A stretch of 64,000 nucleotides of DNA, taken from contig CAXIUT010000064.1 of assembly GCA_964035545.1 (NCBI GenBank), forward strand, positions 1-64,000. The letters are read 5' to 3'. Source of the DNA: Bugula neritina. Lineage: Eukaryota; Animalia; Bryozoa. Positions 1 through 64,000 of this stretch are shown piece after piece. Position 1 is the stretch's first letter; every line of letters begins with the position of its first letter. A program made the position numbers and the translations under genes. The notes under the pieces were generated by a model. That model was not told the DNA's origin, searched no databases, and was given only the letters and a program-made list of their open reading frames with translations.

Positions 1-3000
1 TATACGTTTAACTAACGTATACTTTAAGCCAAGACTATACTCATAAATTTAATTATGATATTATACGTTTAACTAACGTATACTTTAAGCCAAGAACATA
101 CTCATAAATTTAATTAATATATTATACGTTTAACTAACGTATACTTTAAGCCAAGACTATACTCATAAATTTAATTATGATATTATACGTTTAACTAACG
201 TATACTTTAAGCCAAGAACATACTCATAAATTTAATTAATATATTATACGTTTAACTAACGTATACTTTAAGCCAAGAACATACTCATAAATTTAATTAA
301 TATATTATACGTTTAACTAACGTATACTTTAAGCCAAGACTATACTCATAAATTTAATTATGATATTATACGTTTAACTAACGTATACTTTAAGCCAAGA
401 CTATACTCATAAATTTAATTATGATATTATACGTTTAACTAACGTATACTTTAAGCCAAGAACATACTCATAAATTTAATTAATATATTATACGTTTAAC
501 TAACGTATACTTTAAGCCAAGACTATACTCATAAATTTAATTATGATATTATACGTTTAACTAACGTATACTTTAAGCCAAGAACATACTCATAAATTTA
601 ATTAATATATTATACGTTTAACTAACGTATACTTTAAGCCAAGAACATACTCATAAATTTAATTAATATATTATACGTTTAACTAACGTATACTTTAAGC
701 CAAGACTATACTCATAAATTTAATTATGATATTATACGTTTAACTAACGTATACTTTAAGCCAAGACTATACTCATAAATTTAATTATGATATTATACGT
801 TTAACTAACGTATACTTTAAGCCAAGAACATACTCATAAATTTAATTAATATATTATACGTTTAACTAACGTATACTTTAAGCCAAGAACATACTCATAA
901 ATTTAATTAATATATTATACGTTTAACTAACGTATACTTTAAGCCAAGAACATACTCATAAATTTAATTAATATATTATACGTTTAACTAACGTATACTT
1001 TAAGCCAAGACTATACTCATAAATTTAATTATGATATTATACGTTTAACTAACGTATACTTTAAGCCAAGAACATACTCATAAATTTAATTAATATATTA
1101 TACGTTTAACTAACGTATACTTTAAGCCAAGAACATACTCATAAATTTAATTAATATATTATACGTTTAACTAACGTATACTTTAAGCCAAGACTATACT
1201 CATAAATTTAATTATGATATTATACGTTTAACTAACGTATACTTTAAGCCAAGAACATACTCATAAATTTAATTAATATATTATACGTTTAACTAACGTA
1301 TACTTTAAGCCAAGAACATACTCATAAATTTAATTAATATATTATACGTTTAACTAACGTATACTTTAAGCCAAGACTATACTCATAAATTTAATTATGA
1401 TATTATACGTTTAACTAACGTATACTTTAAGCCAAGACTATACTCATAAATTTAATTATGATATTATACGTTTAACTAACGTATACTTTAAGCCAAGAAC
1501 ATACTCATAAATTTAATTAATATATTATACGTTTAACTAACGTATACTTTAAGCCAAGACTATACTCATAAATTTAATTATGATATTATACGTTTAATTA
1601 ACGTATACTTTAAGCCAAGACTATACTCATAAATTTAATTATGATATTATACGTTTAACTAACGTATACTTTAAGCCAAGAACATACTCATAAATTTAAT
1701 TAATATATTATACGTTTAACTAACGTATACTTTAAGCCAAGACTATACTCATAAATTTAATTATGATATTATACGTTTAACTAACGTATACTTTAAGCCA
1801 AGAACATACTCATAAATTTAATTAATATATTATACGTTTAACTAACGTATACTTTAAGCCAAGACTATACTCATAAATTTAATTATGATATTATACGTTT
1901 AATTAACGTATACTTTAAGCCAAGACTATACTCATAAATTTAATTATGATATTATACGTTTAACTAACGTATACTTTAAGCCAAGACTATACTCATAAAT
2001 TTAATTATGATATTATACGTTTAACTAACGTATACTTTAAGCCAAGAACATACTCATAAATTTAATTAATATATTATACGTTTAACTAACGTATACTTTA
2101 AGCCAAGACTATACTCATAAATTTAATTATGATATTATACGTTTAATTAACGTATACTTTAAGCCAAGACTATACTCATAAATTTAATTATGATATTATA
2201 CGTTTAACTAACGTATACTTTAAGCCAAGAACATACTCATAAATTTAATTAATATATTATACGTTTAATTAACGTATACTTTAAGCCAAGACTATACTCA
2301 TAAATTTAATTATGATATTATACGTTTAACTAACGTATACTTTAAGCCAAGACTATACTCATAAATTTAATTAATATATTATACGTTTAACTAACGTATA
2401 CTTTAAGCCAAGAACATACTCATAAATTTAATTAATATATTATACGTTTAACTAACGTATACTTTAAGCCAAGACTATACTCATAAATTTAATTATGATA
2501 TTATACGTTTAACTAACGTATACTTTAAGCCAAGACTATACTCATAAATTTAATTATGATATTATACGTTTAACTAACGTATACTTTAAGCCAAGAACAT
2601 ACTCATAAATTTAATTAATATATTATACGTTTAACTAACGTATACTTTAAGCCAAGACTATACTCATAAATTTAATTATGATATTATACGTTTAATTAAC
2701 GTATACTTTAAGCCAAGACTATACTCATAAATTTAATTATGATATTATACGTTTAACTAACGTATACTTTAAGCCAAGAACATACTCATAAATTTAATTA
2801 ATATATTATACGTTTAATTAACGTATACTTTAAGCCAAGACTATACTCATAAATTTAATTATGATATTATACGTTTAACTAACGTATACTTTAAGCCAAG
2901 ACTATACTCATAAATTTAATTAATATATTATACGTTTAACTAACGTATACTTTAAGCCAAGAACATACTCATAAATTTAATTAATATATTATACGTTTAA

Positions 3001-5118
3001 CTAACGTATACTTTAAGCCAAGACTATACTCATAAATTTAATTATGATATTATACGTTTAACTAACGTATACTTTAAGCCAAGACTATACTCATAAATTT
3101 AATTATGATATTATACGTTTAACTAACGTATACTTTAAGCCAAGAACATACTCATAAATTTAATTAATATATTATACGTTTAACTAACGTATACTTTAAG
3201 CCAAGACTATACTCATAAATTTAATTATGATATTATACGTTTAATTAATGTATACTTTAAGCCAAGACTATACTCATAAATTTAATTATGATATTATACG
3301 TTTAACTAACGTATACTTTAAGCCAAGAACATACTCATAAATTTAATTAATATATTATACGTTTAACTAACGTATACTTTAAGCCAAGACTATACTCATA
3401 AATTTAATTATGATATTATACGTTTAACTAACGTATACTTTAAGCCAAGACTATACTCATAAATTTAATTATGATATTATACGTTTAACTAACGTATACT
3501 TTAAGCCAAGAACATACTCATAAATTTAATTAATATATTATACGTTTAACTAACGTATACTTTAAGCCAAGACTATACTCATAAATTTAATTATGATATT
3601 ATACGTTTAATTAACGTATACTTTAAGCCAAGACTATACTCATAAATTTAATTATGATATTATACGTTTAACTAACGTATACTTTAAGCCAAGAACATAC
3701 TCATAAATTTAATTAATATATTATACGTTTAACTAACGTATACTTTAAGCCAAGACTATACTCATAAATTTAATTATGATATTATACGTTTAATTAATGT
3801 ATACTTTAAGCCAAGACTATACTCATAAATTTAATTATGATATTATACGTTTAACTAACGTATACTTTAAGCCAAGAACATACTCATAAATTTAATTAAT
3901 ATATTATACGTTTAACTAACGTATACTTTAAGCCAAGACTATACTCATAAATTTAATTATGATATTATACGTTTAACTAACGTATACTTTAAGCCAAGAA
4001 CATACTCATAAATTTAATTAATATATTATACGTTTAACTAACGTATACTTTAAGCCAAGAACATACTCATAAATTTAATTAATATATTATACGTTTAACT
4101 AACGTATACTTTAAGCCAAGACTATACTCATAAATTTAATTATGATATTATACGTTTAACTAACGTATACTTTAAGCCAAGACTATACTCATAAATTTAA
4201 TTATGATATTATACGTTTAACTAACGTATACTTTAAGCCAAGACTATACTCATAAATTTAATTATGATATTATACGTTTAACTAACGTATACTTTAAGCC
4301 AAGACTATACTCATAAATTTAATTATGATATTATACGTTTAACTAACGTATACTTTAAGCCAAGAACATACTCATAAATTTAATTAATATATTATACGTT
4401 TAACTAACGTATACTTTAAGCCAAGACTATACTCATAAATTTAATTATGATATTATACGTTTAATTAACGTATACTTTAAGCCAAGACTATACTCATAAA
4501 TTTAATTATGATATTATACGTTTAACTAACGTATACTTTAAGCCAAGAACATACTCATAAATTTAATTAATATATTATACGTTTAACTAACGTATACTTT
4601 AAGCCAAGACTATACTCATAAATTTAATTATGATATTATACGTTTAACTAACGTATACTTTAAGCCAAGACTATACTCATAAATTTAATTATGATATTAT
4701 ACGTTTAACTAACGTATACTTTAAGCCAAGAACATACTCATAAATTTAATTAATATATTATACGTTTAACTAACGTATACTTTAAGCCAAGACTATACTC
4801 ATAAATTTAATTATGATATTATACGTTTAACTAACGTATACTTTAAGCCAAGAACATACTCATAAATTTAATTAATATATTATACGTTTAACTAACGTAT
4901 ACTTTAAGCCAAGACTATACTCATAAATTTAATTATGATATTATACGTTTAATTAACGTATACTTTAAGCCAAGACTATACTCATAAATTTAATTATGAT
5001 ATTATACGTTTAACTAACGTATACTTTAAGCCAAGAACATACTCATAAATTTAATTAATATATTATACGTTTAACTAACGTATACTTTAAGCCAAGAACA
5101 TACTTATTAATTTAATTA
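1..5118. repeat. Tandem array of a 61-bp unit (~84 copies), probable mitochondrial telomere; unit derived from the SSU rRNA 5' end
   Basis: Unit TTATACGTTTAACTAACGTATACTTTAAGCCAAGA(CT/AC)ATACTCATAAATTTAATTA(TG/AT)ATA with 61-nt period, running off the window start. Tandem-repeat telomeres are known in Tetrahymena mtDNA. Confidence 0.9.
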
Positions 5119-5243
5119 CCAATCTTATATATATATATATACACGATTAAGTAACGAAAAAAAAATTTAATACTTCAAAACTTATATTTTAAAATCAAAT
5201 GTTACTAGTTTACTTCCTAATTAGTTAATATAAAAAAAATTTT

Positions 5244-6096
5244 TTACTTATTTGCAATAAAAACATAAATAATTCTATCAATATCAATATAAACATAATA
5301 TGGCTCTACACCATATATATGTGAATATAATGCTTCTGGATAAAAATCTATGGCCTTTATAAATTTAAAAACTAATATATTCTTTATTTCTCAAAGTGTA
5401 AATTGATATTTATATCAAACATAGAAAAATATATCAATATTTTTAAGAATACAAATTATTACCATTGCTATTAATCCCAACAATACTGACATAAATACAT
5501 AATATAATTTGTTTTATAATGAATAACCGGGAAACACTTTATTATTTTGTGTTTTTTTAATAAACATTTTTTACATCTTCCGCAAACTATGATTACTTCG
5601 TAAATCACTTTTTGTTTCTTCTATATTTTCTTTAAGCATAATTATCAATATGTAATATGTAATAGTGTTTTTTTAGTTTATTTATCTTATTATCAATACT
5701 ATTTTTTATTTTGTTTATGTAGTCTATAAATCTGTTTTTTAATACGCTACTTTATTGTTTTAACCTACATATCTCCTCCTTAAAACTAGTTTTTAATATA
5801 TTTTTCAACTCATTAAAATCTTTTTTGTCTCATCTGTATATTTTATATAGCTATCTTTAAGTATACTACAATGCTTTTTTTAACTTATTTATATTTTTCT
5901 TAAAAATATTTTTCAGTTTACTAAAGCCTTCTTTTATCTTGTATGTAGACTTTTTAAATTTGTTATTTATATTATTTTTTAAACTATTCTTTAATATACT
6001 ATACTCTTTTCTAATTAAACTTAAAATGACTATCCAATTTTGTTTTAACACATTATAATATGTTTTTAATTTGTTTATTATTTTTAAAATATATAC
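5244..6096 (-). pseudogene. Disrupted copy of the PGYP-family ORF at 16823-17668
   Basis: Near-identical to 16823-17668, but the start GTG is changed to GTA and there are indels (e.g. near 5650-5665) and an in-frame TAG at 5866. Confidence 0.8.
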
Positions 6097-6123
6097 TTTA
6101 ACCCTTTTTATGAATGGGATGGG

Positions 6124-6194
6124 TAGGAGAAATAGGATTTGAACCTATAATAACAGTCTTAAAACTGTAGTTTTTCCCTTTAAACTATTCTCCT
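6124..6194 (-). tRNA. trnW-derived tRNA-like gene with 6-nt anticodon loop (pseudo or atypical)
   Basis: Sense AGGAGAA-TA-GTTT..AAAC-T-ACAGT-TTTAAG-ACTGT-TATT-ATAGG-TTCAAAT-CCTAT-TTCTCCT-A; all four stems pair; aligns to trnW at 44309. Confidence 0.75.
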
Positions 6195-6811
6195 TTAAAC
6201 ATACATATATATATACATATTGATAATAAAAGAATTATAATAATTGTTACAAATAAAAAATTTATTTATTACTAATAACTGCAGATTATAATAGTATTTA
6301 CTTAAAAATTAAGTTAATAATATAATTTTTAATTTAATAACTGTTTTTTCTTCTTTTTATAATATGATTTAAAAATGATAAAAACTCAGTATACCTATAG
6401 ATATAACAATTAAAATTATATAAAAAAAACCTATTTATTAGTGTTATTATGCGTATATATGTGTATATATGTATATATACGTATATTGATAATACAGTAA
6501 ACAATGATCATAGTTTTATATAGGATTTTCTTCAACTACTCAATACTAACAGTTTTTAACTTATTTATTATTTTAAAATAATATTTTTAAATTTTTTATT
6601 TAGTTTTTTTAATAATAATATATATACATATAACTGGATATAGTTATAAATATTAAAATTTTGTATAATCTTTTATTAAATTTATTTAAAGATATACTAA
6701 AATTATTGGTAAAAAAATATTAATTAATTAATTAATATTTAATAATTAATTTCTATATAATACACTTAAAATTTTCTTAATAATATAGATATAAGGTACA
6801 TTAATTATTAA

Positions 6812-7411
6812 TTACATATATTTTGCAATAAATATTATCAATTTATAAGCATACTGTATAGTAAATATTATTAAATGAACTACTAATCAAAGTAAAAATA
6901 CATAAAGATAAACTATAATCATTAATATCAGTTGATTTAGACCAGGATAACCTGGAATTAGTGTGTTCTCTGCTAATCCTGTAAGAATTTTGTTTATTAC
7001 GTATAAATATCCTCTATTCATCTTTAAATCATACTTCAATTCTTTGTGAGTTTTCTTAATCAAACCTTTTATTATAGTGTAATGTTTCTCTATAGCATCT
7101 TTACTATATCTTTTATTTAAATTATCTATACTCTCTAGAATCATACTCTTTAGTGTGATTTCAAACGGTATAACTTTAGATTTAATTGCTTTACGTTTAT
7201 ACTTGTATAAAATATATTGTTTATAGCGTCGTCAAAGTCTCTTTAATTTACCTTTACTGCGCTCTTTTTTTAAGTTTTTTTTACGATTTATACGTGCAAT
7301 TATTACTAATATTGGATCTGGTTTAGATCTAGGCTTTCTTCCTTTACGTTTACGTCTAAAGTAAAGTCGTTCTCATTTATCTAGGAGTTTAATAAAATTT
7401 TTTTTAGTCAT
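6812..7411 (-). CDS. Orphan PGYP-family protein (199 aa; basic N-terminus, C-terminal hydrophobic segment)
   Basis: ATG 7411 to TAA 6812, open with TGA=Trp; contains ENTLIPGYPGLNQL followed by a TM-like stretch. Confidence 0.7.
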
Positions 7412-7759
7412 TTATTTAGTTAGTTATCTAATAAATTAATAAGTATACAACAGTTATTTAGGTGTATTCATATGTGTGTATATTTAGATACGTAATTGTA
7501 ACTTTTAAAGTTTTAAATATTTTTATTAATATAGCTATTACCAGTTATATATATATATTGTCATTATATATATATATAACTATTTACTACTAAACAATTT
7601 ATAAATAAGTTATTGCTATTTAATTTAATAATATAATTTGAAAAAGAAATGTTAAGTATTTTTTTTATTATAAAATATAATTTAAATAATTAAAAAAAAT
7701 AAGTTATATATATAAGTATGTATATATGTGTATGTATACTCGTATACTAATTTTTTTTT

Positions 7760-8290
7760 TATTTTTCTGTTTATTATAACTAATAAAATATTAAGTTATA
7801 GCATATTTTTACTCGTAAAAAAAAAAAAAATTATTTAATAGAATTTTTTTTTTACTTTTCTGTTATTATATATAATAAAACATTAAGTTATAACATATTT
7901 TTACTTGTAAAAAAAAAAAATTATTTAGTAGAAATTTTTTTTTTCTGTTTATTATATATAATAAAACATTAAGTTACAACATATTTTTACTTGTAAAAAA
8001 AAAAAATTATTTAATAGAATTTTTTTTTTCTGTTTATTATATATAATAAAACATTAAGTTATATTATATTTTTACTCGTAAAAAAAAAAAAATTATTTAG
8101 TAGAAATTTTTTTTTTTCTGTTTATTATATATAATAAAACATTAAGTTATAACATATTTTTACTTGTAAAAAAAAAAATTATTTAGTAGAATTTTTTTTT
8201 TCTGTTTATTATATATAATAAAACATTAAGTTATATCATATTTTTACTTGTAAAAAAAAAAATTATTTAGTAGAAATTTTTTTATTTTTT
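7760..8290. repeat. Tandem ~85-90 bp A/T-tract repeat (family also at 20.5 kb and 56.3-57.2 kb)
   Basis: About 6 copies of CTGTTTATTATA..TAATAAAACATTAAGTTATAACATATTTTTACTTGT(A)nTTATTTAGTAGAA(T)n. Confidence 0.85.
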
Positions 8291-8640
8291 TTATTTCTAA
8301 ATAAATGAAGTACTTGTATACTGTATATTTACTAATATAAGTATAAATACATCTATATTGATACTTATAAATATACTTATATATATATCTATTTATTAAT
8401 TATTAAATAGATTTGTATAAGAAATTTATAGCTTTAATTTATTATAAAATTGTTTAAAAGCCGATAGATATGGTATTTATATGGGATTTGTGTAAAAAAA
8501 TTATACCTTTAATTTATTATAAAATTATTTAAAATTCAATAAACAAATAATTGTCGGCATTACCTTATCTCATAATATAAAGATATATCTATAACTTGTA
8601 TATGTAATTTTAATTATTTTTTTATAATAAATAAATAATC

Positions 8641-8720
8641 TGAGATAAGATAGAATCGAACTACCACCGACAACGTCATTTGATTTACAGTCAAACGCAT
8701 ACCCACTCTGCTTTTATCTC
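8641..8720 (-). tRNA. trnY: tRNA-Tyr(GUA) with long variable arm
   Basis: GAGATAA/TTATCTC acceptor, TTTGA-CTGTAAA-TCAAA anticodon arm, GTTCGATTC T-loop. Confidence 0.93.
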
Positions 8721-8776
8721 CTAATTTTAGTATATATATATTGATAGATCTATGCATATTTGTCTATACACTATAG

Positions 8777-9262
8777 TTAAAAACTATGCAATATAGAGTT
8801 AACTTGTGAAATTTTTCCAAATCTTTTTATAAAAGGATCTTTTTTAAACCTTATACCTCTCCTGGTATACTTATTATATGTTCTTATACTGTTAAAAATT
8901 TTTTTTATTAAGAAAAAGTTTTCTCTTTTACTAAAAATTACAGTATAGTTTTGTCTTCTTATTCTAGAAAAATAAAAAATATTACTATTATATAATATTT
9001 TATATCAATGAGAATGGCCAAAATTAAATGTAAATTTTGATTTTTTTTTAAATAACCTAACTCTATAGGCTTTACCTCTCCATACAATCCTTAAATAATA
9101 CAGTATAAAGGTATAAATATATATATATTCTATTAAACTTTTATACTTTTTTTTATAAAAAATATGTTTTTCATTACTTGGTAAATAGATTAAAATATTA
9201 TTTATTTTTTTTAATTTTATAATATCATTAAAGGGGGTAATAAAGTTAATAGTTTTTAACAT
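8777..9262 (-). CDS. rpl6: Ribosomal protein L6 (ymf60)
   Basis: RGKAYRV...FNFGHSHW...YNKYTRRGIRF motifs after TGA read-through; TAA at 8777. Confidence 0.88.
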
Positions 9263-9389
9263 TTATAAAAAATCCTCAAAAAAATATAATAAATACTTGA
9301 ATACTAAAAAAAAAATTTTTATTAAATGTATATAACATAAGTAAATAAATCATTATTAGCAGATGTACTATAACTATATTAGTTATAGA

Positions 9390-9578
9390 TCATATATAAT
9401 ACAGTAATAATAGCGTTTTAAAGATTATAAAAAAAACAATTACATTACAACTATTTAATGCACTATAAATATATGTATATAAATTGAATTTTTTTATATT
9501 AAAGTGACTATAAGATATAACAGTATACCTTAATATATAAATATAATTTATTAATTTAAAGTTTGTTTTTCCTATCAC
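9390..9578 (-). CDS. Small hydrophobic orphan ORF, possibly related to the ORF at 15595-15804 (3' end uncertain)
   Basis: GTG start, shares TVIS motif and overall layout with the 15.6-15.8 kb ORF; ends at TGA, so it may extend further. Confidence 0.35.
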   Translation of the reverse strand: MIGKTNFKLINYIYILRYTVISYSHFNIKKFNLYTYIYSALNSCNVIVFFIIFKTLLLLYYI

Positions 9579-10071
9579 TTTATATAATTTAAATAATTAA
9601 AAATAAGTTATAGTTTTAAAAGTATTCAATTTAATTGTATATATATATATATATATATAGATAAATAAAACTATAAATTACTATATTATAGTAAAACATC
9701 AACATTATACAGATTATATAGTTTATTATAAATACGTATATTAACATTAATAAGCAGTGATAATAAAATTTTGCTGTTTCTTAAATTATATTAATATGTT
9801 AAAAATATAAAATAATTAATTTACTAAATTTTTGAAATATTTATTTTTTTTTATAATTTTTAACCACATGTAAGTATGTATGCGTATATTAAAAAAAAAA
9901 AAAAATAAATTAATAATATTTAAGTTATTATATCAACAAAAAAATTTTACTAATTTATTAAAGTGTAAATATAACATAGTTTTTATATACGTTTAAATAT
10001 GGTATAAAAAAATTAATAAAAAGAGAAAGAAAATTTAATATTAAAAATTAAAAACTTATTAATACTCTTAT

Positions 10072-10653
10072 TTAAAATCACCATCCAAATATTTGTCAAA
10101 AAATAGAGCTCTTTATTTTTTCTTCTAATTTCCTCTTATCTTTCTCAAATTCAGTTGGGAAAAGATAAATACTTAAACATACTGAATATATATATGTTAT
10201 AAGAAACATAAACAATATTACTAATAATAGTAAAAACAGATTCATAAGTCAAAATAACATTCGACTTAATAGTGGATAGCCAATAAAGATTTCTCCTGTT
10301 TCTATTTTTCTAACAATTTTTCTTCGTATATCTCTTAAACTTCAATCATTATTTCAATCATCCACTAATTCTAAAATAAAATTTTTCAACATACCACCCA
10401 ATATATGTTTATGTCTCTTTAGTTTATTTATGTCTTTTTTAAGAACATCTTTTAATAAACTAAGATCCCTTTCTGTTTCATTTACATATTTTAAAAGTTT
10501 ATCTTCTAACTTATCATCTCATCTTTTATGTTTTTTTTTTATAATAGATTGACGGGAAAGTCTTTGGGGTTTATTTATAAAGCTATTAAAATGAGTTTTC
10601 ACTCATCTATAAAATCTAAATACTATTTTAATAAATTTTGTTATTAATTTCAT
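10072..10653 (-). CDS. Orphan PGYP-family protein (193 aa)
   Basis: ATG 10653 to TAA 10072; MKLITKFIKIVFRFYRWVK...EDKLLKY...GEIFIGYPLLSRMLFW plus TM segment; clear paralogue of the 1.25-kb repeat ORF. Confidence 0.75.
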
Positions 10654-11347
10654 TTATATATTATAAACATACACATAAACTATATATACTTATGTATATA
10701 CATATACATTAAAATTATAAAACTATAAGCACGGTATTTAAGTTTACTATTTTAGGAGATATAGCAGCATTAACTAATTTATGAACATAAAATTTTAATA
10801 TATTCAACATAATTCTTATCACTTCATATTAAAAAAATTAAAATTAAAAAGTAAATTATATTTGTATGTGTATGTTATATTTACTATATTTATTAAAAAT
10901 CATAATATAATTATTTTTTATATAATATAGTTAAAAATTAATACGCTTATGAACACTGTTATTAAAACTATATAGAATTACGTCTATTTATGTCAATACA
11001 TATATATATATATATATGTATTAATAGTGTAATTAATAAACTAGTTATAGTTTTATATAAAGTTCTTATTAATCTATTTATTACTTTAAAATAATATTTT
11101 TTTAATTTTTACTAAATTATTTTAGCATATAATGTCTAAGTATAGTTATGAAAACGAAATTTTTTGTGTCAATGTTATTAAACTTATTTAAAAAATATAG
11201 TATAATTATTAATAGTAGTAAAAAATCTAACGTTAAATGATTAAAGGTGTATTAATATTTTTATTTAAAACTAATTTTCAAAAAAAGGATTTTATTTTTT
11301 TTTTATATATATTTTCTGTTTTATAGCAGATACTATACAATTTTCTA

Positions 11348-11839
11348 TTAAAAAAACTTATCATAAAAGATTGATAATAGTCACAGAATGTTTCTAGTAA
11401 TTTTTGCAAAAACTCATGGTGCATAAAACAATCATCATAATATTAACATTATTATCAATATTCTCGTTAATAACTGTATAAATTTCGCAAATCAATATAA
11501 TATCTGACTTAATATAGGATAACCGGGAAATACTTCATAATTCTCTATTTTTTTAAAGATTTTTTCCCACGTATCTATTCAGTTTCATCTACTATATAAA
11601 TTGCATTTTATTTCTCAAATAAACTTCCGCCACATACTCCCCATAATAGACTTATGTTTATCTATTTCAGTTATATACGCTAAGAGTTTTTCCTCTAATA
11701 TGTCCTCCTCTGTTTTGTCCTTTTTTTTAAGTACACGGACAGAACTTCCAATAAAATTATTATCAGGTTTATTAAATAAAGATTTTACTCATCTATAAAA
11801 CCTAAATACTAGTTTAATTAAATTTTTTATTATAGCCAC
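11348..11839 (-). CDS. Orphan PGYP-family protein, repeat copy 1 (163 aa)
   Basis: GTG to TAA, open with TGA=Trp: MAIIKNLIKLVFRFYRWVK...ENYEVFPGYPILSQILYW...LWWLFYAPW. Confidence 0.75.
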
Positions 11840-12243
11840 TTAACAAATTATAAATATATATTAAAATTCTATAAACTTTTATATAAATCATATTTTTATA
11901 CATGTATATGTATATATATTAAAATTTTACATATTATTAATAATATAATTATTGTAAATACACAGGGAAAGTTATTTAAATTTATTATTTTAAGAAATAT
12001 AAAGCTATTGATTAATTTATAACTGTTAATTTTTAATATATTAAATTTTTTTACTATCAGTTAATATTAAAAAAAAAAACTAAAATTCAAAAGTAAGTTG
12101 TAGTTATATATATATATATATAACACCTTTATTGTATTTATTAAAAATCATAATATAATTATTTTTTATATAATATAGTTAAAAATTAATACGCTTATGA
12201 ACACTGTTATTAAAACTATATAGAATTACGTCTATTTATGTCA

Positions 12244-12279
<36 letters not shown>

Positions 12280-12605
12280 TAATAGTGTAATTAATAAACT
12301 AGTTATAGTTTTATATAAAGTTCTTATTAATCTATTTATTACTTTAAAATAATATTTTTTTAATTTTTACTAAATTATTTTAGCATATAATGTCTAAATA
12401 TAGTTATGAAAACAAAACTTTTTGTGTCAATGTTATTAAACTTATTTAAAAAATATAGTATAATTATTAATAGTAGTAAAAAATCTAACGTTAAATGATT
12501 AAAAGTGTATTAATATTTTTATTTAAAACTAATTTTCAAAAAAAAAGAATTTTATTTTTTTTATATATATTTTCTGTTTTATAGCAGATACTATACAATT
12601 TTCTA

Positions 12606-13097
12606 TTAAAAAAACTTATCATAAAAGATTGATAATAGTCACAGAATGTTTCTAGTAATTTTTGCAAAAACTCATGGTGCATAAAACAATCATCATAATA
12701 TTAACATTATTATCAATATTCTCGTTAATAACTGTATAAATTTCGCAAATCAATATAATATCTGACTTAATATAGGATAACCGGGAAATACTTCATAATT
12801 CTCTATTTTTTTAAAGATTTTTTCCCACGTATCTATTCAGTTTCATCTACTATATAAATTGCATTTTATTTCTCAAATAAACTTCCGCCACATACTCCCC
12901 ATAATAGACTTATGTTTGTCCATTTCAGTTATATACGCTAAGAGTTTTTCCTCTAATATGTCCTCCTCTGTTTTGTCCTTTTTTTTAAGTACACGGACAG
13001 AACTTCCAATAAAATTATTATCAGGTTTATTAAATAAAGATTTTACTCATCTATAAAACCTAAATACTAGTTTAATTAAATTCTTTATTATAGCCAC
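12606..13097 (-). CDS. Orphan PGYP-family protein, repeat copy 2
   Basis: Same ORF offset by 1258. Confidence 0.75.
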
Positions 13098-13858
13098 TTA
13101 ACAAATTATAAATATATATTAAAATTCTATAAACTTTTATATAAATCATATTTTTATACATGTATATGTATATATATTAAAATTTTGCATATTATTAATA
13201 ATATAATTATTGTAAATACACAGGGAAAGTTGTTTAAATTTATTATTTTAAGAAATATAAAGCTATTGATTAATTTATAATTGTTAATTTTTAATATATT
13301 AAATTTTTTTACTATCAGTTAATATTAAAAAAAAAAACTAAAATTCAAAAGTAAGTTGTAGTTATATATATATATATAACACCTTTATTGTATTTATTAA
13401 AAATCATAATATAATTATTTTTTATATAATATAGTTAAAAATTAATACGCTTATGAACACTGTTATTAAAACTATATAGAATTACGTCTATTTATGTCAA
13501 TACATATATATATATATATGTATATATATATATTAATAGTATAATTAATAAACTAGTTATAGTTTTATATAAAGTTCTTATTAATCTATTTATTACTTTA
13601 AAATAATATTTTTTTAATTTTTACTAAATTATTTTAGCATATAATGTCTAAATATAGTTATGAAAACAAAACTTTTTGTGTCAATGTTATTAAACTTATT
13701 TAAAAAATATAGTATAATTATTAATAGTAGTAAAAAATCTAACGTTAAATGATTAAAAGTGTATTAATATTTTTATTTAAAACTAATTTTCAAAAAAAAG
13801 GATTTTATTTTTTATATATATATTTTCTGTTTTATAGCAGATACTATACAATTTTATA

Positions 13859-14350
13859 TTAAAAAAACTTATCATAAAAGATTGATAATAGTCACAGAAT
13901 GTTTCTAGTAATTTTTGCAAAAACTCATGGTGCATAAAACAATCATCATAATATTAACATTATTATCAATATTCTCGTTAATAACTGTATAAATTTCGCA
14001 AATCAATATAATATCTGACTTAATATGGGATAACCGGGAAATACTTCATAATTCTCTATTTTTTTAAAGATTTTTTCCCACGTATCTATTCAGTTTCATC
14101 TACTATATAAATTGCATTTTATTTCTCAAATAAACTTCCGCCACATACTCCCCATAATAGACTTATGTTTGTCCATTTCAGTTATATACGCTAAGAGTTT
14201 TTCCTCTAATATGTCCTCCTCTGTTTTGTCCTTTTTTTTAAGTACACGGACAGAACTTCCAATAAAATTATTATCAGGTTTATTAAATAAAGATTTTACT
14301 CATCTATAAAACCTAAATACTAGTTTAATTAAATTCTTTATTATAGCCAC
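13859..14350 (-). CDS. Orphan PGYP-family protein, repeat copy 3
   Basis: Same ORF offset by 2511. Confidence 0.75.
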
Positions 14351-15102
14351 TTAACAAATTATAAATATATATTAAAATTCTATAAACTTTTATATAAATC
14401 ATATTTTTATACATGTATATGTATATATATTAAAATTTTGCATATTATTAATAATATAATTATTGTAAATACATAGGGAAAGTTGTCTAAATTTATTATT
14501 TTAAGAAATATAAAGCTATTGATTAATTTATAATTGTTAATTTTTAATATATTAAATTTTTTTACTATCAGTTAATATTAAAAAAAAAAACTAAAATTCA
14601 AAAGTAAGTTGTAGTTATATATATATATATATAACATCTTTACTGTATTTATTAAAAATCATAATATAATTATTTTTTATATAATATAGTTAAAAATTAA
14701 TACGCTTATGAACACTGTTATTAAAACTATATAAAATTACGTCTATTTATGTCAATACATATATATATATATATATATTAATAGTGTAATTAATAAACTA
14801 GTTATAGTTTTTTATAAAGTTCTTATTAGTCTATTTATTACTTTAAAATAATATTTTTTTAATTTTTACTAAATTATTTTAGCATATAATGTCTAAATAT
14901 AGTTATGAAAACAAAATTTTTTGTGTCAATGTTATTAAACTTATTTAAAAAATATAGTATAATTATTAATAGTAGTAAAAAATCTAATGTTAAATGATTA
15001 AAAGTGTATTAATATTTTTATTTAAAACTAATTTTCAAAAAAGGGATTTTATTTTTTTTATATATATTTTCTGTTTTATAACAGATACTATACAATTTTC
15101 TA

Positions 15103-15594
15103 TTAAAAAAACTTATCATAAAAGATTGATAATAGTCACAGAATGTTTCTAGTAATTTTTGCAAAAACTCATGGTGCATAAAACAATCATCATAATATTA
15201 ACATTATTATCAATATTCTCGTTAATAACTGTATAAATTTCGCAAATCAATATAATATCTGACTTAATATAGGATAACCGGGAAATACTTCATAATTCTC
15301 TATTTTTTTAAAGATTTTTTCCCACGTATCTATTCAGTTTCATCTACTATATAAATTGCATTTTATTTCTCAAATAAACTTCCGCCACATACTCCCCATA
15401 ATAGACTTATGTTTATCCATTTCAGTTATATACGCTAAGAGTTTTTCCTCTAATATGTCCTCCTCTGTTTTGTCCTTTTTTTTAAGTACACGGACAGAAC
15501 TTCCAATAAAATTATTATCAGGTTTATTAAATAAAGATTTTACTCATCTATAAAACCTAAATACTAGTTTAATTAAATTTTTTATTATATTCAA
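15103..15594 (-). CDS. Orphan PGYP-family protein, repeat copy 4 (TTG start)
   Basis: Same ORF offset by 3755; its TTG directly follows the TAA of the upstream ORF. Confidence 0.75.
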
Positions 15595-15804
15595 TTAAAA
15601 ACATACGAAGAAAAATCAAAATTGTGCATATATTATCATAAAACATATCTTTGCTATATACATTAAAATTTTATATATTATTAATAATATAATTATTGCA
15701 AATATATAGGGAAAGGCGTCTAGGTTTGTTACTTTAGGGGATATAACAGTATCGATTAATTTACGAATGTAAATTTTTAATACATTAAATTTTTCTCTTA
15801 TCAC
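15595..15804 (-). CDS. Small orphan membrane protein (69 aa), first gene of a two-gene cassette
   Basis: GTG start, MIREKFNVLK...TVISPK...FPYIFAIIILL, TAA at 15595; decayed equivalents in units 1-3 and at ~10715-10825. Confidence 0.55.
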
Positions 15805-15881
15805 TTAATATAAAAAAAAACTAAAATTAAAAAGTAAATTATAGCTGTATACAGTTTAATATGTATATATATATATAGACA

Positions 15882-16640
15882 CATTAAAATAGCTAATTTT
15901 AGTTTTAATATATACCCAATCTTACCCATAAAACGTAAACCTAAAAAATTTTTAAATTATTAAATATATATATATATAATTAATAACTTAATTAGCATTA
16001 GTTTATTATCTTTTTATATAAATAGTTTTTAGAAATTTTATAAAAAAAATTTCATTTAAAATCACTTTAAAAATTAAAATTTTATAAACGTTATTATATC
16101 TAATAAATAGAGTAAATATTAAAAAATTTTTTATAATAATTAACAAAAATAAATACAAAAAATTTAATAACATTTACCTAAGACAACAATTAGATAAAGA
16201 TATTAATTTATATTTTATTTATTTGTCTCCATAAAGTAGCATACGTATATTAGTATTACTGTTAATACCGTACTGATATACAGATTAGTTCAAAATTAAT
16301 TAATACAATTAAAATACTATTATTAAATGCAGTAAAATTAATATTAAGAATAAATCTTTTGTCTGTATACCTCCCTTAACATAGTTAAATTTACCAATAC
16401 TTATAACACGAATATACACATAACTTTCATGTGTACATTTTCTACATTAAAAATTTTTTAAATCTATTAAAAGTATTTAACTTTAAGAATCCTATTTTAC
16501 TAAACTTACTCACCATGACGCTATTTTATTTATTTTTTAAATTTTTAATTTAAAAAATAATTTCATTCAACTTGCATGTGTTATACATTTAACTAACGTT
16601 CACTCTAAGCTAAGACCACACTCATAACTTTAATTAAGAT
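15882..16640 (-). pseudogene. Duplicated 5' part of SSU rRNA gene (rns pseudogene)
   Basis: Colinear, highly similar copy of ~55297-56157, including CAACTTGCATGTGTTATAC; truncated at its 3' side. Confidence 0.9.
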
Positions 16641-16822
16641 ATTATACGTTTAACTAGTGTTCACTCTAAGCCAAGACCGCACTCATAATTTTAATTACTA
16701 ATCTTATATATGTATATATACGATTAAGTAACGGGGGAAATTTTTAATACTTCAAAACTTATATTTTAAAATCAAATGTTACTAGTTTACTTCCTAATTA
16801 GTTAATATAAAAAAAAAATTTT

Positions 16823-17668
16823 TTACTTACTTGCAAGAAAAACATTAATAATTCAATCAATATCAATATAAACATAATAAGGCTCTACACCATATATATG
16901 TGGATATAACGCTTCTGGATAAAAAGCTATGGCCTTTATAAATTTAAAAACTAATATATTCTTTATTTCTACAAGTGTAAATTGACATTTATATCAAACA
17001 TAGAAAAATATACCAATATCTTCAAGAATACGCATTATTACCACTGCTATTAATCCCAACAATACTGACACAAATACATAGTATAATTTGTTTAATAATG
17101 GATAACCAGGAAACACTTTATTATCTTCTGTTTTTTTAATAAATATTTTTCACGTCTTCCGCAAACTACGATTACTTCGTAAATCACTTTTTGTTTCTTC
17201 TATATTTTTTTTAAGCATAATGATCAATATGTAATAATGTTCTTTTAATTTATTTATCTTATTATCAATACTATTTTTTATTTTGTTTATGTAGTCTATA
17301 AATCGGTTTTTTAATACGCTACTTTGTTGTTTTAACCTATATATCTCCTGCTTAAGACTAGTCTTTAATATATTTTTCAACTCGTTTAAATCTTTTTTTG
17401 TCTCATCTGTATATTTTATATAACTATCTTTAAGTATACTACAATGTTTTTTTAACTTATTTATCTTTTTCTTAAAAATATTCTTCAGTTTACTAAAGCC
17501 TTCTTTTATCTTGTTTGTAGACTTTTTAAACTTGTTATTTATATTACTTTTAAAACTATTCTGTAATATACTATACTCTTTTCTAATTAAACTTAAAATT
17601 CGTATACAATTTTGTTTTAACATATTATAATATGTTTTTAATTTATTTATTATTTTAAAAATATACAC
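16823..17668 (-). CDS. Orphan PGYP-family protein (281 aa) with repetitive coiled-coil-like N-half
   Basis: GTG 17668 to TAA 16823; recurring INKLK..SILK motifs, then EDNKVFPGYPLLNKL plus TM segment. Confidence 0.75.
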
Positions 17669-17695
17669 TTTAACCCTTTTTATGAATGGGATAGG

Positions 17696-17766
17696 TAGGA
17701 GAAATAGGATTTGAACCTATAATAACAGTCTTAAAACTGTAGTTTTTCCCTTTAAACTATTCTCCC
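17696..17766 (-). tRNA. Second trnW-derived tRNA-like gene with 6-nt anticodon loop
   Basis: Same as 6124-6194 except the first base (G:U pair). Confidence 0.75.
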
Positions 17767-18483
17767 TTAAACGTACATTTATATGTATATATACATATTA
17801 ATAATAAAAGAGTTATAATAATTGTTACAAATAAAAAATTTATTTATTACTAATAACTGTAAATTATAATAGTATTTACTTAAAAATTAAGTTAATAATA
17901 TAGTTTTTAATTTAATAACTATTTTTTCTTCTTTTTATAATGTAATTTAAAAGTGATAAAAACTTAGTATACCTATAGATATAATAATTAAAATTATATA
18001 AAAAAAAATATATTTATTAAAATTGTTATACGTATACATACATATATATATATAATCGTAACTTTTAAGGTTTTAAATATTTTTGTTAATACAGCTATTA
18101 CCAGTTATATATTGTTATTATATGTATGTATATATACATGTGTATATTTATAAATTTAAATAAATAAACATAACTAATCGTATTAAACCCATAATAGTTA
18201 TTATTACCATATGTATTAAAGGTCGTATAGTAATTATATATATATAAAAAATTTGCTGATAGATATCTAAAAATTATTCTAATATTTTTTAATTTATTAA
18301 TAAAACTATATATTTATTTTTTATAAATATATTTATTTAATGCATCTATAAAACATAAGTATAGTTAATTGTAAATATGTCTATAATTATTAAATTATTA
18401 CTTTTTTATTAAACTATATTTTATTTTAATTTAAAGTAAACTTTAAACAGTTAAATCGGATTAAAAAAAAATATTGATCTTGA

Positions 18484-18717
18484 TTATATATACAAAGATA
18501 GATATAAATATAAAAATTCTATATGATAAATAATTTGTAAATATAAAAGTTCTATATGATAAATAATTATCAGTAGTATATAAGCTAAATAGCACATTAT
18601 AATAAAGTATACAACGCATGTAGCTGCAGAATAAAATGATAAAATTTTACTTTTTTTTAAATTTTCTTGATGCATAAAAAATATAAAGATAGCTATTTTT
18701 ATAAATTTTTGAAACAT
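18484..18717 (-). CDS. Hypothetical hydrophobic protein (77 aa)
   Basis: ATG to TAA; internal IIYHIE repeat; no recognised homologue. Confidence 0.35.
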   Translation of the reverse strand: MFQKFIKIAIFIFFMHQENLKKSKILSFYSAATCVVYFIIMCYLAYILLIIIYHIELLYLQIIYHIEFLYLYLSLYI

Positions 18718-20076
18718 TTATTTTTTTTTATACTTTTTGTATATGTAATTATCTTTAAAAATTAATAATATATTTTATTTAGTAGTAGACAACTAAAAAA
18801 TATTTTTTTTTATAGTTTCTATAAGCTACTATTGTTATATTAATTATTTTTTACTTTTGTTTTTAATACTTTCTTAAAATTTACTTATTAGTATATAATA
18901 GTGTTTTTTTTTAGTTTATTTATTTTTTGACTAATAACACTCTTTATTATACTTTTTAATTTACTAAATTCTCTTTACTTCGTTTATAATTTATAAACTT
19001 ATCTCTTAATATACTGTTTTAATTTTTTACAGTATTTATCACTTTTTCAGTGACGCTCTTTAAAATATCTTAGTTTATTAAGATCTCTTTTTATTTTATT
19101 TGTATACTATATAGTATAAATTCGTTTGTTAATGTATTAACATAATCCTTTAATTTACCTATATTTTTATAAGTTTATTAATTAATATCTAGTTAAATGT
19201 ATAATACATTAATTAAAATTATAAGTGTGGTCTCGGTCTAGAGTGAACACTAGTTAAATGTATTAATTAATACCTTTTTATTTTTTAAGTAAGTTTATAG
19301 TTCTTATATTACTTTACATTTAGTATATCATAATAACTTTTTAATTTATTTATTATTTTTAAAAAGTTTTTTAATTTAATCAGTAAGTATAAGTATATAA
19401 ATATGTATGCATATACTTATAATTATAAGTTTTAAATTTTTTATTGTCTATATTTAGATAATTATCCTTGATTACGTTATAATTAATAAAAAAGTTATCT
19501 TATGTTAAGCGATTAAGAAAATAAAATAAATCTATTTAATTTAAGGTAAGGTTTTTATTTTACTGCTGTTAAATTTAACTTAAAATATAATAGAGTTTGG
19601 TATAATTATCTAATAATAACGTTAAAAAATTTAATATTAGATAATTAAAAATATATTAATATTTTTTATTTAAATTTAATCAAAAAATTAAATATATTAG
19701 TTTGTCTGTTTATATATATATTATAGTTTAAAATCTATTCAAATTTTCTCACGGTACTTCATTAAGAGTTGAGTCTTTTGTACTAAGTACATGAAGTTTA
19801 TCTGTGTGTGTACGTGTATATGCATATGTATATATATATATTTAAAGAATTAAGATTAAAAAAAAAAATTTAAACTATAATAAATAAACACAATATAAAT
19901 ATATATATTAAAATTTTTAATACTGAATAAATAGGGAATATATTAGTGTATTTTAACGTATTAAAGTAACTGACGATTTTAAAAAGAAATTTTTTAGCCA
20001 TTTATTTTTTTTTTAATTATATTAACAGTTAAATGAATAAATATAAATAAATATATGTGTGTATATGTGTGTATGT

Positions 20077-20355
20077 TTAAATATAATAAATAAGTAATAT
20101 TTGAATTATTATTATAATAAAAAATTTTACTAATTCATTAAAATTTAAAGATGATATAGTTTTTGTATGTGCTGAAATATATTGTAAAAAGTTTTTAAAA
20201 AAAAAAAAACATTTTTCCGCTAAATATTTATCTATCAAATATATAAAATTATTACCCAATAGATTTTTATAAAAAAAAAAAAAAAAATTTTTAATAAAAT
20301 AATCTATAAATAATCCATTTTTAAAACTGTTTTGATTTTTTAAAAAAAATTTCAT
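20077..20355 (-). CDS. ymf57: Ymf57 (complex I, ND5 C-terminal-like fragment)
   Basis: ~92 aa, FKNGLFIDYFIK...YLIDKYLAEK, as recalled for ciliate Ymf57. Confidence 0.65.
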   Translation of the reverse strand: MKFFLKNQNSFKNGLFIDYFIKNFFFFFYKNLLGNNFIYLIDKYLAEKCFFFFKNFLQYISAHTKTISSLNFNELVKFFIIIIIQILLIYYI

Positions 20356-20499
20356 TTAAATATTTATTAATAAAATTAATTTTATTTCTTTATTGTAAAT
20401 AAAAAATATTAACTATAAATATATTTATCAGTAAAAACTAAGAATTAAAAAAAAAATTTTTATCTACTGTAAGTAATTTGATATCAATTGAAGATACAT

Positions 20500-20960
20500 T
20501 TTACTGTTAGGGGAAAAAATTTACCAAATTTTTTTTTATAATTTTTTTTTGTATATTATAAGTAATAAAACATTAAGTTATAACATATTTTTACTTGTAA
20601 AAAAAAAAATTATTTAGTAGAATTTTTATAATTTTTTTTTATCTATTATTTATTATAAGCGATAAAATATTAAGTTATAATGTATTTTTTACTTTTCTGT
20701 TTATTATAGGTAATAAAACATTAAGTTATAACGTATTTTTACTTGTAAAAAAAAATTATTTAATAGAAATTTTTATAATTTTTTCTATCTATTATTTATT
20801 ATAAGTAATAAAATATTAAGTTATAATATGTTTTTACTAGTAAAAATAAAAAAAAAAAAGTTCTAACCAAGTTTTTTTTTATAATTTTTTTTTTTATTTA
20901 TTATAAGTATACTAATATTAAGTAGAAGTGTATTTTACTGTTAAAAAAAAAATTGGTAGA
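20500..20960. repeat. Degenerate copies of the ~87-bp A/T-tract repeat
   Basis: TAATAAAACATTAAGTTATAACATATTTTTACTTGTAAAA motif repeated. Confidence 0.75.
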
Positions 20961-21040
20961 ATTTTTTTATAAATTATAAGAGATATAGTATCAAGTAGAG
21001 ATATAGTTTTTTTTTTATAAAATTAGTTTTATTAAATTTT

Positions 21041-21445
21041 TTAATCAAAAAAATCATAATTAATTTTTAATTTTTTAAAGTTATAATTTTTTTTTTTTCC
21101 CTTAAAAAAAAATAAATCGGTTTTAAAAAAAATATTTATCAATAATATATAATTATAAAAATCTATACAATATAAATCTATATAATACATAAATCTAATA
21201 TAATTTTTAAAAATGTTATAAAGGTTTTTATATTTTATAGTAATAAAATTATTATTAATTTTATTATATGTTAAATTATTTCGAAAAATTAAATCAATAT
21301 CTATAAAATATAATATTTTAAAAAACTGAATATACGAAAATCATACATTATAAGATAGTCATTTATAATTTTTATTATAAATAAATGAATTTCAAATCAT
21401 TGAAGAATCAATTCTATGTAAAGTAGATAAACTTTTTTGTGCTAT
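21041..21445 (-). CDS. rps3: Ribosomal protein S3, N-terminal part (rps3_a); ATA start inferred
   Basis: (M)AQKSLSTLHRIDSSMIWNS resembles the uS3 N-terminus MGQK..P...R....W.S; open to TAA 21041; absent from the ORF track. Confidence 0.7.
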
Positions 21446-21491
21446 AGTACTATATAAAAGAATTGCACTTTTAAAAAATTCTACTTATAGT

Positions 21492-22730
21492 TTATCTGTC
21501 TATTTCACCAAATACAATATCTATAGTTCCTATAAGAGCAGCTAAATCAGCTAAATAATGCCCTTTACTTAGTTTAGGTAAAATTTGTAAATTATAAAAA
21601 CTGGGTGATCTTATTTTACATTTTAAAGGTTTATTTGAATTATTACTTAATAAAATAGTTCCAAATTCACCTTTAGGTGTTTCTATATAATTAAATAAGA
21701 TATTTTTTTTTATATTTATACCCGTATGTCATTGTAAAAAATGTTCTATAATATCTTCCATATATACATTTTTTTTTAATTTATTTCATTTTTTATTAAC
21801 TAAATTTTGATATATATAATTATCATTTAATTTACTATTCAACAATAATTCGCAAATATTTGTAATAATATTTAAACTTTCTCCCATTTCCAACATTCTT
21901 ATTAAATACCTATCATAACAATCCCCGTTTATTCCTAAAAAGCTTTTTATATTTAATCTATTATAGTTTGAATAACTATGTTTATTAGATAGTCTTAAAT
22001 CTTTTTTTAAACCTACACTTCTAGCCATAACACCCGATAAATTTCAGTTTATAATATTATTTTTATTTAAAGTTCCTATATTAATTAGTCTTTGTTTTCA
22101 AATTTTATTATATGTTAAAACATTATGCATTTCATTTAATGTTTTATAACAATTTTTAATAAAATTTAAAATATCTACTAATAGTGTTTTAGAGATTATA
22201 AAGTTAAAATTATTACTTATCTTATGAAATGCAGCGTGCATTCTTGCCCCACTAACTCTTTCATAAAATTCCATAATATTTTCTCTTTCTTCAAAAGATC
22301 AAAAAATACTAGACATACTTCCTATATCTAATGCATGACAAGCAACAGCTAACATATGATTTAATATTCTAGTTAACTCATCAAATAAAACTCTAATATA
22401 GCTTGTTGTATTACTTTTATGTTGAAAATTTAATAGCTTCTCAATAGTTAAACAATAAGCATGTTCTTGACTCATCATAGAAACATAGTCTAATCTATCG
22501 AAATATGGTATAGATTTTTCATAATGTTTAGTTTCTATTAATTTTTCAGTACTTCTATGTAAAAGACCTATATGAATATCTGTTTTTTCTATAATCTCAT
22601 TAGATAGTTGTAATACTAGTCTTAAAACTCCGTGAGCTGCAGGGTGTTGTGGTCCAAAATTTATAATTAATTTTTTATTTTTATTATTATTTTTTAAAGA
22701 GTTTCAATTAAAAAAAAAACTAAAATTCAA
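21492..22730 (-). CDS. nad7: NADH dehydrogenase subunit 7
   Basis: [27 protein letters not shown] and [12 protein letters not shown] motifs. Confidence 0.98.
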
Positions 22731-22777
22731 GTGTAATTATTTATTTAAAAAAATAATATTAAAAATAGTAAAGTTAG

Positions 22778-24844
22778 TTAAGATTTATACCTAAAATTAT
22801 TTAATTTTATTAATTTATTATCGTATATGAACGAATTTAATAATTTTTTATTTTTACTAGTTTTTAAAATTGAAAAATAGTTAGTTAAAAAATCGAATTG
22901 AATACTATTAAAAATTCCTTTAAAATATAATGGTTGTTTGAATATAAATTTAGGAATTTTTTTTTTCATTTTCATTCAAAATTTTTTTTTAACTCTTTGC
23001 CTTTTACGAATTCATTTCCTTATTTTTTTTTTTATATATAGAGATTGTACTTTAACTTTTTTTAAAAAAATTCAAAAATTTAAATTTATAGGAATTTGAT
23101 ATATTTGTTTTTTTTTTTTTATATAGAAATGTTTATAAAATAGGGAAAAATCTTTTCAAAAATTATAAGATAAATTAAATTTTATAGAAAAATAGGAAAA
23201 TAAAAAATCATTACTTTTTATAGTATTTAATGTTTTAGCTTTTAAAAAAATTGGAAAAAAATTTTTATATCGTCTTTTTTTTATTGTTTTATTTTTATAA
23301 ACACTTCAATGAGTTATTCTAGATTTTTTATAAGTTATTAATTTTTTTTGTCAAAAATTAAAAAAATAAGTTTTTTTTTTTTTTTTTTTTTTTTTTGTAA
23401 AATATAGCTTTATTGCAGAACCAATTGCCATACGATTATTAAAAAATATATAATTAGTTATTAGTTTTTTTTTTTTACTATTACTATATCTATGATTTAA
23501 AAAATTTATAGAAAAAAATAATCTTTTACAATATTTAAATTTAATTTTTTTATATTTAAATAATAATTTTCTTTTTTTTTTTTTAGTCTTAAAATATATA
23601 CGTTTAAATTTTTTTTTTCTTTTAAAATATTTTTTACGTTTTATAGTAGAAAGTGTATTTATTTTATTTAATTTCATTAATGATTTATATAATAAATCAA
23701 GTGTAGATTTTTTTTTAAAAAAATTTCATAAAAAGGTAAAAAAAAATTTTTTTTTTCAAAAATTACATATTAACTTTATATTAAAAAGTTTTAAATAACG
23801 TGGTCTAAATTTTTTTCTTCTCATAAATTTTCAAAAAAATCTTGGTTTACAATTTATCCTTAAAATTTTATAAAAAGAAATATTTTTTAGAAAAAAAAAT
23901 TTTTTTTTTTTTTTTTCTTTTCTTATTACTGTATACTTATATTTATTAATATAATTTTTTTTTAAAATTTTTTTATAAAAACGTATATAATTTAATTTAT
24001 TTTTATTTAAAGATACTTTTAACTTATCTTCTAGTTTTGTATTAGTTTCATTATAAAAGTTATTATTTCATTTTAATTTACGCGTAAAATACTCTTCTCT
24101 AAATATTCTAAAGAAACGTTTTTCATCCACTACTTCTTCCAAAAAACGTATTTTAAATCTTGATATATATGCTATTTTAAATCGTCTTTTTCAATATATA
24201 TTTAATTTTTTTTTTTTTTTATCTAATAATGTTTTAAATGTATTAAAAAATATATTTGATATATTTATTTTTTTTTTTTTTAAATAATAAAGATTATTAT
24301 GATTATATAAATTATTAGTAATTAAGGAGTAATTTTTTTTTTTTATTATAATATTACTAAAAAGTTGTTTTAACAATGCTAAATTTGTACATATCTCATT
24401 TTTTGTTATTTTAATATCATAATAATTTGATACATAATAAATATATACATATTTTCTTACTAAACGATTTCATAATTTTAATTTTTTTTTTTTTTTTTTC
24501 TTTACAATTTTATGTGTTAGCTTATAAGACTTTTTTACTTTAATTTCATTTTTATATTTATTTACTAATAAATGTTTTCACTCTAAACGATTATAATTAT
24601 TTTTTAGTTTTTTTTTAAATTTATATAAAATTTTTTTAAAACTAATACTGTAATAAATTCTTATATTAGAATATGATATTTTCCTTAATAAAAAAAAAAA
24701 TTGTTTATATTTTTTAAAAAAAATATAAATATTTTTATAATTAAAATAAGATTCAATAAAAATAGACATTTTTATTTTTTTAAAGCTAGATTTTTTATAT
24801 TTAGTTAAGGCTTTAATATACTTTCTTTTTTTTGGAAAAAACAA
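22778..24844 (-). CDS. ymf76: Long Lys-rich ribosomal protein S4-like (ymf76)
   Basis: Four track ORFs share one frame and appear joined by TGA=Trp (not every interval checked); C-terminal IPKF...IQFDFLTNY; lies downstream of rps13 as in Tetrahymena. Confidence 0.6.
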
Positions 24845-25375
24845 TTAATTTTTTGTTAATAAGTTTATTTTTTTTTTTATAAAAAAACCTATATAACTAC
24901 AGTTATTATCTATAAATTTATATTTACCAATTAATTTCCTTTTATAACTAGTTTTATATTTAATATTTAAATTATTATAATTAATTTTTTTTTTATAATA
25001 ATTTATAATATAAAAAAAATTTTCTAATAAATAACTTTTTACGTGATTAATATCAATATTACCTTTAAATTTGTTTAAAAATAATTTATGTTTTTTTGCC
25101 TTTTTTAATTTGTATTTTTTACGACTAATAGAGTTAAAACCATATGGTCTATATTCATTAAGCTGAGATAAAAACTCTATATTTTCTAAGTATACAATTT
25201 TATGAATATTTTGTACCTTATCAGTATTGATTATTATTTTACTATAAAACGGATATATATCTGCTTTATAGAAAAAAAAATTATTTATATTTTTTTTTTT
25301 ATTATATTTTTTTTTTTTTTTTTTAAAATAAAATAAATTATTTACACTATTTAATTTATTATATAAAAATAACAA
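24845..25375 (-). CDS. Basic hypothetical protein (176 aa), probably ribosomal
   Basis: Open TTG to TAA ORF tightly packed between rps13 and ymf76. Confidence 0.55.
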   Translation of the reverse strand: MLFLYNKLNSVNNLFYFKKKKKKYNKKKNINNFFFYKADIYPFYSKIIINTDKVQNIHKIVYLENIEFLSQLNEYRPYGFNSISRKKYKLKKAKKHKLFLNKFKGNIDINHVKSYLLENFFYIINYYKKKINYNNLNIKYKTSYKRKLIGKYKFIDNNCSYIGFFIKKKINLLTKN

Positions 25376-26010
25376 TTTTTTTTTTTTTTTTTTTTTTTTT
25401 TACCCATTTTTCTTCTACTTTCGTTAGGTATAACTAAGGTATATTTTAATTTATATAAATTTTTATAATTATATAAGTATAATGAAAATAATATTGGTAA
25501 TCCTATTGTAGCGACTAATAAAATTTTTTTTTTAGCTACATTATGTTTTTTTTTTTTTTTTTTTGTTTTTACTCCAGTTATAATATTTTTTGATAATAAT
25601 TGTGGATCAAATTTTACCTTTTTTCTATTTTGTCTCGCTAATCTAGCTATAAATTTAAATCCTTGACCCCATTCTTGCATTCATAATAAATATCATAATC
25701 TATTATTATACTCCGCTAAAATTAGTGTAGGAAATATATCTCTTTTTCTTCGACCAAAAAGTTTATAAAACTGATTTACTCTAAACAAGAATACAATTCT
25801 ATGTTTTTTATTACCTTTATTATTACTATGACTACGTTGTCCATTAGAAGAATATCCCCTAACTTGTCTTCATATTTTCATATAAAACAACATATCTTTT
25901 ATTAACAGCTTACTTAATATAACATCTTTAAAATTAAATAATTTTTTTTTTTTTTTTCTTATAATAAAACTACTACTTATTTCTTTATTAATATTTACTT
26001 TTTTTAACAA
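25351..26010 (-). CDS. rps13: Ribosomal protein S13
   Basis: WRQVRGYSSNGQRSHSNNK matches the uS13 RGLPVRGQRT.TN motif; TTG start abuts the rps19 stop. Confidence 0.9.
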
Positions 26011-26295
26011 TTATTTTTTTTTTTTTTTAGGTCTAAAATTAAAGGGCTTTTTAAATTTTAAAAAGTTTATACCTCTAGAATTAATAGAATATTTATAAAA
26101 ATTTTTCCTAATATAACAGTTTCCTAAATGAAAAAAATATGTATGCATATAATTTATCGAATTAAATCTAATATTATTTTTTATTAAACCTAAATTTTGT
26201 AAACCTTTTTTTTTATTAACTAATTTTAACTCTATAAAATATTTATAAAACTCGTATCTATTTGTTTTAAAAAATTTTCACGCTGATTTTGCCAA
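26011..26295 (-). CDS. rps19: Ribosomal protein S19
   Basis: MAKSAWKF...FHLGN...FKKPFNFRPKKK*; follows rpl2. Confidence 0.8.
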
Positions 26296-26296
26296 T

Positions 26297-27052
26297 TTAT
26301 TTTTTATGTTTTGCAACTCAATTTCAAGGGCTCAATTCAGGTTGAGATGTTTTAGTTCTCCCTCCATTGGGGTGATCAACTGGGTTCATTGCTACTCCCC
26401 TAACATTTATATTTTTTTTTCTATGTAAACTAAAACCAAATTTGCCTTCTACTAATTCATTTACTTTAAAATTTTTATTTTTTCCAATATATACATTTAA
26501 AAACTTGGGTAAGTACTTATGTTTACCCGATGGTAGAATCGTTAAAACTAATTTTTTTTTTGATTTTTTTGATTTTTTTTTTTTACAATAAGTTCCACTT
26601 GATCTAGAATATGTAATTTTATTATTGACAATAACGTTTGAAAATAATATAAAACTAGGTAATTTATTTAAATTTATTATAATGCTTTTAAAATAAAATT
26701 TATTTTTTAAATATTTAAATAAAGATATATTGAATAAAATTTTTCCTACATTTAAAAATTCAATTCCTGGAATATACGATTTAAAATTAAATATATTTTC
26801 ACATTTAAAAAATTGCTTATAAGGTTTTTTTAAATAAGATACATTTTTTACAATTGTATTTATATAAAAAGCTGATAAACTAAAGTATTTTATATTTTTC
26901 AATTTATAAATTTTTTTTTTTTTATGCATCAAATTATTATTTATTAATTTTTTTTTATTGTATATGTATATATAACTATTATCAAAAATATTTACATCTT
27001 TTTTATGTCTAAAGGATGGTATTTTTTTTTTTAAATTTTTTAAATATAACAT
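26297..27052 (-). CDS. rpl2: Ribosomal protein L2
   Basis: VRGVAMNPVDHPNGGRTK...SPW; TAA at 26297. Confidence 0.97.
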
Positions 27053-27335
27053 TTATTTTAGATTTATAGTAATTAGAATTACTTTTAATATAATTAATTA
27101 ATTCTGGTTTTTTAAATAGTTTATAATCTATTATACTTTTTTTACCAGTATATCATAAAAAATTACTCATTAAATATGGTCGAAGTTTTACATAAGCTCC
27201 AAAATATATTAATTTTCTTTTTGATTTTTGTTTTTTTGATATTTTTGATAAATATTTTCATAATTTTTTAAACTTTAAACGTCTATAATTTATATTTTTT
27301 AAGCTATAGCAATTGAATTCAATTTCTCTTATCAC
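27009..27335 (-). CDS. Basic ORF at the ymf74 position (putative uS8-like)
   Basis: GTG start overlapping the nad10 end; open ~108 codons to a TAG; lies between nad10 and rpl2 like Tetrahymena ymf74. Confidence 0.5.
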
Positions 27336-27784
27336 TTAATATTTTTTAAAATTAATTGTTGTAACTTTAAAGTACCAAAAAATAATGACTCTGCTGTTGG
27401 TGGACATCCTGGTATATATAAATCTATAGGTATAATCTTATTACAACCCTTTACAACATTATTAGAATAATGATAATAACCTCCTCCATTTGCACAACTT
27501 CCCATAGAAATTACTCATTTAGGATTTGACATTTGTTCGTATATTCTTTTTAATGCTGGTGACATTTTAATTGTTAATGTTCCAGCAACTATAATTAGAT
27601 CGGCTTGTCTAGGTGATGCTCTGAATATAATACCAAATCTGTCGTAATCATATCTACTTACTGTTGCATGCATCATCTCAACTGCACAACAAGCTAATCC
27701 AAATGTTAGTGGGTAAAAAGATCCATGTCTTGCTCAATTTATTATAGTTATTAATTTTAATTTTAATAAATTTATTAAATTCAC
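27329..27784 (-). CDS. nad10: NADH dehydrogenase subunit 10 (PSST)
   Basis: [33 protein letters not shown] and YIPGCPP motifs. Confidence 0.98.
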
Positions 27785-27805
27785 TTAGTATAAGTATAGT
27801 ATAGA

Positions 27806-28213
27806 TTACATATTTCTAAATTTTCTTCTTATATGTAATTTTAAAAGAGGGTCCTGTTTTAGACCATAAATAGATCTTCTTCGTATCTTTCCGTGAAGAG
27901 GAGAAAAATCGTATACACCTCTTATACATGTATAATTTACAACAGGTAAATCTCTTGCAGCATTGCCATTTAATAATACTTTTGAAAATTTTCTTAAATT
28001 ATGACCAAAACCAGGTATATGCCCTAATGCTCTTTTTTTTGTTGATAATCTAATTTTTGCAACAGGTCTTCTAGCTGAATTTGGTTTTCTAGGTGTACAT
28101 ATTCTTAATCTCAATATAACACCTTTTTTTTGAGGTGCTCCTTTAAACTTAGGTTTTTTGTTTCTTTTCGGTCTTTTATAAAAAGTTTTTATTTTTCACA
28201 TTGGAGAAGACAT
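27806..28213 (-). CDS. rps12: Ribosomal protein S12
   Basis: GAPQKKGV...TPRKPNSARR...HIPGFGHNL. Confidence 0.97.
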
Positions 28214-28278
28214 TTATTTAACTATATCGAGTTTATAGTTACATAATTAACTATATAATTTAAAATTATCAGTATATG

Positions 28279-28755
28279 TTATAAATATATAGATAGTATA
28301 AAGTAGATATCTATAAAATAAAAAATACTTAATATAAAAAAATTTAATATAAAAAATATCACTAATAATAATTTAAAATTTATATTTTTTTTTTTTAATT
28401 TTATGTAATTAGTGTTAATATTAGTATTTTTTATAAAAAATATCTGTATATAAAAAATCATATTAAAAAAAACTATAAAAACTATTAAGTATAGGTATAT
28501 AAAACTTATTTTCGATAAAATATGTATTAAATAATTAAACTTAACAAAAAATAGTATAAATGGTGGTATACCGGTTAATGCTAAGATTAGCGGAAAGATT
28601 ATTAGTTTAAACTGAGATAATTTTGTAATATATTGTAAAATATATGGTAATGATAACGAGTTAATTTTATTAGAAAAAATAAATTTTGTTAGATATTGTA
28701 TACAGAATAAATTTACAATATATAATATCAAGTAAAGATTTAAATATAATGTCAT
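28279..28755 (-). CDS. nad2: NADH dehydrogenase subunit 2, C-terminal part (nad2_b)
   Basis: LALTGIPPFILFFVKF motif; upstream of rps12 as in Tetrahymena. Confidence 0.88.
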   Translation of the reverse strand: MTLYLNLYLILYIVNLFCIQYLTKFIFSNKINSLSLPYILQYITKLSQFKLIIFPLILALTGIPPFILFFVKFNYLIHILSKISFIYLYLIVFIVFFNMIFYIQIFFIKNTNINTNYIKLKKKNINFKLLLVIFFILNFFILSIFYFIDIYFILSIYL

Positions 28756-29425
28756 ATTTTATATAAAATAATTGTAAGGTACACCCTACTGAGCCAGTTT
28801 TTGTCCATATATCTCATTTATTTCTATTTAAACTTAACATTTTATTGCTTAAAGAATATCTTCCTTTACGGTAAAAAATAACTTTTTTTCTAGAATTACC
28901 CCCTCTTCCTAATTTTCCATTAAACCTTAAAGTAACTCCTTTTATTTGCAATAAATATCTATTTGGCATAATATACTTATTTATAATTCTAATAAAAAAT
29001 AAAAAATATCTTCTATGTCTTTTAAAATGAATATTATCTAATTTTCTTTTAATATATAAACATATGTTTTTTGTATTTTTTAATCAAATATTTATTAGAA
29101 ACATATATATAACTTCGTTAAAATATTTAATTCCAAAATTTTTAAAATGTTTATTTCTAGTAGTAAAAAGTATTTTTTTTATTAATTTTTTGGGTAATAT
29201 TACTATACTATTTATACTTTTTTCTTTTGTATTTAAATTATAAATTTTTTTTAAATAATACATATTAAATTCTTGATAATTATTATTATTTAGTTTATTT
29301 TTTTTATTTTGTTTAAAAAAAAAAAAAAAATAATTTAAATTTACTTTATTTTTCACTTTATTATAACTTATATAGTTAGTATTATTATATAAATTAAATA
29401 TAAATAATTTATAAATATAAAACAA
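28670..29425 (-). CDS. ymf64: Ribosomal protein S3, C-terminal part (ymf64/rps3_b)
   Basis: KGVTLRFNGKLGRGGNSRKK...EIWTKTGSVGCTLQLFY is a uS3 C-domain; the first in-frame stop overlaps nad2. Confidence 0.85.
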
Positions 29426-29444
29426 ATTAAATCTATTTAAAATA

Positions 29445-29516
29445 TGTCAACAAAAAGAATTGAACTTTCGACCCTCAGATTTTCAGTCTGATGCTCTACC
29501 ACTGAGCTATGTTAAC
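29445..29516 (-). tRNA. trnF: tRNA-Phe(GAA)
   Basis: GCTCAGTGGTAGAGC D-arm, TCAGA-CTGAAAA-TCTGA anticodon arm. Confidence 0.96.
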
Positions 29517-29689
29517 TTAAACAATAAATTTAGTATAATAATTTGATTAAAAAAAAAAATATTTATAAAAATAAAAGTTTTTCAATTTAATAAAATTAAC
29601 TGATCTATTCTATATCTAGGCAATGTTCCTCTGATTAATATACTTAGTATTACCAATAATATACTTTTTATAAACAAGAAATACGATAT
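29507..29689 (-). CDS. nad1_b: NADH dehydrogenase subunit 1, C-terminal part (nad1_b); ends approximate
   Basis: IRGTLPRYRIDQLILLNWK motif; lies between atp9 and trnF. Confidence 0.9.
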
Positions 29690-29693
29690 GGTT

Positions 29694-29927
29694 TTACAAG
29701 AAGTAAATAGTTCCTCCTAATAGCACTGCTAAAAAGACGAACGTTTCAATCAATGCAAATGCCATAAGTGAGGTGTTGAACAGACTTTCACTGTCCTCGG
29801 GGTTTCTTGATGCAGCTATACTATAGCCTGCAAACAGTATTCCTGTACCCATAGCTGCTCCAGATAGAGTAATTGAGATGAAACCTAGTGCAATGAATTT
29901 GGAAGCGTTTAGTGCTATCAAGTTCAT
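29694..29927 (-). CDS. atp9: ATP synthase subunit c
   Basis: GAAMGTGILF...SRNP...FALIE. Confidence 0.98.
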   Translation of the reverse strand: MNLIALNASKFIALGFISITLSGAAMGTGILFAGYSIAASRNPEDSESLFNTSLMAFALIETFVFLAVLLGGTIYFL

Positions 29928-29937
29928 CGCACTTAAT

Positions 29938-30489
29938 TTACTCCTGTAACTGCACTAATTTTTGTTTATAAAGTTTATATTTTACTTTTATAACCAAGTT
30001 ATTTTTATCATTAACTATATAGTTATAAAGGGGTAAAAATAAATATTTTGTCATGTTTTTTTTTTTTCTTTTAACATTAAGTAAGATAATATTTTTTAAA
30101 ATATTTATACACAGTATAGTACGACTTTTTTCATTTAAAAATAATAGTTTACTTAAAACTTTTTTTTTTTTTCTAAAAACTTTATTTTTATTAATAAACA
30201 TACAGTCTAATTGTCTAAACTTTCAATATAAAACTCTATCTAAATCTCTAAACGAATAATACTTATTATAAAAAAATAAAAAAGTACTAGATAAAGGTAT
30301 ACTATTAAATTTTTCGCGTAATAAATAATTATTATAAAAATATTTTATAATTTTATAAGTTTTTAAAAAATTACCTCTTTTTTTAATTCTATTAACTAAA
30401 CTATATGTCGGTGTATTTTTTAAGTATAGAAAATTATATTTTTTTTTATAACATATTTTGTGAGTGAAGTTTTTCCTTAAATTTTCCAT
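29938..30489 (-). CDS. ymf63: Ribosomal protein S7-like (ymf63)
   Basis: LVNRIKKRGNFLKTYKI motif; two track ORFs joined at TGA; synteny ymf65-ymf63-atp9. Confidence 0.75.
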
Positions 30490-30567
30490 ACTTACATTAC
30501 AGAAGTAGTAATTTACACTATTATAAGATTTTATTAATATTTATAATTATAGTATAGACGTATATAA

Positions 30568-31500
30568 TTAAACAATAAAATTTAATAGCATTAAAGTATT
30601 AGTCGCAAAACCACTATAAGCAATAAATTCTTGAAAATTATAAACTTTTAATTTTTGTATAAAAAAAAAAAAAATAAAAATAGATAAAAGATTAAATAAC
30701 TTATAATAGCTTAAAGTAAAATAAATAAAGTTATGGTTAAAAAAAAAAATAAAAAATATATAATTTATAAAAATAGTTATAATAGAATATGTAATCACAA
30801 TATCTATAGATATATATTTATACAACTCTAATTTTAAATAATGAAATCCTGGAAGGCTTAATTTTAAAATAAAGCTAATTATAAGGAAGTATATTTGTCA
30901 ATAAGATTTATTTGATATAATATAATTTAACTCTACTAAATTTACAGTACCAAATAATTGTATAATAAATAAAATTCCTACTAAAAAAATAATAGTTACA
31001 AAAAAATTATTAAGTAAATATAATAATAATAAATTTTTTTGTTTTAGTAAACTATTTGTATTAGTTATTTGAATACTATTTAAAAAGAAAAAATAAAAGA
31101 TAATACTATAAACTTCTATAATTAAGAAAAATGTAATTAAATTATTAACAAAAAATAAAAAAAATAGAAAAAAAATAATATTATAATTAATAAATAAAAT
31201 ATTTGATTTTATATAAAAATTTAAAAAAATACTTAATACTATATATACTAACATAAATGATACGATAATATTAGAATTTACTTCTAACTTTAAAGTTATT
31301 AGGTATAAAAATAATAGCTTATTAAATAATATAAATATATTATTTTTAAATAAATAGTAATTTAGTTTTTTTATAATATTTAAAGTAAAAAACTTTAAAT
31401 TTTTAAAAATAGAAATTACCAGTAAACTATAAAACATTTCTGCATATATATACATATACAAAAAAATGAAATTTCAAAAAAAAAAATTTAGATTTATCAC
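30568..31500 (-). CDS. ymf65: NADH dehydrogenase subunit 2, N-terminal part (ymf65/nad2_a)
   Basis: Hydrophobic; FFLIIE, LKLSLPGFHYLK and FIAYS motifs; GTG start. Confidence 0.85.
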
Positions 31501-31658
31501 ATTATATTAATTTTTTTGTTAAATATTTTTTTAAATTACGTTTTTTTTTTTTTATATTTTTAGAATAATTGATTACTAAAATATGTGATCTTAATAAATT
31601 TAAATAATTTATTTTTAAATTCTTATAATAATTTAATAATATTATTAAAGTCTATAAA

Positions 31659-32021
31659 CTATACTTGTCATTCTAATGAATTAAATATTAAATCATAAAC
31701 AAGAGTTAATATCAATAAAGCAATAAATAAAACTAATAAAAAAATAGAAATAAAATTTATAGATGATATATTTAGGGATAAGGGTATTAAAATTAAAAAT
31801 TCTCCGTCGTAAATAACCAAAAATAGGAGTATTAGTATAAAATTTATGTTATATTGTATTTTTATATTATTTAGTGACTTAAAACCACATTCATAAAAAT
31901 TTAATTTATAATTAAAATTTTTATTACTATAAAAAAATTTTAATATATAAGTAATTATTCAAAATATAAGCGAGAGAAAAAAGGCATTTAAAATAACATA
32001 ACTTATAGTAATACTTATCAC
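31659..32021 (-). CDS. nad3: NADH dehydrogenase subunit 3
   Basis: FYECGF...LVIYDGEFLILIPY...ALEW; TAG stop. Confidence 0.93.
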
Positions 32022-32033
32022 TTAATTAAACTT

Positions 32034-32357
32034 TTATCATTTAATAAAAATTTTAGTTTTAAATCTAATTGAATTTATACGATATAATAAGTTAAGCTTA
32101 AAAAAGGAAATAATAAAAAAATACATTAATAATTTATTTTTAAAAAACCGTATTAAATTTATAGTATAATTTATAGATATATTATAATTATAATTATTAT
32201 TAAAAGACAATACTTTTCGTTTTCCTATATTAAAGTGTTTTGGTGATCTTAAAAAAATTAAAGTTTGTTTATTTTTTTTTTTTAAAAATTTTTTTGAAAA
32301 AAAAATTCCTCTAATATAAAAGTTAAAAATTATAGCTTTATAGTTTAATTTATACAA
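32034..32357 (-). CDS. ymf59: Ribosomal protein S10-like (ymf59)
   Basis: LRSPKHFNIGK matches the uS10 RSPH..K motif; follows rpl16. Confidence 0.8.
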
Positions 32358-32796
32358 TTTTTACTAATTTTTTTTTTTTATAAGTATTCAAGTAAAAATT
32401 AACATTTAATTTCATTTTAATATATTTTATAATATTTCTTATTAACTGAAAATAATAATTTTTTAATAGAACTATAGGCTTATTACATTTTACTATAGAT
32501 GCAACTCTTACATAAGAGCCAACACCTGATCCCATTCTAGAATTTTTTGATTTCATAGTTAATAAAAAATTAGGTCTAACCATTAATCAATATTTTTTAG
32601 TTAAATATGTAATATCTTTTTTAAAATACTTTTTTCTAAATAATTTTTTTAGTACTCTAAAATATACTAATTCAAATCTTATTTGATTAATCGTATATAC
32701 TCCATAATTAAATTTTCATTTTTTATATATTTTAGTTTTATAGAATTTACGTCTTTTAAATATATGATTTTTTTTTATTAAGTAGTTTAAATTCAA
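32350..32796 (-). CDS. rpl16: Ribosomal protein L16
   Basis: WLMVRPNF..T.KSKNSRMGSGVG motif; TTG start. Confidence 0.9.
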
Positions 32797-32914
32797 CTTT
32801 TACAACTTTAAACTGATTTTTGCATTTATACCGATATCAATTTTATTACTCATTTTATGCATATTAATACATAAATACATATGTATATACGTATATAAAT
32901 TGTATACATAAATA

Positions 32915-33428
32915 TAAACTTATTAAATTTTTACTAAAAAAAATACTTTATTAAAATTAAATATTATAAATTAAATAAAATTTTTATTAAAATAATTTTT
33001 TTATATTATTAAGTATAGATATATTATTAATACAATTATATTTTAAAAAATTTGAAATTTACAAATAACATAAGAATAATAACTATAAATACTGTTATAT
33101 ATATATATATGGGTGTGGGTTTATTGAATTTCAATTTAATCCTATAAATAAAGAAAAAATATAATAATAATAATAATAAATAAAAATTTTATGAATGCAT
33201 ATAAATAGATATTATTAATAAAATTAAACATAATAGTGAATAATATACATATAAATATATGTTAATATTACTAAATTTAATATAAAATTTTTGTTTATAT
33301 TATAACTTAAAATAAATAACATAATTAACAATATTAAAAATAATTTAACTACATTTATATCTAAAAGCTATAATTTAAGAAAATTATATTTATATATATA
33401 TACGTGTAACTATATTTTATTAGTAATA
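32915..33428 (-). pseudogene. Degenerate duplicate of the yejR 3' half
   Basis: Colinear with ~33826-34382, with a deletion of roughly 60 nt and many substitutions. Confidence 0.75.
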
Positions 33429-33813
33429 TTAGCGGTAGTAGAAAAAACAGTAGTAAGTATTTCGTCAAATATATAAACACAAAAAACTATATTTCTAATT
33501 ATTAAAATATTTTATTTATATATTCAGTATCTTTTTTTTTAATATTTTTTTTTAATAACCTTTTTAATGATCTAAAATATCCCAATTCAAATATCATTTG
33601 ATTAACTATACATATAAATGTATATATTAATAATAATTAAATTTTTATTTTGTATAAATTTTAGTTTTATAAAATTTACGATTTCTAGATATATAATTCT
33701 ATTTTACTAAATAATTTAAATTTAACTTTTATAAATTTAAATTTATTTTTACACTCATAATCATATCAACTTCATTACTCATCTCACCATTATTAGTATA
33801 TATACATGTGTAT

Positions 33814-34926
33814 TTAAACATACATATTTATTAAATTTTTACTAAAGAATATTTTATTAAAATTAAGCATTATAAAATGATTAAATTTTTTATTAAAATA
33901 ATTTTTTACATTATTAAGTATAAATATATTATTAGCATAATTATATTTTAAGAAATTATAATTAAATTTTAAAAAGTTATAATTATAACTTAAAAAATAA
34001 TAATTAAATTTTATAAAAAATTGAAGTTTACAGATAATATAAAAAATAATAACTACAAATATTATTATATGTGTAAAGAGAAAATTTATTAAATTTCAAT
34101 TCAACATTATAAACAAAAAAAAAAATATAATAATAAATAAAGATTTTATAAATACATATAAATAAACATTATTAATAAAATTAAATATAATAGCGAATAC
34201 ATATATATACAAATATATATTAATATTACTGAATTTAATATTAAAATTTTTGTTTATACTATAACTTAAAATAAATAACATAGTTAATAATATTAAAAAT
34301 AATTTAACTACATTTATATCTAAAAGTTGTGAATTGAAAAAGTTATGTTTCGTATAAATATAACTATATCTTATTAATAGTAGTAAGTAGATTAGTAGAC
34401 TAATATTTCATAATTTATATAAATATAAATAATTATTTTTATGAATATTACATATATATACGTATGATAAAAATATAATAACATATTCTATAGAATCATT
34501 AGATCAATACACACCTCAATTAAAAACATATAAAGCTCATAAACTACCTAGTATAAATGAAATAACTGTAATACTTAAAAGAAAATTAAAACTTAATTTA
34601 TTTATACTATTATAATACTTAAGTATTAAGGTATTTATATAAAAAATTATAGATAAGTAAAATAAATAAGGATGTAATTTGAAAAAACCACAAAAAAATG
34701 AATTAATAAAAAAAAAAAAAACTAATTTATATTTAAATAAAAAAATAAAAATAAATAAATTATTATAAAAGTAGTATATAATATAAAAAAAAAAAATTAC
34801 GATACTATAATTAATGAAAATATCATTTAAACTTATTAAAAATTGTAAAAAAAATGTTAATTTTTTAAATAGTAATATATAATTAAATTTTATAAAATTA
34901 ATAATATTAAAAATCAAATTATACAA
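33814..34926 (-). CDS. yejR: Cytochrome c maturation CcmF-like heme lyase
   Basis: KLHP, ILGSLWALYVFNWGVYWSNDSIE (WWD-like) and IRYSYIYTKHNF; open to TAA 33814. Confidence 0.9.
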
Positions 34927-35398
34927 TTTTATTGGTTTTAAACAAATTTCTAAGTACTCTTCTTTTTATATTTTTTTTTTTTTTTTTAATATAATTTCAG
35001 CTATTAGTACTTATAAAATAATGAAACTCAGGTTTTAATAGATAGAAAAATTTTTTTATTAATAAGTAATTTTTAAAATTAAAATTTTTACAATAAAATA
35101 TGAAAACAGAATTTATTTTTTTTTTTAACTTTTTGTTTAGTATGTTTATTATAGAACTAAAATTTTTTATAGATTTTTTAAAATATTTTAATTTTTTAAT
35201 TTTTTTTCCTAATAACTGTCCTGAACTTAAAATATAAAATCTATTTTTATAAAAAAATTTAAAATATAATAGTTTTTTATGCATAAAAACAGATAAATAA
35301 AACAGTTTATATTTACTATAATTTATTGATGAAAAATTTGTATTATAATAAATATTTATTATTTTTTTAAAATTTATTTGCTCTTTTTTTATATTCAT
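34919..35398 (-). CDS. ymf61: Ymf61 (uS11-like ribosomal protein)
   Basis: Basic ORF with LSSGQL motif directly upstream of yejR, as in Tetrahymena. Confidence 0.65.
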
Positions 35399-35641
35399 TT
35401 ATAAATTTAATAGTAAAAAACTTAAAGCTACTTCTAAACCTCCCAATATTATAACTATAAAACTAAAACCAAAAATTCAATTTAAATTAAAAATTAGAGA
35501 TGTGAAAATATAAGAATAAAATAACAATATTAAAATAAATTCAGAATTTAAAATTAAAGTTAAAAAGTTTTTTAAAAATAAGTTAAAAGTTATTAGTAAA
35601 ATAAATATTATTGTGAAATAGAGCTTTAATCAAAATGTCAT
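35399..35641 (-). CDS. nad4L: NADH dehydrogenase subunit 4L (ymf58)
   Basis: 80 aa; LILNSE and LGGLEVALS motifs. Confidence 0.88.
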
Positions 35642-35648
35642 AGTTACT

Positions 35649-35786
35649 TTAATTACTTAATAAAAAAAAATTTTTTTTCTTTAAATAATTAACTCAATAG
35701 CTATTATATCAAATTTTCTTTTTACTTATTTTTTTCTTTTTATTCAGTATTTTACTTTTAAACTTAAACCTTTTTGGAACTGCCAC
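35649..35786 (-). CDS. Putative ribosomal protein L32-like peptide (45 aa)
   Basis: GTG start abutting the nad9 stop; MAVPKRFKFKSK..., and the MAVPK start is characteristic of bL32. Confidence 0.55.
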
Positions 35787-36258
35787 TTATACTTTTATAT
35801 CGTTAATAATAGTATTATATTGATTATATACTAATTGATTATTATAATTATAATTTAATAATAGTTTTCTACTATCATTTAAATTTATAAAATTTATTTT
35901 ATTAAATTCTTTTAATTCCCTTTCTAATCAAGAATTTCCTTGATAAATACTTGATAAAGAATTTAAATATTTAAATATATCTATATCTACTAATATTTTA
36001 AAATCTAAAAAGAAACTTTGTAACGCTAAATAATATTTTTTTATGTTACAGTTATTTATAATAACTGCATCTATACTAGAAATTAATAAATTATTAATAT
36101 TTTTTTTATTTAATAAAAAAAAAAAAAAAAAAAACTTTATTAGTTAAAGTTATTTTATAAATATTAGTAATTTTAGAATATTTAAAATTAATATTATTAT
36201 TAATAATGTAACAATCTAATCATCAGAGTTTATTATTTAAAAATTTTTTTTTATTCAA
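35787..36258 (-). CDS. nad9: NADH dehydrogenase subunit 9 (apparent frameshift at a 20-nt homopolymer)
   Basis: SIYQGNSWLERELKEF...DSRKLLLNY; the N-terminal part is in another frame across A20 at 36115-36134. Confidence 0.85.
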
Positions 36259-37826
36259 TTAACAAAATAAAAAACTAAAGTTAACAATAATATTAAAAAA
36301 CTTAAAAAATCTAATATATATTTTTCTTTTTTCTGTATATCTGTAAAATCAAAATTATCATCTAATTTTTCAGGTACACCATATAATATAGTAAATAAGA
36401 ATTTACAAAAAAATATAACACTTAAAAAATTAATAAAAAATATAATAACAATACACAAAAAGGAGTGTAATTCTAAAGCTAATGTAATAAGATTTCATTC
36501 TATAAAAAATTTTATAGTAATAGGGAAACCTGAAAATAATAATAATAAAAATCAAATATATTTTTGTAAATCTGGAAAAAATATACTTACCCCTCTTACC
36601 ATATTAACTGCTCTAGTATTAAATCTACGCTGTAATATATCGATAATATAAAACATTAGGGAAGACATTATTCCGTGTAATATCACAAAAAGTATACATA
36701 CATTTGTTAGAAATAGTTGTTTAAATACTAAAAATAAAAGCATAAAACTCATTTCCTGTATAGTTGCTCAAGCTATTAATTTTTTTATATCAGTTTGCAT
36801 TGCTAACCCCAGTGTACTAATTACTAAACTAAAAATAATTCAAATTATTACATAAATAAATAAATCATTATATTTAAATAAGCCTAAAATTATATATAAA
36901 CAATAAAATGCAGATTTTACTAAAAAACCGCTTAAAAACATAGAAAATGCAGTTGGAGCTTCAACATGAACTTTTAAAAGTCAGTAATGAAATGGTGCTA
37001 GTGGTATTTTAGTGCCAAAACCAACTATAATATTAATAAATAATATTATATTTTCATATTTAGAAAACTTCACTTCATTTAAATATATATAATTTAAAGT
37101 GTTATATTTAAAGTATATATATCCTAAACTAGATAAAACTAATAATGAACCGAATAAAGTTCAGTAAAATAAAATTGATACAGATTTATCATTTTTTTTT
37201 GAGTATCCTAATGTATATGCATAATAAACAGTTGGTAAAAAAATAAAATCAAAACTAATAAACATTATTAGTAAATTATTGGTGCTTACCATTACTGTAA
37301 CAAAAGTTATAAAAAAAAAAAATATACTTATATTACTAATACGTTCAAAAAGATTTTTAGTACTTATAACATCTAAACAAATTAAACCAGTAAATAACAT
37401 TAGCATTAAAATTGCGTCACTAAATGAAGTAGAAAAAATTGCAAAATGCTCCATGTATCCTAGATTACTATTAGACAAATAAAATGAAATTCTAACGTAA
37501 TGAAAGTAATGACCTAATGCTTGTTCAACTTTTAATGCTAAATAAAATTTTATTATTATTAAAAAGGTTATAATAAATATAAAAATCATGTTAAAATATC
37601 ATAAAACTTTTAAAATTTGTTTGTTATTATTAAAAAAAATATTAATAATATAATTCAGAACGCCTAAAGTTAAAAATGTGATTAATAGTACATTATATGT
37701 AGCTATTGAATATTTTATATAAACAGTATATTCTGGAACCTTTTCGTAAGATAAGTTTTTTCCAAATATGTTAACAAAAGATTTAATAAAAATAAAAAAG
37801 TCATCATATATTTTTTTTAAATTCAC
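36237..37826 (-). CDS. nad4: NADH dehydrogenase subunit 4
   Basis: KIPLAPFHYWLLKVHVEAPT, DIKKLIAW and HG motifs; four track ORFs in one frame. Confidence 0.96.
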
Positions 37827-37834
37827 TTAACAAT

Positions 37835-38086
37835 TTATTTACTTAGTAACCTTATAGAATTGGGGAAAAAAAAACAAAAACAAAAAATTAAATAAAATCA
37901 TCAATTATAGGTTAATAGTAATACAATATTATAAAATACACTATAAACTAAATATATTACAATTATATTAATATAAATTGAAAAATAAAAAGTTACTCTA
38001 ACATTTTGTCTATTTCTTGAATATCTACTTTTATTAAAAATTCTAACTTTTCGTACAAAATTCATTAAAATATTTATTACATCCAT
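37835..38086 (-). CDS. ymf70: Ymf70
   Basis: FNKSRYSRNRQ motif; directly upstream of nad4 as in Tetrahymena. Confidence 0.7.
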
Positions 38087-38328
38087 TTAACTTTAAAATA
38101 AAATCACTTTTTATAGAAAATATCTTTTAAATTAATAGCTCTAGAAGCTTTAGAAAAATAAAATTGTAAGAAGTCTTTATTGCTCAGTAAAAAAAAAATA
38201 CTTTTTTTCTTTTTTACATAAAACGCTTTAATTATTTTATATATAATATAACTATTTAAGTTATAATTTTTTTTTTTTTTATATATAAATACATTGGAAA
38301 ATAAAATATATTTGCTTATTAATAACAA
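38077..38328 (-). CDS. Hypothetical basic protein
   Basis: TTG to TAA ORF overlapping the ymf70 start; no recognised motif. Confidence 0.4.
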
Positions 38329-38567
38329 CTACATTAGATATATATATATATATATATTTTAATTATAATATAGAGTGCTGTATAGGTTATAAACTTAGCA
38401 TATAAATCGTATAAATTTGTATAATAATCAATATCTTTAGTATTTATAGTTACACTAGCAATAATTTATAATTATTAATAAAATTATGTGTGTGTGATAA
38501 AAATTTTTTATTAATTATATTTTGTATTATTGTAAAACTTTATAAAACTATAATTTTTTTCTAACAA

Positions 38568-38822
38568 CTATATTAATGTTAAAATAAATAATTGGTTTAT
38601 AATATTTAAAATAATAAAAATTAAAATAAAATTATTATAAAAACTATAATTAAATTTAAATAATTTTATTTTCATTTTTTTTATTAAATGTAAATAAATA
38701 TGTATACAATTAATTTGCTTAATTGAAAAGTATTGATTATTTTTTAAAAAAAATAAATTTAAAAAAAATTTATATGTTGGTCTATTTAATAAATTATCGT
38801 AAAAATTTAAAAAAAATTTCAT
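38568..38822 (-). CDS. Hypothetical protein (84 aa)
   Basis: ATG 5 nt after the rpl14 stop; TAG stop. Confidence 0.5.
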   Translation of the reverse strand: MKFFLNFYDNLLNRPTYKFFLNLFFLKNNQYFSIKQINCIHIYLHLIKKMKIKLFKFNYSFYNNFILIFIILNIINQLFILTLI

Positions 38823-38827
38823 TTATA

Positions 38828-39187
38828 TTAAAAAATACATCTATAAGCAATTTTAAACTTTTTTATTTTTAATTGTTTACTAGTAGGACCGTATAACTCT
38901 TTACCTCTAGAATTCATTCTTTTTTTCAATAAAACTAATGCATTGTCAAAAAAATTATAATATTTTCCTTTCTTTATATAAATTATATGTTTAGATCTTA
39001 CTACTATAGCTCTACTTTTTTTTTTTTTTATTCTATTTAATGATACTTTTGTATTTCTTACAACTACTCTTAAAAATCTACCAATTTTAGCATGTTTAAG
39101 TGTGCTACACTTTCTAGTTTGAATTGTTTTTACCAATAATATACCACTTGAATCACTTGGAACAGAAAAAGTATTTTTTTGAAACAT
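38828..39187 (-). CDS. rpl14: Ribosomal protein L14
   Basis: DSSG...AIVVRSK...FFDNALVLL...LYGP. Confidence 0.95.
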   Translation of the reverse strand: MFQKNTFSVPSDSSGILLVKTIQTRKCSTLKHAKIGRFLRVVVRNTKVSLNRIKKKKSRAIVVRSKHIIYIKKGKYYNFFDNALVLLKKRMNSRGKELYGPTSKQLKIKKFKIAYRCIF

Positions 39188-39197
39188 TTATTTTTTT

Positions 39198-39803
39198 TTA
39201 CTTAAATATTCTTATCTTCACGTTATAATTACTTTGATGTACTGAATTTTGTTTTCTTAATAAGTAAAGATTGTTTTTTTTTTTTATATTATTTTTTTGA
39301 ACTAATTTTAATGAAAAAAATAATAAAATAAAAAAAATACTAAATAATGTAATTATAAATAATGTAAAAATGGTTATTAATACTGATTTTTCAAAATAAA
39401 AGTTATAAATATACATAAAATCATTTAACATAATATTATTACTATAAAAGTTTTTATAGCTTATTATATTGAAATCAAAATAAGATAAATTAGTTATTAG
39501 TATAATATATAATATAAAGTAGTAATTAGTATTTTTTTTAAAATTATAGTAATTATACAATTGTGTATACATAACTATAAATATAAGTAGTACACTTAGC
39601 TCACATAAAATAAATAATAAGGTAACACCATCCAACTTATATCATATACTAATAGATGAAATAATACCAAAGTTTATAAATAATAAAATAAATTTCTGTC
39701 TTAAATTTATAGTAACTATAAAACTATTTAAGATGTATAAATATAAAATAAATAGTAATAAATATAGTATACTAACTGAATTTATAAATGTTTTTAATAT
39801 CAA
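39198..39803 (-). CDS. nad6: NADH dehydrogenase subunit 6 (ymf62)
   Basis: Hydrophobic, LDGVTLLFILCELSVLLIF; order nad1_a-ymf62-rpl14. Confidence 0.8.
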
Positions 39804-39868
39804 CTAATGAACAAATAACATATAAATATTGTAGATATACATATATATATATATATATATTTATTTAG

Positions 39869-40621
39869 TTAATTTCAACCATTAAAAAAAATTAAAATAT
39901 AAACAACAGAAAAACAGTATAAATGAAAATATTCTCCTAAGTAAAATAGTGCAAAAAAAAAACCTCCCATTTCAGTAGTATGTCCAGCTATTAACTCTGA
40001 TTCTGCTTCTGCTAAATCGAAAGGTATTCTACCAGTTTCTAATAAAAATGTTATGATAATTATAGGAAGTATTGGAAGGCACAGAAAGAAGCCATTTAAA
40101 AAAAAGGATTGTAAGTTTACAGATTGATAAAATGAAAATGACTCAAAAAACATTATTAAAAATATAAATATAAAATTTAAAAATATTTCTAAATTAAAAC
40201 TAATAATTATTATTCTATTAGAAGCTAAAATAGAATATTTATTTTTACTACTTCACCCTACCAAAAATAATAGTAATGTAAAAAGAATTGATAAAATACC
40301 CATAAATATAATATTATATTCAATTTCAAATAAACTTAAATTAGGACCTCAAATTAAATTAATTCAAAATAAATAACACATTATTAAAACTAAAGAGGGA
40401 AATAGTAAGAATAAAAATTTATTTAATTTTGTTAAAATATAAATATGTTTTAATAACAATTTTAATGCATCTGCAATAAACTGTAGACGGCCTTTATAGC
40501 CAATATAATTAGGTCCTACTCTTCTTTGTACTAATGAAAGAATTTTTCTTTCTATTAAGGTTATAACTGCTACTATAACAGTCAATATTAAAAATAAAAT
40601 TATATTGAATATAAAAATCAT
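39869..40621 (-). CDS. nad1_a: NADH dehydrogenase subunit 1, N-terminal part (nad1_a)
   Basis: [24 protein letters not shown] and [16 protein letters not shown]. Confidence 0.97.
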
Positions 40622-40661
40622 ATCTTATATAATTTAATATATTTTTTATTAAAAATAATTA

Positions 40662-42794
40662 TTAAATAAATACTATATTTTTAAATATTATAGTTCTAGA
40701 TTTTATAAAAGGAAGTATTGTAAGTCGATTAAAATTAACAATACTACGTGAAAATTTTAACCTAAAAAGAGTATAATCAATATATAGTCTAGGGATTAAA
40801 TTGTACAAATAAGGTATTAATTTTTTTTCTAAAGTAGATTCAAATAAAGCAGTATAAAAACAAAAAACTCCGATCATAGTAGTTAAATGTCCTACAGTAG
40901 CTAAAGATTGTCACCCTAAATACATAAGAGGAAAATCATGTAATCTTCTAGGTAACCCTGAAAATGCTAATCAGAATAAAGGTAAAAACGTCATTCATTG
41001 ACCTACAGTATAATATACTATGTGTGAAAAACTAAATAATTTTGAATACTTTAACTGTAGTAAAGAATAATAATAGTAGTAAAAACCTACAAATATACCC
41101 ATAACAACAGCTCCTGATAACATTAAATGAAAATGGGCTACTACATATAAACTATCATGCATAGAGATATTTAAACTTACATGTGATAATCACATACCTG
41201 TAAAACCTGCAACTAAAAAAAAAAATATAAAAGAAGTTATTCCATATAATATAATATTGTTCCTTATTAAACCGTTTAAAAGAGTATAAGTTCAATTAAC
41301 AACTTTTATAGTAGCGGGTAGAGAGATCATAATAGTTATAGTACTATATAGAGATCTACTTCTATGATCTAGTCCAACTAGATACATATGATGTCCCCAC
41401 ACTAAAAAACCCATGTAATTCATAACGTATATAGCTCAAATTAAATGATGTTTTGACGCAACTCTTCTTGACGATGTAGTAGGTAATACTGAGTTAATAA
41501 TTCCAAATGCTGGAATAATAAGTACATATACTTCAGGGTGTCCAAAAAATCAAAATAGATGCTGAAAAAATATAGGATCTCCACCATATGCGAAATCAAA
41601 AAATGAAGTTTTTCAATGCCTATCTGTTAATAACATTAACATAGCTGAACCTAATATTGGTGTAATTATTGATAACGTTCTTAACATTAGTAATATAGTT
41701 ATACTTATAAATGGCAATAAAACTCTTCTATTTCTTAACCCAGACATAGACAAAGCTCTTCTGGTGATTAATAAGTTTACTAAACTGATTGTTGTACTTA
41801 TTCCTGCATAATAAATTCCTAAAATTAACATATCTTGTATACCAAAACCTGTATATTCAGGATTTGACGAAAAGGGTGTTATAAAGGTTCAACCAGCAAC
41901 TGTTTGTGATGCATTAGCACATTTAATTAAAAATCTTTTTTGTCTTTTTTGAGAAATAGCATTTTTAGTTAATGATCATAAACTGTCTGATGAATTATAC
42001 AAATCTTTTCAAAATATTAGCTTATAACTATAACTATCGCTATCTTTATCAAAAATTGTTAAATCATATCTAGTTTTTTTATGTAATTGTAATTTTAAAA
42101 TTATTTTTGTTTTTTTTTCATAATATGTTTTCTGATCTATTTCATTATTATCTAAAGCTCTTTTTATTTTTTCTAGTGCTTTTTGTATTATTAAATATGG
42201 TCCCATAAAATCATAATCATTTAATAATCTTTTTATATTCATAATAATCTCATCATATTTAAATTGTTGCATATAATGATCTACTTTAGTTAAACTAGAG
42301 AAATAAGATGTACTTATTTCATTTGTTCAAAACTCTAATCTCATAGAACCCATTTTAGCTATTAATAAAAATCCACATGGTTGTATTCAAAAACCCATAT
42401 TATTTAATCTTGGATATGCAACATCTTTACTACCCACATGGTAAGGTAAAAAATAGTTAGCAAACCCTCCAAAAAAAATAGGCACTACTACGAAAAATAT
42501 CATAATTAAGGCATGGGCTGTTATTACTTGTAAATATTTTAAAGAATCTCCATTAAAGAAAGGGCTTCCAGGGTAAGCCATTTCTAATCTAATACAAGTA
42601 GCTAAATACGAACCCATTATAGCTGATATTAATGTGTAGAAGAAATATAGTAAACCTAATTTTTTATGATTTATAGTATAAAATCATTTTTTTAAACTAA
42701 ACTTTTTAAGTATTGATAACTCTTCAATAATATATATATTTAAATCTATTAATTGTTTGTTTATTTTTATTTTTAAATTTTTTATTAAATCCAG
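40662..42794 (-). CDS. cox1: Cytochrome c oxidase subunit 1 with ciliate-type insertion (start uncertain, possibly CTG)
   Basis: [24 protein letters not shown] and YVVAHFH; one frame throughout. Confidence 0.98.
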
Positions 42795-42801
42795 TTAAAT
42801 A

Positions 42802-44307
42802 TTAAATAAATTTTCATAATACCATATCATTTGAGTTAAAAAGTTTAGTAGAGTAGTTAATTATTTGGAAATAACTATAATCATTTATATTTAAAAAAAA
42901 ATAATTTTTAAAAGTTACTCAAATTTCTATTATAAATGTAATAAAAAATTTTTCATCATATTGTATATGAAATCAATAATAAGTAATTTCAAAAAATTTT
43001 TTAAATATATACTTTAATCATTGTGTTATACACAATAAGTTTAGTATATATAATATCAATAGATTTTGAACATTATAGCCTAATAATGTTATACTAATTT
43101 TTTCCAATTCAATACTTTTTATTAAAAAAAAAAATCAACTTATAAAAATAAAAATAAAATGTCAATATTTTGCAACTAAACATAAAATAAAATATTGTTG
43201 TTTAATTCTTAAATTATTTTGTTCAATCTCTAAATTTCATAATTGAGTAGATTCTTCAAAACTTCATTCGTTATCAGCAAATAAATTTAATATATATACA
43301 AATTGATACGACTCTAAGTATAGCATATAAAATATTATAAATGATATTAAAAATAGTATAATAATATTTTGATAAAAAACTAAAAAATTTAAATTAATTA
43401 ACAATATAAAACTAAAATAAATACATAAAGATAATAATATCATATTTTTATAAGAACTTTTTAACTGTATTAATAATTCTTGATTTAAATTACTATAATC
43501 AAACATATAAATAGGTTCTTGACTGCTGTTTAAGAAGTAATAGAAAAATAAAAGAAATAAAAATCCTTCTATTAATCAAAATACCATACCAGTTCGCTTT
43601 CAAAAACGCTGTATAGCTGAAGTAAACTTTCCATATCTATACTTATTTAAAAAGGAGTTAAAAGTGCTCATTAATAGATAATATACTATTAATAATATGT
43701 ATCAAAGTACAGTTTGTTTTGCTAAATCTACTTGAATATAAAATAATGAAAGAAAAAAATATATAAATGATATAATCATTGCTAATAAAATTCATTTTAC
43801 ATTAAATATTATTATATTAAAAATTTTTAATATAATTTGCTTATTTTTATATAAATAGTTGTTAAAAATTTTTAAATTAGTTTTAATACTGTGACTTCAA
43901 AGTTTCATTATTAAAAAAAAGTTTTTTGCATAACCTAAATTTTTATAATTTTCTCAATATATCTCAGTGTAAAAAATAATTATTAATAATGGTCAGTCTA
44001 TATTTGTTGATATTATTCAGTAAAAAAGAGGTTTTGGAGCTATTTTTATATTATCAAAATAATAATTATTATGAAAATTAAAAATTTTTGAATAAGAAAA
44101 TTTTTTATTCATTTCTTTTTTTAAATATAACTTATATTTTATTAATTTAATTAATTTAGTTAAAAATATCAATTCAATAAATTTTTTATATAAATTTTTA
44201 TTACTATTAACTTTTAAAAAAAAAATATTATTAGGTTTTATTACATAATTTTTAAAATTTAAATTAATTATGTATACATAGATAAGAGTGATAAATAGTT
44301 TTAACAA
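42802..44307 (-). CDS. ymf68: Ymf68 (Cox3-like)
   Basis: KYRYGKFTSAIQRFWKRT..FWLIEGFLF; order trnW-ymf68-cox1. Confidence 0.85.
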
Positions 44308-44308
44308 A

Positions 44309-44379
44309 CGAGAAAAACAGGATTCGAACCTATAATGACAGTTTTGAAGACTGTAGTTTTTCCATTAAACTATTCTCTC
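44309..44379 (-). tRNA. trnW: tRNA-Trp(UCA)
   Basis: ACAGT-CTTCAAA-ACTGT anticodon arm; consistent with TGA=Trp. Confidence 0.96.
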
Positions 44380-44387
44380 TTAATTTT

Positions 44388-44597
44388 TTAATTATAACAT
44401 GTATATACATGATTAAATAATATTTTATTTTTATATAAATTATAAACTATAATATCATAAAAAAAAAAATTATTACTAAATTGATTTGTATTTTTATAAT
44501 TAAATAGTGATATATTTTTTATCATAATTTCATTATAACAGATTAATAATAGGTTTAAATTATATAAAATTACCAATATATATAAATAATTTTTCAT
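44388..44597 (-). CDS. Hypothetical protein (69 aa)
   Basis: ATG 2 nt after the nad5 stop; fills the gap to trnW. Confidence 0.45.
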   Translation of the reverse strand: MKNYLYILVILYNLNLLLICYNEIMIKNISLFNYKNTNQFSNNFFFYDIIVYNLYKNKILFNHVYTCYN

Positions 44598-44599
44598 AA

Positions 44600-46348
44600 T
44601 TAAAATAAATAAATAAATAAATATTTAAAAATAAAATTTACAATAGTAAATCCGTATAAAAATATTATAACTTGTCTTAAAAGGGTAAACTTATAAATAA
44701 AAAAGGAGTTTTCTCTTCAATTATTTAAAATTAATATTAAAATAACCATTTTAAATAAAATATAATATATAGATATTAAATATTTTTTTAACTTTATAAA
44801 AGAAGTTAAGTATTTAATATCGTTTACTAATATTTCTGATGAATGATATCAGTAGATATAAATATCAAATACGTAATATTTTACTATAAAATAAAAAAGT
44901 AAAGAATATATATATACAGTTAAAAACGCAAAAATTTTTATAAAACTAAAATTGTATATTGATTTTTTTAACAATATATTATAGTTTTGTATAATTAATA
45001 AAATAGTATTTAACGATCCTTTTCTAAAATCAAAACAACTATAATATATTAATTTATAAACATAAACAACACTACTTAACATACCTAAAATACAAAAACC
45101 ATAGCCAATAAAATTGAAGCTAGTGGTAACTAAATATAATAAAAATACCTGTTTATATAAATAACCAAAAGTAAAAGGTAATCCACCTAAATTTATAGAA
45201 GATAATATTAATGTTGCGGTATTTAGAACATGTAATTTATTCATACCCATTAGTCTCATATCTTGAGTATTATTATACTTTATTAAAGATCCTACACAAA
45301 AAAATGTAACAGCTTTAAATAGTCCATGTAAGTATAAATAAATTATAGTTACTAAAAAATTATTTAATGCAATTGTGGTAAACATAAATCCACAATGACT
45401 AACAGTTGAGTAAGCTAATAGCTTTTTAACATCAGTTTGAGATGCTGCTACTACACCACCATAACAAGCGGTTATACTACCTCAAATGAATATTAATCAT
45501 ATTAAGTTAGTTGTTATAAATAATATTTGAAATTTTAATATCAAATAAATACCCGCTGAAACTAATGTAGCAGAATGTATTAAAGAGGATGCTGGGACTG
45601 GGGCTTCCATAGAATCTGGTAATCATAAATGACCAAATAACTGAACTGATTTAATACTACTACATACTAGTAAAAACATAGAACTAAGTAATAATAAATT
45701 GTTATTATTTTGCTTACTAAAAGAAATTAAAGTTAGTAATGTATCAACTGTATTAACCTTATATATATTACTAAGTATACAAAAAGATAACATTAAAAAT
45801 AAATCACTAAATTTATTAAAAACAAAAGCTTTATAACTGCAACTTAATGTTGTTATTTTAAATTTTCAAAAATTTATTAATAAAAAAGATGTTATCCCTA
45901 TTAACTCTCAACCTAGAATTAATGTAAAAAAATTATTACCACTAACTAAAATAATCATAGAAAATGTAAATCAATTTATTAATAGCATAAATTCTTCAGA
46001 TCTTTCTTCATATTTAAAATAGTTTAATATGTATATATTTGTAGCAAAACTAATAATATTTACTAAAAATATAAATAAAAAACTTAAAGAATTTACTTTA
46101 AAGTTAATTTCATAGTTTATATCAATTCAACTATTTGAATTAAGCTTTAGAGTCATTACTTCTATACCATAATCTATAATATAGAAAGTTCAATAATAAG
46201 AACAATATATTAAGAGCATAAAATTATTTAAAATTAATAACAATTGTATACCTTTATATGTTAAAACTTTTCTACTATTTGTAACTATTAATAAAACAAC
46301 AGAGTAAATTAAAATTATAGTGAGTAAATTAAATTTTATTATATTCAA
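44600..46348 (-). CDS. nad5: NADH dehydrogenase subunit 5
   Basis: [40 protein letters not shown] and HGLFKA motifs. Confidence 0.97.
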
Positions 46349-47418
46349 TTAACAATTTTTTTTATAGTAAAGTACTTATCCCATTTAGTTAAAAACTTAG
46401 TGGAATAAAGAAAAAAAAATAATCATACAGAAATTCCTACATATACTACTATTTGCACTATTAATAAAAATAATAGGTGTAACAAATAATAAAAATATAG
46501 TATTATAAACAATAATGAATTAATAAACAAGTAGTTAAAATTTGAAATATTTAAAAAATTACTTAATGTAATATTGTTTACAAATAAATTATTATTTAAA
46601 AAAATACTAGAGCAAAAAATACTATTATCTATAGACAAACATCACTCTAATAACTCAAAAACTCCAGAAAAAATAAATAAAAATCTTATATTCTGTACAA
46701 TAAACCTTATAAAAACAGTAGTAAAAGATAATATATCAAATATAAGTTCTTTTAAAAAATTATTGCTTGACGCAGAACCTCTTATAACTGATGAAAAAAT
46801 TATACCAAAATCAATAAATAAATTAATAGGTATAGATAAAATTAAAAACGTCATAAGAAATAAACATCCAATTGTTACTATAAAAATTTTTACTTGTGTT
46901 AATATTAAAATTATAGATGTAAAAATAAACATACTTATAGTTAAAATAAATAATATAGTAAAAAAAAAATAGTCATCAACAGGTCCAACTTCTTTTTCAG
47001 TTGAATTTAAAATAAATAATTTTACTAAATAATTTATAGTTTTTAATTGTTTTATATAACTTTCAAAATTTGTTAAAAAAAAAATTGTATATAATATAAA
47101 AAAAAAAATACTTAATTTTAAAAATATTTTTAATATGTATATGTGTGCATAATTATAATTATTAAAATTATGAACATTATTAGTATAAAAAAAATATCCC
47201 ATATTATTATCAATCAAGTTTAGATAAACAGATTCTATAAAAATGGGTGAAATATTTTTTAGTATAGTTAAATTATTATAGACGTATATATTTTTAAAAA
47301 GCTGTATATTTAATATTAAATCAAAATTATAAAAACCATAAAAAGTCTTTAAAATTAATTTATTAAAATATACACTATTAGAAACTAAGTAAAAATAATT
47401 ATCAATGCTTGAAATCAT
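46339..47418 (-). CDS. ymf66: Ymf66 (ATP synthase subunit a)
   Basis: EKEVGPVDD...FIRFIVQNIRF motif. Confidence 0.85.
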
Positions 47419-47470
47419 ACTTTATATTTAAATAACTAAGTCATACTTTATATCTAAATAACTAAATTAT

Positions 47471-47779
47471 TTAAGTATAGGTATTACTAATATTTAATGA
47501 ATTAAGTCTTTTATTTAAAAAAAATCTTGAAAACATAAAGTGTCTTGATGGAACTTTTTTACTTAAACTAAAGGGGCACAGTAGTTTCTGGGTACTTTTA
47601 AAGTAATTTAAACTATTTGTTTTACTATTATTATCTACTATAAATGTTAATCTAAATAAATATTTATTATAATGGTTTTTAAATAAACTTTTTTTTATTT
47701 TTATATCTAATTCATTTTTTAAAAAAATATATTTTAGTAGTAATTGTTTTTTTTTAAATAATTTCCTTTTAAATAACAT
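47471..47779 (-). CDS. rps14: Ribosomal protein S14
   Basis: 102 aa basic protein, LCPFSLS...FMFSRFFL. Confidence 0.75.
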   Translation of the reverse strand: MLFKRKLFKKKQLLLKYIFLKNELDIKIKKSLFKNHYNKYLFRLTFIVDNNSKTNSLNYFKSTQKLLCPFSLSKKVPSRHFMFSRFFLNKRLNSLNISNTYT

Positions 47780-47835
47780 TTAACTTGTCATTTCTATTAT
47801 ATCTTAATTAGGAATCGAGCCTAAAATATTTATTA

Positions 47836-47906
47836 TATCCTAACTAGGAATCGAACCTAGAACGACTGATTGAAAGTCAGTAATTTTGCCACTAAACTAT
47901 TAGGAC
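47836..47906 (-). tRNA. trnE: tRNA-Glu(UUC)
   Basis: ACTGA-CTTTCAA-TCAGT anticodon arm, GGTTCGATTCC T-arm. Confidence 0.93.
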
Positions 47907-47962
47907 CTACCAAAATAATTATTAAAACTAGTAATAAATATGGGTAATATGGATTAATAAAT

Positions 47963-49321
47963 TTATCAATTTATTAAATTATATTTACTATTATTTAATA
48001 TTCATGAATTTCTCACAAAAATAAATAATAAAAACCCAAATATATAAAAATAAGAGATTAATAGGGCAAAGTTACCACCTATTTTATTATAAAATCTTCC
48101 ATATGGTAAAAATGATAATGTATATAATATAGCAATAAAAAATAATGAATAACTTATTCATCACTGTAAAGATAGCTCGTAATTTACAGTATTTCAACTG
48201 CTATAAACTTTTACATGTACTTTTTTTATCCTATTACTTATAAGCGTTACAGGTATAAAATATTTTAAAAATTTACTTTTTAAAATAATATTTATTAATT
48301 GATAATAAAATAAATATATAGTATTAAAATATTTTAAATTTTCTAATTCAGAACTACCAAATAATGATACTTGAAAATATATTATTAAAAAAAAAAATAC
48401 TAAACCAAAAATTCCTACATAGTGATATGGACAAGCTATTAATCAAGCCATATAAGGTCTAAAATATCAATGAGGTGCTACTCCATAAAATCTAACATCA
48501 GTTACTAAACCAATATCTCCTCACATAAAAATTTCATAACTCAATGCTTCAGGTTCAGAATACAATAATTCTCCTGCACAACCTAAAACAATTAAAAAGT
48601 TTAATAGTAGTCTTAATTCGTTATTTAAAGTTTCATCTCATCAGTTTAGTTGTTGTTTTATACCACTATATAAACCTTTACTTTTTCAGTCATAATGCAT
48701 ATCTACTCCATGCATCAAACCTAAATAAAGTAAAAAAAATGCTATACAGTAATGTAAATACATTAATCTAATTATAGTATCTGTATTTAATAATTTATCG
48801 GTAAAAGGTCATCAATATGGTTTACCGAAAAATAGGAAAAAAGTGTGTAACGCATTAGCTGCAATTACTAAAGTAATTTCACTTAAATGAGTTGTACATA
48901 AAACTAAACCTGCAAATACTGTAAGTTGGATAATTAAAAAGGCAAAAACACCGGTTTTTCAAGAATACTCCTGTTCTAAATCAGAAATACCTAAATATAT
49001 TTTTCTAAATAAATGAAAAAAGCTACTTATAATAATTAAATCAACTCCTCTTTCATGTAATCAGAAAAAATCATCTATATAATTATTTTCACTATCTTCT
49101 TCTTCTCTACTATAAGCTATTAGCATACAGTCATTAGTTAAACTAAATGATAACATTATACCACTAATACACTGATTAGCTATTATTACAAAAGTAATAA
49201 AACCTCAAAGTGCTCATACATTATGATATGCAGTTTTTAAATTTAAAAAATATTTTAAAATATATTCCATTTTACTGTTAATAGAAACAGATTCAAACTT
49301 TTTTAAAACAGTTTCGTACAA
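47963..49321 (-). CDS. cob: Apocytochrome b (TTG 49321 or ATG 49270 start)
   Basis: WLHERG...HLFRK, VAPHWYFRPY (ciliate PEWY variant). Confidence 0.95.
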
Positions 49322-49322
49322 T

Positions 49323-49389
49323 TAGTATGGTAAGGAATCGAACCTTACGAGGTATGGGCTATGAACCCTACGGTAAACCATTACATACT
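49323..49389 (-). tRNA. trnM: tRNA-Met(CAU) with truncated D region
   Basis: GGG-TTCATAG-CCC anticodon loop, GTAAGGTTCGATTCCTTAC T-arm; an aberrant trnM is known in Tetrahymena/Paramecium. Confidence 0.85.
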
Positions 49390-49417
49390 TTAAAGATATG
49401 ATATATAATTATCTATA

Positions 49418-51343
49418 TTATTTAAATAATATCTTTTTATATTTAAACTTATTTAGTAGTATACTTTTATTATTTATAAAATTTTTATGTCTATACATTC
49501 TAGGTAAACCTTTAGTTTGTCATCATAACATAAAATGCTCAAAAGGTAATGCGCAAACTCTTATAGGCATATGGTGATGAAATCTTCCGCAAATTTCAGC
49601 ACATTGTCCATAATAAAAACCTATATTATCAATATAGAGAGAATGGTGTGTAGATCTGCCAGGTACACAGTCTATTTTTAATCCTAATCCTGGTACAAAT
49701 CATGAATGAACTACATCATAAGAATTCGTTATTAGCGTAATATTTATATGTGCAGGTAAAACTAATGTTCTTTTTGTTCTTAAAAGTCTTCGAGCTAGTG
49801 TAACAGGGATTAACTCATTTTTATATTTATTATTTTTCATTATAGTATATATATTAAAATTATTTTGATAATTATTATCTAAAAAATTATAAATATTTTT
49901 GTACGTTATATTACTATATTTAGGATTCTGTGGGAAACAAAAAGACTTCAATTTTCTATATTTTTTTTGTCTAAATCCTCAAAATTGTTCTACTTGTAAA
50001 ACTTTTTCCGTAATATTAGTATTTTTTATACTATAATTTAAAAATATATTCTTATTTAAATTTTTATTATTTTTTAAAATATATAAATTATTTTTATTTA
50101 AAATACCCTTAATAATTCTTATAGGATATTTTACATTTTTTAATCTTAAATTTTCAGCACTTTCGTGTACTGTATCTAATCTATCTAGTTCAAAAAAATT
50201 ATTTTTATTATTTTTAATTGATTTACTTAACAAATTAAAATTGTTATTATAACCTTTTATTTTAGAATTATTTAATAAAATAATATTAGGTTTTTTTGCT
50301 AATTTTGATTGTTTATCAAGATTTTTTAATATAAATTGATAAACTTTAGAAAAATATTGATCTTTTAATGTATATTTTTTAAAATTATTACTAATATTAA
50401 ATTGTAATTTTTTTTTTAAATTTATTATAAAATTATTATTAATAAATTTATTTTTTTTAATAGAAGGATTATTTTTAAATCTATAGGTTAAGTAATTTTT
50501 AGATGCTTTTGTTTTTTTTGACGAAAGCTTAAATTTTCGTAATTGTTCAGTTTTTTCTTTATAAGAATTATAATATTTTTCTAAAAAAGTTAGATTTAAA
50601 TCTTTTTTATTAAAAATATAAGACTTACAGAATTGAGATTTTTTTGAGTTATTTCATTTCTTTATATTATTTAAATATAAAGACGAATGTTTTTTAAAAA
50701 AATTTACATTATTATCAACTTTAAAGTCTTTATAAATATTAACATTTGATATTAAACTAAATTTTTTAAAATTACTATTATTAAGAGAGAATCGTTGTAA
50801 ATTTACTTTATGAAGTTGTTTAAATTCATATTCATAAATAATTGACATTAAGCTATTTGTAAAAAAATAATTAGTTGTACTTTGAAGATTACTTTTCATT
50901 CAATTATTATTTCCTACATTAATATAAATGTTATTAAGTTTATAGTTAATATCGGAACTATACTTATAGGTTCAGTATCACTGTTTACCTTGTATTCTGA
51001 CAGTAAACAAAGAAGCTTCATTTTGTCATTCAATCATACGTAGTATGAAATTTGAATTTATCAGAATATTACCGCATCAACTTAGCGGTATTAAAGCTAC
51101 CAAAAAATCACCCCATTTCCCATGACTGCGCAATGACGTATTCAAAACTACGTTCAGCTTTTCAGCTCTATTATTATAACATCTTAATATTACAAAAAAA
51201 TATAAAGATCATAAAACTGCAAATCAAAATCATCATCAATATTGTCACTGAGATAACTGTACATGTACGTCATTCTTATGTGAAGCAAAACCGATGTTGA
51301 AATTTCTATGCATAGAATAGTCTACGTATAAAGTAGATCACAA
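49418..51343 (-). CDS. cox2: Cytochrome c oxidase subunit 2 with large ciliate insertion
   Basis: MWSTL...NIGF...QWQYWWWFWF, GKQWYW, DVVHSW and GQCAEICGRFHHHMP. Confidence 0.97.
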
Positions 51344-51399
51344 GTACTTCATTAAGATTTGACTCTTTGTACTAAATACATGAAGTTTATAAAAATTAA

Positions 51400-54050
51400 T
51401 CAGCTAAATTAAGTAAAATTTATTATACTTCTATACAATTATTACTAATCTTATAAAGTATTTATTTTTATTAAAAATATTCTGTTTTTTACTTATTAAA
51501 AAAAAAAATTACTTAAATTCCCCATATTGGTTATATAATTAGGCGTAACTGATCAACATGCAATTTTTATACAATTGATTATAATTGGCCTATCGTCTCC
51601 GGTCCTCTCGTACTGAGATAATTATAATTTTTTTTTTTATTACGTACAGTAGATAGGGACCAAACTGTCTCACAACGTTTTGAACCCAGCTCACGTACCA
51701 TTTTATTTGACGAACAGTCAAACCCTTGGCAGCGTATGCTCCGCCAGGATATGATGAGCCGACATCGAGGTGCCAAACGATTTCTTCAATAGGAGCTCTC
51801 AAAAATCATTAGCCTGTTATCCCTAGCGTACCTTTTATTCGTTGATCGATTTTTTTAGCAATATAAAAAATCGGTTCAATATGACAGAGTTACCTCCTTA
51901 TATTACTAGTTAGTAATATAATCAGACTTATTTTGATCATTCATCTTTTTCTATATAATATATAGACTAAATCTTGTATTCACCTCCGTTACTTTTTAGG
52001 AGGTTGCCGCCCCAGCTAAACTGTCTTTCTAACAAAAAATAATACCATACAATTATTTTTAACTAACATATATAAAAAGTAGTTTTCCATTATTAAAAAA
52101 TTTACTACATATCTATATTTTATATACATTTAATTAATTATTAGATAACAGTAAAGGTGCATAGGGTCTCTCCGTCTAGCTGTACATTAACGCATCTTCA
52201 CGTTTAATTCAATTTCATAAAGTTAGTATTAGAGACAGTAGGGCAGTCGTTACACCATTCGTGCAGGACGGAACTTACCCGTCAAGGGATTTTGCTACCT
52301 TAGGACCGTTAGGATTACGGCCGCCGTTTATTGGGGCTTATACATAAACAGGATGTTTATGTTTTTTACCTTGCAACACTGGGCAGGTGTCAGACTTTAT
52401 ACTTCATAACTATACTTAGCAAAGTCTTATGTTTTTGTTAAACAGTCGCTACCCTCATTTATTATAACTATTTAGTTCTTTTTCTCCCGAAGTTACAAAG
52501 ATAATTTGCAGAGTTCCTTTAATACTATTATCTTTTATACCTTAGCTTACTCAGCTTATTAACTTGTGTTAGTATTAGTACAGTTTTTATTTTACAATTT
52601 TTTCTATATATTAAATTTATATGAATATATATATATATATATATACTTTAATATTTAATATAGTTTTTATAAAATTCATCACTTTTTTTTTTTTAAAAAA
52701 GTTTAGATACTGTATTACATGTAATAAATTTATTTTAATTACATAACCCTATAATATTAGGTATATATGTTTATACATATAATTATTACTCATATTAGCA
52801 TAATTAATCTTTATATTTCCAATTTTTTTTACAAAAAATCTTCTACAATATAAAAGACACTCCACTACCTAATGTGTAATTTCAATAAATAGTTTTTTAA
52901 CATTAATTTTAGAAAATTAAATATATGTTTATTAATTATATACAAAAAAAATATTTGATCTTTTACGATTTCTTAAAAGAATGGCTGATTCTAAGCCTAT
53001 CTCTATATTTAATATTTAGTAATTTTCTTAATATTAACTATTTTTTATTATTTTAATTTACACTCTGGGCTGTTTCCCTCTCGACATTTAATCTTTGCAC
53101 TAAATGTCTGTTTAAATATAAATATAGATACTAATTTATAAATTAATTTTCATTATCTCATTACCAAATATCTATATAATATTCACTTTACTTAAATAAA
53201 TTTCGTGGAGAACCAGCTATAACTAAGCTTGATAAGCCTTTCACCCCTAATAACAAATCATCTCAAAATTTTGCAACATTTACGAGTTCAGCCTAATGCT
53301 TGTTCATTATTAGATCGCTTAGTTTCGGGTCAAATACTATAAACTAAATTATTTTCACTATGCTTACGCTTGCTTATAGTATTTACTTGCTAATCCATTA
53401 TACAAAAGGTACAATAAAACATTCGCTTTATTTGATTTAATACATTAAAATTCAGTATTACTCATATTAATATGTTATTTCATCTATTTTTCGCAAAATA
53501 TAATCTATAAAACTTAAGTTTTTTAGCAGTTAATTTACTAAATTTTTATAGTTATATAGATTAATAAGTAAACTTAATAGGTATTAAAAATTTTAAAAAA
53601 TTTAAAATACACTAAAATATTAATATTACTTACTTAAATTTAATAGATTTAATTTTACTTAAATATATATATACAAAATTTAAATAAGTATATGATATTG
53701 TTTAATATATTAATACTATATACTTTTAAATCAATCTTAAAGATCTACTTTTTTACAAGACTTTCACTTTCTATGGTTTATTTTTTTCAAAATAATTATT
53801 AAAATTTTTTATTTTCTGCTAACTATTTTCGATCATCTCTACAATAGTTCTCAATTGAATTTTATAATTATATACTAAAATATTTTTCTTCTACAATATA
53901 ATCCTATTATTATTCATTAAAGACCAGGTCGTAATAATGATATATTCTTTATAAGAAAAATCTTTTACTCCATAGTTTTTAAATTATTCCTAATAATATA
54001 ACTTAAGTTTTAGACATCCTTCTAATGTAATTTTTTTAGCTAATTAATTC
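51400..54050 (-). rRNA. rnl: Large subunit rRNA (boundaries approximate)
   Basis: PTC motifs (GATGAGCCGACATCGAGGTGCCAAAC on +), GAGAACCAGCTATAACT, and 5'-domain-like AGACATCCTTC near 54015. Confidence 0.93.
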
Positions 54051-54071
54051 AATAAAAATATAAACTATATA

Positions 54072-56157
54072 AAAAATTTAATTTACCTACAGATTCATCT
54101 ACCAGTACCTTGTGTCAACTTAATTCAAATAACCTTTAAACTAATCAAACTTTTTTTTTTTTTTTATCATAGTGACACTTAAAAATCTATTTATTTCATT
54201 GCAAGAAAAAAAAAAAGGTAAGCGTCTTTATTAATCTAAAAACGCTCCGAATGTGATGGGCGGTGTGTGCAAAACTATTGTATTAATTCGCCATAACATC
54301 GTTATTTATGGTTACTAACGATTTCAACTTCTTCACTTCTGTTTCAGAAATGATTCTGCACTTTGATAATTTTTTAAACTGTCTCTAAATTACTTTTTTG
54401 AATTTTTTTGTTTTTATCATTGTAATACGTGTGTAGCCCAATATACTTAGATCGTGAGGACTTGACTTCAATTTACTTTAAAAATACACTTTCATAGAGT
54501 TTGTATATCAATAACTAGTAAGATTACGTTCGTTATATAAACTTAATTATACACGTCAAAGCACGAACTGACGACAGCCATGCAGTACTATTTAAATATT
54601 AATTTAATTTTAATTTATTTAATTTATTATTATTACATATTGGTAAGATTTTACGTGGATTATCGCATTAAACCACATATTCCACCGTTCGATATAATTC
54701 CCGCCAATTCTGTTAGCTTTGAGATTTGCAACTGTACTCACCAGGTAGATTATTTTAACGTAAATTTTAATAATAATCAACATTCAGGGTAGAGATTACT
54801 AGGGTCTCTAATCCTATTCATTTCCTCTACTTTCGTGTTTTAGCGTCAGATAAAACCGGTAAAATTCATTAGAATAATGGCAAAATTATTTAAATAATAG
54901 CGTATTTTATCACTCTTTAAATAAGTTTTTTTACTTTTGTTTAATCTCAAAAATATTTTATATTACACATAATTTCAATTTATAAATCTAGTAGTATGTA
55001 TAATTTTATTTAGCCCACACACCTTTTACACCCAATCATGCTGAATAACGCTTGTTGCTCAGGTCTTACCGCGGCTGCTGGCACCTGTATTTGCCACAAC
55101 TTCTTTTTATGTTTAATATCATAATTTTTACATTTGGATAAACTTTACAACTTCTATAGTTTTCGTCGTTTCCGTTAAATTGATAGGTCATACTTTCGTA
55201 CATTGCCTAATATTCTTCACTGCTGCCGTATGGTGGGGTTGTTTTCATACCCCATGTGGATGATTCTTCTCTCAAATCAACTAAAGATTATAGGCATATT
55301 AAAACAGCTAATTTTAGTTTTAATATATACCTAATCTTACCCCATAAAACGTAAACCTAAAAATTTTTTAAATTATTAAGTATTTAAATATATATATACA
55401 ATTATATATATATATATATATACAATTAATAACTTAATTAGCATTAGTTTATTATTTTTTTATATAAATAGTTTTTAGAAATTTTATAAAAAAAAATTTT
55501 ATTTAAAATCACTTTAAAAATTAAAATTTTATAAAAATAATTTTACCTAAAATTACTTTAAAAAATTAAAATTTTATAAACTTTATTATATCTAATAAAT
55601 AAAGTAAAATAATAAAAAAATTTTTTATAATAATTAACAAAAATAAATACAAAAAATTTAATAACATTTTCCTAAGACAACAATTAAATAAAAATATTGG
55701 TTTATATTTTATTTATTTGCCTCCATAAAGTGGCATACGTATATTGGTATCGTTGTTAATACCGTACCAATATACAGATTAATTCAAAATTAATTAATAA
55801 TTTATTTTTCAAAAAAATTAATTAATACAATTAAAATACTATTGTTAATGTAGTAAATTTAATATTAAGAATAAATCTTTTGTCTGTATACCCCCTTAAC
55901 ATAGTTAAATTTACTAATACTTATAACACGAATATACACACAACTTTCATGTGTACATTTTCTACGTTAAAAATTTTTTAAATCTATTAAAAGTATTTAA
56001 CTTTCAGAATCCTATTTTACTAAGCTTACTCACCACGACGCTATTTTATTTATTTTTTAAATTTTTAATTTAAAAAATAATCCCATTCAACTTGCATGTG
56101 TTATACATTTAACTAGCGTTCACTCTAAGCCAAGATCACACTCATAAATTTAATTAC
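54072..56157 (-). rRNA. rns: Small subunit rRNA including a ~0.6 kb AT-rich insertion/spacer (boundaries approximate)
   Basis: 27F-like ATGAGTGTGATCTTGGCTTAG, ACACATGCAAG, GTGCCAGCAGCCGCGGTAA, GCACACACCGCCC and 1492-like motifs. Confidence 0.95.
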
Positions 56158-56259
56158 TAACCTTGATTCACAATATGTATATATATATATATATATATAA
56201 ATTTTAATTATTAAAACTTAACTAAAGAAAAAAAATAAAGATAGATTTTTAATTTTTTT

Positions 56260-57250
56260 TTTTTGTTTATTATAAATAAAGTAATATCAAATAGAGATAT
56301 GTTTTATTAAATAAAAAAATTACTTAGTAGAAATTTTTTTATAAACTTTTTTTATCTATTATAAATATAGCAACATTAAACAAAAATATGTTTTTTTTTT
56401 ACTGGTAAAAAAAAAATTTTTATTTATTATAAGTAAGGCAATATTTAGTGGATATATTTTAGTGATTAAAAAATACTTGGTAGAATTTTTTTTATCTATT
56501 ATAAGTAATAAAATATTAAGTTACAATATATTTTTACTTATAAAAAAAAAAATATTTAATAGAAATTTTTTTTATTTTCTGTTTATTATAAGTAATAATA
56601 CATTAAGTTATAACATATTTTTACTTGTAAAAAAAAAAATATTTAATAGAAATTGTTATAATTTTTTTTTATTTATTATTTATTATAGGTAATAAAACAT
56701 TAAATTATAACATATTTTTATTTGTAAAAAAAAAAACTATTTAATAGAAATTTTTTTTATTTTCTGTTTATTATAAGTAATAAAACATTAAGTTATAACA
56801 TATTTTTACTTGTAAAAAAAAAATATTTAATAGAAATTTTTATAATTTTTTTTTTTATTTATTATTTATTATAAATAATAAAACATTAAATTATAACATA
56901 TTTTTATTTGTAAAAAAAAAAAAACTATTTAATAGAAATTTTTTTTACTTTTCTGTTTATTATAAGTAATAATCCGTTAAGTTATAACATATTTTTACTT
57001 GTAAAAAAAAAAATATTTAATAGAAATTTTTATAATTTTTTTTTATTTATTATTTATTATAGGTAATAAAACATTAAATTATAACATATTTTTATTTGTA
57101 AAAAAAAAAACTATTTAATAGAAATTTTTTTTACTTTTCTGTTTATTATAAGTAATAAACCGTTAAGTTATAACATATTTTTACTTGTAAAAAAAAAATT
57201 ATTTAGTAAAAATTTTTATAATTTTTTTTATCTATTATTAATAAAGTAAC
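56260..57250. repeat. Array of the ~87-100 bp A/T-tract repeat upstream of rns
   Basis: Alternating two-variant units, same family as 7760-8290. Confidence 0.85.
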
Positions 57251-58899
57251 GCTGAATAAATATATTTTTTAGTGATCAAGAATAGTTTAAATAGAATTTT
57301 TTGAAAACTTTTTATAACTATCTTATCCTGTATATACGAAAAAAATAATAAGATAGAATATATATATGTATATATTACTTATATTATATTAGTATAAAAT
57401 TTTTAAGTTACTTATCTTATATTATATTAGTATAAAATTTTTAAGTTATTTATTTTTTTTAAAAATATTATAAAATACAATGATAAAACATATAAATATT
57501 ATATAATTTCTAATTCTATAAAATTTTACATAACTTTTTTTTTTGATATAAATAGTATAAAAATAATAATAATAAAAATTCTACAGGTAAATTATTTTAA
57601 ATTTTTTTTATATTCTCCCTTTTTTTTTTCGTATAAGTTGCAAGATTAAAAAAAAAAAAATATTTATGAAAAAATAATTTTTTAAATTTTTCATATAAAC
57701 TATTTGCTGCAGAAATTGTAAAGTAATAAAAACGTAGAAAGATTTTTATAAAGAAAAAAAAAAAGCATTCATTAGAAATAAAATACTTCTTTTATTATAA
57801 ATATTGGGTAAGAAGAATAACAAATTAAAAAGTAAATATGAATTATCTTCAAAAATTGATTTTTTTCTCTTTTTTTTTTTATTAACTATGTAAAAAGAAT
57901 CATATAAAGATTATATTTCTAATACAAAGTATTAATTAATTAAAATTTTTTGTATAATAAATTATTAAAAATTTTATTAACTTATCATATTAAAGTAAGT
58001 ATATATATATATATACTAGTACAAGTACTAACTGCACATTTAAAAAAAAAAAATAACAATTTATTATTAATAGTCAAAAAATAATATGTAATTTCATAAA
58101 TTAATAATAATTATCATAATACTCAGTTAAATAATAATTATTATTATTAATAACATAATTAATTAACACACTAATAAATAAAATAATATAGAAAATTTTA
58201 AACAATATACCATATTTTATTTACCAACAACTAAAAAACTATAAAGTTTTTAATGCAAATTATTTAAAAAATATGATAAAAAAAGTATAATTTTCTTTAA
58301 TAAACAATTAATTTTAATTTTGTATGCACATATATATATCTTATAATTAATTTTACTCTTCAACAATAACATAAAACACCCTTCCAATCATCACTGATCA
58401 TTGATATTAATAAAACATATTACAAATTGATGATCAATTGATGATAATTATAATTAAATAATTAATCATATCAATATGTATGTATTCATACAACTATAAT
58501 TTAAAAAAAAAAAATGTGATTAGTAATTTTTTCCTTCTAACCAATAAATTAGAATACATTATATTTCAAATACCATTATATTACAAATTACATTTAAACT
58601 TTAAAATGTTTTTAATAAAATAAAATAAAAAATATTTTTGTTATAAATTACTAATAACTATACAATTAAATAATCTAATATAATTAATTGTTATTTATAC
58701 TTAATATAAATAAATAAATACAAATTAATTTTTTTTTTTATAAGTATAAATATACTATAAATTTTTAATATACAATGAAGAATTGTAATTTATTACTATT
58801 CATTTATAGATATATTATGATTATATTAACTTTATCAAATTTTACTATATTACAACATACATATATATTGCGAATATGTCAATTCCTTTTATTATATAT

Positions 58900-59540
58900 T
58901 AAATTATATATATATTGTAATATACAAATATAAATATTATAATTACATATATATATATTTTATAATTATATATTTATATAATGTAATATAATATATAAAT
59001 ATATATATATAAAAAAATTTATTATTTACATAATATAATATATAAATATTTATTTATATAATATATAAATTTATTATTTATATATATATGTATATATATA
59101 TATATATATTAAAAATATAAAATTATATATTTATATAATATATATAATATAATAAATAAATATATATTTATATAATACATAAATTTATTATTTATGTATA
59201 TATATATATATATTTATATTTATATAATATATATAATATAATAAATAAATATATATTTATATAATATATAAATTTATTATTTATATAATATATATAATAT
59301 ATATAATATAATATATATATAGATATATATGTATAATTAAATATAAATTTATATATTTATAATATGTATATATATATATATATATAAATTTATATATTTA
59401 TATGATATATATATATATTTATTATATAGTTATATGATATATATAATGTAATATATATATATATATAAATATAAATGATATATACATATATAATTATAAA
59501 ATATATAAACATATACGTATATGTATAATGTATATAAATA
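58900..59540. promoter_or_regulatory. Almost pure A/T low-complexity tract; candidate replication/transcription origin
   Basis: (TA)n-rich with internal repeats, upstream of all genes; C-rich to the left and G-rich to the right on the + strand. Confidence 0.5.
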
Positions 59541-60289
59541 AAAAATTGAAGTATAAATTCGTATAAAATAATATTAATTTGGTCTTATTTTTAATAATTA
59601 AATATTAAATTTTATATTAATATATATGGGTATATGTATAAGTTTTACAATTGTATAAGTGTATAAAGTATATATTAAATTTTTTTTAAGTATATTATTA
59701 AGATATGTTGATTGTAAGAGTATTAGATATATTAAATATAGAAAAATTAAAAATTTGATAATTGTCGTAATTTATTAATTTATATGGGTTATATGTTTTT
59801 ACGTAGGTATAAGTCTGTTAGTATGTATATACATATTTATATTAGGCATTATAATGGTATATGTGTTTAGTATATATATAAAAGTGTATTTTTATAAGAT
59901 TGGTTATGTAATTATATCGATGCATATTTGATAAACTAATTGTATTTAGAAAAGGATAAAAAGCGTAATATATGTATATATATATATATAATTGGTTAAT
60001 TGATGTGGTTATAAGTAATTTATTTAGTAGTAAAGTGATTGATTGATAATTATAGATATAAGTATGGGTATATATTTACGTACACAGATAAATTTTTTTA
60101 TGAATAAATATATTTGAAATAATGGTGATATGGCTATTCTTAATTGTAATTTTTTCATATTTTATAATTAAAGTTGAAGTTATGGTATTAATATAAATAT
60201 ATTTATTTGAGCGTTAACTATACTAATTTTAAATATTTTTTTTTAATTATTATTATAAATTTTTTTATATAAAATTTATTTAAATACTT

Positions 60290-63200
60290 TATTTATCAAA
60301 TTTTAAAGATTTTTTATAATAAAATAAAGCTGTAAATTTCTTACACAAAACTTACTTAATTACCTTATTTATCAAATTTTAAATATTTTTTATAATAAAT
60401 TAAAGTTATAAATTTCTTACATAAAATCTACTTGAATAACTTATCTATCAAATTTTAAATATTTTTATAATAAATTAAAGTTATAAATTTCTTACATAAA
60501 ACCTACTTGAATAACTTATCTATCAAATTTTAAATACCTTTTTATAATAAATTAAAGTTATAAATTTCTTACATAAAACCTATTTGAATAACTTATCTAT
60601 CAAATTTTAAATATTTTTTATAATAAATTAAAGCTGTAAATTTCTTACATAAAACCTACTTGAATAACTTATCTATCAAATTTTAAATATTTTTATAATA
60701 AATTAAAGTTATAAATTTCTTACATAAAACCTACTTAAATAACTTATCTATCAAATTTTAAATATTTTTTATAATAAATTAAAGCTGTAAATTTCTTACA
60801 TAAAACCTACTTGAATAACTTATCTATCAAATTTTAAATATTTTTATAATAAATTAAAGTTATAAATTTCTTATATAAAACCTACTTAATTACCTTATCT
60901 ATCAAATTTTAAATACCTTTTTATAATAAATTAAAGTTATAAATTTCTTATATAAAACCTACTTAATTACCTTATCTATCAAATTTTAAATACCTTTTTA
61001 TAATAAATTAAAGTTATAAATTTCTTACATAAAACCTACTTAAATAACTTATCTATCAAATTTTAAATACCTTTTTATAATAAATTAAAGCTGTAAATTT
61101 CTTACATAAAACCTACTTGAATAATTTATTTATATAAGATTTGTATAAGAAATTTATAACTTTAATTTATTATATAAAACCTACTTAATTACCTTATCTA
61201 TCAAATTTTAAATACCTTTTTATAATAAATTAAAGCTGTAAATTTCTTACATAAAACCTACTTGAATAATTTATTTATATAAGATTTGTATAAGAAATTT
61301 ATAACTTTAATTTATTATAAAAAGGTATTTAAAATTTGATAGATAAGTTATTTAAGTAGGTTTTATGTAAGAAATTTATAACTTTAATTTATTATAAAAA
61401 ATATTTAAAATTTGATAGATAAGGTAATTAAGTAGGTTTTATATAAGAAATTTATAACTTTAATTTATTATAAAAAGGTATTTAAAATTTGATAGATAAG
61501 TTATTTAAGTAAGTTTTATGTAAGAAATTTATAACTTTAATTTATTATAAAAAGGTATTTAAAATTTGATAGATAAGGTAATTAAGTAGGTTTTATGTAA
61601 GAAATTTATAACTTTAATTTATTATAAAAATATTTAAAATTTGATAGATAAGTTATTTAAGTAAATTTCTTATATAAAACCTACTTAATTACCTTATCTA
61701 TCAAATTTTAAATATTTTTATAATAAATTAAAGTTATAAATTTCTTATATAAAACCTACTTGAATAACTTATCTATCAAATTTTAAATACCTTTTTATAA
61801 TAAATTAAAGTTATAAATTTCTTATATAAAACCTACTTAATTACCTTATCTATCAAATTTTAAATACCTTTTTATAATAAATTAAAGTTATAAATTTCTT
61901 ACATAAAACCTATTTGAATAACTTATCTATCAAATTTTAAATACCTTTTTATAATAAATTAAAGCTGTAAATTTCTTACATAAAACCTACTTAATTACCT
62001 TATCTATCAAATTTTAAATACCTTTTTATAATAAATTAAAGTTATAAATTTCTTATATAAAACCTACTTAATTACCTTATCTATCAAATTTTAAATATTT
62101 TTTATAATAAATTAAAGTTATAAATTTCTTACATAAAACCTATTTGAATAACTTATCTATCAAATTTTAATACCTTTTTATAATAAATTAAAGCTGTAAA
62201 TTTCTTACATAAAACCTACTTAATTACCTTATCTATCAAATTTTAAATACCTTTTTATAATAAATTAAAGTTATAAATTTCTTACATAAAACCTACTTAA
62301 ATAACTTATCTATCAAATTTTAAATACCTTTTTATAATAAATTAAAGTTATAAATTTCTTATACAAATCTTATATAAATAAATTATTCAAGTAGGTTTTA
62401 TGTAAGAAATTTATAACTTTAATTTATTATAAAAAATATTTAAAATTTGATAGATAAGGTAATTAAGTAGGTTTTATATAAGAAATTTATAACTTTAATT
62501 TATTATAAAAAGGTATTTAAAATTTGATAGATAAGTTATTTAAGTAAGTTTTATGTAAGAAATTTATAACTTTAATTTATTATAAAAAGTTATTATTGTT
62601 ATTTAAAATTTGATAGATAAGGTAATTAAGTAGGTTTTATGTAAGAAATTTATAACTTTAATTTATTATAAAAATATTTAAAATTTGATAGATAAGTTAT
62701 TTAAGTAAATTTCTTATATAAAACCTACTTAATTACCTTATCTATCAAATTTTAAATATTTTTATAATAAATTAAAGTTATAAATTTCTTATATAAAACC
62801 TACTTAAATAACTTATCTATCAAATTTTAAATATTTTTTATAATAAATTAAAGCTGTAAATTTCTTACATAAAACCTACTTAATTACCTTATCTATCAAA
62901 TTTTAAATACCTTTTTATAATAAATTAAAGTTATAAATTTCTTATATAAAACCTACTTAATTACCTTATCTATCAAATTTTAAATATTTTTTATAATAAA
63001 TTAAAGCTGTAAATTTCTTACATAAAACCTACTTGAATAATTTATTTATATAAGATTTGTATAAGAAATTTATAACTTTAATTTATTATAAAAAGGTATT
63101 TAAAATTTGATAGATAAGTTATTTAAGTAGGTTTTATGTAAGAAATTTATAACTTTAATTTATTATAAAAAATATTTAAAATTTGATAGATAAGGTAATT

Positions 63201-64000
63201 AAGTAGGTTTTATATAAGAAATTTATAACTTTAATTTATTATAAAAAGGTATTTAAAATTTGATAGATAAGGTAATTAAGTAGGTTTTATGTAAGAAATT
63301 TACAGCTTTAATTTATTATAAAAAATATTTAAAATTTGATAGATAAGGTAATTAAGTAGGTTTTATATAAGAAATTTATAACTTTAATTTATTATAAAAA
63401 GGTATTTAAAATTTGATAGATAAGTTATTTAAGTAAGTTTTATGTAAGAAATTTATAACTTTAATTTATTATAAAAAGGTATTTAAAATTTGATAGATAA
63501 GGTAATTAAGTAGGTTTTATGTAAGAAATTTATAACTTTAATTTATTATAAAAATATTTAAAATTTGATAGATAAGTTATTTAAGTAAATTTCTTATATA
63601 AAACCTACTTAATTACCTTATCTATCAAATTTTAAATATTTTTATAATAAATTAAAGTTATAAATTTCTTATATAAAACCTACTTAAATAACTTATCTAT
63701 CAAATTTTAAATATTTTTTATAATAAATTAAAGCTGTAAATTTCTTACATAAAACCTACTTAATTACCTTATCTATCAAATTTTAAATACCTTTTTATAA
63801 TAAATTAAAGTTATAAATTTCTTATATAAAACCTACTTAATTACCTTATCTATCAAATTTTAAATATTTTTTATAATAAATTAAAGCTGTAAATTTCTTA
63901 CATAAAACCTACTTAATTACCTTATCTATCAAATTTTAAATACCTTTTTATAATAAATTAAAGTTATAAATTTCTTATATAAAACCTACTTAATTACCTT
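60290..64000. repeat. ~75-77 bp tandem array with repeated orientation inversions; probable second terminus
   Basis: Unit TTATCTATCAAATTTTAAATA(CC)TTTTTATAATAAATTAAAG(T/C)T(A/G)TAAATTTCTTA(C/T)ATAAAACCTACTT..; inverted blocks at ~61280-61665, 62385-62705 and 63050-63587. Confidence 0.9.

Follow-up and report, generated by a model that had tools for sequence, protein, structure and literature searches.

Tandem repeats at the ends of linear mitochondrial DNA are a known type of telomere in ciliates. In Tetrahymena the units are 31-53 bp long (Morin & Cech 1986, 1988, as given in PMC3341644 and PMC7961746); according to these sources, the repeats are presumably kept up, and made uniform, by unequal crossing-over. 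Colpoda telomeres have units of 32-142 bp in stretches of up to 8.75 kb (PMC10878089), and Oxytricha trifallax has both subterminal segmental duplications and a telomere-bearing linear plasmid (PMC3318907). Gene fragments or duplicates are found in the subtelomeres or terminal inverted repeats of Alatina, Hydra, Theileria (rnl pieces) and Tetrahymena (Table 1 of PMC3268669). Mitochondrial telomere repeats are wholly different even between sister species, and since the 1980s it has been an open question where they come from. Usually, either import from a plasmid or mobile element or the amplification of an arbitrary sequence by unequal crossing-over is invoked.

Here, we analysed a 61-bp tandem array at the start of a 70,610-bp contig (C73; CAXIUT010000064.1) in the Bugula neritina assembly GCA_964035545.1. 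The first 64,000 nucleotides of this contig are referred to below as the window, and its features are collected in Table 1. The original prediction was that the array is a telomere made by co-opting and amplifying a fragment of the small-subunit (SSU) rRNA gene. At 61 bp, the unit falls within the 18-142-bp span of described ciliate mitochondrial telomere units. As in Tetrahymena, it would be a tandemly repeated, species-specific unit that terminates the linear mitochondrial DNA of a ciliate, with no similarity between species. As in Colpoda, the units are long, the arrays, seen with long reads, extend over several kb without homology between species, and there is an unexplained subtelomeric region of ~10 kb. 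Unlike in Tetrahymena, the unit is 61 bp long and present at one end only, and both its likely source (the 5' end of rns_a, the 5' piece of a split SSU rRNA) and intermediates can be identified. The Colpoda arrays stand at both ends and are of unknown origin, whereas the origin here appears to be an rRNA gene. An array at one end only also differs from the arrangement in Oxytricha and most spirotrich mitochondrial genomes. The same repeat at both ends is not universal, however, because some Tetrahymena species have different repeats at their two ends. Local alignments of the unit and of rns_a with published Paramecium and Tetrahymena telomere units gave no similarity beyond that of shuffles. 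The sole match extended over 8 nucleotides (p about 0.04, uncorrected for the 16 tests), and homology to these units was rejected.

Table 1. Location of the array, its related copies and neighbouring features in the window
Feature	Position	Strand	Remarks
Tandem array, putatively terminal; 84 head-to-tail 61-bp units	1..5118	-	rRNA-sense strand points to contig end
Duplicate block, putatively subtelomeric: TA-rich rns_a-type leader, frameshifted pseudo-ORF297, trnW-like tRNA (6122-6194)	5119..6483	-	91% identical to 16703-18060
rpl6-like ORF161 and trnY	8641..9262	-	Last gene before terminal repeat in relative L024
Rest of rns_a paralog and downstream spacer	15874..16580	-	84-89% identical to 55289-56100
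Pair of tandem 61-bp units that make up the 5' end of the rns_a paralog; preserved intermediate	16581..16702	-	
Intact ORF297 (code 4; member of a GYP-motif orphan family) and trnW-like tRNA (17694-17766)	16826..17766	-	
Inverted interstitial relic: tail of one unit, 5-nt junction, one full unit (1.3 units)	19187..19264	+	
LSU rRNA	51402..53455	-	
rns_b, main piece of SSU rRNA	54071..55346	-	
rns_a, 5' piece of split SSU rRNA	55730..56156	-	3' limit approximate; predicted mature 5' end near 56148
Start of opposite-end repeat region; 77-bp units with flipping orientation	60225..64000	.	Continues to contig position 70610

Structure of the 61-bp array

The predicted array was recovered by TRF as a single array at 1-5118, with a period of 61, 83.9 copies, 95% matches and no indels. 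Leaving aside the first unit, which is incomplete, and the last, which has diverged, the units sort into variants A (35 units), B (34), C (9), D (2) and E (2); the 56-nt variant from which the prediction was made occurs exactly 34 times. Variants A and B are interspersed along the array, and variant D is a mix of A-type and B-type positions. The autocorrelation of the unit labels peaks at 3, 6 and 9 units, and a 9-unit block is present as an exact duplicate. The most diverged unit is the innermost. This array pattern suggests maintenance by recombination.

A 22-mer motif of the array occurs 84 times in the 216-Mb assembly, all on one strand (84 forward, 0 reverse) and all within C73:1-5118. 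The 61-bp unit had 0 matches in bacterial and archaeal genome contigs, and a metagenome scan returned no 61-bp arrays, the only matches being to the rns_a genes of one relative. The window also contains further large internal tandem arrays: a 1.25-kb unit repeated four times, and 86-bp and 77-bp repeats.

The unit matches the 5' end of the SSU rRNA

Each unit is made up of three parts: a 5-nt junction, 8 nt of 5' leader and ~48 nt of rns_a (RF00177 consensus positions 1-51), and is cut off at about SSU consensus position 51. The rRNA-derived part contains the 27F primer site. Aligned without gaps to 56101-56156, the unit was identical at 49 of 56 positions, reproducing the predicted match. As a control, we made 1000 dinucleotide-preserving shuffles of the unit and scored them on both strands of the other 58.9 kb. 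The best ungapped match of a shuffled unit averaged 34.3 positions and never exceeded 39, so a chance match is excluded. An assembly artefact, with the array put together from reads that belong to the 16-kb or the 56-kb locus, fares little better: 7-9 fixed substitutions separate the array units from each internal copy, the units show a variant structure of their own, and the array junction region was found in 8 sequencing runs from three studies (Logan contigs), none of them recorded as RNA. The low complexity of AT-rich DNA is all that speaks for a chance or artefactual resemblance, which we regard as extremely improbable.

The 56-kb stretch aligned end to end with positions 1-62 of the RF00177 consensus and outscored every other site in the window on both strands. 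Its ~60 nt are 100% identical in a relative found in metagenomes (contigs L018 and L019), where the flanks are different, and in both that relative and the window rns_a adjoins rns_b on the upstream side. Judged from these alignments, 56101-56156 is where the split SSU rRNA truly has its 5' end, in agreement with the prediction that the match covers the start of rns and its 27F-like region. The prediction was also correct that the array has the same orientation as the gene, because the rRNA genes and the rRNA-sense strand of the array both lie on the minus strand; the latter runs 5' to 3' toward position 1. Rfam cmscan on isolated rns_a pieces returned no SSU match and only chance miRNA matches. 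On a larger stretch, the Rfam SSU model pushes the 5' domain onto the spacer beside rns_b, and we used an alignment to the printed consensus instead. The missing cmscan score would be expected of a piece whose helices pair with rns_b.

The array units carry 7-8 substitutions in 56 nt, at positions that are invariant between the working gene and that of the relative. By this measure the units are gene fragments and not genes, and the rRNA-conserved bases have not been retained. A perfect 8-bp hairpin has been gained, with a stability of -5.2 to -7.3 kcal/mol compared with -0.1 to -1.1 kcal/mol in all rns_a copies; 0.8% of random 7-substitution mutants reached the array level.

Since the units keep both the leader/rRNA junction and the perfect hairpin, read-through transcripts could be processed to ~61-nt RNAs, and such mimics of the rRNA 5' end might be functional in themselves. 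Transcription of all genes runs toward the array, every unit retains the 8 nt of leader and the rRNA start, and a hairpin this stable is unlikely to arise by chance (p about 0.008). Against this, the units carry mutations at bases that SSU rRNA conserves, and the hairpin may equally serve functions at the DNA level or stem from quasi-palindrome correction, a known mutational bias. We consider functional mimics very unlikely. Just as doubtful, in our judgement, is the wider notion that the array is more than passive end-padding, whether through phased ~61-nt RNAs or through DNA hairpins that recruit a binding protein of the rRNA or ribosome-assembly type.

Internal copies of the unit and a decayed flank

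A second copy of rns_a spans 15874-16702, including two tandem units that match the array unit at 48/56 (at 16581) and 47/56 positions (at 16642). With 13 lineage-specific changes compared with 5 in the 56-kb copy, this paralog is a less constrained duplicate. Homology extends beyond the units: 5002-6483 is 91% identical to 16581-18060 over 1492 bp. Within this block, the copy of ORF297 beside the array has +1, -1 and +7 indels and stops, whereas the 16-kb copy is intact. We found no ORF297 homologs among 5.8 billion proteins, and an exact look-up of the subtelomeric ORF gave no match. As in Oxytricha, where the duplicated segments are ~1.45 kb long and ~91% identical, the putative terminus would have expanded through one segmental duplication after another (here 1.49 kb, 91% identical), and orphan subterminal ORFs are abundant. 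Unlike here, the Oxytricha telomere unit is 35 bp and its source is unknown.

The array units share a C-to-T change with unit 1 of the 16-kb pair and a T-to-C change with unit 2; an A-to-G change is shared with both, in variant A only. The interstitial relic at 19.2 kb is nearest to unit 2 of the pair and has no rRNA sequence after it. Together, this relic and a 10.8-kb insertion show that the history was more tangled than a single duplication. We also considered the integration of a linear plasmid ending in 61-bp repeats, comprising either 16.58-19.26 kb or the whole of the 10.8-kb insertion. However, the units on the left run without a break into a complete rns_a paralog, and the 10.8-kb insertion has no relic at its left edge. 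In contrast to Oxytricha, no plasmid bearing the 61-bp unit is present in this assembly.

The alignments thus far strongly support an rRNA origin, with the unit a probable dead fragment of the SSU rRNA gene, and the case is extended by the in-situ intermediate, the shared 1.4-kb flank and the conservation of the source in the relative. The part of the original prediction that does not stand is direct co-option from the working rns; the route would have been through, or by exchange with, the 16-kb rns_a paralog.

A proposed route from rRNA gene to array

We propose that rns_a and its spacer were duplicated into the 16-kb region, and that a tandem duplication then took in the first 61 bp of the paralog, whose two edges share the short homology TATAA. 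A block comprising the trnW-like gene, ORF297, leader and units would next have come to the chromosome end, where the units would have been amplified to at least 84 copies. The order of these last three steps is one we infer; the birth of the repeat can be traced at all because intermediate stages survive in the same molecule. Telomerase would play no part in the upkeep and homogenisation of the array, which would come about by the kind of exchange put forward for Tetrahymena: unequal crossing-over, or gene conversion, among the repeats. Under such concerted evolution, the unit would have lost its rRNA-conserved bases and gained the hairpin. As in Alatina, Hydra, Theileria and Tetrahymena, pieces of resident genes, rRNA included, would have reached the termini by recombination or gene conversion. 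In those cases the fragments lie beside the telomere or in single-copy inverted repeats, whereas here the fragment itself was amplified into the array.

The steps could have run in reverse, with a terminal rns_a copy truncated and amplified first, and the 16.6-kb units and the 19.2-kb relic written later from the array by gene conversion or insertion; the rRNA origin would be unchanged. The relic has the structure unit-junction-unit with no rRNA sequence after it, and therefore array-type sequence did move into the chromosome interior. The array units are also a mosaic of unit-1 and unit-2 states, and the terminal ORF297 copy could simply be older. However, the internal units have none of the hairpin-creating array substitutions and are nearer to the working gene, and any transfer from array to interior would therefore need to be older than most of the evolution of the array. 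In addition, the two 16-kb units are continuous with the full rns_a paralog. We think the reverse order rather unlikely, and prefer the order in which the tandem duplication in the paralog came first.

Chromosome layout and ends

The first base of C73 is already inside the array. The minus strand carries all of the rRNAs, all 6 tRNAs and every gene identified by Pfam, as expected from the prediction that all transcription runs toward the array end. As in Paramecium, then, all genes lie on one strand and point to the telomeric end, and the ends are asymmetric: an AT-rich fold-back or palindromic repeat end faces a tandem-repeat end. No 61-bp array is present at the opposite contig end, which has 77-bp repeats. 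Within these, contig positions 64770-70610 form a 5846-bp self-palindrome (99.6% identity), compatible with a hairpin, a dimer junction or an assembly artefact. One end of the chromosome may thus be a fold-back of AT-rich 77-bp repeats, with the transcription of all genes leading away from it; the covalent hairpin end of Paramecium would correspond here to the 5.8-kb palindrome in the assembly. C73 also differs from Paramecium in size (70.6 kb compared with a 40-44 kb genome) and in having a 61-bp unit that lacks similarity to the GCCCTGGTGG-type telomere core. The assembly also contains two other organelle-type contigs.

The gene order is common to relatives, in which the conserved gene block stops before the position of the array and the contigs also end. 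An rpl6-like ORF is at or near the contig end in several of them, and in one a 10-bp repeat begins directly after this ORF at the contig end. It is not terminal in every relative, because cob comes after it in L034 and L035. The relatives' contig ends carry a 10-bp or 51-bp repeat and not the 61-bp unit; the contigs of L022 and L033 stop in unique sequence. Among the closest relatives is the source of an rps12 protein (P0001) with 93% identity.

It is at the level of the assembly that the predicted telomere role finds its support: the contig starts in the array, the motif is unique to that place, the genes point toward it, and the relatives' gene block ends before it. The terminal position is nevertheless read from a contig that starts within the array, contigs can stop in internal repeats, and the window has several other large internal arrays. 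The array could accordingly be an internal satellite or an assembly break point, with the chromosome continuing beyond it or being circular or concatemeric. However, no other sequence is attached to the motif anywhere in the 216 Mb, and cox2, atp9 and every other mitochondrial gene looked for are already on C73. The conserved gene block ends before the array, at a place where contigs of the relatives end too, one of them in a short repeat. Finally, long reads able to build a 70-kb contig with a 10-kb repeat end would usually span a 5-kb array. We judge an internal array unlikely, and infer that the array is the physical terminus.

Taking the rRNA origin, the proposed route and recombination-based maintenance together as one explanation, we consider it probable that C73 is a linear mitochondrial chromosome of the ciliate type, laid out much as in Paramecium, and that the 61-bp array caps its open end.

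Implications for the origin of mitochondrial telomeres

The tandem-repeat type of mitochondrial telomere is itself known; what is new here is one with a traceable genic origin, if the array has the telomere role that its position suggests. The prediction that an rRNA-derived telomere repeat had not been described agrees with the literature that we searched, where we found none, with the qualification that gene and rRNA fragments in subtelomeric inverted repeats were already known. A single molecule holds the series of working gene, two-unit paralog, interstitial relic of the old type, and 84-unit array with concerted substitutions. This series is direct support for the birth of a telomere repeat from resident sequence via tandem duplication, and provides a natural system for measuring rates of array homogenisation and divergence. 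That the unit has acquired a hairpin hints at a feature for which the end-maintenance machinery may select. If either the array-RNA or the hairpin-protein reading were true, it would link the maintenance of mitochondrial telomeres with the rRNA-processing machinery.

Similarity of the terminal repeat to the SSU rRNA gene

C73, the ciliate-type mitochondrial contig of 70,610 bp whose first 64 kb form the window, begins with one array that TRF resolved as 83.9 copies of a 61-bp period with 95% matches and no indels (Table). The original prediction was that the array unit resembles the start of the SSU rRNA gene. A 56-nt variant with 34 exact occurrences gave an ungapped alignment to 56101-56156 with 49 of 56 bases identical, whereas 1000 dinucleotide-preserving shuffles of the unit, compared with both strands of the 58.9 kb outside the array, gave best ungapped matches with a mean of 34.3 and a maximum of 39, in agreement with the prediction.

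From 56148 downward, the minus-strand sequence gave an end-to-end alignment to positions 1-62 of the bacterial SSU consensus in Rfam, and this site had the top score for the consensus 5' end across the whole window; the isolated piece was not scored by Rfam itself. A metagenome pattern scan returned L018 and L019, two overlapping contigs from a related organism. There, ~60 nt of this sequence recur with 100% identity between flanks that both differ, and again the main SSU piece (rns_b) follows a few hundred bases downstream. The consensus alignment and the identity despite differing flanks indicate that the 56-kb stretch is, as predicted, the real 5' end of the SSU rRNA, which is split (rns_a), and that this stretch is under purifying selection. 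All RNA genes of the window, including six tRNA genes, are on the minus strand. In the relative (metagenome Ga0302321), the identical rns_a start occurs in two contexts (L018 173-298; L019 2022-2147), at the head of rns_a-rns_b-rnl in one and after rnl plus an ORF in the other, so duplication of rns_a, or a looped rRNA unit, may recur in the lineage.

Coordinates of features on C73 (window positions unless stated)
Feature	Position	Strand	Description
61-bp array	1-5118		Unit: 5-nt junction, 8-nt leader, stretch aligned to SSU consensus positions 1-51
Array-adjoining block	5119-6483
tRNA-like gene	6122-6194	minus
ORF199	6815-7411
~86-bp tandem repeats	7748-8305; 20527-20950; 56216-57245
77-bp unit, two copies	8365-8536
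rpl6-like ORF	8780-9262
Lineage-specific insertion	~9300-20080
ORF193	10075-10653
~1.25-kb tandem array	10735-15851
Copy of 55289-56156	15874-16636
Two-unit pair	16581-16702
ORF297, intact	16826-17716
tRNA-like gene, duplicate	17694-17766	minus
Further unit copy	19187-19264	plus
ORF92	20080-20355
trnW(UCA)	44309-44379
LSU rRNA	51402-53455	minus
SSU main piece (rns_b)	54071-55346	minus
rns_a start	56148 downward	minus
77-bp repeat region	60225-64000 and L009 1-6610 (contig 64001-70610)		L009: continuation of C73 past the window
Self-palindrome	contig 64770-70610

Putative intermediates between rns_a and the array

Self-comparison revealed an 84-89% copy of 55289-56156 at 16 kb, a second rns_a plus spacer, whose 5' end carries two tandem 61-bp units. 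Upstream of this pair, the 1.4 kb to 18060 have 91% identity with the block adjoining the array; a TA-rich leader, an ORF and a trnW-like tRNA are common to both loci. At 16 kb the ORF is intact (297 codons, code 4); in the array-side copy it is broken by several stops and by indels of +1, -1 and +7. These comparisons show that the paralog has a duplicated unit and shares its flank with the array, and identify the terminal block as a decaying duplicate.

Measured against the relative, there were 13 lineage-specific changes in the 16-kb rns_a and 5 in the 56-kb copy, which indicates that the 16-kb copy is the less constrained paralog. Array units have a derived C-to-T change in common with unit 1 of the pair and a T-to-C change in common with unit 2; array variant A additionally has an A-to-G change found in both. 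The duplicated segment is flanked by TATAA at both edges, consistent with slippage or with unequal exchange across a short homology. Only one more unit copy, on the opposite strand, came out of a profile search covering the entire contig. It holds 1.3 units (a unit tail, the 5-nt junction, then a full unit) in an old, unit 2-like sequence state with no rRNA sequence after, and resembles an interstitial fragment of the array in an early form.

With the 49/56 match, the two-unit paralog and the common flank, the predicted rRNA origin stands, and we regard derivation of the unit from the SSU rRNA 5' end as near certain. The order would be rns_a paralog, two units, terminal block and then amplification. 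The reverse, in which the array wrote back into the rns_a paralog, is a possible alternative to this order.

In both duplicated tRNA-like genes the anticodon loop is abnormal (ARAGORN 'tRNA-???'). The array-side copy is 85% identical to trnW(UCA), and both are probably trnW-derived pseudo-tRNAs or processing signals.

Variants and hairpin of the array unit

The main variants, A (n=35) and B (n=34), are interspersed and distinguished by four positions; some positions of variant D are A-type and others B-type. Variants C, D and E are confined to units 27-82, while the outer 26 units are A and B only, the outermost being partial and A-type; the most diverged unit is the innermost. The autocorrelation of variant labels peaked at 3, 6 and 9 units, and one 9-unit block is exactly duplicated. 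This arrangement is as expected for, and carries the usual marks of, repeated unequal exchange.

Every array unit (e.g. 61-121) contains a hairpin with a perfect 8-bp stem and a loop of 5 nt, TATACGTT-TAACT-AACGTATA, which was not found in any rns_a copy. The stem results from four of the seven substitutions relative to rns_a, each of which mends one mismatch of an imperfect inverted repeat. DNA folding gave -5.2 to -7.3 kcal/mol for array units versus -0.1 to -1.1 in every internal copy, and only 0.8% of random seven-substitution mutants folded equally well. Either selection or quasi-palindrome correction may be the cause.

Chromosome layout and putative subtelomeric region

An array-specific 22-mer occurs 84 times in a single orientation, solely at C73:1-5118 within the 216-Mb assembly, placing the array at one contig end only. 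The minus strand encodes rps12, nad10, nad1, a nad5-like gene, rpl14, rpl2, nad3, cox2 and atp9, so that transcription of these genes runs toward the array. At the far end, the 77-bp repeats span ~10 kb, with orientation reversing after every 2-12 units, and the assembly sequence there includes a 5846-bp self-palindrome (99.6% identity, centre near 67690), pointing to either a hairpin end or the junction of a head-to-head dimer. This arrangement would match the one described for Paramecium, in which replication initiates at a hairpin end, the telomeric end is open and transcription has a single direction. Two copies of the 77-bp unit also lie near the array end, and related ~86-bp tandem repeats (77-91% identity) occur at three places, one just upstream of rns_a.

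Environmental relatives found via rps12 have the common order rpl14 ... atp9 ... rps12, nad10, rpl2 ... nad7, ORF147, ORF92, rpl6-like ORF. At the contig end of one, the rpl6-like ORF is directly followed by a 10-bp repeat, and a further contig has a terminal 51-bp repeat; neither end repeat has any likeness to the 61-bp unit. ORF92 and the rpl6-like ORF are adjacent in all three relatives with both called (L024, L033, L034/L035) and ~10.8 kb apart in the window. The intervening DNA is a lineage-specific insertion, within which lie the rns_a paralog, ORF297, the 1.25-kb tandem array and, near its right edge, the further unit copy. Distal to rpl6 and trnY are many repeats and orphan ORFs, as expected of a subtelomere.

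The ~1.25-kb unit is repeated four times (91-96% identity) with a 163-codon ORF in each. ORF193, ORF199 and ORF297 each have an '(I/P)GYP..L' motif ahead of a hydrophobic tail and form an orphan subtelomeric gene family. In the mitochondrial contig of a more distant relative (L031/L032 13197-20411), one called ORF of 2893 residues, unusually large among ciliate mitochondrial genes, follows rpl2.

The assembly also contains two further organelle-type genomes: C214 (65,006 bp), with an SSU at 543 bits followed by a tRNA cluster, and C321 (15,248 bp, 29% GC), whose cox2 has TGA codons and a NUMT-like near-copy on the chromosome-scale contig C6 (11186024-11186377). Given these two genomes, C73 may be from a ciliate sequenced alongside another organism.

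The array as a probable telomere

Ciliate mitochondrial telomere units are species-specific, of 18-142 bp and of origin not established; plasmid import has been proposed as a source. We consider it likely that the array acts as a telomere. It would be the physical chromosome end and protect that end, its length being maintained through recombination between repeats, as proposed for Tetrahymena (PMC3341644, PMC7961746). The full explanation of the array seems reasonably probable; that read-through yields phased 61-nt RNAs, as also originally proposed, is speculation. In linear mitochondrial DNAs, subtelomeres and terminal inverted repeats recurrently hold gene fragments, rRNA pieces among them (PMC3268669). 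Our literature search, of incomplete coverage, found no report of a tandem telomere array from an rRNA gene fragment, which is an absence of report and not proof of novelty. The rRNA-derived array is a finding of real interest for how mitochondrial telomeres originate.
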